Part shown: positions 1-35,336 of the stretch, in pieces
Position numbering within the stretch: position 1 is the first letter of the stretch
Layout: every line of letters begins with the position of its first letter
DNA from: an uncultured Verrucomicrobiota bacterium
Lineage (GTDB): Bacteria > Verrucomicrobiota > Kiritimatiellia > RFP12 > UBA1067
Direction of reading: 5' to 3'
DNA: 35,336 nucleotides
NCBI GenBank assembly: GCA_946543025.1
Contig: CAMNLN010000001.1
Location: 1 to 35,336, forward strand
Notes under the pieces: model-generated
Told to the model about the DNA's origin: nothing
The model's database searches: none
The model's input: the letters and a program-made list of their open reading frames with translations, nothing else
Translations under genes and position numbers: made by a program

Positions 1-761
1 CCGCACAGCACGATCGCGCGACGCTTGAGGAGCCGCGCGAACAGCGCCCGGCGCTTCTCCGCGTCCGCCGGTTTCCCGAAGAGGAACCAGTACGCGCCCC
101 AGCCGTCGTACGGACCGATAGGCGAATGCAACACGAAGAACGTGTGGCGCGCGCCTTCGCTCGCGCCCAGCATCGCATCGATCTTCGCCGCGTCGGGACG
201 CATGAAGTCCACGAAGACGTAGGCGTCCGGACCGTGGGAAAAGAGGAAATTGGCGCTCGTGACGGACTTCCCGATCGCCTTCGCGGCGATGGGCAGGATG
301 TAGGCGTCGAACGCCTTGTCGCCGCCGCCGCGAATGTCGTGGTTGCCGCAGACGGTAAGGAACGGCAGATCGCCGAATCCCTTCGAGCAGGCGGCCTGGG
401 CGTCCTTGAAGAAGCGGAGATGCGTCTCGAAGTCGGAGCAGTCGCCTTGGATGAGGTCGCCCATCTGGAAGAGGTAGGCGGTGTCGGGGCGGCGCGTCTT
501 AGCGGCGGCGGCGATCAGGCGCGGGAGGCGCGTGGCCCACATGTCCTGGTTGCGCTTGAACTCGTTCTGGCGGTCGCGCCAGTCGTTTTGATGGCGCGGT
601 TTCCACTTGCCGTGATAGAGGCTCGTGGGGGCGGAGTCGAAATGCGTGTCGCCGAGGATCGAGATCGAATAGGAGTCGGCGGTCGCGCTGGATCGCCCCG
701 CTCCCGTCCAGGCGGCGCCGAATGCGGCACCGCACGCGATGAAGTCGCGCCGTGTCGTCAT
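1..761 (-). CDS. Tat-exported calcineurin-like metallophosphoesterase (C-terminus runs off the left window edge; absent from the ORF track because no stop lies in the window)
   Basis: Own translation of the minus strand from ATG 759-761: MTTRRDFIACGAAFGAAWTGAG (twin-arginine signal), then ILGDTHFD, QMGDLIQGD, VCGNHD, FFVLHSP = metallophosphoesterase motifs I-IV. ATGA start/stop overlap with the upstream MFS gene at 758-761. Confidence 0.85.
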   Translation of the reverse strand, partial: MTTRRDFIACGAAFGAAWTGAGRSSATADSYSISILGDTHFDSAPTSLYHGKWKPRHQNDWRDRQNEFKRNQDMWATRLPRLIAAAAKTRRPDTAYLFQMGDLIQGDCSDFETHLRFFKDAQAACSKGFGDLPFLTVCGNHDIRGGGDKAFDAYILPIAAKAIGKSVTSANFLFSHGPDAYVFVDFMRPDAAKIDAMLGASEGARHTFFVLHSPIGPYDGWGAYWFLFGKPADAEKRRALFARLLKRRAIVLC

Positions 762-1948
762 TCCCGAACCACCTGCTTTTCGGCAGATGCGCGTCCGGCG
801 AAGAGACCGAGCGCGAGCAGATACGCCAGGCACGCGAGGAGGACGCACACCACGCCGGTCGCCCCCGCCGAGCCCTGCACGATGCCGAGCACGGGCGTCA
901 CGATGCCGCCTCCCACGATCGCCATCACCATCAGCGACGTGATCTCGTTCGCCTTCTCCGGCACCTTGTCGAGCGCAAGGCCCATGCACATCCCGAAGCT
1001 GTTCGCCGTGGCGAGCGCCGCCACGAACACGCACGCGAGGAACACGAACGGCGTTCCCGCGAAAAAGATGCCCGCCGTCGCAAGGATGCCCAGCCCCATG
1101 CACCACGGGAAGCACTTCGCCGCCGACACCTTCGCGAACAGGGCCGCCCCTCCGATCGCCGCCAGCGTCTTCGCCACGAAATAGACCGTCGGGCCCATCC
1201 CCGCCTTGTCGAGCTCCACCTTGTAGACGTTCTTCAGGTACTCGGGAATCGCCACGGCGAATCCCACGTCCGCCCCCACCGAGAAGAGAATTCCCACCGT
1301 CATCGCGAGCACGTACGGATGCTTCAGCATCGCCAGGCAGCTGCCGAAGGAGGTGGTGGCCGCGGACGCGCCGGCGCGCGCCCCCTCCCGCTCGTCGGGA
1401 ATGTCCGTCAGCCACAGCCAGATCGCGGCGACGACCGTAAGCGCGCCGTACAGCGGGAAGAGCAGCTTCCAGTTGCCGAGCGCCGTAGCCGTGAGATAGA
1501 CGAAGACGGGCGTGAGCGCCGCGCAGATGGCCTTGACGAACTGGCCGAGCGAGATGCGGCTCGTCAGCTGGTCAGACGCCACCACGTTGCTCATGAGCGC
1601 GGGGAGCGCCGCCTGGATGATCGTGTTGCCAATGCCGAGGAGCGCGAAGGAAATGAAGTATATCCAGAACCGCTCCGCGTTCGCCGCGAGCGGCAGCAGC
1701 ATCGCGAACACCGTGACCCCCAGCGAGACGAGAACCGTGTTCTTGCGTCCGATCTTCCCGCACAGGACCCCCGTTGGAATGGAAATGAGGAAGAACCAGA
1801 CGAAGATCATCGACGGCAGGAACCCGGCCGTCACGTCGGAAAGCGCGCACTCAGCCTTCACCTGGTTCATCACCGTGCCGATGATGTCGCTGAATCCCAT
1901 CACGAAGAACCCTGCCAGCATCGGCAGAAGCGCTAGACTTCTTTTCAT
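758..1948 (-). CDS. MFS sugar transporter, fucose/glucose-galactose (FHS)-like
   Basis: 396-aa hydrophobic ORF. N-terminus MKRSLALLPMLAGFFVMGFSDIIGTVMNQVK and GKIGRKNTVLVSLG loop resemble FHS-family MFS sugar:H+ symporters. AGGA Shine-Dalgarno about 6 nt before the ATG at 1946-1948. Confidence 0.85.
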   Translation of the reverse strand: MKRSLALLPMLAGFFVMGFSDIIGTVMNQVKAECALSDVTAGFLPSMIFVWFFLISIPTGVLCGKIGRKNTVLVSLGVTVFAMLLPLAANAERFWIYFISFALLGIGNTIIQAALPALMSNVVASDQLTSRISLGQFVKAICAALTPVFVYLTATALGNWKLLFPLYGALTVVAAIWLWLTDIPDEREGARAGASAATTSFGSCLAMLKHPYVLAMTVGILFSVGADVGFAVAIPEYLKNVYKVELDKAGMGPTVYFVAKTLAAIGGAALFAKVSAAKCFPWCMGLGILATAGIFFAGTPFVFLACVFVAALATANSFGMCMGLALDKVPEKANEITSLMVMAIVGGGIVTPVLGIVQGSAGATGVVCVLLACLAYLLALGLFAGRASAEKQVVRE

Positions 1949-1995
1949 GAATTTTCCTTTAATTGCCTAATCGCGTAAAGCATGTAGATGCGGAA

Positions 1996-4900
1996 TTATC
2001 TGACGATGACTTGCGTGCCGTTATGATAGACGCGTACCGTCACAGCCTCGGACGCGGTGTAGTTCGCGTCGTCCGCGTACGCGACCACGCGATAGACCGC
2101 ATCTTCCGGCACACCGGTCGGCACATCGATCCAAGCGGACGTCGCGCCCGGCACAGGACGCCCATTGCGGAACCACTGGTAGCGCGTCGCGCCCGGCGCG
2201 AAGGCGTGGAGCGAAAGCGCTCCGCCCTTTCGGACGATCCCGGATACCGGTTGTTCCGTAAACACGGGGCCGTTGCCCTTCGACGCCACCGCAGGGCGCA
2301 CGAACACGTACAGGTCGCTCGTCGTGAAGCTCGCGCCGTTCGCGGCCGTCGTCCAGTCCTTCTCTGCGTCCGCCTGCTCGCTGCGGTTGCCGATGCCGAG
2401 CGAGGCATAGCGCAACGTCGTCGGTCCCGCGGACGCTCCCGTACGGGATACGGAGAGAATCACCTGGCTTTGCTGGTAGTTGTGTACCTGCAGGCAGCCG
2501 TAGCCCGGCTTGGTGGTGAAGGTCCACGAGTCGCCCCAGTCATAGACGTTGTTGCCGTCGGGGTTGGCATTGGGAATCCCCTTGGAATTTGCCTGACTGA
2601 AGTCGTGCCAGCAGAACTCGATGTTGCCGTCCGGGAAGTCGCCCGGCGTCACATGGAGAGTGCCGTCCGACCGGTAGGCGCGCACGGAGAGGTTCGTCAC
2701 GTACTCCTGGAAGTCGTTGACGCGGCGCTTCGTCGGCAAGCCGATCTTCGAGAGATCGTCCGTGAAGGCGTCCATCGACGCCCACGCCCATTGCTCCAGG
2801 CCGTCCGTGCCGACGAGGTGCAGCAAATAGGCCACACGGTCGAAGGCCATGTTTCCGAAGCGCGACTCGTCCACCGCATACGGCGCGTCCGTCCACGTGT
2901 AGCTGAACGTCGTGTGCGGGATATGCAGCAAGTTCACGAGCGTGTAGTCGCCCGCTTCCGGCACGGCCTCCGCCGTGAGGAACGCGGGAAGCGGGTCGGC
3001 GGCGGCGGTCGTGAAGGACGTGCTCGCCGTCTTCGCCTCGCCGCCGGACGTGTAGGCGCACTGGAGCGTGTAGCTCGTGGAGGCGGCGAGCGGCTCGGCG
3101 AGCGTCAGCACCACCTCGCGCGGATCGACCGGGGACGCGACGACGTTGGCCACGGCCGCGTTGCCCGACGTGAACGTCCATGCCGAAGGATCGCGCAGTT
3201 GCGGCGGCACGGTCTCGTCGAACGCCACGCTCACCTTCGTCCGGTCCAGGCTCGCGACGGCGTGGAAGATCGCGGACGGCGTCGTCTCGAACGCCACGAA
3301 CACGTAGAGGCGGCGCACGGCGTACTGGGGGGCCTTGCCGGTCTGCGTCCAGTCCTGGTTGGCCGCCGTCGAGTAGTTGCCGATGCCGATGTCCGTGTTG
3401 CCGTCGGAGTGGCGGAGCCGGCTGATGGAGATCAGCGTCTGCGCCTCGTTGTAGTTGTGGATCTGCAGGCAGCTGTAGCCGGCGGCCGTCTCGGAACTCG
3501 GCAAGTCGTCGAAGTCGTACCGGCCCGTGTTCGCGCCGATGTTGAGGCTGTTGCCCTTGCCGTACGACGAGAAGAAGAACTCGATGTTGCCGTCCGCGTA
3601 CCGGCCCTGCTTCACGCCGCTCACGTTGGAGGCGACGTCGAGGTTCGAGACGAACCGCTTGATGTTGCCGTTCGTGGCGAAGGAGTAGGAGGCGAGATCG
3701 TCCGTGAAGCCGTCGAACGCCGCCCAGCACCAGGTCGTCGTGGGCGTGGCGTTGGTCGTCGTCAGCTCCAGGTAGTATCCCACGCGCGCGACGTGCCGGC
3801 CGGCGTAGCGCGCGCGGTTGTCGACCGTATGCGCGGCCGCGTACTGCGCCGCGTTGTGGCTGTTGAACGGCGTGGGCACGTCGATCTGGTAGAGGAGCGT
3901 GTAGTCCTTCGCCTGCGGCACGTTCGCGGCCACGTGCGCGGGCACGTCCGGCTTCGGGCGTACGAGGACGTGGAGCCTCATGCTGGAGAAGTTGTCGGCG
4001 TTGTCGTATGCCTGTGTCCAGTCCGGGTTGATCGCGCCGGTCGCAGTGCGGTTCGCGCGGTACTGCGTGTTGTTGCCGATGCCGGCGCCGACCGGCTGGC
4101 CTGTGTTGCTGCCGTTGAAGTTGCTGATGCCGAAGATCGTCTGCCGGTTCGTCACGTTGTGCACCTGCATGCAGGCGTGCCACGTGGTCGCGCCGCCCGA
4201 CAAGCTGTCGCCCCAGTCGCAGGTGCCCGCCGCGTACGGGATGTGGTTGTCGTTCGCGCCGCCGTAGTTGTGCGGCCAGAACTCGAGGAATCCGCCGTCC
4301 ATCCCCGTGCCGTTCACGATGCCGTCCACGTTTGAGAACACGTCCTGGTTCGTCACCCACTTCTGCCCGAAGCCGATGCTGTCGTTCACCGGCACGCCGA
4401 ACTTCGAGAGGTCGTCCGTCCAGGCGTCGAACGAGACCCACACGAAGTTCGTCCCCGTCCCGTCCTTCTTCACCTGCTCGAAGTAGTACGCCACGCGCTC
4501 GGCGCCGTCCGGCAGGCTCCGCGTCGCGTCCATGTAGTACGGCACGCGGCTGCGCCAGTTCACGCCCTTCGTAACCGGCACGTTCAGGGAGTAGAGCGGC
4601 ACGTAGCCCGCGCGGAGCTCCGCCGGCACATGCTCGGCGACGCCCGCGGGAAGCGGACGCGCGAGCGTCAGGGTGGCGCCTGCCGCCATCGGCGTGGCGC
4701 CGTTCGCCGCCGCCTTCACGCGCGCGCCGTCCACCGTCAGATTGAAGTTGTCCGACGCCACGGCCGCCACATGGACGTGGACGAGCGAGAAGTCGACGCC
4801 GTCGCGCTCGACGGAAGTCACGTAGCCGGACGAGACGGAGAACGCCGCATCGAGGCCGTCCAGCAGCACGTCCACCGAGAACTTCACGTCCACCACCGTC

Positions 4901-6678
4901 CCGTCGTTCCCCAATGTCGGCGTGGCCGAGACGATCTCCGGCGCGGCCGTGGCGGAAGTTTCCGGCAGCACGTACACCTGGAGGTGTCGCAGGGAATACT
5001 GCCCCGCGTTGTACGTCTGGGTCCAGTCCCAGCCCTTGTTGTTCGCGTTGTAGTGCGGCCCGATGCCCAGCTCGGTCGCGTCGTTCTTTTGGAACCTGTT
5101 GTAGGTGAAAATGCAGCTGTTCGTGGTGCGGGCCGTATCGTGCACCTGCATCGAGCCGTATTCTCCGCTCGTCGGCTTGTCGTCCATGTCGTACACGGCG
5201 AGCGCCCCTTCAAGGCCGCGCGTGACAGTCCCCTCGAAGCTCACCGGCCAGAACTCGATGTTGCCGACGGCGATCGTCTCGTTCGTGCGGATGTTCGGCA
5301 CGTTGCTCCACACGCGCAGGTTCGTCACGTCCTTCTGGAACTGCCAGGCCACCGGTACGCCCACGCGCGCGGCGTCGTTCGTGAACGCGTCCATCGACAC
5401 CCACACGTACTGCATCGGTTCGCCCGCCTTCTGCAGCTCCATGTAGTAGGCCACGCGGCTGAACGCGCCGATCTTCGCCGCGTCGTCCACGGTGTAGGGC
5501 ACGGGAACCCTCCCGAAGTTGCCCTTGGCCGGGATGTCGAGGTCGTAGATGAGGCGGTAGCTGTTGAACTCCTCCGGCGGCACGTAGCGGTACGCGCCCT
5601 GCGGAAACACGCCGGGGATCGTCAGCGTCGCGTCGGCGTAAAGCGCCTTGCCGCCCGTCGCGTTGCGCACGCCGCCCTGCTTCGCCGTCACCGTGACGGG
5701 CGTGTAGTACTCGCCGGACGGGAACACGAGCATGGCCGTGCGCTGGTCGGCGGAGAGCGTGATGGTCGGCACGGCTTCCGTCCCCGACACGGTCCAGTTC
5801 GCCGCGTCGCAGGCCGTCGTGGCCGTGACCTTCTGGTTAAACGTGAAGTTGATCGCAAACGCGTCTTCGCCCACAGTTTCCGTCGTCGTCTGCACCACGG
5901 CAAGGTCGTTTTCCGTCGCGAAGTTCGCGGGGTCGGGGACGATGCTCGTGACGGCGCTCACCCAGGCGTTCGCCATGTTCGTGTAGCCCACGTCGTTGGG
6001 ATGGACTGTGTCGGCGATCTGGTCCCAGTCCGACACGGCGGCATGCATGTCGAGGAAATACGCGCCCTGCCCCTTTGCCTGCTGGCCGGCGACGATGCCG
6101 GGGATGGCGGGGTTGAACGCGTTCGTGATCGCGGCGTACTTCCAGTTGTCCTCCGTGTCGCCCGCATTTGTGTAGCGCCGCATGAGCGTGGTCACAACCA
6201 CCTTGGCGGATGGCTGGCATTCGTGGATGCGGTCGAGGAGACGCACAAGGCGGTTCGTCGCTTGGCCGCGGAACGTCGGCTCCCCATCGCCTAGGTCGTT
6301 CGTGCCGATGTGGAGGAGGATCACGTGCGGGTCGTCGATTTGCGCGAAGAAGCTCTGGATGTTCTCGTAGATGCCCTGGGTGGCGTTCGAGATCTTCCAG
6401 CTGCTGTGGCCTTCGTGGTCGCTGTCGGCGAGGAAGGGATCCTCCTTGCCGTAGTTGTCCGTCTGCGTGCCCACGTAGTCCACGTTGTAGCCGAGGTTCG
6501 TGAGCGCCACGTAGAGCGGCGCACGATAGCCGTTGCCGCGTACGGACTGCGAGCCGTGCGTAATCGAGTCACCGAGCGGCATGATGCGTAGCACGGGGTT
6601 GTCCGCCGCCGCGCCAAAGGCCAAGCTTGTCGCCAGCGCGACGATTCCCGCGGCTGCCACACGCACAATCTGTCTCAT
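1996..6678 (-). CDS. Giant secreted multidomain SGNH/GDSL esterase: signal peptide, SGNH, Ig-like spacers, 4 x unassigned module, C-terminal Ig-like domain
   Basis: 1560-aa ORF with AAGGAG SD 7 nt upstream. Signal peptide MRQIVRVAAAGIVALATSLAFGAAA. aa 28-245 carry the SGNH blocks MPLGDSITHG, GHSSW, LHIGTNDL, DTVHPND. Ig-like spacers at about aa 250-360, 575-675, 1133-1225. C-terminal Ig-like domain aa 1470-1552 (RYQWFRNG). Confidence 0.92.
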   Translation of the reverse strand: MRQIVRVAAAGIVALATSLAFGAAADNPVLRIMPLGDSITHGSQSVRGNGYRAPLYVALTNLGYNVDYVGTQTDNYGKEDPFLADSDHEGHSSWKISNATQGIYENIQSFFAQIDDPHVILLHIGTNDLGDGEPTFRGQATNRLVRLLDRIHECQPSAKVVVTTLMRRYTNAGDTEDNWKYAAITNAFNPAIPGIVAGQQAKGQGAYFLDMHAAVSDWDQIADTVHPNDVGYTNMANAWVSAVTSIVPDPANFATENDLAVVQTTTETVGEDAFAINFTFNQKVTATTACDAANWTVSGTEAVPTITLSADQRTAMLVFPSGEYYTPVTVTAKQGGVRNATGGKALYADATLTIPGVFPQGAYRYVPPEEFNSYRLIYDLDIPAKGNFGRVPVPYTVDDAAKIGAFSRVAYYMELQKAGEPMQYVWVSMDAFTNDAARVGVPVAWQFQKDVTNLRVWSNVPNIRTNETIAVGNIEFWPVSFEGTVTRGLEGALAVYDMDDKPTSGEYGSMQVHDTARTTNSCIFTYNRFQKNDATELGIGPHYNANNKGWDWTQTYNAGQYSLRHLQVYVLPETSATAAPEIVSATPTLGNDGTVVDVKFSVDVLLDGLDAAFSVSSGYVTSVERDGVDFSLVHVHVAAVASDNFNLTVDGARVKAAANGATPMAAGATLTLARPLPAGVAEHVPAELRAGYVPLYSLNVPVTKGVNWRSRVPYYMDATRSLPDGAERVAYYFEQVKKDGTGTNFVWVSFDAWTDDLSKFGVPVNDSIGFGQKWVTNQDVFSNVDGIVNGTGMDGGFLEFWPHNYGGANDNHIPYAAGTCDWGDSLSGGATTWHACMQVHNVTNRQTIFGISNFNGSNTGQPVGAGIGNNTQYRANRTATGAINPDWTQAYDNADNFSSMRLHVLVRPKPDVPAHVAANVPQAKDYTLLYQIDVPTPFNSHNAAQYAAAHTVDNRARYAGRHVARVGYYLELTTTNATPTTTWCWAAFDGFTDDLASYSFATNGNIKRFVSNLDVASNVSGVKQGRYADGNIEFFFSSYGKGNSLNIGANTGRYDFDDLPSSETAAGYSCLQIHNYNEAQTLISISRLRHSDGNTDIGIGNYSTAANQDWTQTGKAPQYAVRRLYVFVAFETTPSAIFHAVASLDRTKVSVAFDETVPPQLRDPSAWTFTSGNAAVANVVASPVDPREVVLTLAEPLAASTSYTLQCAYTSGGEAKTASTSFTTAAADPLPAFLTAEAVPEAGDYTLVNLLHIPHTTFSYTWTDAPYAVDESRFGNMAFDRVAYLLHLVGTDGLEQWAWASMDAFTDDLSKIGLPTKRRVNDFQEYVTNLSVRAYRSDGTLHVTPGDFPDGNIEFCWHDFSQANSKGIPNANPDGNNVYDWGDSWTFTTKPGYGCLQVHNYQQSQVILSVSRTGASAGPTTLRYASLGIGNRSEQADAEKDWTTAANGASFTTSDLYVFVRPAVASKGNGPVFTEQPVSGIVRKGGALSLHAFAPGATRYQWFRNGRPVPGATSAWIDVPTGVPEDAVYRVVAYADDANYTASEAVTVRVYHNGTQVIVR
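2293..5592 (-). repeat. Four protein-level copies of an unassigned ~210-225-aa module inside the SGNH gene (approx nt 4966-5592, 3955-4632, 3289-3924, 2293-2967)
   Basis: Each copy shares YxL[IVL]Y/NxLx[IV]P, RV[AG]Y[YL][MFL]E/H[LQ], W[VCA]W[VA]S[MF]DA[FW]T[ND]D, G[NF][IL]EF[WFC], [YH][GSA][SC][ML]Q[VI]H[ND], GIG[NP], and a terminal LxV[YLF]V strand. The DNA copies are diverged, not recent duplicates. Confidence 0.8.
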
Positions 6679-6739
6679 GTCTTTGCTCCTTCTTCCTTCA
6701 ACCTACAATGTCTAGGCGAACACATTTTGACTTGGCAAC

Positions 6740-6768
6740 AACATACCACATCCTCGTATTTTTCGCAA
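6740..6768 (-). promoter_or_regulatory. Sigma70-type promoter for the SGNH-MFS-phosphoesterase unit
   Basis: Minus strand reads TTGCGA (6763-6768), a 17-nt spacer ending TGg, then TATGTT (6740-6745). This predicts a leader of about 55 nt before ATG 6678. Confidence 0.5.
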
Positions 6769-6812
6769 GAACGCCGTGCCGACAGGCGAAATCCCCGCAC
6801 ATCGCGGATTTG

Positions 6813-6821
6813 TGGTAAACT
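6813..6821 (+). promoter_or_regulatory. Extended -10 element upstream of the small C3H-repeat gene
   Basis: TGgTAAACT at 6813-6821. There is no good -35. ATG lies 44 nt downstream. Confidence 0.3.
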
Positions 6822-6864
6822 AGGCGCGGGTTGCCCGCGAAAGGATGCCCGAAAGGAACACGAC

Positions 6865-7287
6865 ATGAAGAAACTGACGATCACGTTCGCCGCCGGCCTG
6901 ATGGCCGCCATGGCCTTCGCCGCGCAGTGCGCGGGTACGAACCAGGACGGCAATCGCTGCAAGCGCGACGCCGCCGAAGGCAGCAAGTACTGCATCGGCC
7001 ATGCCCACCAGGCGAAGCCGTCCGCACAGTCCAAGGAGAAGGACGACGGACACTGCTGGGCCGTCACCGCGGCCGGTACGCGCTGCAAGCACAAGAAAGT
7101 CGGCGAAACCGACTATTGCGCCCAGCACGCCGCCGACAAGAAGCCCGCCAAGCCCGTGGACCAGTGCTGCGCCATGACCTGGGAAGGTACGCGCTGCACG
7201 CGCAAGCCGGACGAAGGCTACCGCTACTGCTCGCAGCACCGCAAGTCGGCCGCCGCAGACAAAAAGCCCGCCCCCGCGAAAAAGTAG
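6865..7287 (+). CDS. Small basic signal-peptide protein with three tandem C-x9-C-x10-C-x2-H (WRC-like C3H) repeats
   Basis: ATG 6865 preceded by AAGGAA 7 nt upstream; the track start at 6727 is an upstream extension. MKKLTITFAAGLMAAMAFAA signal. Repeats are CAGTNQDGNRCKRDAAEGSKYCIGH (6928-7002), CWAVTAAGTRCKHKKVGETDYCAQH (7054-7128) and CCAMTWEGTRCTRKPDEGYRYCSQH (7165-7239), separated by K/P/A-rich linkers. Confidence 0.75.
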   Translation: MKKLTITFAAGLMAAMAFAAQCAGTNQDGNRCKRDAAEGSKYCIGHAHQAKPSAQSKEKDDGHCWAVTAAGTRCKHKKVGETDYCAQHAADKKPAKPVDQCCAMTWEGTRCTRKPDEGYRYCSQHRKSAAADKKPAPAKK

Positions 7288-7321
7288 CCCCCGCGTTGCC
7301 CTTGCGATCGGCGCGCGCCTG

Positions 7322-8731
7322 TCACGCCTGTCCGGCCGCCTGGCACGCGGCAGCCTTGCCCACGGCCTCGCCGATCGCCACGGAGCTTCCCGTCACGCGA
7401 TAGCTCGCGTGCGCGTAGAAGTCGCCCGAAATGCAGCGCCCCGCCATGTACAGGTTGTCCGCATCCTTCGCGCGGCAGGCCCGCAGGGGGATTTGGAACG
7501 GGCGGAACCTGACGCCGAAATTCTGTCCGGCGGCACGTATGTCGTTCGCTTTCTTGTCGAGGCCGTGGATGTCGATGCCGAAGTAGGACGTCGTCACGGC
7601 GTCAGGGAATGTCGCTCCCGCCGTCACGTCGTCGCGCGTCACCGTGTAGCGGCCGTGCAGGCGCCGCGAATCGCGCTGGCCGATTTGCTCGGCGGTCGCC
7701 GCCACGCGAAACCCTTTCCACGGCCCGCCTAGCCGCGCCAGCCCGGCAGCGAGGGCCAGCACCTCCTTGCGTGCGCGCAGTGTCGCGTCCGAGACGGCCT
7801 GTGCATCGTCCACGCGCAGCTTGTACTCGTGGTTCGCCATGAAGCAGAACAGGTTGCGGTGGAAGCGGAAAAGCGTCGGATCGCCGTAGCTCGGCTCCAG
7901 CCCGGCGCGACGCAGCTCGGCCTTGAGCCTGTGGCTGGCGACGATGTGATGGCATGTCGGCTTTCCCGTCTCAGGGTTGTCGAGGAAGGTCCACATCGCC
8001 GGCTCGTTCGAGACGAACCCGCCGCGCGCCACGGCGTCGCCGTCATCCACCACCACCAGCGCGTTCAGCGTGGCAGGCTGCCCCCAGCCCTCCGGGCCGA
8101 ATCCCATGTCGAATCCGCAGCCAGCGCGCGCTCCCAAGTCGCCGTCGCCCGTACAGTCCACGAACGTCTTCGCCCGCCAGGCCTGCCGCCCGCTCTTCGA
8201 CTCGGTGACGACCGTCTCGACGTTCCGCCCCGACGCATCCCGATACGCCGCCGTCACCGGGCTCTGCAACGTCACGCGCACCCCGGCCTCTGCGCACATG
8301 TCCTCGCAGACGGCCTTCATGTACTCGGGTTCGTAGACCCAGTCCTTGTCGAGGCCACGCTTGTAGTAGCGCATCCCCTCCTCGCCGGGCCTGTCCACCA
8401 CGCGTGCGCCGTAGGCGTCCAGGCGACGGATAATCTCCCAGCCGGTCTCGGACTTGTTGAAGTCGAAGATGTACGTGAGCAACCCAGCCGTCCAGACGCC
8501 GCCCAGACAGCCCTGCAACTCCAAGATCCGCACCTTCGCGCCGGCGCGAGCGGCCGCGACAGCGGCGGCGACGCCCGCCGGTCCGCCGCCGGCGACAATG
8601 ACGTCCGCCCAGTCGTCAACGGGCAGATCGCGCGCCGGCTCGACGAACTTGCCGCCGTCCGCGACAGTACGCCCGGCGGCGACCGCACCCGTTGCCACGG
8701 CACCCCCGAAAAATCCTCGTCGCGTCAACAT
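7322..8731 (-). CDS. Tat-exported FAD-dependent oxidoreductase (FAD_oxidored / PF12831-like)
   Basis: MLTRRGFFGGAVATGAVAAG twin-arginine signal. Dinucleotide-binding motif DVIVAGGGPAGVAAAVAAARAGAKVRILE. 469 aa. Confidence 0.85.
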   Translation of the reverse strand: MLTRRGFFGGAVATGAVAAGRTVADGGKFVEPARDLPVDDWADVIVAGGGPAGVAAAVAAARAGAKVRILELQGCLGGVWTAGLLTYIFDFNKSETGWEIIRRLDAYGARVVDRPGEEGMRYYKRGLDKDWVYEPEYMKAVCEDMCAEAGVRVTLQSPVTAAYRDASGRNVETVVTESKSGRQAWRAKTFVDCTGDGDLGARAGCGFDMGFGPEGWGQPATLNALVVVDDGDAVARGGFVSNEPAMWTFLDNPETGKPTCHHIVASHRLKAELRRAGLEPSYGDPTLFRFHRNLFCFMANHEYKLRVDDAQAVSDATLRARKEVLALAAGLARLGGPWKGFRVAATAEQIGQRDSRRLHGRYTVTRDDVTAGATFPDAVTTSYFGIDIHGLDKKANDIRAAGQNFGVRFRPFQIPLRACRAKDADNLYMAGRCISGDFYAHASYRVTGSSVAIGEAVGKAAACQAAGQA

Positions 8732-8746
8732 GCCGTCTTGCCCGTT

Positions 8747-9316
8747 TCAACCGATGATCGCGCGCGCGGCGGCCAAGGCGCGCCCGCGATGCGAAATAGC
8801 GTTCTTCTCGTCAGACGAGAGTTCGGCGAACGAACGGTCATAGCCGTCCGGCACGAAGAGCGGGTCGTAGCCGAATCCGCCCGCGCCGGACGGCGCTTCG
8901 GCAATGCGTCCGGGACAATGCCCTTCCACCACGTGTTCCGTGCCGTCAGGGGCCACAAGAACGATCGCGCAGGTAAAGCGCGCGCGGCGGTCAGCCACGC
9001 CGGAGAGGTTCTTCAGGAGCAGCGCGTTGTTGGCGGGCGTATCGCCGTCGCGTCCCGCGTAGCGGGCGGAGCGGACGCCCGGCTCGCCGCCGAGCGCGAT
9101 TACCTCCAGGCCGGAGTCGTCCGCCATCACCCATGACCCGGGATGGCGAGGCGCGATGGCACGCGCCTTGATGCGGGCGTTGCCAACGAAGGTCTCGGCC
9201 GTTTCCTCCGCGCCGGAGTCCTCGCCGCGGATGTCCCATCCGGGCAGAATCTGTCCGATCTCGCGAAGCTTGTGCGCGTTGTGCGTGGCGACGATTAGCG
9301 TGTTCATGTCGGTCAT
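8747..9316 (-). CDS. rdgB: Non-canonical purine NTP pyrophosphatase RdgB/HAM1
   Basis: LIVATHNAHKLREI, DDSGLEV, FGYDPLF and ISHRGRA motifs. ATG 9314-9316 overlaps the TGA (9313-9315) of the upstream GH2 gene; ATG at 9307 is an alternative. The track start at 9367 is an extension into the GH2 gene. Confidence 0.9.
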   Translation of the reverse strand: MTDMNTLIVATHNAHKLREIGQILPGWDIRGEDSGAEETAETFVGNARIKARAIAPRHPGSWVMADDSGLEVIALGGEPGVRSARYAGRDGDTPANNALLLKNLSGVADRRARFTCAIVLVAPDGTEHVVEGHCPGRIAEAPSGAGGFGYDPLFVPDGYDRSFAELSSDEKNAISHRGRALAAARAIIG

Positions 9317-11706
9317 TCGTGACGCCAGAGGACGGTGTCCTTCATCCACTCCTTCACCTCGGACCACTTGAACGGCGGCTCGCCGTAAAGGAAGTGGTTG
9401 CGATGCGTCTCGCCGTCGGCGGAATACTCGATCTCGATCAGGCCCTGGCCGGAGAACGAAATTGTGCCGAGCTGCGTCTTGGAGTTGGCCGCCACCTCGT
9501 AGTCGCGGTCAAGAAGCACCTTGCCGGAAACCTTGTCGCGGTACGTGGCGTGGCCCTTCACCGGATAGCGGCGGTCGTTCACGGCCCAGGCCACATGGTC
9601 GTCGCCCAACATCGCCAGCTGGTCGTGCTGCACGGCCTTGAGCGCGTAGTAGGCCGGCTTCTTGCCGCCGTACCAGTCCACCACGGCGTCGGAAATCTGC
9701 GGCCAGCCGTCGCGCACGTTCCACCAGATGAGGCCGTTGAAACGCGTGAACTTGCGCGAGCGGAACATCTCGCAGAACGTCTTCATCGCCTCGGCCTGGA
9801 CGGTCTGAGACTGCTCGACGAACGTCTCAAGGTCGCGCGCGACGCTCCCGAACATGATCTTTGTCTGGTTCGTCATGAGATTGTTGCGCGTGGCGTGGCG
9901 CATCGCGCCGGGCGTCACGGAAGCGTTGGCCGCCTTGATCTGCCACTCGTCGTTCCAGTGGAAATCGCGGTACGGGTCCTCGCCCGTGATCTCCTTCCAC
10001 GGGTAGAGCGCATCGCGCGTCATCATCTTCTTCAACGACTCGACGTTCGGGCAGCCATGGTAGCCCATCTCGCTCGCGAACCAGCAGGGGCTGTTCGTAT
10101 AGTACGGCACCTTGTAGTAGGCGCGCGCCCCCCAGAGGTGATCCTCGCTCGGACGCGCCTTGCCAGCCACGACGTCGGGCGAATAGTACGGCGACGAAGG
10201 CAGATACGGGCGCGTAAGGTCGTATTCGAAAAGCACGTCGGGAATCGTCCGGCGCGAGTTGCGGTCCATGTTCGGGTCGCGGGCGAGCTTATGGCCCACG
10301 AACCAGCGGAACGCGCCGTCGTTCTCGTTGTTTCCGCTCCAGAGCGCGATGGACGGGTGATTGCGGTGGCGCAGGACGATCGACAGAACCTCCTCGCGCG
10401 TCGCTCGGGCGTAGTCGTCGTCCTGCGGAAACACGCCGCAGCCGGTCATGAAGTCCTGCCACACCATCACGCCGTTCGCGTCGCACCAGTCGAAGAATTC
10501 GTCCGGCTCGTACACGCCGCCGCCCCACACGCGGACCATATTGCAGTTGAGGTCGGCCCACATCTCGAGCGTGGGAATCAGGTGCTGCATGTCGCGCCCG
10601 TGGAAGCTGTCGAGCGGCACCCAGTTGGAGCCGCGCACGTAGATCGGTTCGCCATTCACCTTGAAGAGGAACTGTCCGGGACGGTCCGGACCATACACGT
10701 CGTCGCGCACGAGCTCGATGGTGCGCACGCCGATCTTGCGCGCATCTCGCGCGAGCACCGTGCCGTCCGCCCCCACGATCTCCGCCACCGCGTCATAGAG
10801 CGCCGCCTCGCCGCTGCCGCGCGGCCACCAGAGATCGGCGTTGGAGAGCGTGAAGTCCACCATCGGATGGTACGTGAACACGGGGATATCGGCCTTCGCG
10901 CATTCCTTGCCGCCGCGCGAGAGCGTACAGCGCAGGCGAGCTTTGTCGAGAACGGAGAACGGCGCCTCGAGGCGCGAGCGGAACTTGAAGTCGGCGCGGC
11001 GCTTCGCCACGTCGAGGTTCTTGATCATCCACACGCATTCGCGAAGCCGCACGGGATCCTCCAGTTCCAGCGACACGTCCCGCCACAGACCCTGCGCGAA
11101 CACGCGCGGAAAGATGTCCCAGCCGCCCATGTGCGCCGCCTTGCGGTAGCGCTCGCCGTCCGCGCCCGGCTCGCTCGGGCCTCCCATCTCGCCCACGGTG
11201 GCGTATTGCGCGTCGAGCAGCACGGGACGCAACAGCACCTGCACGACGTTCTCGCCCTCCTTCAGGCGGCGCGTCACGTCGAAGCGGCGCTCGATGAGCA
11301 TGTTCTCGGACTCGCCGATCTTCTCGCCGTTGAGGAACACGTCCGCGAGCGTGTCGATTCCGCCGAACACGAGCACGGCGTGCGCCCCGGACGCCACGTC
11401 CACGGCCGGCGCGTCGAACGCCTTCGTGTAGAGCCACTGGTAACCCTCGTAGGGACGGAGCTTCAGCACGTTGAGGCCGATCTCCATCGGCGGCAGGATG
11501 CCCGCGTTCACGAGGTCGAGCTCGCAGTTGCCCGGCACCGTCGCCTTCACCGTCTTGAACGGCACCTTCAGCGGCAGCGCGCGTACCGCGCCGGCATCCG
11601 GCTGGGGAAAATAGTCCAGCGTCCATTCGCCGTTCAGCGAAACCGAGGACGCGGCCATCGCGCCCAAGGCGAACGCGCAGGCGACGCCCGTCAGCAGTTC
11701 CTTCAT
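9313..11706 (-). CDS. Secreted GH2 family glycosidase, beta-mannosidase-like
   Basis: Start at ATG 11704-11706 (MKELLTGVACAFALGAMAASS signal). GH2 beta-mannosidase hallmarks WWPRGSGEAALY, NMVRVWGGGVYE, acid/base LWSGNNEN and nucleophile FASEMGYHG. Confidence 0.88.
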   Translation of the reverse strand: MKELLTGVACAFALGAMAASSVSLNGEWTLDYFPQPDAGAVRALPLKVPFKTVKATVPGNCELDLVNAGILPPMEIGLNVLKLRPYEGYQWLYTKAFDAPAVDVASGAHAVLVFGGIDTLADVFLNGEKIGESENMLIERRFDVTRRLKEGENVVQVLLRPVLLDAQYATVGEMGGPSEPGADGERYRKAAHMGGWDIFPRVFAQGLWRDVSLELEDPVRLRECVWMIKNLDVAKRRADFKFRSRLEAPFSVLDKARLRCTLSRGGKECAKADIPVFTYHPMVDFTLSNADLWWPRGSGEAALYDAVAEIVGADGTVLARDARKIGVRTIELVRDDVYGPDRPGQFLFKVNGEPIYVRGSNWVPLDSFHGRDMQHLIPTLEMWADLNCNMVRVWGGGVYEPDEFFDWCDANGVMVWQDFMTGCGVFPQDDDYARATREEVLSIVLRHRNHPSIALWSGNNENDGAFRWFVGHKLARDPNMDRNSRRTIPDVLFEYDLTRPYLPSSPYYSPDVVAGKARPSEDHLWGARAYYKVPYYTNSPCWFASEMGYHGCPNVESLKKMMTRDALYPWKEITGEDPYRDFHWNDEWQIKAANASVTPGAMRHATRNNLMTNQTKIMFGSVARDLETFVEQSQTVQAEAMKTFCEMFRSRKFTRFNGLIWWNVRDGWPQISDAVVDWYGGKKPAYYALKAVQHDQLAMLGDDHVAWAVNDRRYPVKGHATYRDKVSGKVLLDRDYEVAANSKTQLGTISFSGQGLIEIEYSADGETHRNHFLYGEPPFKWSEVKEWMKDTVLWRHE

Positions 11707-11720
11707 TGGAAAAATCCTTG

Positions 11721-12533
11721 TCACTTGGCGCCGTCGGCCTTGATCGCCTTGAGCAGGGCCATCGGATAGTCGGAGGTCGTGCAGTCGCACCCTGCCGCCT
11801 TCGCGGTCTTCCATGTCTCGAGGTCCTGCACCATCCAGCCCGTCACCTTCATGCCGTTGTCGTGCGCGTAGTCGACGATCTCCTTGTCCGTCACGCGCCC
11901 CTTCTTGTCCTTCATGAGCGGCGCCACGCGGCAGCAGCCGAGCGACTTGGCCGTGTCCACGAAGTCCTTCGTCAGCGCCTCGCCGCGGATGTAGCCGGTC
12001 GGCGCGTCGGGGAACAGTCGCTTCATCGTCTTCAGGGCCGGCGGGTGGAAGGAGGTGAAGGTATACGTGCCGGGCTTGAGCGTGGCCACCGCCATGTCAT
12101 GCAGCTGGCGGCAGTAGGTCTCCAGGTTCTCGCCCTCGTAGAACTTGCCGGACGCCTTCATCTCAAGCTCGATGTCCACGTCGGCGCGGCCCTTGAACAC
12201 GTCCATCACCTGCTGGGCGCTCGGCGCCTTCTCGCGGGAACGCTTCATCACGAGGCTCGTCACCTCGTCGAAGGACATCTCCTCCACCACGCCCTTCCCC
12301 TCCGTCGTACGCTCCACCTTCGCATCGTGCATGACGACCAGCTTGAGGTCTTTCGTCATGCGGAAGTCGGTCTCGAATCCCGTCAGACCCGCGTCGAGGC
12401 ACTTCTGGAAGCCGCCCGCCGCGTTGTCGTCGTACTCGTGGCGTCCGCCACGATGCGAAAGCACGCGCGGCAGCTCCGCCGCCACGACACACATCGACGA
12501 GACCAGCACCACCGCCATCATTAGTCTTTTCAT
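11721..12533 (-). CDS. Secreted glycerophosphodiester phosphodiesterase (GDPD family)
   Basis: ATG 12531-12533 with AAGGAG 7 nt upstream. MKRLMMAVVLVSSMCVVAA signal. LSHRGG...GFETDFRMTKDLKLVVMHD GDPD signature. The track start at 12920 is a spurious Arg/Gly-rich extension. Confidence 0.88.
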   Translation of the reverse strand: MKRLMMAVVLVSSMCVVAAELPRVLSHRGGRHEYDDNAAGGFQKCLDAGLTGFETDFRMTKDLKLVVMHDAKVERTTEGKGVVEEMSFDEVTSLVMKRSREKAPSAQQVMDVFKGRADVDIELEMKASGKFYEGENLETYCRQLHDMAVATLKPGTYTFTSFHPPALKTMKRLFPDAPTGYIRGEALTKDFVDTAKSLGCCRVAPLMKDKKGRVTDKEIVDYAHDNGMKVTGWMVQDLETWKTAKAAGCDCTTSDYPMALLKAIKADGAK

Positions 12534-12571
12534 CTTTGAACTCCTTTGCTTCTTGGAAAGTTTTGCGGTAA

Positions 12572-13918
12572 TTATACCATAAATGCGGCGAGTATCTTCT
12601 CCGCCCACGTCATCGAGAGGCGGAACTGGTCGAGACCGTACGACTCGTTCGGCGAGTGGATGCGGTCCTGCGGCTGGCCCCAGCCCACAAGGAGCGGCGC
12701 CGCGCCGCTGCACTGCCGCAGCACGGACACGACGGGGATCGACGCGCCGTCCCACTGGAACACCGGCCCGCGCGGGTCCATCTCCTCCAGAACCGCCGCC
12801 GCCAGGCGGAACACCGGCGAAGCGAGCGGCAAGCGAAACCCGGCCGCCTCGCCCGTCACGTCCTCGATGAAGAGGCGCATTCCGCGCGGCACGTGCCGCC
12901 GAAGATGCCGCTCCACGCACACCATCGCCTCGTCCGGCCGCTGCCCCGGAACGAGGCGCATCGAAAGCTTCGCGAGCGCGGAGGCCGGAATCACCGTCTT
13001 CGAGCCGGGGCCGCCGTAGCCCGTGTGGATGCCGTTCACCTCAATGGTCGGACGGAACGAGTTGCGCTCCGTGGGCGTGAGGCCCTCCTCGCCGCCCACG
13101 GGCGGACAGCCCATCTCGGCCTCGTAGCGCGCGTCGCTCATCGCCGCCGCCTCCGCCGCCGCGCGCTCGTCGTCCGTCGGCGGCTCCACCCGGTCGCAGA
13201 AGCCGCGCACGGCGATCGAGCCGTCCGGCGCGTGCAGGCTCGCGATCAGCTCCGCCATGCCCTGCGCGGGGTTCGGCGCGATGCCGCCGAACTCGCCGGA
13301 ATGGAGATCGTGGCTGGCCGCCTCCAGGCGCACGGTGAAATGGCTTACGCCGCGCAGGCCGGCGACGATGGCCGGACGCAAGTCCGCCGCCGCGCTCGTG
13401 TCGCACACGAGCAGCATGTCCGCGCGCAGACGATCCTTGATCGTCGGGGCGAGCGCCGCAAGGGCCGTGCTGCCGCTCTCCTCCTGCCCTTCCAGCACGA
13501 CCTTCACGGTGGGCAATGCCGCGCCAGACTCGATCAGCTTCCTCAGCCCGCAGAGGAATGCGAACCACTGCCCCTTGTCGTCCTGCGCCCCGCGCGCGTA
13601 GACGCGGCCGTCGTCCTTCAGCGTCGGCTCGAAGGGTGGCGTCTCCCACGCGTCGAGCGGATCGGGCGGCTGCACATCGTAATGGCCGTAGAAGAGGATG
13701 GTCGGAGCGTGCTCGGCGCCCTTCCGTTCCGCGAAAAGGATCGGTGGTGTGCCGAGCATTCCCGGCGCCTGGTGCAGCTCGCCCACGAAACCGAGCGCCG
13801 CCAGCCACTTTTTGATCCACATCGCGCAGTCCACGCAGTCGCGCAGACGCTTCGGCTCCGCCCCGACGGTCGGGAAGCGCAGCAGTTCGAAATATTCCTT
13901 GAGAATCGCGTCGTCCAT
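12572..13918 (-). CDS. M20-family metallopeptidase/dipeptidase (ArgE/DapE/CPG2 clan)
   Basis: MDDAILKEYFELLRFPTVGAE start. YGHYDVQP, RGAQDDKGQ and LEGQEESGS metal-binding blocks. The track start at 14032 is an extension across the promoter. Confidence 0.88.
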   Translation of the reverse strand: MDDAILKEYFELLRFPTVGAEPKRLRDCVDCAMWIKKWLAALGFVGELHQAPGMLGTPPILFAERKGAEHAPTILFYGHYDVQPPDPLDAWETPPFEPTLKDDGRVYARGAQDDKGQWFAFLCGLRKLIESGAALPTVKVVLEGQEESGSTALAALAPTIKDRLRADMLLVCDTSAAADLRPAIVAGLRGVSHFTVRLEAASHDLHSGEFGGIAPNPAQGMAELIASLHAPDGSIAVRGFCDRVEPPTDDERAAAEAAAMSDARYEAEMGCPPVGGEEGLTPTERNSFRPTIEVNGIHTGYGGPGSKTVIPASALAKLSMRLVPGQRPDEAMVCVERHLRRHVPRGMRLFIEDVTGEAAGFRLPLASPVFRLAAAVLEEMDPRGPVFQWDGASIPVVSVLRQCSGAAPLLVGWGQPQDRIHSPNESYGLDQFRLSMTWAEKILAAFMV

Positions 13919-13925
13919 GCGGAAT

Positions 13926-13954
13926 AGATTAGCCCAACCCGCCGCCCGCGTCAA
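13926..13954 (-). promoter_or_regulatory. Sigma70-type promoter abutting the M20 start codon (leaderless candidate)
   Basis: Minus strand reads TTGACG (13949-13954), a 17-nt spacer, TAATCT (13926-13931), then 7 nt and ATG 13918. No SD. Confidence 0.4.
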
Positions 13955-14057
13955 CAGCAAATGCGATCCGTCTTGCCGGAATGCGGCGAATCCCGCACGA
14001 AGGACACCCTTTCCCGACGAAAGGCGGAACATGGACGGCGTGAGGATGCGGGCGGCG

Positions 14058-17000
14058 CTAGTGGAAACTGATGACGAGGCCCATCCGCCTCTTCCACTGC
14101 CACGTCAGGCGGATCGGTGCGGCACCCTTCGTCACCGTACAGGACTCGCCCCACTCCGTGGCGGTCTTGACCCATCCGCCGCCGATCAACGCCTCAATCG
14201 TGTACTTTGGCAGAAAGTTGTTGCCGTCCACGGTCACCGGTGCCGCCGAGAACGTCCAAGCACCCGTCAGTTCGTATTCGCCATCCGCAACAGAACTCGT
14301 CGCCGCCACGCCTTCGGCCGGCGGTTCGTTGACCACGACGACATCGACGTAGTTCGTGAACGCGTCTCGGTAGCGGATATCGTCAACCTTGCGGTTCTGC
14401 GCGATCTCCGCGTCCGTGAGCGCGCGGTTGTAGATGCGCAACGAGTAGTAGTCGCCCGTCATGCAACGCTTCGTGCGGTCGACGCCCGTGTAGGTGTTGG
14501 GCGCGCCGATGGCCATCTTTTTGGATGGGAAATCAAGAAAGTTCACGCGGGCATAGCTGATGCCGTCCGCACGCTCAACGCCCTGAAACAAGCAATGGTT
14601 GGTAGGCGTTACGATGTTGGTCAAGTACCTTCCGTCCCAGTTCGAAAGCTTCAACCGCGGTGTCCCTAGCCAGTTGTCGCACTTGATCTCGAGCGTTTTG
14701 CCGGTATTACGCGTAAAAATGCAGTAATCGCCCGAGCCGAAGCCGAAGTAAAGCGGGAAGTCCGTAGTCTGCGCCGCGAACGGGACGTCCAGCGCGGCCT
14801 GGATGGAGCATTCCATGCCGAGGGAGATGTTTTCCTGCATCTGGAAGAAGCTTTCCTCCGCCGCCGTGAAGTGGTGTCCCTTCTCGATCCACGCCGCGAA
14901 GCTGGTGTTCGATGCGGCGATCATGTCGTTCGCGCGATAGGAGAGGTCGTGCCAGAAAATGGATTTCTTCGAATGGGCGTTGCGGGCGCCGCAGTTGCGG
15001 GTGCCGTCGTAGTGCGCCACAAGCCCCTGCTGCACGTAGTCGGAAACATCGTAGTCCGTCGCCGCGCGCAGGCCCGCCGTCAGTGTCCAGAGCCAGGTGA
15101 TGCGGCGGTTGGGCTGGCCTGTTGTGCCTGTGATCGCGGCCGAACGCTGTTCGGCCATCAGGACTGGATTTTCCCACATCCGCTTCGCGGCGTTCCAGGT
15201 TTCCAGGCGGTAGCCCGCACAAGCGTAGGCGCAGGTGCCCACGGTGGCGGTGGCAGGGGCCGTGAAGGTCTTCGTGCCCGTACCGCGCACGAGCCAGCCG
15301 CCCTCGTCCTCCAGCGCAATGCCGGGCACCTCGGAGCGCACTTCCACGAGGTCCGTCTCGGTCGAGAGCCCCGCCGTGCCGTAGAAACGCGCGTAGTCGA
15401 TCTCCTTGTTGCGGCGTAGTTCAGCCACCGTCAGCACGCGGTCATAGACGCGGACGGCGTGGATCCGGCCCTTGAACATGCGTTTCGTCCTCTCCGCCGC
15501 GGTCGACCAGGCGGTGCCGATGCAGTAGCGGTACGAGACGGGAGGGGCCTGGAAGGTGCCGTTCCACCACGACTGCGACGCGTCTGCCGTGAAGCTCACC
15601 CGGTTGTAGTCGATGAGAACGTTGGCGATGCGCCCATTCCAGGGCTGGAGCACGCGGGTCGCGTCATTGATCGGATTCGACCTGAAGATCAGCCTGTCCC
15701 CGCGCCGGTCGTTGCCGCTGCCGGAGTACGGCGTGTACGTGTAGAAGCCGAACACGTCGCCGTTGCAGCTCGCGCCAAACGGAGACGGCCAGTTGTTCGT
15801 CTGGTGCGTGGCGTCGTAGTCGGCGACGATCTGCACCGTCACCTGGTTCGTGAGGGCGACTGCCGCGCCCGTGACGAAGCAGTCGCCGGCGGCGAAGTCG
15901 TAGCCGTCGGACGCCCAGGCACCGAGACGGTCGGCGACGACCGTCTCGCGCGTCGCGTCCGGTCCAGGACAAAGGTTTTTCCATGTCGTCGCTGCGCCGT
16001 CGTGCGGCAGTCCTAGCCCCGCGTTGCGGATGCCGTCGAAGTTCAGGACAAGCCCCGCCTGCACATAGTCGTCCGCGTCGTATTTCTTCACGCCGTTCTT
16101 CAGACGCCAGTTCCACGTGAGGCGCACCCTCGAACGCGCCGTGCAGTTGGTGTAGGCGAACGAAGTGCCCTCGTATTCCCCGACGAGGTCCCATTTGCCC
16201 TTCTCGTCCGTCCATGTCTCCAGCTTGTAGCCCGTCGGCTCCCATTCGTTGCCGTCCGCCGCCGTGCTCGCTGACGCGGAGAAGACATGGTGCCCGTTCA
16301 CGACGTACTTGCCGTTCGCCTCCACCCCCTCGGCGCCGGCGACATTCGACCCGACGACGACGTTGGCGTTCCCGTCCGAGCCGTGGTAGCGCACATCGTC
16401 CACCATTCGGTTCCACGCCAGCTCGTCCTCGGAGAGCACGCGGGCATACATGCGCACCGAGTAGAACGTGCCCTTCACGCCGTTGTTGTTCGAGCCCTGG
16501 ACGGAGCCGCCCCAGGTGAACCGCTTGCCTGGAACCGCCGTGTTTGCGGTTCGGGTCTTCGCATTTGCGTAGGTCGTTCCCTGGAAAAGCCACGAGTAGC
16601 CGTCGCCCAGAACGGACGTTGCGTACATGCCTGCCCAAGACCCCTGCTGGGGACGGCTTTTCGTCCCCACGAAATCATCGTTCTTGAATTGCAGGGTTGT
16701 CGACTTGGTGTCGCTGTTGTTGTTGTTGGGGAGAAAGACCGAGTACTTGTCGTCTGGCGAGACGAACATCGTCGGGAACCACGACGGACTGTTGCCCGTA
16801 CTCTGCTCTGATGTTTTCACGTCCATCGCAAGCTGGACCGTGGAGAACGGACCAAGCGTGACGGCCGCGTCAAGATATGCATACTCACCCTTGGCGGCAC
16901 CGGTGAAATAGAAGCCCTTCCCGTCTTTCCACGAACCGCCGCTCGAATGGATCGTCGCGTCCGGACCGTCCACGACGAGGTTCTTCCACGTGGTCGCCGT

Positions 17001-17999
17001 CGGATCGTGCGGCAGCGCCGCGCCCGCGTTGCGGATGCCGTCGAAGTGCGCCACAAGGCCGTTCGTCACGTACGCTCCAACGTCGAGGCACGTCGCGCCG
17101 GCCGGCAGGGAGTCGTCGTAGATCTCGGCCCACGCGAGAATCTCCGTGGCGAGGGCCGCCTTCATCGCGCCGCCCCGATCGGTGGTGATCGCGTTCACGC
17201 CCATCTGCGCGTACCTGAGCGCGTCCGCGTCGCTGTTCGGCGTCCAGACGGCGAACGCGTAGCCCGCCGCCTTCACGGCGGCGACGTCCTCTGCCGTGTA
17301 GGTCGCCGAGTGGAGGATATCCACGCCCGTCGCGTCGCACGCCTCGATGCTCGAAACAAGGCTCGCGCCCGTGTACGTGCCGCCGCTCAGGAGCAGCCAC
17401 GCCTCGTAATCGGGCAACGCCTGGCGGACGTCGCGGACGAGGTTCGCGTCGAACGCGATAAACACGACGCGCTCCTTCGTGGCGAGCGGCTGCGCCTGGA
17501 CGGCCGCCACGACGGCGTTCACGAGCCCGTTCGCGCCGTTTCCCTTCAGCTCCACCACACACTTCGTCGTCTCGTTCGACGCGAGGAGCGCAAGATAGTC
17601 CTCGAACTTCGGCAGCGTCTCGCCTGCCCACTCGGTCCCGATCCAGTTGCCAAACGCGCCCACGCGCACGTCCTTGAGCTCGTCCCACGAGGAAGCCGTC
17701 ACGGCGAGGTTCGTACCGGAGCCGGCGGTGCGCCCGGTCGTCGAATCGTGGATGATCACGGGCACGCCGTCGGTCGTGGCGTATACGTCGCACTCCACGC
17801 CGTCTACCCCTCGCTCGAACGCGAGACGAAACGCCGCCATCGTGTTCTCCGGACGATCTTGAGATTCGCCCCTGTGCGAGACGATCTGCGGCATTTCCAC
17901 GGCACCGGCCGCCAACGCAAGGCATGTCGCCATTCCGGCCGCCAGACGCGCGCAAGCATTGCGCCCGCCGCGTGTTTTGTCGGTTTCAAGCGTTCCCAT
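14058..17999 (-). CDS. Giant secreted GDPD phosphodiesterase fused to three LamG (ConA-like) + small beta-sandwich modules
   Basis: ATG 17997-17999 with GGAGA SD. Signal/anchor RNACARLAAGMATCLALAAGAVE. GDPD domain (nt 17169-17894): IVSHRGESQDRPENT...ECDVYATTDGVPVIIHD. Three modules (approx nt 16104-17075, 15084-16070, 14088-15044) each open with YVxxGLVxxFDGIRN...W(K/H)(N/D)L and close with the LamG_3-like tail [RL][MVI]Y(A/D/N)R(V/A)L(S/T)xxE(L/I). A GY(K/R)LETW...W...(R/L)(L/I)TWxW domain follows; in module 3 its opening is degenerate (YTIEALIGGGW) though the closing IRLTWQW is kept. Confidence 0.9.
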   Translation of the reverse strand: MGTLETDKTRGGRNACARLAAGMATCLALAAGAVEMPQIVSHRGESQDRPENTMAAFRLAFERGVDGVECDVYATTDGVPVIIHDSTTGRTAGSGTNLAVTASSWDELKDVRVGAFGNWIGTEWAGETLPKFEDYLALLASNETTKCVVELKGNGANGLVNAVVAAVQAQPLATKERVVFIAFDANLVRDVRQALPDYEAWLLLSGGTYTGASLVSSIEACDATGVDILHSATYTAEDVAAVKAAGYAFAVWTPNSDADALRYAQMGVNAITTDRGGAMKAALATEILAWAEIYDDSLPAGATCLDVGAYVTNGLVAHFDGIRNAGAALPHDPTATTWKNLVVDGPDATIHSSGGSWKDGKGFYFTGAAKGEYAYLDAAVTLGPFSTVQLAMDVKTSEQSTGNSPSWFPTMFVSPDDKYSVFLPNNNNSDTKSTTLQFKNDDFVGTKSRPQQGSWAGMYATSVLGDGYSWLFQGTTYANAKTRTANTAVPGKRFTWGGSVQGSNNNGVKGTFYSVRMYARVLSEDELAWNRMVDDVRYHGSDGNANVVVGSNVAGAEGVEANGKYVVNGHHVFSASASTAADGNEWEPTGYKLETWTDEKGKWDLVGEYEGTSFAYTNCTARSRVRLTWNWRLKNGVKKYDADDYVQAGLVLNFDGIRNAGLGLPHDGAATTWKNLCPGPDATRETVVADRLGAWASDGYDFAAGDCFVTGAAVALTNQVTVQIVADYDATHQTNNWPSPFGASCNGDVFGFYTYTPYSGSGNDRRGDRLIFRSNPINDATRVLQPWNGRIANVLIDYNRVSFTADASQSWWNGTFQAPPVSYRYCIGTAWSTAAERTKRMFKGRIHAVRVYDRVLTVAELRRNKEIDYARFYGTAGLSTETDLVEVRSEVPGIALEDEGGWLVRGTGTKTFTAPATATVGTCAYACAGYRLETWNAAKRMWENPVLMAEQRSAAITGTTGQPNRRITWLWTLTAGLRAATDYDVSDYVQQGLVAHYDGTRNCGARNAHSKKSIFWHDLSYRANDMIAASNTSFAAWIEKGHHFTAAEESFFQMQENISLGMECSIQAALDVPFAAQTTDFPLYFGFGSGDYCIFTRNTGKTLEIKCDNWLGTPRLKLSNWDGRYLTNIVTPTNHCLFQGVERADGISYARVNFLDFPSKKMAIGAPNTYTGVDRTKRCMTGDYYSLRIYNRALTDAEIAQNRKVDDIRYRDAFTNYVDVVVVNEPPAEGVAATSSVADGEYELTGAWTFSAAPVTVDGNNFLPKYTIEALIGGGWVKTATEWGESCTVTKGAAPIRLTWQWKRRMGLVISFH

Positions 18000-18024
18000 C
18001 TTTATCTCCTCTGTTGCGACTTCA

Positions 18025-18053
18025 AATTTATCAAATCGCGTCGGTGGCGACAA
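18025..18053 (-). promoter_or_regulatory. Sigma70-type promoter for the GDPD-LamG gene
   Basis: Minus strand reads TTGTCG (18048-18053), a 17-nt spacer ending TGa, then TAAATT (18025-18030). This gives a leader of about 19 nt containing the SD. It argues against the track start at 18053. Confidence 0.5.
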
Positions 18054-18080
18054 TCAGAATGTGACGACGCGCGAAATGGA

Positions 18081-18109
18081 TTGTCCGAACGGGGCGGATG
18101 TGATAGACT
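18081..18109 (+). promoter_or_regulatory. Sigma70-type promoter for thiS-thiF
   Basis: TTGTCC (18081-18086), a 17-nt spacer ending TGa, then TAGACT (18104-18109). AGGAG at 18119-18123, ATG at 18132. Confidence 0.5.
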
Positions 18110-18131
18110 CCCCCGCGCAGGAGTCAAGCAG

Positions 18132-18329
18132 ATGAAGATCACGTATCAAGGAGCCGCCGAGGAGACGACCGCACCCACCGTTGGAGCGTTTCTGGATGGC
18201 AAGGGCATCGCTGCCGGCACGGCCGTAGTCGAATATCAGGGCACCATCCATGCGCCGGGCGACAGCCTCGACCTGCCGCTCGTCGAAGGCGCGGAACTGA
18301 ACGCGTTCCGTATCGTGGCCGGAGGCTGA
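18132..18329 (+). CDS. thiS: Sulfur-carrier protein ThiS (ubiquitin-like beta-grasp, C-terminal GG)
   Basis: 65 aa, MKITYQGAAEE...LPLVEGAELNAFRIVAGG-stop. This is the only real part of the 16947..18329 track ORF. Confidence 0.85.
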   Translation: MKITYQGAAEETTAPTVGAFLDGKGIAAGTAVVEYQGTIHAPGDSLDLPLVEGAELNAFRIVAGG

Positions 18330-18332
18330 ATC

Positions 18333-18929
18333 GTGCCGGTCAACACGTATCTGACGGCGGACGAGCAGGCGCGGCTGGAGCGCGTGACGGTGGGCATCGC
18401 CGGCGCGGGCGGCCTCGGCTCGAACGTGGCCGCCCACCTCGTGCGCGCCGGCATCCGGCATCTCGTCCTCGCCGACTTCGACGTCGTCGCTCCCTCCAAT
18501 CTCAACCGGCAGTTCTTCTTCCGCGACCAGATCGGCCGACGCAAGGTGGACGCGCTCGCCGAGAATCTCCGCCGCATCGAACCCGACCTTGACCTCGCGC
18601 TCCATGCCGTGCGCCTCGCCCCCGACAACCTGCAAACCATTTTCGGCGCGTGCGACGTGGTGGTGGAGGCGTTCGACAACGTGGAATCGAAGACCTCCCT
18701 TCTCGCGACGGTGCGCGACAGGCCGGTCGTCTCGGCAAGCGGCCTCGCGGGCTGGGGCCACTCCAACGAGATGAAGGTGCGGCGCGTCGGCCCTAATCTC
18801 GTGATCGTGGGCGACTGCGCGAGCGACGTCCGCGCCGGCCTCGCGCCCCAATCCGCCCGCGTGGGCATCGCGGCCGCCATGCAGGCGAACGCCGTTCTCG
18901 CCCTGTTGCTTGGCTCAACCCGCCTCTAG
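18333..18929 (+). CDS. thiF: Short-form ThiF-family adenylyltransferase (E1-like)
   Basis: GTG start 3 nt after the thiS stop, with GGAGG 7 nt upstream. VGIAGAGGLGSNVAAHLVRAGIRHLVLADFDVVAPSNLNRQ nucleotide-binding signature. 198 aa, no CxxC zinc motif. Confidence 0.85.
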   Translation: MPVNTYLTADEQARLERVTVGIAGAGGLGSNVAAHLVRAGIRHLVLADFDVVAPSNLNRQFFFRDQIGRRKVDALAENLRRIEPDLDLALHAVRLAPDNLQTIFGACDVVVEAFDNVESKTSLLATVRDRPVVSASGLAGWGHSNEMKVRRVGPNLVIVGDCASDVRAGLAPQSARVGIAAAMQANAVLALLLGSTRL

Positions 18930-19951
18930 GCCCGCACAAGCAGGTCCTGGCGGTAGAGGGCGCGGACGGCATCGCAATCTTGCGTGTGGCCGCTCCGATA
19001 GGAGACGACCGTACCCACAAAGCGGTCGGGGCCCGTGAGGGCGAGCGCCGCCAGCAGGTCGAGCGTCGCGCGGTGCCAGACCGGCTCAAGGAACTTTTTC
19101 GTGCCGTCGGCCGTTTCCAGCGGAAAGCGCGGCTCCCCGTACCAGCGGCGGGGGCCGTGGATGAGGATGTTCCGCTTGTTGTAGCCGAGGTTGCGCGTAT
19201 CGGCGAACAGCCATCCGATCGTCTTGGCGAGCCGGTACTGACGAAACGTCGCGTTCGTGCGCGCGTAGGCGCCGTAGGCGAACGTCTCGGGCGTCACGTC
19301 GAAGACGATGCGCTGGTCGCCGATCACCGTCCGCCAATTGATCGCCACGTCCAGCCGCAACCGACGAGACCCGTCGTCCGGCAGGAAGAGCAGGAAGTCG
19401 CCGCGCGTTCCGGCGAAGGCCAGCGGCTCCTTGACCGTGACGTAGGTGGCCGGCGCGCCGGTCGCCACGATTCCGGCCTTCCGCACGGCATCGACCATCG
19501 GACTGGATGAGTCGTCGAACAGCGGCGGATCGCCGCTGTTCGTCTCCAGCACCACGTCGTCGAGGCCGAGGCCGGCCTTGAGCGCGACGATGTGCTCCAC
19601 CATGCGCAGATAGTTGTGCGGCGAGCCGCTGCGCAGCACCAGGTTGCGCGCGGAGGTCCAGAGGTTCGCGATATCGACGGCGGTGTCCAGCTGCTCGGGC
19701 TGGTCGGTGCGCCGGATCCACCAGCCGGGGCGGGCGGACGGCGCGAACGTGATCGTGCGACGCTCCTTGCCCCGGAAGGTGCCCACGCCCTCGACGGACG
19801 CGCGGCCGGCGAGCGTCGTACGGCAGGCGTTCCAGCCGCTGGCGTCCGCAAGGCGGACGTCGTCGGTCGGCTGAGCGGCGAATTTCGCAAAAGCCGCATC
19901 GTACGCCGCCTGCATCCCCTTGACGAGCCGTGCGGCCGGATAGGTAAACAT
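18926..19951 (-). CDS. lpxC: LpxC-family UDP-3-O-acyl-GlcNAc deacetylase homologue (divergent)
   Basis: ATG 19949-19951. Alignable by eye to E. coli LpxC: GVGTFRGKERRTITFAP...IRRTD, MVEHIVALKAGLGLDDVVLETNSGDPPLFDDSS, ARTN, WHRATLDLL, YRSGH. Confidence 0.7.
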   Translation of the reverse strand: MFTYPAARLVKGMQAAYDAAFAKFAAQPTDDVRLADASGWNACRTTLAGRASVEGVGTFRGKERRTITFAPSARPGWWIRRTDQPEQLDTAVDIANLWTSARNLVLRSGSPHNYLRMVEHIVALKAGLGLDDVVLETNSGDPPLFDDSSSPMVDAVRKAGIVATGAPATYVTVKEPLAFAGTRGDFLLFLPDDGSRRLRLDVAINWRTVIGDQRIVFDVTPETFAYGAYARTNATFRQYRLAKTIGWLFADTRNLGYNKRNILIHGPRRWYGEPRFPLETADGTKKFLEPVWHRATLDLLAALALTGPDRFVGTVVSYRSGHTQDCDAVRALYRQDLLVRA

Positions 19952-19965
19952 CTCAGCCACGCCTG

Positions 19966-20700
19966 CTATTTCCACTTGCGGGGATCGTCCGGGTTGTCGA
20001 GGACCTTTTGTATCTTTGGCGAAATGACAGGCTCGAACCCAGCCGAGCGCAACGTGTCGGCCACTGTGGAAATCCACACGCCCATGCCGCCGTCCTTGTC
20101 GTACCGCCCCATGCGGAACAGGTGCTTCGTGCCGTCGGCCGAAAGCCCGATGACGGCCGGGTAGTTCGCGAGGTCCATGTAGGTGCGCTCGGGCTGACCT
20201 TGCGCCGCCGCCTGCTTGGCGGCCTTCTCGTCAAGACCGAAGTTCTGGATGAGCTTGACTTCCGCCTCCTTCATGCCCTTGAGGTCGATTTTCTTGGGCT
20301 TCTCGCGACCTTTCGGCTGCTCCGGCTTGATCTTGACGGTGAGGAGAACAAGGTTTTGCTTCGCAAGCTCGTCGCGGAAGAGCTTGTTTGTCAAGACCTT
20401 CTGGCGGAGGAAGTCGGACACGGGATCGCGGTCGACGAGGAAGACCAGCATGATCGGCTGGTTCGCGGCCTCGGCCACCTTCAGCGCCTCGGCTGCCTTC
20501 ATGTACATCGGCTTCTTCATCTTGCGGGCCTTCAGCTGGGCGGGGGTAGGTCCCTCGTCCGCCGCCTCGTCCGCCGGCTTTTCCTTCGCGGGCGACTCTT
20601 TTGCGGGTGCCTTCTCCGGCGCCGCCGTCAGTGCCGTCGGTAGCAAAGCCATCGCCGCGGCCAGCACGAGCCCCGCGTTTATCGTTGCTTTCATATTCAT
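19966..20700 (-). CDS. Secreted thioredoxin-fold-like protein lacking a CxxC motif (hypothetical)
   Basis: Signal MNMKATINAGLVLAAAMALLPTALTA, then a K/E/P/A-rich linker. PIMLVFLVDRDPVSDFLRQKV sits where Trx-like proteins carry CxxC, followed by ANYPAVIGLSADG. ATGA overlap with the upstream murC-like stop (20697-20700). Confidence 0.5.
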   Translation of the reverse strand: MNMKATINAGLVLAAAMALLPTALTAAPEKAPAKESPAKEKPADEAADEGPTPAQLKARKMKKPMYMKAAEALKVAEAANQPIMLVFLVDRDPVSDFLRQKVLTNKLFRDELAKQNLVLLTVKIKPEQPKGREKPKKIDLKGMKEAEVKLIQNFGLDEKAAKQAAAQGQPERTYMDLANYPAVIGLSADGTKHLFRMGRYDKDGGMGVWISTVADTLRSAGFEPVISPKIQKVLDNPDDPRKWK

Positions 20701-21995
20701 TCTTTCCCTTGGGTAAGCCGCCGCGCGAGGACGGGAAGCCCCGGATCGCGCGCGCCGGCCGTGACGATTGCGCCGACCGCCGGCGCGTGCGTGCGGAGAA
20801 CGGTCTCCGCCTCCTTCAAGTCGTTGACGAGAACCACCTTGCCCGGCGCGTCAGCGAGCCGCGCCGCAAGCGCGTCCGAATTGATCGACCGGTCCGCCGT
20901 GCCGCCCGCGTCGTAGACGGGCGGCAGGACGAGAATGTCCTGCGGACGCAACGTCGCGCGAAACATCTCCGCCAGCGCGTCCAACATCTTCCGAATCGGC
21001 GCGTAGCCGTGGGGGCGCCACACGACGGCGACGCCCTGCGGGAACGACTCCTGAAGCGTCGTCAGCATGGCGTGCAGCTTCTCGGGGTTGTGGGCGTAGT
21101 CGTCGTAGACGGCGACCTGACGGTCGCCGCACGAAACAGAACCGATGCGCTGAAGACGGCGCTCCACGCCCGGGAAGGAGGCCAGCGCAGATGCCAGGCT
21201 GTCGCGCGACGCGCCAAGGGCTTCCGCCATGAGGAGCGCCAGCAGGGCGTTCGCGCGGTTGTGCGCGCCCGGCAGCGGACAGCGGTCGGCGATATCCTTG
21301 AGTCCGGAAAACTCCTTGGCGTCTCTCAAGAGGAGACGTCCGTCGACGACTGGGCCGGGCACGCCGCGAACAAACGCATCGAACACGGCGTCCATCTCCT
21401 CCTTCGAGTAGTGGTCCGCCGAGGCGTTCGTCACGACGACGGCATAGGGATGAAATGCCGTCAGCGACTTGTCGCTCTCGTCCACCTCGGCGACAGCCCA
21501 TTCGTCGCCACCGCGCCGCACGGAGCCGACGCGCGCGCCGCCCGCGTCCCAATCGACGACCTGCGCGCCGTTGACGACGAGCGGGTCGAACCCGCATTCC
21601 GCAAGCAGATGGCCAAGCATGGCCGTGACGGTGGACTTGCCGCATGTCCCGGCCACGGCCACGAGCTTGCGTCCGGAGAGCAGCTCGGAAAGCGCCGCCG
21701 CGCGATGGACAACAGGAATCCCGCGCGCGCGCGCCGCCGTGAGGTCGGGATTCGTGTCCTCGATCGCCGTCGAAATCACCAGCCTGTCCGTCGCGTCCGT
21801 CACGCCCGATCCGTCGTCCGGCGAGAGCCGTACGCCCTGCCTTGCCAACGCATCAAGCACAGGCGTACGCGCGCCACCGTCGCGCAACGAGCGGTCCGCG
21901 CCCGAGACGACCCAGCCGGCGTCGAGATACGCCTGCGCGAGGGCGCTCATCCCGACGCCGCCGATACCGACAAGATGTACAGCGCGAGCCGACAT
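20697..21995 (-). CDS. murC: Mur ligase, MurC-like paralogue (UDP-N-acetylmuramate--L-alanine ligase family)
   Basis: ATG 21993-21995 (the track start at 22001 is TTG). AVHLVGIGGVGMSALA Rossmann N-domain, P-loop VAGTCGKSTV, EVDESD, DDYAHNPEK. Confidence 0.7.
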   Translation of the reverse strand: MSARAVHLVGIGGVGMSALAQAYLDAGWVVSGADRSLRDGGARTPVLDALARQGVRLSPDDGSGVTDATDRLVISTAIEDTNPDLTAARARGIPVVHRAAALSELLSGRKLVAVAGTCGKSTVTAMLGHLLAECGFDPLVVNGAQVVDWDAGGARVGSVRRGGDEWAVAEVDESDKSLTAFHPYAVVVTNASADHYSKEEMDAVFDAFVRGVPGPVVDGRLLLRDAKEFSGLKDIADRCPLPGAHNRANALLALLMAEALGASRDSLASALASFPGVERRLQRIGSVSCGDRQVAVYDDYAHNPEKLHAMLTTLQESFPQGVAVVWRPHGYAPIRKMLDALAEMFRATLRPQDILVLPPVYDAGGTADRSINSDALAARLADAPGKVVLVNDLKEAETVLRTHAPAVGAIVTAGARDPGLPVLARRLTQGKE

Positions 21996-22006
21996 GTCCA
22001 AAACGA

Positions 22007-23014
22007 TTATTTTCCGAGCAACTCGCCGACTTTCTTTACCGCGTCCTTGGCACCGTTGCCAATCGCCTTACCGGCCTCTATCGCTCCGTTGCCGACGGCC
22101 TTGCCGGCGTCGATCACGCCCTTGCCGGCCGCTTTCCCCGCATCAATCACGCCGCTGCCTTCCTTAGGCGCGCTGCCGTCCTTCTTCTCGCCGTCCGACT
22201 TCTTCTCGGCGGCGTCTTTCTTTTCGCCGCCCAAGAGGCCGCCGATGCCGCTAACAGCCTTGCTCGCTCCTTCGCCCAACAGTCCCGCCGCGCCGCTCAA
22301 GACATTTGTCGTCCCGCTCAACACGGTGCCGGCTCCGTCGCCCAGGACGCCGATCGCGGAAGTCAACCCCTTGCCGACGGCGTTAGACGCATTCATGACA
22401 GCTTCCATCAGCTGGTTGCCGACTTCGGACCATGTCGCACCGCCCTTCTCCTTGCCGATGTCCGTCAGCGTAATCGTCGGGATCGGCATTTCAGGCAGGA
22501 TCTTCAGCTTGACGCGCGTGCCGGCGATCGTCAGCTTGTCGATTATAACCTTCTTGCCGGGCCCCTTCTCCTCTTCGGCCTTTTCTTCCTCTTCCTCCTT
22601 GGGTCCCGCCTTGGCCGCCGCATGGGCGCCGATCCACTCGAAGTTGTTGGTTCCGTCCTTGCTCACGTAGCTGACGTAGGGGGCCTCGATCGTAATCTCG
22701 CGGATGTGGATCGTGTCGGTGAAGAGAGACGACATCTCCACGTCCACCAGCACGTTCGACACGGAGAACGCCGTTGGGACGGGATAGTCCTTGGGGTTTC
22801 CGAGGTTGAGCTTCGTGATGCGGTACTTGCCCGTATAGGGATTGATGCCTACGCCGTCGAGCGAGAACGGCGTGCCCGTGTATTCGGGCGCAACCTTGTT
22901 CGCCACCGTCGTGACGGTCGGGCCCAGCCACAGCGGAATCGTCGCAACCAGCGCAAGGCCGAGCGCCAGGATACCGACGATCGTCCACAACAGGATTTTC
23001 AACATTTTCTTCAT
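22007..23014 (-). CDS. Membrane-anchored AsmA/DUF748-like protein with Gly/Lys-rich C-terminal 11-mer repeats
   Basis: ATG 23012-23014 with GGAG 9 nt upstream (the track start at 23029 is TTG). TM anchor MLKILLWTIVGILALGLALVATIPLWL. AsmA-N-like LDGVGINPYTGKYRITKLNLGNPKDYP...IHIREITIEAPYVSYV. Acidic E-rich patch. C-terminal repeats. Confidence 0.5.
   Translation of the reverse strand: MKKMLKILLWTIVGILALGLALVATIPLWLGPTVTTVANKVAPEYTGTPFSLDGVGINPYTGKYRITKLNLGNPKDYPVPTAFSVSNVLVDVEMSSLFTDTIHIREITIEAPYVSYVSKDGTNNFEWIGAHAAAKAGPKEEEEEKAEEEKGPGKKVIIDKLTIAGTRVKLKILPEMPIPTITLTDIGKEKGGATWSEVGNQLMEAVMNASNAVGKGLTSAIGVLGDGAGTVLSGTTNVLSGAAGLLGEGASKAVSGIGGLLGGEKKDAAEKKSDGEKKDGSAPKEGSGVIDAGKAAGKGVIDAGKAVGNGAIEAGKAIGNGAKDAVKKVGELLGK
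22025..22156 (-). repeat. Four imperfect tandem 33-bp (11-aa) repeats inside the AsmA-like gene
   Basis: The peptide reads GVIDAGKAAGK / GVIDAGKAVGN / GAIEAGKAIGN / GAKDAVKKVGE. The DNA period of 33 bp is visible at 22051-22150. Confidence 0.8.
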
Positions 23015-23047
23015 TTCTTTTTTCTCCAATTGGATGAGGCAGGTATT

Positions 23048-23899
23048 TTACCCTTCTTTGAGGGTTCCGGTCAAGGCGAGAAGTACGTCTTCTTCCGTGA
23101 CCACCCCCAGCTCCGCGCCAGTCGTCTCGTCGCACACCACTGCCACCGGACTGCGGTTTCGCCGCATGAGCGGCAGGATGTCGTCGCCGTGCGTCATCGC
23201 CGGGATGCAGAAATGTCCCGCCTTTCCGGGGCGGCGGTATTCCTTCAGCTCCGCGAGGTTCTTCTCGGTGGCCGCGTGCATGAGGTCCTTCGCAAACGTC
23301 GCCTGCAGCATCAGCACGCGGTCGATCAGCCGCCGCTCAAACTGCGTGAGGCGCGTCGCGTCGTGGCGGTCGGCCACCAGCATCCGCAGGCCGTCGCGCG
23401 AGACGCCCAGCCGCAGGGAACGCGGCTGCCGCACACGGAAGACGACGCGCACGAACGCCGAGAACGCCGCCACCGGCACCGCCAGGATCGTCGCCGCCAC
23501 GCGATAGGGTTGCGCGGCCAGCAAGGAACGGCGGAGCGGGCGCGAAGCGAAGATCAGCTTCGGCAGGTACTCGCCCAGGAACAGCATCAGCACGGCCGCT
23601 ACGAGAGACCATACCGACCGCGCGGCCGGCATGTTCCAGAAGAGGCGCGCGCCAAGCGCCGCCGTCGCGGTGGAAAACAGCACGGACGCCAGGTTGTTCC
23701 CCACGAGCAGCGTCGTCAGCACGCGCGACATGTCGCCCAGGATCCGAGCCAGACGCTTCGCGCGCGGCGCGGACTGGCGTACGAGCGAGAGAAGCCGAAC
23801 GCGCGGCACGGAGAGGAAGCCCGTCTCCACGCCCGCGAAGAATCCAGCCGCCGCCACGGAAACGCCCATGAGGAGAAAAAGGATCGCCGTCTTCATCAT
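23048..23899 (-). CDS. CNNM/DUF21 transmembrane domain protein with reduced CBS region (CorB/GldE-like paralogue 2)
   Basis: FFAGVETGFLSV, LLVGNNLASV and LGEYLPKLIF are DUF21 signatures, followed by a short cytosolic CBS-like tail. ATGA overlap with the upstream paralogue at 23896-23899. Confidence 0.8.
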   Translation of the reverse strand: MMKTAILFLLMGVSVAAAGFFAGVETGFLSVPRVRLLSLVRQSAPRAKRLARILGDMSRVLTTLLVGNNLASVLFSTATAALGARLFWNMPAARSVWSLVAAVLMLFLGEYLPKLIFASRPLRRSLLAAQPYRVAATILAVPVAAFSAFVRVVFRVRQPRSLRLGVSRDGLRMLVADRHDATRLTQFERRLIDRVLMLQATFAKDLMHAATEKNLAELKEYRRPGKAGHFCIPAMTHGDDILPLMRRNRSPVAVVCDETTGAELGVVTEEDVLLALTGTLKEG

Positions 23900-24870
23900 C
23901 GGTCGTCGTCCTCCTCGTCGTCGATCACGGGCTTGACGATCAGCTCAAGGATGTCCCCGCGCGTGATAATGCCCGCCGTACCGCCCCAGCGATCCTCCAC
24001 CAGGGCGATGCGCCGCCCCGTCTTCATGAAGAGGACAAGCAGATCGTCGAGGCCCTGATGCTCCGAGACGCGCAGCGGCGTGTCCGTGGCCGCCGCCACA
24101 TCCCGCGCCGGATCCGCCAGAAGGCGTTCCGTATCTAGGAAACCCTCGATGTGGTCCATGTCGTGCCGGTAGACCGGCAGGAACGGATAGTCGGATTCCT
24201 CCGCAAGCCGCACCTTCTCGGCGTCGGGCAGCGTCGCCTCAACGCCTGTGAGCCGTACGCGCGGCGTCATCTCGTTGAGCGCATAGAGATCCGGGAGTCG
24301 CATCACGCCCTCCACCATCGATGCCTCCTCGCGGTCGAGCTCGCCCGTCGCCGCGGCAGATTCCACCACCGCCCGCAGCTCGTCGTCCGAGAGCGCGCGC
24401 CGCTCCCGCGCGAGCAGGTCGCCGAACACGCGCGAACCGGCCACCATCAGCACGGAGAACGGCTTGAGAACAACCCGCCAGAACAGCAGCATCCGCACGC
24501 AGAAAGCCGCCATCCTCTCCGCATGGCGCATCGCGTACTGCTTCGGCAGAATCTCGCCAAACACCAGCAAAAGGAGCGTGAACGTCGCCACCGACACCGC
24601 CGCCGTCCCCGTTTCCACGAACCGCAGCGTCAGCATGTAGCCGAGCGAGGCGATCGCGAAGTTGACGAGCGTGTTGCCCGCGAGGATCGTCGAGAGGATG
24701 CGCGCCGGCTCCTTCTGCCAGCCGCCGATCCGCCGGGCGACGGACGGCTTCACGCGCTCCAGCGCCTGCAGCTGGCGCGGCGTCAGCGAAAACAGCACCG
24801 TCTCCGCCGAGGAAAAAAACGCTGAGAGCGCGAAGAGGACGACCAGGACTGAAACGAGGGCTGCGACCAT
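23896..24870 (-). CDS. CNNM/DUF21 + CBS-pair protein (CorB/GldE-like paralogue 1), no CorC_HlyC domain
   Basis: FFSSAETVLFSL, ILAGNTLVNF and FGEILPKQYA (DUF21). CBS pair (VMRLPDLYALNEMTPR...GIITRGDILE). Acidic tail DDEEDDDR. Confidence 0.85.
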   Translation of the reverse strand: MVAALVSVLVVLFALSAFFSSAETVLFSLTPRQLQALERVKPSVARRIGGWQKEPARILSTILAGNTLVNFAIASLGYMLTLRFVETGTAAVSVATFTLLLLVFGEILPKQYAMRHAERMAAFCVRMLLFWRVVLKPFSVLMVAGSRVFGDLLARERRALSDDELRAVVESAAATGELDREEASMVEGVMRLPDLYALNEMTPRVRLTGVEATLPDAEKVRLAEESDYPFLPVYRHDMDHIEGFLDTERLLADPARDVAAATDTPLRVSEHQGLDDLLVLFMKTGRRIALVEDRWGGTAGIITRGDILELIVKPVIDDEEDDDR

Positions 24871-25665
24871 TTAGTTCTCGAGTTCACGCAGGGAATCGAC
24901 CGTGATCTTCGTGCGATGGCGCGAACCGAGCGTCTCCACCTCCAGCACGGAAACCATCCACCGTTCGCCGTCGAATTTCTTCACGCGCGTCCCCCACAGG
25001 CGGCGCATCGGCTTCATCTCCCCATCGAGCTGCTCGGCCTGCATCAGGCATCCCGTCTTGCGGTCAGCCCATAGGCGTACGCCCGCGAGACCGGAAATCT
25101 TCGTCGGCGGCTTGACGAGGATCACGGAACATTTCTGCCCGTGGACGCTCTCGCCCTCGCGCTCGGCCTCGTAGGCGGCATCCGTCCACCACAGGAAGTC
25201 GAACGTCAGGTCGAGCCACGTCACGTCCGTTTCCATCACGCGTTCCAGCAAGGACGGAACCGTCGCTTCGCCCGGCGCGTCGGCCTTCGCCAGCTGGATG
25301 GTCGGCGGCCGCGCGCCGCGTCGCGAGACGGAGACGGTGGCCAGGAGGTTCGTCTCGCCACGCGGCGTCAGGCGGACGGTCATGAGCGTGACGTCGGGCG
25401 CGCGCCTCATCACGAGCGCGTAGTCGTACTCGCGGGAGACGATTCCGCGCCGATTGCGCAGGATCAAGGCCCCCTTCAGCTCGACAGGCCGCGTCGGCAA
25501 CATTTCCCTGCACGCCCGCAGCACGTCCGCCGCCGAAGACTCCAGCGTCAGCTTCGGCGGCATCTTCGCGAACTCCTGCACCGCCGTCTCCTCGGATCCG
25601 TCGGCACGGACAGACGGCACGAACGCGACCAGACACGCGGCAACAAGCAGCCATTCGCCTTTCAT
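24871..25665 (-). CDS. LolA-like outer-membrane lipoprotein-sorting protein family member
   Basis: Signal MKGEWLLVAACLVAFVPSVRA. TDVTWLDLTFDFLWW and a GQKCSVILVKP-type beta-half-barrel pattern. Start ambiguous (ATG 25665 with GAGGGG 6 nt upstream; alternatives ATG 25671, GTG 25686). The stop directly abuts the next ATG at 24870. Confidence 0.65.
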   Translation of the reverse strand: MKGEWLLVAACLVAFVPSVRADGSEETAVQEFAKMPPKLTLESSAADVLRACREMLPTRPVELKGALILRNRRGIVSREYDYALVMRRAPDVTLMTVRLTPRGETNLLATVSVSRRGARPPTIQLAKADAPGEATVPSLLERVMETDVTWLDLTFDFLWWTDAAYEAEREGESVHGQKCSVILVKPPTKISGLAGVRLWADRKTGCLMQAEQLDGEMKPMRRLWGTRVKKFDGERWMVSVLEVETLGSRHRTKITVDSLRELEN

Positions 25666-25675
25666 CTTCATCCCC

Positions 25676-26881
25676 TCACTTCTCACCCTTCAGCAGCTTT
25701 TCCAACGCGGCCGAAGGCGGCCCGCCGACAAGACGCCCCATCTCGTAGTACTGGCGGGCGGCTTCCACGCTCTCGCCCATCTGCAGGACAAGGTTGGCCA
25801 GGTTGTAGTAGGGAAGATAGGATTTGGGGTGCGTACGCATGGCCTTTTCAAGCGTGCGCCGCGCGGCGTAGTTGCTGCCCATGCCCGTCTGGGCGGCAGC
25901 CTTCAGCAAAAGCACGTTCAGGTCGTCCGGCTTCTCCTGCATCAGATCTTCGAGCAGCAGGTCGGCCGCGATGTAGTCCTTGTTGCGGACTTCGGCGAGC
26001 GCCGTCTTCAGGCGATACTTGAAGTCGGACGCGGACGGAGTCCCTGCCACAGGCACAGGAGGCCTAGACGCTGTCGGCTTTGGCTCGGACGGCTTGGATT
26101 CAGGAGCCTTGGTCTCAGGCGGCTTAGGTTCAGACGGCTGGGGCGCGGCCGCCTCAGTTGCGACGGCAGGCGGCTCGTCTGCCTTCGGCGGCGTGTTCTC
26201 GACCGGCCGTTCCTGTTTGGGCGGCGGCTCGGCCACCCTGATGTCCGCGATGTCAGGAGTATGTTTCGAGCTTTGGTCGTCCTGATTCGCCTTGTTGTCC
26301 TGCGCGACCTTGTCGCCTTTCGGCTCCTTGGAATCCTTGTTCTCCTTGTCGCCCTTCTCCTTAAGGTCCTGGGAATCCTTGGCCTTGGCCTCCGAATTGG
26401 CCGTGTCGTCCGTCTTGTCTTGGACATCCTTGGCCTTGGCGGCAGATTGTTCCTCTTCCGGTTCCTTGATGCCGTGCTTCTTGTTCCACTTCTTCTGGAG
26501 TTCGCGCGTGTCCGTCACGGAAACGGCGCGCTCGTTGTCGTTCACCTGCGCGAAGCGGATCGCGTCCATCGCGGCCACGCAGGCGGCCCGTTTGTTGCGG
26601 AGAGGCGAGAACTCGGCCGTCTCGGCCCGGCCGGGATTCTCGCGCTCCACGCGATCCAGTTCGCCCAGGGCGAGCCGATAGTTTTCCAAGGCCGTTTCGC
26701 CGTTGCCTTTCAGCGCCTCGTCCTCGGCGATCTCGATATAGTTGTTGGCCTCCTCCAGGAGGCGATGCAGCCTGAGCGGCTTCGAGGGATCGTCCTCCTT
26801 GCTGCCGAACGGCCAGTACCACGCCCCCTGCGCGAGCAGTGCCGCGCAGAGGGTCACGACCAGAAACAAGACATGTCGCAT
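25676..26881 (-). CDS. Membrane-anchored TPR-repeat protein with long K/D/E/P-rich low-complexity linker
   Basis: ATG 26879-26881 with GAGGA SD. Anchor MRHVLFLVVTLCAALLAQGA. N- and C-terminal TPR-like helices (ALENYRLALGEL..., YLPYYNLANLVLQMGESVEAARQYYEMG). Central linker PSEPKPPETKAPESKPSEPKP. Confidence 0.75.
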   Translation of the reverse strand: MRHVLFLVVTLCAALLAQGAWYWPFGSKEDDPSKPLRLHRLLEEANNYIEIAEDEALKGNGETALENYRLALGELDRVERENPGRAETAEFSPLRNKRAACVAAMDAIRFAQVNDNERAVSVTDTRELQKKWNKKHGIKEPEEEQSAAKAKDVQDKTDDTANSEAKAKDSQDLKEKGDKENKDSKEPKGDKVAQDNKANQDDQSSKHTPDIADIRVAEPPPKQERPVENTPPKADEPPAVATEAAAPQPSEPKPPETKAPESKPSEPKPTASRPPVPVAGTPSASDFKYRLKTALAEVRNKDYIAADLLLEDLMQEKPDDLNVLLLKAAAQTGMGSNYAARRTLEKAMRTHPKSYLPYYNLANLVLQMGESVEAARQYYEMGRLVGGPPSAALEKLLKGEK

Positions 26882-26892
26882 GCCACCCGTCC

Positions 26893-28899
26893 TCACTTGG
26901 AATCCTTTAGCCCGCGGGCGAACGCGCGTACGCATTCAAACCACTCGTCTGGCGTACGGAAGCGTCCCGCGCCCGTCCAGCCGGCGCCCACCCAGTAGGT
27001 GAACGTGGCCGACGGCTGCAGCAGATAGATGCAGTTCTCCGCGTCGGAGGCGACCACGGGGCGCGCCTCGCCGGGCGGCAGCACGATCGCCGTGAGGACG
27101 GATCCGTTCTCCTTGTCGTCCACACCCTCCGGCTCGAAGTTCGCGATGAAGCCATTCTCCAGGTCGACCTTGAGGATGCCGTCGTGCTGGCGCTTTGCGG
27201 AAATGTCGAGGCCCGGACCGATCATGCGCGCGGGCTGCTCGCCCTTCGGCGTCACGTCGAACCGCATGAACGGCGTCCCGACCGTGACCGTGCCGCGCAC
27301 GACGTACGTCTCGTACTCCAGCTCGAACACGGCCTCGGTCGCCGTCTTGGAGATGACGCGCTGCGCCTTCCAGTTCTTCTCGTGGAACCAGCCGTCGCGG
27401 TTCAACGCGCCGATGCCGCCGACGCCGCGCCCCTTCGCCACCTTGTAGTTGTCCATTCCCTTGCCGTGGTTCTTGTGGTAAGAGCCTTCCGAACCGTGCA
27501 GCCACTTCTCCAGCACCGGATACGGCACGCACTTGTTGAACAGGTCGAAGCCGCTCGAGACGAGGCCCTGCCCCTTCGGCGCAGGCTCCATGATCACGGG
27601 GCCGTACGCGCGCATGCCGAAGTGGTCGTTCTCCCAGTAGAAGTCGTCCATGCGGTAGGGCGCGTAGCCACAGTCTACCGCCGCCACCGGGAGCGGCTCA
27701 AGACGGCTGAAGCGCAGCAGGGCCTCGAGGAAGTAGTAGTCCGCGTAGTTGAGGGGCACGTCAACCTCGCTGTTGCCCGGCTTGTGGCCGACGGAATGCA
27801 TCAGCAGGAAGTCGCCGTTCTCGCCCTGCTTGGCGAAGTAGGCGGACGAGGCCATCGCCGTAAGCATCTTCACGGCGGCGGCGCGGTACTTCGCCGCCTT
27901 CGACGGAGGTGCGAACGCCTGGAGCTCGAGGAGCGCGCTCGCGGTGACCGCAGAGGCTGAGACGTCGCGCTCCTCTCCGGGGAAGGAGAAGTCCCACCAG
28001 GAGATGCCGTCCTCGGGGAGGTTCGGCTCGTCGAGCCAATAGTCCGCCGCGCTCATCGCGCGCTCGAGGTATTTCTTCACGCGCGTCTCGCGATACATCA
28101 TGGTGAAGCCGTAGATGCCCCAGGCGTGCCCGCGCGCCCAGGTGCCCTCGACGTTGCCGCCCTGGCCGGAATAGTGGGCGCGCACGCGGCAGGTGACCGG
28201 ATCATAGTCGAGGATGTGGTAGGCGCTGCCGTTCGGACGGTAGTGGTGCGCGTCCGTGACGTCGGCCTGACTGCGCGCGATCTTGTCCGACTTCGGATCG
28301 CCGCCGTTCTTCGCGTCCCACTCGAGGAGCTCGAGGTTCATCATGTTGTCGATGATCACGATGTACTTCGTGCCGAAGTGGCCGCCGCCCTTCTTGGGCG
28401 AGTTCCAGCTACGGATGAGGCCGAGCTTGTCGTCGTAGCGCGTGCGGAGCGCGGCGGAGGTGTCGTGCAGAAACTCGGCGTAGCGCTTGTCTCCCGTGAG
28501 GCGAAGGCCGTTGCCGGCAGAGCAGTAGGTACGGAAGCCCACGTCATGGTTGCTCGCGTCGTGGCGCAACGGCTCGATCAGCCGTTCGGTGTAGGCCGCG
28601 GCCTGCTCCTTCCAGAACGGGTCTTTCGTGTACTCGTAGAGATACCACAAAGAGCCGGGGAAGAATCCGCTGCACCAGTCCTTCGGCGGGATGACGACAA
28701 GCTTGCCGTCCTGGAAGCGCTTCGGGAACCTGTCCGGCTCCTGCGCCTTCATCGCCTCAAGCAGGGCACGGTAATGGTCCGTCGCCTTCGCGAAGATGGA
28801 TGGCAGCTGCGCCGCAAGCGTCGCCTCGTCGGCCGGGACGGCGGCCTGCGTCGCAAACGAAACCGCCGCGACAAGAGTAGCAATCATGAGGTTCTTCAT
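26893..28899 (-). CDS. Secreted GH88 unsaturated glucuronyl hydrolase fused to a C-terminal DUF4861 domain
   Basis: Signal MKNLMIATLVAAVSFATQAA. GH88 blocks NHDVGF, IIDNMMNLELL, WARGHAWGIYGF (about nt 27715-28827). C-terminal ~265 aa with FYWENDHFGMRAYGP, typical of DUF4861 (about nt 26893-27702). Confidence 0.85.
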   Translation of the reverse strand: MKNLMIATLVAAVSFATQAAVPADEATLAAQLPSIFAKATDHYRALLEAMKAQEPDRFPKRFQDGKLVVIPPKDWCSGFFPGSLWYLYEYTKDPFWKEQAAAYTERLIEPLRHDASNHDVGFRTYCSAGNGLRLTGDKRYAEFLHDTSAALRTRYDDKLGLIRSWNSPKKGGGHFGTKYIVIIDNMMNLELLEWDAKNGGDPKSDKIARSQADVTDAHHYRPNGSAYHILDYDPVTCRVRAHYSGQGGNVEGTWARGHAWGIYGFTMMYRETRVKKYLERAMSAADYWLDEPNLPEDGISWWDFSFPGEERDVSASAVTASALLELQAFAPPSKAAKYRAAAVKMLTAMASSAYFAKQGENGDFLLMHSVGHKPGNSEVDVPLNYADYYFLEALLRFSRLEPLPVAAVDCGYAPYRMDDFYWENDHFGMRAYGPVIMEPAPKGQGLVSSGFDLFNKCVPYPVLEKWLHGSEGSYHKNHGKGMDNYKVAKGRGVGGIGALNRDGWFHEKNWKAQRVISKTATEAVFELEYETYVVRGTVTVGTPFMRFDVTPKGEQPARMIGPGLDISAKRQHDGILKVDLENGFIANFEPEGVDDKENGSVLTAIVLPPGEARPVVASDAENCIYLLQPSATFTYWVGAGWTGAGRFRTPDEWFECVRAFARGLKDSK

Positions 28900-28926
28900 T
28901 TCGTCTCCTTCTCTCTGACGGGCAGA

Positions 28927-28956
28927 AGTATATCATGGATTCGCGTGCCCGCGCAA
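28927..28956 (-). promoter_or_regulatory. Sigma70-type promoter for the nine-gene GH88...lpxC unit
   Basis: Minus strand reads TTGCGC (28951-28956), an 18-nt spacer ending TGa, then TATACT (28927-28932). The leader of about 20 nt carries AAGGAGA. Confidence 0.45.
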
Positions 28957-28963
28957 CCACCCG

Positions 28964-28993
28964 TTGCCAATCGGCCTCTTCCTTTAGTATACT
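28964..28993 (+). promoter_or_regulatory. Sigma70-type promoter abutting the CPBP protease start (leaderless candidate)
   Basis: TTGCCA (28964-28969), an 18-nt spacer, TATACT (28988-28993), then 6 nt and ATG 29000. No SD. Confidence 0.4.
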
Positions 28994-28999
28994 TGCGCC

Positions 29000-29719
29000 A
29001 TGCTTCCTTCCCGCTACAACCTGATTCATGCTCTCGCGGCGACGGCCGTTCTGCTGACGGTGGTCTTCTGGCAGGGCGTCGCCCCCTTCTGGCAGCAGTT
29101 CGTCTACGGGCTCGCCGTGCCGATGACGCCCTCCGTCATGCTGCAGACCTTTCTCCTCACGGCGGCACTGTTCGGCACGCTCTGGCTGGTACTGTGGGCA
29201 TCCTCGCTCTTGGCCGGTCTCAAATCCACGAATGCCACGGCCGACCGCATGCCGCTGCGCGCCGCCGTCGCCCTCGCCGCGCGCTGGTCGCCGCTGATCA
29301 TCGCCGTCGCCCTCGGCCTCAACTGGCTCTGCGCCGCCGGCATCGAGCGGTTCGCGGGAGTCGAGCCGTCCGACCAGGAACTCGTCAAGTGCTTCACGGA
29401 CAGCTCCACGCCCCTGGGCTTCCGTCTCGCCCTTGGATTCCTCGTCCTTTTCGAGGCACCGCTTTTCGAGGAGCCGCTGTTTCGCGGCGTGCTGTTCCGG
29501 GGTTTCGCGGCGGCACTTCCCGTCTGGGCGGCGATGGCGCTCTCCGGCGTGCTTTTCGCGATCGTACACGTGAACGCGGCGTCCTTCCTCGCGCTCTGCT
29601 TCCTCGGCTGTGCGTTCGCCGAGCTCTACCGGCGCACCGGCACGATCCTCGCGCCGATGACGGCCCACGCCCTCTTCAACGCCGCGAACCTCGCCCTTCT
29701 GCCGTTTGTCGCGCCCTGA
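29000..29719 (+). CDS. CPBP (CAAX/Abi) family intramembrane glutamic metalloprotease
   Basis: Polytopic protein. EEPLFRGVLFRG (motif 1), FAIVH (motif 2), HALFNAANL (motif 3). Confidence 0.85.
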   Translation: MLPSRYNLIHALAATAVLLTVVFWQGVAPFWQQFVYGLAVPMTPSVMLQTFLLTAALFGTLWLVLWASSLLAGLKSTNATADRMPLRAAVALAARWSPLIIAVALGLNWLCAAGIERFAGVEPSDQELVKCFTDSSTPLGFRLALGFLVLFEAPLFEEPLFRGVLFRGFAAALPVWAAMALSGVLFAIVHVNAASFLALCFLGCAFAELYRRTGTILAPMTAHALFNAANLALLPFVAP

Positions 29720-29722
29720 CGG

Positions 29723-29751
29723 TTGCCAACGCGGCCGAAATCTGCTAGAAT
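29723..29751 (+). promoter_or_regulatory. Sigma70-type promoter for yebC-VOC-murC/murB
   Basis: TTGCCA (29723-29728), a 17-nt spacer ending TGc, then TAGAAT (29746-29751). AAGGAG at 29775-29780, ATG at 29788. Confidence 0.6.
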
Positions 29752-29787
29752 ACGCCGAAACTTTTCAAAACCATAAGGAGACTATCA

Positions 29788-30555
29788 ATGTCAGGTCACA
29801 GCCACTGGGCCACAATCAAGCGCGCGAAAGGCGCGGCCGACGCGAAGAAGGGCAAGATCTTCTCGAAGCTCGGCAAGGAAATCACAATCGTCGTGAAGGC
29901 CAAGGGCGGCGATCCGAACACCAACCCCACGCTCCGCACGCTCATCGCGAAGGCGAAGGCGGCCCAGATGCCGAACGACAACATCGACCGCGCCATCAAG
30001 AAGGGCACGGGCGAACTCGAGTCCGCCGCGCTCGTCGACGCCACCTACGAGGGCATCAAGGGCGGCATCGCCATCGTCGTCACCGTGCTTACCGACAACA
30101 AGAACCGCGCCGCCGCCGAAGTCGGCAACGTCTTCAAGAAGAACGGCACCGAGCTCGCCAAGCAGGGCAGCGCCGCGCGCCTCTTCGACCGCATGGGGCA
30201 GATCATGATCCCGGCCGCCGACGGCCTCGACGAGGACAAGGTGATGGAAGTGGCCCTCGAGGCCGGCGCCGAGGACGTCCTTTCCGAGGACGGCGGCTTC
30301 ACCGTCAAGTGCCAGCCCTCCGACTTCACCGCCGTGCTCGAAGCCATCAAGGGCGCCGGCATCGCGGTTGACGAGGAAAACTCCGAGGAGCGCGCCCTCA
30401 TCCCCAACATGACCGCTCCCGTAGACGACGTCGCCGTCGCCAAGGCCATCAACAAGTTCGTCGAGATGCTCGAGAACCTCGAGGACGTGCAGGACGTCTA
30501 CACCAACATGGAGACGTCGGACGCCGTGGACGCCGCGCTCGAAGCCGAGGGTTGA
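29788..30555 (+). CDS. yebC: YebC/PmpR-family transcriptional regulator / translation-associated protein
   Basis: MSGHSHWATIKRAKGAADAKKGKIFSKLGKEI is the invariant YebC N-terminus. 255 aa. Confidence 0.92.
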   Translation: MSGHSHWATIKRAKGAADAKKGKIFSKLGKEITIVVKAKGGDPNTNPTLRTLIAKAKAAQMPNDNIDRAIKKGTGELESAALVDATYEGIKGGIAIVVTVLTDNKNRAAAEVGNVFKKNGTELAKQGSAARLFDRMGQIMIPAADGLDEDKVMEVALEAGAEDVLSEDGGFTVKCQPSDFTAVLEAIKGAGIAVDEENSEERALIPNMTAPVDDVAVAKAINKFVEMLENLEDVQDVYTNMETSDAVDAALEAEG

Positions 30556-30559
30556 TCCC

Positions 30560-30922
30560 ATGAAGCTCGAACACGTCGGCTACAACGTCGCCGAGCCCCA
30601 GAAGCTCATGGACTGGTGGTGCGCGAACCTGGGATTCAAGCAGGTTCATCCCGCGTTCATCGTGGACTCCACCGGACAGATGGCCATCGAGTTCTACAAC
30701 AACCCGGCCGCGCCTGTCCCCGACTGGGCGAACATGTCGCCGCTCGCGATGCACATCGCGTTCCTGTCGGACGACGTCGACGCCGAGGCCAAGCGCCTTG
30801 TGGCCGCCGGCGCCACCTTGCTCGAGACCGTCCACAAGGACGGCTTCGACATGGTGATGCTGCGCGATCCGTTCGGCATGGCCATCCAATTCGTGAAACG
30901 TGGGAATCCCATCCTGCTGTGA
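30560..30922 (+). CDS. VOC (glyoxalase/bleomycin-resistance/dioxygenase) superfamily protein
   Basis: 120 aa. MKLEHVGYNVAEP...HIAFLSDDVD...MLRDPFGMAIQF shows the beta-alpha-beta-beta-beta pattern with His/Glu metal positions. Confidence 0.75.
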   Translation: MKLEHVGYNVAEPQKLMDWWCANLGFKQVHPAFIVDSTGQMAIEFYNNPAAPVPDWANMSPLAMHIAFLSDDVDAEAKRLVAAGATLLETVHKDGFDMVMLRDPFGMAIQFVKRGNPILL

Positions 30923-32907
30923 AAAGGATCCACTTCCAGGGAATAGGCGGCGTCGGCATGGCCGGCGTCGCTTTTCTTTTGAAGCGACGCGGCCACATGG
31001 TGACCGGCTGCGATAAATATGCCACGCCGCGTACCCGCTGGCTGGAACGGAACGACATCCCCGTCGCGGTCGGGCACTCCCCTTCCCACCTCGCCGGCAT
31101 CGACGAGCTTGTCGTCACGCCCGCCGTCCCGAAGGACGACCCCGAACTCGCCGCCGCGAAGGGTCTGTCCCCTCAGATCCGCATCCGCTACCGCGGAGAG
31201 GTCCTGGCGGAGATCGTGAACGCCTCCGACGGTATCGCCGTCTGCGGTACGCACGGCAAGACGACCACCGCCACGTTCACCGCCCGCCTGCTGAAGGCAC
31301 TGGGGACAGACCCTTCCTGGTGCATCGGCGGAGAGACCGGCGCGATGCCCGTCGCCAACGTGGGGACAGGCCCTTTCGTCGTCGAGGCGGACGAATCCGA
31401 CGGCACCTTGGCGCTCTACCGCGCGCATACGCTCGTCGTGACGAGCATGGACTATGACCATCCCGAGCACTTCAAGACCGTCGCCGAATATCGCGCCTGC
31501 TACGCCGCCGCCATGGACGCGGCGGAAGATGTGATCAAGGCGTGGGAACTCGACGCCGCCGACTGGCCCGAGCTCGACCGTCTCGTCGTCGGGCGGCACA
31601 ACGTGATGAACGCGCGCGCGGCCATCGAGGTGGCGCTTCGGCGCGGCTACTCCCGCGCCGCCATCGCCGCCGCCCTCCCGTCGGCTCTCGCCGAGCTCCC
31701 TGATCGTCGCTTCGAGCGCGTCTGGCCTCCGCGCGACGCGCAATCCTCAATCAATCTTCAATCCTCGATCGCGGTCTTCACCGACTACGCGCACCACCCC
31801 GCCGAGCTGAAGTGCGCGGTCGGCATGGCGACGGAACTGAAGCCCAAGCGACTCCGCGTCCTTTTCCAACCGCATCGCTACTCCCGCACGAAGGCACTCC
31901 TGAACGCGTTTCCCCCAGCTTTCGCCGAGGCGGACGAGGTGGTGCTGATACCGGTCTATCCTGCCTTCGAGGACCCCATCCCAGGCGGCGACATCGCCGA
32001 CCTCTACAAGTCTTTCCGAGAGGATTGCGCGCCCACGCGACCGCCAATCCTCGCCCGCAGCGCAACCGAAGCCTGGCGGCATGTCTTCCTTTCGGCCCAG
32101 CCGGGCGACCTGATCCTGCTCGCCGGCGCCGGCGACATCATCAACCTCGTTCCGCAAGTTCAACGCGATCTCGCGGTGCGGGACATTCGACAGCCGGTAT
32201 TCATGGAGCTTGCGCCCTATTCTTTCTTCCGTACCGGCGGCGTCACGCTTGGCGGCGGCGAACGCGTGATCGTCGGCATGGGCTCGAACACCTGGTTCAG
32301 CGACTGCACCAGCGACATTGAGATCGTCCGTGCGCCGACGGGCACGTCCGCCGCCCTTCCCGGCGCCTCCCTGCTCGCGACGCATCCGGACCTGGCGTTC
32401 ATGGCCGGCATCCCCGGCACGGTCGGCGGCTGGGCAAGGATGAACGCCGGCGCGTTCGGCGATTCTTTCGGCAACCACGTGGAATACGTGATCGCGGACG
32501 GCAAGAAGATTCCGCACGACGCATGCGGCTTCGGCTACCGAACGTCTGCCATCCAAGGGCTGATTACCGAAGTGGGATTGAAAGCCGCGATCCACGGCGC
32601 CCAGGACGAGAAAGCCGCCAAGGATTATCTCGCGCGGCGGAAGAAATTCCCGCCCCGCACCTGCGGCAGCGTGTTCAAGAACCCGTCGCCGGACACGCCC
32701 GCCGGCAAGCTGCTTGACGAGGCCGGAGCAAAGAGCCTGCGCGTGGGAGGGGCCTGCGTCTGGAGCGAACACGCGAACGTGATCGTAGCGGGCGAGGGTT
32801 GCACGTCCTCGGACATCCTTGCGCTTGCGCGCCTCATGGCGCGCGCGGTCTTTTTCCGTTCGGGCGTCCGCCTCGAACCCGAAATCCGCGGCCTCGAGGT
32901 CTGGTAG
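30919..32907 (+). CDS. murC-murB: Bifunctional MurC-MurB fusion (UDP-MurNAc--L-Ala ligase + UDP-N-acetylenolpyruvoylglucosamine reductase)
   Basis: GTG 30919 overlaps the VOC stop (GTGA). The N-terminal ~430 aa are MurC (IHFQGIGGVGMAGVA, GTHGKTTT, EADESDG, DYAHHPAE). The C-terminal ~235 aa are MurB (GMGSN, GIPGTVGGWARMNAGAFG, GYRTS, CGSVFKNP, AGKLLDEAGAKSLRVGGA, HANVIV). The track start at 30616 is an extension through the VOC gene in another frame. Confidence 0.88.
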   Translation: MKRIHFQGIGGVGMAGVAFLLKRRGHMVTGCDKYATPRTRWLERNDIPVAVGHSPSHLAGIDELVVTPAVPKDDPELAAAKGLSPQIRIRYRGEVLAEIVNASDGIAVCGTHGKTTTATFTARLLKALGTDPSWCIGGETGAMPVANVGTGPFVVEADESDGTLALYRAHTLVVTSMDYDHPEHFKTVAEYRACYAAAMDAAEDVIKAWELDAADWPELDRLVVGRHNVMNARAAIEVALRRGYSRAAIAAALPSALAELPDRRFERVWPPRDAQSSINLQSSIAVFTDYAHHPAELKCAVGMATELKPKRLRVLFQPHRYSRTKALLNAFPPAFAEADEVVLIPVYPAFEDPIPGGDIADLYKSFREDCAPTRPPILARSATEAWRHVFLSAQPGDLILLAGAGDIINLVPQVQRDLAVRDIRQPVFMELAPYSFFRTGGVTLGGGERVIVGMGSNTWFSDCTSDIEIVRAPTGTSAALPGASLLATHPDLAFMAGIPGTVGGWARMNAGAFGDSFGNHVEYVIADGKKIPHDACGFGYRTSAIQGLITEVGLKAAIHGAQDEKAAKDYLARRKKFPPRTCGSVFKNPSPDTPAGKLLDEAGAKSLRVGGACVWSEHANVIVAGEGCTSSDILALARLMARAVFFRSGVRLEPEIRGLEVW

Positions 32908-32910
32908 CCG

Positions 32911-35052
32911 TCAGTAGACGAACAGCATCTCGCGGTATTTCGGCAGAGGCCAGCGAGAGTCGTCCACTAGGTATTCGAGCGCGTCCACGGTCCGGCGAAG
33001 GTCGCCCATCGCCGCGATCAGCTCCTTCGTGCCGCCCTTGCCGAGCGCCTTGTCGAGCCGCTCGCACTTGACGTGCAGGTCGTCGAGCCCCGCGCCGAGC
33101 TTGAGGGAAAGCGCCTTGAGGCCCGTCACGCCAACCTTGAGTCCGTCCTTCTTCGCGATGGAGATGGCCGTCGCCAGCTTCGAGAACTCGTCCGCCACCA
33201 CGGGCCGGATCATCGAGCGCGCGATCTCGAGAGCCACGCCGCCCTCGATTCGTACGCGCCGCTCGTAGTCCTCGAGCGCGATCTCGTAGCGGCTGTCCAT
33301 CTCGTTCTTCGTGAGGACGCCGTACTTCTCGAAGAGCGCCTGGTTCGCGGGGTTCTTCAAAGTGGCGATCGCAGATACCGTGTCCGGCAGGTTCGGCAGT
33401 CCGCGCGCGGCGGCCTCCTTCTGCCACGCGGACGAGTAGCCGTCGCCTGCGAAGAGCACGCGCTTGTGGGCGCGGATGAGCCGTTGCAGAAGCTTCTGCA
33501 GGTTGGCGTTGAAGTCACCGGGCATCGCGTCCAGCTTGTCGGAGAGCGCGTCGAGCGACTCGGCGACGATCGTGTTGAGCACCATCTGGTTCTGGGCGCA
33601 GTTCTGGGAGGAACCCGGCGCGCGAAACTCGAACTTGTTGCCGGTGAACGCGAACGGGGAGGTGCGGTTGCGGTCGGTCGTGTCGCGCGGCAGCGGCGGC
33701 AGCGTGTCCACGCCGATCTTCAGCTTCGTGCGGCCGCGCGAGGCCCAGGAGGTCCCCGCCTCGATGGCTTTCATCACGGCGTTCAGCTCGTCGCCGAGGA
33801 AGATGGAGAGGATGGCGGGCGGCGCCTCGTTCGCGCCGAGGCGATGGTCGTTGCCGGCGCCGGCGGCGGACGCGCGCAGGAGGTCGGCGTGCAGGTCGAT
33901 CGCGCGGATGACGGCCAGCAGCACCGTGAGGAAGATCGCGTTCTCCTTCGGGTTCGTGCCCGGCTCCAGCAGGTTGCGCCCGCCGTAGGCGATGGACCAG
34001 TTGCAGTGCTTGCCGCTGCCGTTGACGCCGGCGAACGGCTTCTCGTGCAGCAGGCACTCCATGCCGTTGCGCTCCGCCGTGCGGCGCAGGACCTCCATGA
34101 TGAGCATGTTGTGGTCCACGGCGAGGTTGAGTTCCTCGAAGATCGGCGCGAGCTCGAACTGCGCGGGCGCGACCTCGTTGTGGCGCGTCTTCGCGGGAAT
34201 GCCGAGCTTCCACAGCTGCGTCTCCACCTCGGTCATGAACTTCAGGATGCGCGGACGGATCGCCCCGTAGTAATGGTCGTCCAGCTGCTGGTGCTTCGCC
34301 GGCGCCGCGCCGAACACGGTGCGGCCGGTCTGCAGCAGGTCGGGGCGTTGCAGGTAGAAGCCGCGGTCAATGAGGAAGTATTCCTGCTCCGCGCCGAGCG
34401 TCACGGAGACGTGCTCGTCCGGCTGGCCGAAGTGCGCCATCAGGCGCTTCAGGGCCTTCGTGAGGGCCTGGACGGAGCGCAGGAGAGGCGTCTTGGAGTC
34501 GAGCGCCTCGCCGGTGTAGGAGCAGAACGCCGTCGGGATGCAGAGCGTCGCGCCGTTCGCGTGCCGCTTGATGAAAGCCGGGCTCGTGGGATCCCACGCC
34601 GTGTAGCCGCGCGCCTCAAACGTCGAGCGCAGGCCGCCGGACGGGAAGGACGAGGCGTCCGCCTCGCCGCCGATGAGGTTCTTGCCGCTAAAGGCCTGGA
34701 TCGCGCGCGCGGGCCCGGTCGGCTCGATAAAGCTGTCGTGCTTCTCCGCCGTGCCGCCCGTGAGCGGCTGGAACCAGTGCGTGAAGTGCGTCGCCCCCTT
34801 CGAGAGCGCCCACTCCTTCATGGCGTGCGCCACGTCGGCGGCGATGGACGGGTCGAGCGGCTTGCCGTCGTTGACGGTGGCCAGCAGCTTGGTGGCGGCG
34901 GACTTCGGCAGGAAGGCGCGCATTTCCTTCTCGCCGAACACGTCCTCGCCGTATGTCGCGAGCGACGTGTCGGCCGGCAGGGTGGCCGGCGGCGCGTCGG
35001 GCGAGCGCTCGGCGATCGCGTTAAGGACGTGGATGCGGTTGTTCTTGCTCAT
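32911..35052 (-). CDS. glnN: Type III glutamine synthetase (GlnN)
   Basis: 713 aa from ATG 35050-35052 (the track start at 35058 is GTG). GSIII-length protein with ...HFTHWFQPLTGGTAEKHDSF..., ...GSGKHCNWS..., NRTSPFAFTGNKFEFRAPGSS. Confidence 0.9.
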   Translation of the reverse strand: MSKNNRIHVLNAIAERSPDAPPATLPADTSLATYGEDVFGEKEMRAFLPKSAATKLLATVNDGKPLDPSIAADVAHAMKEWALSKGATHFTHWFQPLTGGTAEKHDSFIEPTGPARAIQAFSGKNLIGGEADASSFPSGGLRSTFEARGYTAWDPTSPAFIKRHANGATLCIPTAFCSYTGEALDSKTPLLRSVQALTKALKRLMAHFGQPDEHVSVTLGAEQEYFLIDRGFYLQRPDLLQTGRTVFGAAPAKHQQLDDHYYGAIRPRILKFMTEVETQLWKLGIPAKTRHNEVAPAQFELAPIFEELNLAVDHNMLIMEVLRRTAERNGMECLLHEKPFAGVNGSGKHCNWSIAYGGRNLLEPGTNPKENAIFLTVLLAVIRAIDLHADLLRASAAGAGNDHRLGANEAPPAILSIFLGDELNAVMKAIEAGTSWASRGRTKLKIGVDTLPPLPRDTTDRNRTSPFAFTGNKFEFRAPGSSQNCAQNQMVLNTIVAESLDALSDKLDAMPGDFNANLQKLLQRLIRAHKRVLFAGDGYSSAWQKEAAARGLPNLPDTVSAIATLKNPANQALFEKYGVLTKNEMDSRYEIALEDYERRVRIEGGVALEIARSMIRPVVADEFSKLATAISIAKKDGLKVGVTGLKALSLKLGAGLDDLHVKCERLDKALGKGGTKELIAAMGDLRRTVDALEYLVDDSRWPLPKYREMLFVY

Positions 35053-35059
35053 GCGCACT

Positions 35060-35068
35060 AGTATACCA
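35060..35068 (-). promoter_or_regulatory. Extended -10 element 7 nt upstream of the glnN ATG (leaderless candidate)
   Basis: Minus strand reads TGgTATACT-agtgcgc-ATG. No SD and no convincing -35. Confidence 0.4.
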
Positions 35069-35153
35069 TATTTCCTTGCCGTCGCCTTCCCCTCGCATCC
35101 TCCCCAGGAAAGGGCATGCCGCTTTTAACCGATTTCCTTCCTCCCCGCCCATC

Positions 35154-35182
35154 TTGCGCCTGTCGGCGCGATGGGGTATAAT
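35154..35182 (+). promoter_or_regulatory. Near-consensus sigma70 promoter firing rightwards, divergent from glnN
   Basis: TTGCGC (35154-35159), a 17-nt spacer, then TATAAT (35177-35182). Confidence 0.55.
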
Positions 35183-35188
35183 TCCGCC

Positions 35189-35336
35189 GTTCCTTCGCAA
35201 GGGGAACATGGTTCCTTGACATACCGGCGGGCACCCAGCCGCCGGACCGGTCGCCACATCGGTAGGGTCACGCTGGCGCGATGGCCGCCCTCCGACGGAG
35301 AGCGACAGAACACTGCCGCGCGCACGGGTGTGCGCC
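35189..35336 (+). other. Hairpin-dense non-coding transcript start (structured 5' leader, riboswitch or sRNA; truncated by window end)
   Basis: No credible ORF on either strand. Competing GTTCC/GGAAC/GTTCC pairings (about 35191-35216), a 7-bp stem CCGGCGG-N8-CCGCCGG (about 35229-35250), and further stems GCCAcATCG...CGATGGC, CTCC-gac-GGAG and GCGCAC-gggt-GTGCGC. Confidence 0.3.

Follow-up and report, generated by a model that had tools for sequence, protein, structure and literature searches.

A secreted CE3-like esterase of a rumen Kiritimatiellae bacterium carries four copies of an undescribed domain with a predicted role in glycan binding

The gene described here lies on the reverse strand of a window of 35,336 nucleotides (the window being the whole stretch of DNA that was analysed) and encodes a protein of 1560 aa in a rumen Kiritimatiellae bacterium. 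The exact protein sequence is present in public collections, inside a 52-member 90% cluster whose named members are called solely ‘hypothetical protein [Kiritimatiellae bacterium]’. The layout of the protein is given in Table 1. A probable signal peptide, read by eye from its basic N-region, hydrophobic core and A-x-G/A cleavage pattern, leads into an esterase head, and this is followed by four related modules, the spacers between them and a C-terminal tail.

Table 1. Features of the esterase gene and its product; positions are those of the window
Feature	Residues (aa)	Position	Strand	Basis
Whole gene, secreted multidomain esterase	1560 aa	1996..6678	-	ORF list; ATG start, stop codon 1996-1998
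N-terminal signal peptide (MRQIVRVAAAGIVALATSLAFG/AA...)	about 1-24	6607..6678	-	Inferred from sequence inspection
SGNH (GDSL_2) esterase head, CE3-like	29-244	5947..6594	-	Pfam and PDB sequence match
Spacer 1, beta-rich, probably Ig-like	245-358	5605..5946	-	No Pfam match here
Module M1	359-573	4960..5604	-	HMM envelope; AlphaFold model
Spacer 2, beta-rich	574-675	4654..4959	-	No significant Pfam match
Module M2, GFLEFW variant, adjoins M3 directly	676-909	3952..4653	-	HMM envelope; BLASTP
Module M3, WCWAAFDGFTDD and GNIEFF variants	910-1130	3289..3951	-	HMM envelope; AlphaFold model
Spacer 3, bacterial Ig-like (Big_5)	1131-1235	2974..3288	-	Pfam, scanned alone
Module M4	1236-1463	2290..2973	-	HMM envelope; BLASTP
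C-terminal Ig-like domain, YQWFRNG at aa 1500, end ...NGTQVIVR		1999..2289	-	Weak Ig_3, E 0.012

The head is, judged from its sequence, an intact CE3-like SGNH esterase with a predicted role in glycan deacetylation. In Pfam it matches Lipase_GDSL_2 (PF13472) at aa 35-232 (E 7.5e-14, 53 bits against a cut-off of 32.9) and Lipase_GDSL (PF00657) with 37.1 bits against a cut-off of 23.6. All four SGNH blocks are kept, namely GDS with S38, G90 in DHEGHSSW, GTND with N127 and D223-T-V-H226. The top PDB sequence match is 2VPT, which aligns over aa 29-244 with an E-value of 5.1e-20 and has the PDB title ‘lipolytic enzyme’, and the next are the acetyl esterase entries 5B5S and 5B5L (E 2.5e-9 and 5.4e-9). 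We take 2VPT to be the CE3 acetyl-xylan esterase CtCes3-1 of C. thermocellum; 5B5S and 5B5L are CE3 enzymes as well, the former being Talaromyces AXE. The NCBIfam model AxeC2 scores 17.9 bits on the 1560-aa protein against a cut-off of 500, and the Pfam scan found neither a SASA domain nor PEP-CTERM (PF07589) in it. Its C-terminus has the form G-T-x-x-x-[LV]-[RQHK], a motif which also ends orthologues from Kiritimatiellia and Lentisphaerae.

The four modules are each ~215-235 aa long. BLASTP aligns them pairwise at 31.6-35.5% identity over 212-238 columns with E-values from 2.4e-21 to 5.2e-35, the strongest pair being M4 and M3 (5.2e-35), while M2 matches M1, M3 and M4 at 4.7e-29, 2.2e-25 and 4.2e-28. 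At the sequence level this similarity is far above chance, and 31 columns are invariant in all four copies. The initial annotation of this DNA, made by reading the letters and their translations, had described a 1560-aa SGNH esterase with four modules, and the BLASTP matches among the copies, with the Pfam match of the head, bear it out. The motifs quoted at that time are all present, as consensus strings rather than exact repeats. One motif reads RVAYYMEL, RVAYYFEQ, RVGYYLEL or RVAYLLHL across the copies, a second is, copy by copy, GNIEFW, GFLEFW, GNIEFF and GNIEFC, a third MQVHD, MQVHN, LQIHN and LQVHN, and GIGN occurs in three copies with GIGP in one. The copies had also been called diverged at the DNA level, and indeed identity among them is left only as patches of 20-110 nt at 60-90%, lying beneath the conserved motifs. 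The independent fold on which the definition of the module depended was tested by modelling. AlphaFold gave models of M1 (pLDDT 93.1, pTM 0.91) and M3 (pLDDT 89.8, pTM 0.90), and in these the module is an autonomous, beta-rich fold of ~220 aa.

Ig-like spacers had been placed between the modules and an Ig domain after them, and this description holds in part. Spacer 3 reaches Big_5 (PF13205) when scanned alone, with 24.4 bits and an E-value of 5e-5 against a cut-off of 23.6 bits (21.2 bits in the whole-protein scan), but M2 and M3 abut and spacers 1 and 2 are without a match. In 26 of 86 related heads, the segment that corresponds to spacer 1 is assigned to Big_5. The tail is weakly Ig_3-like, and the YQWFRNG string quoted for it is where the table places it.

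Searches for known relatives of the module covered sequence, structure and literature. Over aa 355-1465 of the whole protein, Pfam gives no match except the weak Big_5, and Pfam and NCBIfam together give no match covering a module at E<=1. Isolated modules and stand-alone members of the family are likewise without a module match in both collections, and no family covering the module was found in the 165 relatives and segments scanned. PDB sequence-profile searches, with profiles of 4 and of 42 sequences, returned zero matches at E<=10. Structural similarity was defined as a Foldseek E-value <=1e-3 or a TM-score >=0.5; nothing reached E<=1e-3 when both AlphaFold models were compared with the PDB and one of them with BFVD, and the best E-values against the PDB were 0.016 and 0.011 for the two models, with TM <=0.34. 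A full-text literature search found no description of the module. The module family is missing from Pfam, NCBIfam and the PDB and is an undescribed domain, as the initial annotation had supposed. Its suggestion of a jelly-roll or lectin-type fold was not supported, for neither model matched a jelly-roll, ConA-like, CBM or lectin structure. A likeness to PL7 alginate lyases via the Q(I/V)H motif and one to GH16 via motifs with E on a strand were both dropped because neither jelly-roll fold is among the Foldseek matches, the GH16 matches having TM 0.13-0.16. Matches to LolA, lipocalins and beta-barrels (TM about 0.15-0.25) were taken as noise, and the ‘new CBM family’ of an Akkermansia sulfatase preprint, a beta-helix confined to Akkermansia, is unrelated to the module. 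As no relative of known function was found by sequence or structure, the functional call rests on context.

The invariant residues of the module appear to form a single site. Invariant polar and aromatic residues are kept at 98-100% across 136 modules at all four positions, and in M1 the putative site residues are N473, E475, W477, D497, D500, Q511, H513 and D551-W552-T553. Covariation joins the N/E/W, D..D, Q.H and D-W-T residues into this putative site: among 23,436 pairs, the DCA couplings E123-H164 and Y129-T200 rank 44 and 59 and E123-D149, E123-Q162 and E123-D198 rank 97, 109 and 118, although coupling between columns so nearly invariant may reflect co-loss rather than physical contact. 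The geometry of the site is taken from these couplings and from strand alternation. The set of residues seen here, with two Trp and one Tyr next to carboxylates, an amide and a His, is what usually makes up a sugar-binding site. A metal or catalytic site had been put forward as an equal possibility at DAFTDD, EFW and QVH, and the E of EFW and the Q and H of QVH do fall in one cluster, but DAFTDD lies outside it and the partners are YDxxD and D-W-T. The first D of DAFTDD couples to a neighbouring strand and looks structural, and its final DD is not conserved family-wide.

The module family falls into 1,854 clusters at 50% identity and belongs chiefly to PVC bacteria, and the layout of an SGNH head with four modules is conserved across phyla. 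In 34 four-module proteins, 135 of the 136 modules find their best match in another protein at the same position. Because of this position-specific orthology, the array must be ancient, with each copy under long-term selection, which agrees with the old, selected multivalency proposed for it. Arrays hold 2-8 copies per protein. The catalytic partners of the module are almost exclusively O-acetylesterases, either GDSL/CE3-like or SASA, fused to it or encoded in the same operon. Of 86 heads or inter-unit regions taken from related loci, 82 have GDSL_2; the loci were fetched by patterns of M1-like modules, so this set over-samples the architecture. Among 59 multi-copy proteins, 11 have SASA and 5 have GDSL. 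Among 20 large proteins with 2-3 modules the numbers are 9 and 6, and all the other partners in these proteins are the non-catalytic surface repeats PATR, LamG_3, PKD, Ig, cadherin and RTX. The sole other catalytic domain seen was one GH43 match. Clustering of 346 neighbour ORFs from about 75 loci gave no family shared by more than four loci and therefore no hint of the substrate.

Other members of the family carry the module outside esterases. Stand-alone forms of 240-300 aa have a signal peptide and a PEP-CTERM anchor with the module as passenger. Stand-alone members keep the link to esterases: P0023 lies in a row of genes in the order SASA esterase, module gene, module gene. The module is also found in adhesin-like giant proteins and, in a single cluster, in a Hanks-type kinase of Gemmata (P0227), where Pkinase at 71-329 and one TM helix are followed by the module as ectodomain; the NCBIfam match of this protein is confined to the kinase part. 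Read from the sequence, this place would be a sensor or ligand-binding position. It is the same place, in the order kinase, TM helix, ectodomain, that the extracytoplasmic sensor domain PASTA takes in PknB, although the module is unrelated to PASTA in sequence.

More likely than not, the modules are a new family that binds glycans without catalysis, possibly with the help of Ca2+, and through which the esterase is targeted in a multivalent way. We infer binding rather than catalysis, a role for Ca2+ and a glycan as the ligand; a binding role, which the initial annotation had raised, appears from the context to be the best supported. The gene product would then be a secreted CE3-like SGNH O-acetylesterase with Ig-like spacers and four copies of the module, each presenting the same surface site composed of an N-x-E-x-W strand, a paired Q-x-H strand, the two aspartates of a Y-D-x-x-D loop and a D-W-T loop. 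This site would serve for ligand binding in the non-catalytic manner of a CBM, with Ca2+ possibly held by its four carboxylates, and the ligand would be either the glycan deacetylated by the esterase or the acetylated epitope of that glycan. With four differentiated copies on flexible spacers, the esterase would gain avidity and be kept on a substrate that is polymeric or particulate. The size of the arrays counts for binding, as such numbers are typical of avidity-type binding modules.

Tandem CBM arrays are alike in having autonomous, beta-rich repeats of ~200 aa set on spacers beside a carbohydrate-active domain and a site of aromatic and polar residues. They differ in that the module has no match to a solved CBM, conserves its site more strictly and has partners restricted to acetylesterases, and in that binding is here a prediction. 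The strictness of the site also speaks for a catalytic role, which we consider unlikely but not negligible. The modules would then be a new enzyme family, such as glycoside hydrolases, lyases or another type of esterase, and the protein a machine of many active sites which deacetylates and then cleaves. Whatever the copy or position, the E, D, D, Q, H and D hardly ever change, and they co-vary as a single site; invariance of this kind over about 1,850 clusters is stricter than in most CBM families and suits an enzyme active site. The small secreted and PEP-CTERM forms are also what a small enzyme would show, and the operon partnership with SASA esterases would fit sequential enzymes too. Against it, a single polypeptide with four to eight catalytic domains of one kind in tandem would be unusual, the module takes the ectodomain place of a Ser/Thr kinase, its companions other than esterases are adhesin-type repeats, and Foldseek finds for the two models no likeness to any PDB enzyme fold. 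There is a slightly smaller chance that the modules are a new enzyme family whose invariant E/D/D/H site cleaves the deacetylated glycan, giving five active sites per polypeptide, or a Ca2+-dependent lectin specific to O-acetylated sugars; we know of no dedicated bacterial module for post-deacetylation cleavage or for a lectin role specific to O-acetylated sugars.

Adhesion or anchoring is more doubtful again. The modules would in this case bind the cell's own envelope or matrix, or the surface of another cell or of a host, and retain the esterase there without recognizing its substrate. The concentration of the family in PVC bacteria, its presence in giants with PATR, cadherin, PKD and RTX repeats and the lineage-specific C-terminal motifs, which suggest surface sorting, are all consistent with such a role. 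However, many members already have a dedicated PEP-CTERM anchor and carry the module as its passenger, and four differentiated, position-specific copies exceed what anchoring needs. A generic anchor should, moreover, join other classes of enzyme too, rather than almost only acetylesterases.

It is highly improbable that a known lectin or CBM fold, very much diverged, underlies the module. The fold in question would be that of a bacterial fibrinogen-related domain (FReD) of the acetyl-binding kind found in ficolin and FIBCD1, and we reject membership on TM-scores, hhalign probabilities, the lack of a Fibrinogen_C match and the lack of conserved disulphides. FReDs recognize acetyl groups and have a Ca2+ site nearby. 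Acetyl binding of this kind would suit an acetylesterase partner, and FReD lectins, whether ficolins, FIBCD1 or angiopoietin-like proteins, are also alike in size (about 220 aa). They are the top, albeit non-significant, Foldseek matches in the PDB for both models, led by Angptl3 (6eua; E 0.011-0.016, prob 0.75-0.77) with FGL1, FIBCD1, L-ficolin and angiopoietins also present, but these superpose with TM 0.24-0.34 and an rmsd of 8.5-12 A. Fibrinogen_C (PF00147) has no match in the window protein or in the 165 relatives and segments scanned. The hhalign probability of the module profile is 0.2-0.3% against ficolin-2 and 0.23% against a ficolin profile, the latter being shallow and built from near-identical mammalian ficolins, 79-84% identical to the first sequence. 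There are no conserved cysteines in the module alignments, against five invariant ones in 12 aligned ficolin FReDs.

Among known systems, the CE3 acetyl-xylan esterases (2VPT, 5B5S) share the SGNH blocks GDS, EGHS(G/S)W, GTND and DxxH with the window protein and are also modular and secreted. Known CE3 enzymes bear dockerins or established CBMs, whereas the appendages here are four copies of an undescribed domain and Ig-like spacers, on a head of predicted activity. The SASA or sialate O-acetylesterases (PF03629) are the other SGNH-fold family of carbohydrate esterases to bear the module, C-terminally or in the operon. Deacetylation is a gating step in breaking down many polysaccharides of plants, hosts and microbes. 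How acetylesterases find their acetylated substrate is poorly understood, and the module travels almost exclusively with these two acetylesterase families, which are unrelated in sequence. The PVC bacteria that have it include glycan degraders of gut, rumen, soil and aquatic habitats. Once its ligand is defined, the module would found a new family of accessory modules, which is probably a CBM family new to science and may have a new fold, and would give a handle on the diet of the abundant and mostly uncultured Kiritimatiellae of the rumen. Annotation and CAZyme biology both gain from this result; the view of these enzymes would shift only if the module proved to be catalytic or acetyl-specific.

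A defined ligand would also allow misleading ‘sialate O-acetylesterase’ labels to be corrected. JGI gives this name to stand-alone modules. Similarity to SASA is absent from the module itself, and the names have probably been carried over from its fusion partners.

The gene at 1996..6678 on the reverse strand of the window is a single ORF with an ATG start, and the long overlapping ORFs in other frames are what a G+C content of 65-66% usually produces. The 1560-aa product of the gene, taken as a whole, is best described as a carbohydrate esterase of modular build that carries a new accessory module. The N-terminus has what is, by eye, evidently a signal peptide, followed by a GDSL/SGNH esterase domain (Pfam Lipase_GDSL_2, aa 35-232, E 7.5e-14). 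All four SGNH blocks are complete in this head, namely GDS (S38), G90 in DHEGHSSW, GTND (N127) and D223-x-x-H226. Among solved structures, the head is nearest in sequence to 2VPT (E 5.1e-20) and then to 5B5S/5B5L (E about 1e-9), all CE3 acetyl-xylan esterases. Because the blocks are intact and the closest relatives are of this kind, the head is probably a CE3-like carbohydrate O-acetylesterase and is predicted to be active; in enzyme terms, the protein adds a new member to the CE3-like SGNH esterases. Scanned whole, it also gives a sub-threshold match to the Ig-like Big_5 at aa 1133-1224; >1,000 residues are left without Pfam assignment, and the NCBIfam scan contributes nothing further.

The initial annotation described four recurring modules behind the head. 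They are real: BLASTP between the copies (M1-M4) gives 31.6-35.5% identity over 212-238 columns (E 2.4e-21 to 5.2e-35), the four-way alignment has 31 invariant columns, and every motif quoted was found, as a consensus string with copy-specific variants. The Ig-like spacers said to separate the modules need qualification: the M2/M3 junction has none, and the other junctions carry beta-rich spacers of ~100 aa, of which spacer 3 is the only one to pass the Big_5 cut-off, and this when scanned alone. Identity between the copies at the DNA level is limited to 20-110-nt patches, 60-90% identical, beneath the conserved motifs, which confirms that they are diverged and not recently duplicated. The further claim of an old, selected multivalency is borne out by 34 four-module proteins, where the best cross-protein match of a module lies at the same position in 135 of 136 cases; the tetrad is therefore older than the divergence of the lineages, with each position kept distinct.

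When 80 fetched loci were scanned with a module HMM, this layout was seen to recur across the phyla named below, with a head of ~340 aa, modules at ~350-570, 680-890, 895-1120 and 1220-1450, and a total of ~1,550 aa. Lipase_GDSL_2 is found in 82 of the 86 heads or inter-unit regions, with Big_5 as well in 26, and the four-module genes often form tandem paralogue arrays. Proteins of 2,400-3,200 aa with 7-8 modules are two whole units (SGNH plus four modules) fused end to end, their internal gaps of roughly 400 aa being GDSL_2 esterase domains themselves. At two loci whose genes are 81-83% identical to the window gene over M1, a further gene coding for 580-595 aa (an SGNH head with a single module; L004 5124-6908, L005 5163-6902) lies directly upstream of the four-module genes; the window has a small, divergently oriented gene at that place instead.

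When 1.84 billion representatives were searched exhaustively with a profile, 1,854 module clusters passed E<=1e-3 and 1,059 passed E<=1e-30, in proteins with up to 8 copies and up to 7,889 aa long. With just two short peptide patterns and one genome per species, 381 stretches were obtained and confirmed. Kiritimatiellae MAGs from goat omasum and cattle rumen have an M1 that is 98% identical to that of the window. More remote family members come from Kiritimatiellia, Verrucomicrobiota (Akkermansiaceae, Luteolibacter, Chthoniobacter), Lentisphaerae/Victivallales and Planctomycetes; some are in MAGs labelled Myxococcales. There is one choanoflagellate record, a complete 291-aa single-module protein (P0037) in the Didymoeca costata transcriptome (EukProt EP00039), which could be bacterial prey contamination or horizontal transfer. 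NCBI names the 52-member cluster of the window protein 'hypothetical protein'. No Pfam or NCBIfam model extends over the module, be it in the window protein, the stand-alone members or the 165 scanned relatives and segments, PDB searches with 4- and 42-sequence module profiles gave zero matches even at E<=10, and no description was found in the searchable full-text literature. The family is large and, as far as these four sources show, undescribed. The 'new CBM family' reported for an Akkermansia sulfatase is a beta-helix and unrelated.

AlphaFold2 models of M1 (63-sequence MSA; pLDDT 93.1, pTM 0.91) and M3 (42-sequence MSA; pLDDT 89.8, pTM 0.90) have the same strand order, each showing roughly nine long strands and, at the N-terminus, a few short helices, and on these models the module is an autonomous domain. 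Foldseek found no match in the PDB at E<=1e-3 (best E 0.016 for M3 and 0.011 for M1, TM <=0.34) and none in BFVD, so that the module, as modelled, has no detectable relative among solved structures. Fibrinogen-related domains (FReDs) were the sole recurrent theme among the weak matches and were tested further because they bind acetyl groups. The probability from hhalign was 0.2-0.3% against both ficolin-2 and a ficolin profile, a shallow one of mammalian ficolins only; PF00147 was never matched, and no cysteine is conserved in the module.

Conservation in the 136 position-labelled modules is 98-100% at all four positions for the R and Y of RVAY, the E of GNIEF, both D of YDxxD, the Q and H of MQVH, the G-I-G motif and the D and T of DWT. 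From 858 non-identical modules (Meff 724), mean-field DCA recovered antiparallel ladders in agreement with the strands of the AlphaFold models, A(20-26)-Z(209-218)-B(51-62)-C(67-76)-D(98-108)-E(113-125)-F(160-167)-G(170-176), and a hydrophobic core of V70/V72 with V163/L172/F173, suggestive of a two-layer beta structure. The invariant residues fall into two groups. One (Y18, R53, A55, E59, S73, D75) has its couplings with the N-terminal helices and with adjacent strands, and its role looks structural. The other (alignment columns N121, E123, W125, Y129, D146, D149, Q162, H164, D198, W199, T200; in M1 N473, E475, W477, F481, D497, D500, Q511, H513, D551-T553) is mutually coupled at ranks 44-270 of 23,436 pairs and, judged from strand alternation, would lie on the face opposite the core; coupling of near-invariant columns may mirror joint loss and not physical contact, and either way the group marks a single functional unit. 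Of the residues initially put forward as a metal or catalytic site, EFW and QVH belong to this group, with YDxxD and DWT as their partners; DAFTDD does not.

A surface of sheet and loops that bears four carboxylates, an amide, a histidine and two or three aromatics has a make-up typical of a sugar-binding site, to which Ca2+ would possibly contribute. On balance, our preferred reading is a binding module without catalytic function, which would direct acetylesterases with avidity to their substrate, because it occurs in tandem arrays of 2-8 copies, is displayed as a PEP-CTERM passenger, serves as a kinase ectodomain, keeps adhesin-type company and pairs almost exclusively with two different O-acetylesterase families. 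Domains in 59 multi-copy representatives were SASA (11), GDSL (5), PEP-CTERM (8) and Ig-like. Of 20 large proteins that carry 2-3 modules, nine have SASA and six have GDSL, the remaining companions being non-catalytic surface repeats (PATR, LamG_3, PKD, Ig, cadherin, FG-GAP, RTX). A single GH43 is the sole catalytic domain seen besides acetylesterases. This confinement to acetylesterases, not reaching glycoside hydrolases, hints that the acetylated sugar itself may be part of the epitope. In Gemmata P0227, a Hanks-type Ser/Thr kinase, the module (~410-623) is the extracytoplasmic domain, following Pkinase (71-329) and one TM helix (~362-385).

That the modules are themselves catalytic is unlikely, though the site is unusually strictly invariant and stand-alone forms exist; these are secreted, 240-300 aa long, frequently PEP-CTERM-terminated and still adjoin esterases, as in the P0023 gene row, where a SASA esterase, itself module-ended, is followed by two module genes. 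A role in anchoring or adhesion is a little less likely still, given the partner specificity and the separate presence of PEP-CTERM anchors. Membership in the FReD family, or in any solved CBM or lectin fold, can be set aside as highly improbable on the searches described. Read in this way, the module is a promising candidate for founding a new CBM family or fold and an occasion to correct annotation; a specialist would find it only moderately surprising unless it proves catalytic or acetyl-specific. JGI labels as 'sialate O-acetylesterase' module-only or stand-alone proteins without SASA (P0006, P0007, P0009, P0016, P0023, P0126, P0221, P0222, P0258), likely in error; the name was probably transferred from SASA-module fusions, as the modules pair with SASA esterases.

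No gene family is conserved beside the four-module genes in the fetched loci, and the window neighbours (MFS transporter, FAD oxidoreductase, Ham1, GH2, GDPD, M20, LpxC) yield no substrate clue.

Coordinates of modules, related fusions and other features of the window
Feature	Location	Strand	Remarks
M1	aa 359-573		HMM envelope
M2	aa 676-909		HMM envelope
M3	aa 910-1130		HMM envelope
M4	aa 1236-1463		HMM envelope
7-8-module fusions	L006 5400-14585; L037 6366-15995; L014 6459-15734; L025 6195-14582; L039 6315-13436		
C-terminal motif NGTQVIVR-stop	window 1999-2040		end of esterase
C-terminal motif in relatives	gene ends in L009, L011, L018, L020, L023, L026, L029, L030, L035, L043, L047, L067, L072		
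Cys-rich repeat protein, 186 aa	window 6727-7287	+	DUF5763 (E 5.8e-10), WRC and zf-C3Hc3H matches; hydrophobic N-terminus; divergent from esterase gene
Second GDPD gene	window 11721-12920		adjoins 1331-aa GDPD gene
1331-aa protein	window 14058-18053	-	GDPD aa 60-293, Laminin_G_3 aa 421-546; ~780 C-terminal residues without Pfam assignment
Two tandem CNNM-domain membrane proteins	window 23048-24870	-	near DUF4861 gene
668-aa protein	window 26893-28899	-	DUF4861 at C-terminus (E 2.6e-40); N-terminal 400 aa without assignment
763-aa single ORF	window 30616-32907	+	Mur ligase domains (MurC-like), MurB_C at C-terminus; apparent MurC-MurB fusion

Directly after the Ig-like domain, all Kiritimatiellia and Lentisphaerae orthologues end in a motif approximating [PLN]-x-G-T-[VLMQ]-[ILFV]-x-[LVF]-[RQHK] before the stop. 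Verrucomicrobiota orthologues have another small domain there, ending '...DP.PP...AFYR...P' before the stop, and these ends may be lineage-specific sorting or anchoring signals.

Follow-up and report, generated by a model that had tools for sequence, protein, structure and literature searches.

The Gene and Its Surroundings

The window (the whole 35,336-nt stretch of DNA analysed here) carries on its forward strand, at nt 6865–7287, a coding sequence for a 140-aa precursor (ATG at nt 6865, stop codon at nt 7285–7287). A Shine–Dalgarno-like hexamer, AAAGGA (nt 6852–6857, same strand), can be read from the sequence 7 nt upstream of the start codon. A search of nt 6500–7500 found no sigma-70-like promoter, and the window contains no Rfam families or tRNAs. 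Terminator-like matches lie inside the gene and on the wrong strand, and the ORFs in other frames that overlap nt 6865–7287 are the usual by-products of a GC content of 65%. Pairwise dN/dS values for the 140-aa frame (Nei–Gojobori, 11 relatives) range from 0.12 to 0.37, and the frame is therefore considered to be a real gene under purifying selection, a call that is also supported by clusters of homologues and by Pfam matches. A mobile or viral origin was rejected on the basis of the GC content, which is the same as that of the flanking DNA, and of the absence of relatives of the protein on IMG/VR viral contigs.

The gene is transcribed divergently from that of a 1560-aa exported SGNH protein and convergently with that of a PF12831 FAD oxidoreductase. 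Further along the window are genes for a GH2 enzyme, an M20 peptidase and a GDPD/LamG protein, and the remainder encodes envelope and housekeeping functions. The initial annotation had linked the gene to the flanking GDPD and SGNH genes, as part of a 'phospho-glycan locus', a connection that was dropped when homologues, even at 90% identity, were found in unrelated surroundings. The 90% identical copy (P0005) lies between genes for an epimerase and Ham1, and in the three other homologue loci with called genes the flanking pairs are a histidine kinase and a PF12831 oxidoreductase (P0042), a response regulator and ArgJ (P0077), and a beta-helix protein and YccF (P0065). When ORFs of at least 120 aa within 4 kb of the gene were clustered across 30 loci, no neighbouring family recurred in more than three, and those three belong to closely related genomes. 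A Ham1-like gene is found downstream in three loci, and one other lineage has a downstream PF12831 oxidoreductase in common with the window. Neither a metal transporter or metal regulator nor competence genes adjoin the gene in the loci examined. Judged from these arrangements, the gene appears to behave as a monocistronic, free-standing unit.

The Encoded Protein and Its Homologues

The product begins with MKK, followed by 16 uncharged residues and then A-F-A/A-Q-C. Its layout can be written as MKKLTITFAAGLMAAMAFA/AQ-C22AGTNQDGNRC32KRDAAEGSKYC43IGH46 ... C64WAVTAAGTRC74KHKKVGETDYC85AQH88 ... C101CAMTWEGTRC111TRKPDEGYRYC122SQH125 ... KKPAPAKK, that is, an N-terminal hydrophobic segment, three units of the form C-x9-C-x10-C-x2-H (C3H units) and a basic tail. 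The three units begin at C22, C64 and C101 (nt 6928, 7054 and 7165), and a six-frame scan of the 35 kb found no other instance of the motif in the window. In 200,000 shuffles of the protein, none had two or more C3H units.

Searches of 5.8 billion proteins returned 193 clusters of homologues (E ≤ 1e-3), all of which are unnamed or labelled 'hypothetical'. Nearly all of the best 120 (P0005–P0120) are 112–180 aa in length, and 113 of these 120 have exactly three units with identical spacing; the remainder either are fragments produced by frameshifts or naturally have two units, without unit 1. In a scan of one genome per GTDB species, the gene was found in about 30 species-level metagenome-assembled genomes (MAGs), some of which have a second, shorter copy. 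Where the labels of these MAGs are informative, the source is the gut or rumen of cattle, goat, sheep or roe deer, and the taxon is given as Kiritimatiellae or, more loosely, as Lentisphaerae or Verrucomicrobia.

Residues 1–19 (nt 6865–6921, forward strand) have the features of a signal peptide. This was assessed by rule-based statistics (the von Heijne −3/−1 rule) on the 113 homologues in which the first unit lies near the N-terminus. Position −1 is A in 107 of them and G in the other six, position −3 is exclusively A, T, V, S or G, and position −2 is bulky or charged (e.g., F, I, D, Y or N). Position +2 is always Q, followed at +3 by the first Cys. The n-region (first six residues) has a mean net charge of +1.8 and precedes an uncharged h-region of 12–17 residues. 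The N-terminus thus combines a positive n-region, a hydrophobic h-region and small residues at −3 and −1, and by these rules it is a standard Sec/SPase-I signal, in line with the Sec-type signal of the initial annotation, with predicted cleavage at A19/A20; AlphaFold2 (AF2) models residues 2–19 as a separate helix. A lipoprotein signal (SPase II, lipobox [LVI][ASTVI][GAS]C) was excluded because the residue before the first Cys is invariably Q, and in the window protein it is A-A-Q that precedes C22. From these features we infer that the 140-aa protein is exported. The predicted mature protein has 121 residues (13.2 kDa, pI 9.2) and is basic, with 24 K+R versus 14 D+E and a net charge of approximately +10.

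The rest of the protein consists of alternating units and linkers, all encoded on the forward strand. Unit 1 (C22-x9-C32-x10-C43-x2-H46, nt 6928–7002) is predicted with a pLDDT of about 88–91 and is followed by linker 1 (residues 47–63, nt 7003–7053), which is rich in K, P, A, S and E, ends in a conserved K-D-D-G and has a pLDDT of about 67. Among homologues the length of this linker varies from about 13 to about 60 residues, made up of K/P/A/E repeats. Unit 2 (C64-x9-C74-x10-C85-x2-H88, nt 7054–7128, pLDDT 92–93) is joined to unit 3 (C101-x9-C111-x10-C122-x2-H125, nt 7165–7239) by linker 2 (residues 89–100, nt 7129–7164, pLDDT at least 90 throughout). Linker 2 is always 12 residues long, giving a unit 2–3 period of 37 residues throughout the homologues and also in exported relatives with two units. 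The C-terminal tail (residues 126–140, nt 7240–7284, pLDDT 52–81) is Lys/Pro/Ala-rich, variable in length and missing from many homologues.

In an alignment of 43 sequences sharing 57–90% identity, the nine Cys and three His of the units are invariant, as are the G-x-R-C and Y-C-x-x-H residues. Also invariant are G24, G29, R34, G62, W65, T68, G71, R73, D83, Y84, G108, Y121 and Q124. The window copy has an extra, tenth Cys at position 102. In each unit, basic residues cluster about the second Cys (RCKR, RCKHKK and RCTRKP). The initial reading of the protein as three exactly spaced repeats with G-x-RC...YCxxH residues, separated by Lys/Pro/Ala-rich linkers, is therefore confirmed by both the sequences and the alignment, and the spacing that it singled out is retained in homologues at the frequency given above.

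Domain Affiliation and Predicted Structure

The best match of the whole protein in Pfam (hmmscan) is to DUF5763 (PF19067), a family listed as being of unknown function, with 40.5 bits over three stretches (cut-off 26.3, E = 1.9e-10). The protein also matches WRC (PF08879; 32.2 bits, cut-off 28.6) and zf-C3Hc3H (PF13891; 30.1 bits, cut-off 27). Among the 43 aligned family members, all match DUF5763, 40 match zf-C3Hc3H and 39 match WRC. The precomputed annotation includes PF26647 (zf_Tbcl_3) as well. When the units were scanned singly, they scored 18–22 bits on DUF5763 (21.0 for unit 1), and on WRC unit 1 scored 22.7 bits while units 2 and 3 gave 12.7 bits or no match. Every single unit is below every cut-off, so the whole-protein scores are sums over the repeats.

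The initial annotation had pointed to the WRC domain of plant GRF transcription factors, on the basis of a 9/10/2 Cys/His spacing that we take to be that of the WRC finger consensus. That likeness holds in part. A WRC model and a bacterial DUF model, the searches it had proposed, both match above their whole-protein cut-offs, and zf-C3Hc3H does so too; the bacterial DUF5763 is, however, the better match, and the WRC score is the sum of three partial matches that cover profile positions 15–41 alone, beginning at the second Cys. The Trp-Arg-Cys of WRC is absent from the second Cys of all three units, which read N-R-C, T-R-C and T-R-C; the Trp residues of the protein are located elsewhere, as C-W in unit 2 and T-W in unit 3. 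On sequence criteria, the protein is best described as a member of the C3H-finger superfamily typified by DUF5763, and as a relative, not a member, of WRC. The zf-C3Hc3H alignment extends from residue 71 to residue 125 (profile positions 4–61 of 62), spanning units 2 and 3, in keeping with their constant period of 37 residues and with the high pLDDT of linker 2.

Among NCBIfam models, sub-threshold matches were seen to GvpO_arch_Nterm (the N-terminus of haloarchaeal GvpO; 44.3 bits, cut-off 52), to HGG_STG (HGGxSTG proteins) and to GcrA. Membership of these families was rejected, as the matches merely reflect a similar unit in those proteins. Pfam revealed neither QLQ nor any further domain in the 140-aa protein, and no helix-hairpin-helix match at E-values up to 10; no nuclease family was matched in Pfam or NCBIfam.

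AF2 modelling on the family alignment gave a mean pLDDT of 82.5, with values of 88–94 for the units and lower values for the tail and linker 1. In every unit, short strand bridges surround the first two Cys, and a helix (DSSP) starts at the C-x-x-H of units 1 and 3 but not of unit 2. Foldseek returned no matches in the PDB, and profile searches of PDB sequences, using whole-protein and single-unit alignments, found nothing or chance matches to scFv and KpsC. A library of predicted viral structures yielded matches to Pithovirus and other giant-virus multi-C3H proteins; for several of these viral structural neighbours the annotation is 'HNH endonuclease' or 'Zn-finger protein', and a phage 'WRC protein' is also among them.

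Distant Relatives and Nuclease Fusions

An exhaustive HMMER search of 1.84 billion representative sequences with the family profile detected 856 clusters at E ≤ 1e-3, 143 of them at E ≤ 1e-10, which bears out the remark in the initial annotation that similar motifs occur in small uncharacterised bacterial proteins. The spacing (9,10) is kept in 584 of the 687 motif instances counted among relatives. Signal-like N-termini were scored in 96 of the 147 distant representative clusters listed, and in 75 of the 118 of those without the K-D-D-G linker motif, although these counts depend on a crude hydropathy threshold and are biased upward by the presence of the signal peptide in the query profile. 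Many relatives are small, low-GC, Bacteroidota-like proteins consisting of a signal peptide and two to five units; two of them (P0466 and P0481) are labelled Bacteroidota in NCBI. Taken on these sequence features, C3H units with predicted export are widespread.

Several relatives carry the unit alongside a nuclease domain. P0180 has a signal peptide, an Endonuclease_NS domain (residues 48–245), three C3H units (Pfam) and, at its C-terminus, an Ada_Zn_binding domain. P0206 combines a lipobox-like anchor with three C3H units and Endonuclease_NS. Among the top 120 relatives of P0180, one or more C3H motifs follow the nuclease domain in 105 proteins, 95 of which also start with a signal-like segment; a few bear names, either 'DNA/RNA non-specific endonuclease' (Bacteroidetes or Flavobacteriaceae) or 'endonuclease G'. 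A second nuclease type is represented by P0505, in which a signal peptide and a Pfam-confirmed SNase domain are followed by a C-terminal C-x9-C-x10-C-x2-H unit, on which DUF5763 gives no score. Two further relatives (P0491 and P0504) pair an exported, Pfam-confirmed Ada-type zinc domain with a C3H motif, and here DUF5763 gives a weak, sub-cut-off score (17.9 bits) for the former and none for the latter. Rarer partners of exported units are a trypsin-like (Trypsin_2) peptidase and Peptidase_M48, and the partners of non-exported relatives include HNH, GIY-YIG, T5orf172/MUG113, HMG box and DnaJ domains.

Alignment of the units of the window family with the nuclease-borne units is gapless from end to end (hhalign probability 98.1%, E = 7e-14), although the ligand columns are fixed by the pattern with which both sets were extracted. 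Besides the ligands, the two sets have T, G, R/K, Y and Q-H in common.

Our searches of the literature found no paper that mentions DUF5763, and those combining zf-C3Hc3H or the WRC domain with bacteria returned plant or chromatin surveys only. A systematic classification of His-Me finger nucleases makes no mention of a C3H or WRC accessory domain. The presence of the C3H unit on secreted nucleases appears to be undescribed. It is a moderately surprising lead, not a new kind of system.

Proposed Function

The explanation that we favour, with a probability of about one in two, is that the mature protein, which is basic and devoid of a catalytic domain, is stabilised by zinc and acts as a trivalent binder of nucleic acid outside the cytoplasm. 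What the analysis shows is the architecture and its conservation, purifying selection, membership of the finger family and the attachment of homologous units to nucleases with predicted export; that the protein binds zinc, that its ligand is nucleic acid and what it does in the cell we infer. The small protein would cross the membrane via Sec and be cut at A19/A20, and the mature form would fold into three Cys3-His modules, each probably with one Zn2+. Units 2 and 3 would form a fixed, rigid double finger, and unit 1 would be carried on a flexible, Lys-rich tether of lineage-specific length. The basic residues near the second Cys, together with the Lys/Pro/Ala linkers and tail, would then provide multivalent, sequence-independent binding to eDNA or RNA, whether on the cell surface or within the periplasm. 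As there is no catalytic domain, the nucleic acid would be captured, held or coated and not cut, and it might subsequently be used in uptake, nutrient scavenging, degradation by other enzymes, protection or matrix building.

Binding of nucleic acid outside the cytoplasm is preferred because other bacteria attach the same module to secreted enzymes that cut DNA or RNA. That the module can work outside the cytoplasm is suggested by its travelling with nucleases that have signal-like N-termini, and that its usual business is nucleic acid is suggested by its occurrence with two unrelated secreted nuclease folds, by the intracellular nuclease and DNA-binding partners, and by its Pfam relatives, since the related models WRC, zf-C3Hc3H, zf-primase and zf-TRM13_CCCH are described as DNA- or nucleic-acid-associated fingers. 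The giant-virus structural neighbours annotated as 'HNH endonuclease' or 'Zn-finger protein', the gapless alignment with the nuclease-borne units and the basic pI of the mature protein also speak for it. Several points count against the nucleic-acid reading. The nuclease fusions come from Bacteroidota-like proteins, outside the Kiritimatiellae family of the window protein, no neighbour conserved around the gene hints at DNA uptake or degradation, and Cys-ligated zinc sites are rare outside the cytoplasm. The initial annotation had envisaged a disulfide-stabilised, extracytoplasmic binder of polyanions, with eDNA as one option; that option gains indirect support from the fusions to secreted nucleases, but a purely disulfide-stabilised form is unlikely.

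The main rival is a ligand of broader kind, a polyanion or a component of the cell envelope. The trypsin-like and M48 peptidases fused to exported units do not act on nucleic acids, and the ligand could therefore be a more general anionic polymer. The basic C3H units would in that case anchor to anionic glycans (sulfated or phosphorylated polysaccharide, LPS or capsule), instead of to nucleic acid, and the protein on its own would belong to the matrix or the envelope. Its basic charge and Lys-rich linkers would suit such a role, and exported SGNH, GDPD and GH2 enzymes are encoded near the gene in the window. Nevertheless, that neighbourhood is not conserved, nucleases are by far the dominant exported fusion partners, and all of the related models and non-exported fusions point to nucleic acids, so we regard a general polyanion or envelope binder as unlikely.

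The remaining explanations are less likely than the polyanion rival. With three invariant C3H sites in a 13-kDa exported protein, encoded by a gene that stands alone without partners, the units might be high-affinity Cys3His sites with which the cell buffers, scavenges or chaperones zinc or another metal in the periplasm, the rumen being poor in zinc. However, the non-ligand surface residues (T, G, R/K, Y and Q) are conserved like the ligands, so that a binding surface is expected and not a metal store; in addition, the C3H unit also serves as an accessory domain of enzymes, and the loci examined include no adjoining gene for metal transport or regulation. Extracytoplasmic metal handling is accordingly considered improbable. 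There is slightly less to be said for a disulfide-knotted secreted peptide (antimicrobial, signalling or effector) in which the WRC-like spacing is incidental or a relic. The protein is small, basic, Cys-rich and exported, and the window copy has an even number of Cys (10), but the tenth (C102) is Arg in most homologues, leaving nine. Each unit has an odd number of Cys and an invariant His, which is the pattern of a metal site and not of disulfides; the units are homologous to zinc-finger families, and the habitat is the anaerobic rumen. Only a very small chance is given to a protein that stays in the cytoplasm as a DNA-binding regulator, its N-terminal helix being a membrane anchor or the product of a mis-called start, as although most known zinc fingers are cytoplasmic and a relative from Gemmatimonadales, which lacks a signal peptide, joins its C3H unit to a membrane anchor at the C-terminus, the conserved A-x-A/A-Q-C site, positive n-region and 12–17-residue h-region are features of a cleaved signal, there is no downstream Met for a shorter product, and the unit is also found on Endonuclease_NS and SNase nucleases with signal-like N-termini.

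Relationship to Known Systems

Among characterised or catalogued proteins, the closest parallels to the putative nucleic-acid binder are the DUF5763 units of the secreted Endonuclease_NS nucleases of Bacteroidota (e.g., P0286, P0392 and P0180), which are alike in the C-x9-C-x10-C-x2-H motif, the T/G/R/K/Y/Q-H residues, the tandem arrangement and export. The window protein differs in having no catalytic domain, in coming from Kiritimatiellae, and in its fixed double finger of units 2 and 3 with a tethered unit 1. The WRC domain of plant GRF proteins, a basic C3H finger that putatively binds DNA, has its Cys/His spacing and the R-C ... Y-C-x-x-H residues in common with the window protein. The whole-protein score of the latter is above the WRC cut-off as a sum of partial matches, with each single unit below it. 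The plant domain is nuclear and eukaryotic, occurs as one copy with a QLQ partner and has Trp before R-C, whereas the window protein is bacterial and exported, has three copies and possesses neither QLQ nor that Trp. The zf-C3Hc3H fingers of KANSL2/INO80D resemble units 2–3 in their alignment and in the fixed distance from finger to finger; those proteins are large nuclear subunits of chromatin complexes, in contrast to a 13-kDa exported bacterial protein. The exported Ada_Zn_binding domain (PF02805) is likewise a Cys-ligated zinc module behind signal peptides, and it co-occurs with C3H units in P0491, P0504 and P0180, but it has a different fold with Cys4 ligands and is absent from the window protein.

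ComEA-type competence receptors are small periplasmic proteins with an N-terminal export or anchor signal that bind DNA independently of sequence through a helix-hairpin-helix. The parallel with the window protein is one of functional analogy only, namely the proposed holding of DNA outside the cytoplasm, as the window protein has no such match and competence genes are not adjacent; a ComEA-like role in DNA uptake is therefore speculative.

The exported, stand-alone, triple form is a new architectural and locational variant of a catalogued finger family. A broader generalisation can be offered only tentatively, with the odds somewhat against it: exported Cys3-His fingers of the DUF5763/WRC type may be a class of modules, widespread yet undescribed, with which Bacteroidota and PVC bacteria bind nucleic acid in the periplasm or outside the cell; they would serve in nucleases as accessory domains that give substrate affinity and, in stand-alone multi-finger proteins, as non-catalytic receptors of eDNA or RNA, analogous to ComEA, for uptake, scavenging or matrix building. 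If this is true, Cys-ligated zinc sites would function routinely outside the cytoplasm, which raises the biochemical question of how such sites are assembled and kept reduced there. The fingers of plant GRF WRC and of KANSL2/INO80D are assumed to bind DNA, and for neither is a solved structure detectable by sequence. That the unit follows signal peptides and is attached to secreted nucleases of two unrelated kinds leads to a concrete proposal of function for the whole family. It also suggests that bacteria of the gut, the rumen and the environment have unrecognised proteins that bind nucleic acid outside the cell, and these may have a bearing on eDNA turnover, the biofilm matrix and DNA uptake.

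Genomic surroundings of the C3H gene

On the left of the exported C3H protein gene (nt 6865–7287, + strand) lies a gene for a 1560-aa exported protein (nt 1996–6678, − strand), in which the ORF and domain scan place an SGNH/GDSL domain at the N-terminus. Behind it, a repeat of about 300 aa occurs four times, with W(V/A)S(M/F)DA(F/W)T(D/N)D as one signature and C(M/L)Q(V/I)HN as the other. Searches of the repeats against Pfam returned only a sub-threshold match to Big_5 (21.2 bits, cut-off 23.6). On the other side, a PF12831 FAD oxidoreductase gene (nt 7322–8731, − strand) is interposed between the C3H gene and a Ham1-like gene (nt 8747–9367, − strand), whereas in two close relatives (loci L009 and L012) the Ham1-like and C3H genes are directly convergent. 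A PF12831 gene likewise follows the C3H homologue in a more distant MAG, from Kiritimatiellae of goat rumen (locus L001). About 7.5 kb upstream of that homologue are two adjacent genes of the CesT family (L001, nt 1543–2605), which are type III secretion chaperone-like.

Elsewhere in the window, domain matches revealed a tandem pair of genes with CNNM transmembrane domains (nt 23,048–24,870, − strand), adjoining AsmA/DUF748-like and LolA-like genes. There is also an apparent MurC-MurB fusion, a single ORF of 763 aa (nt 30,616–32,907, + strand) that joins MurC-like Mur ligase domains to a MurB C-terminal domain.

Variants of the C3H proteins and accompanying modules

Three rumen MAGs each carry two loci (L017/L027, L014/L039 and L016/L040). 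One of the two is the three-unit gene, while the match at the other spans units 2–3 only and is consistent with an exported two-unit paralogue like P0134 and P0135. A 69-aa protein of Gemmatimonadales (L041, nt 6001–6210; also L042–L044) is without a signal peptide, and has a single C3H unit at its extreme N-terminus and a hydrophobic segment at its C-terminus. It represents a tail-anchored version of the finger and is presumably cytoplasmic.

Nine of the relatives (P0247, P0265, P0295 and P0298–P0303) share a short motif near the N-terminus, G(K/R)KV(I/L)L..DG(S/T)W.YADS, which matches the start of DUF3157. It stands in front of small exported C3H proteins and of Endonuclease_NS-C3H nucleases alike. 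Two other small exported proteins (P0491 and P0504) combine the C3H motif with an Ada-type Cys4 zinc domain (PF02805), and the C-terminal end of the three-unit Endonuclease_NS protein P0180 carries an Ada-like segment (YHRPNC...CKVC). Alongside the C3H unit, the Ada-type domain is a second zinc module with Cys ligands to be found repeatedly after a signal peptide (P0491, P0504 and P0180).
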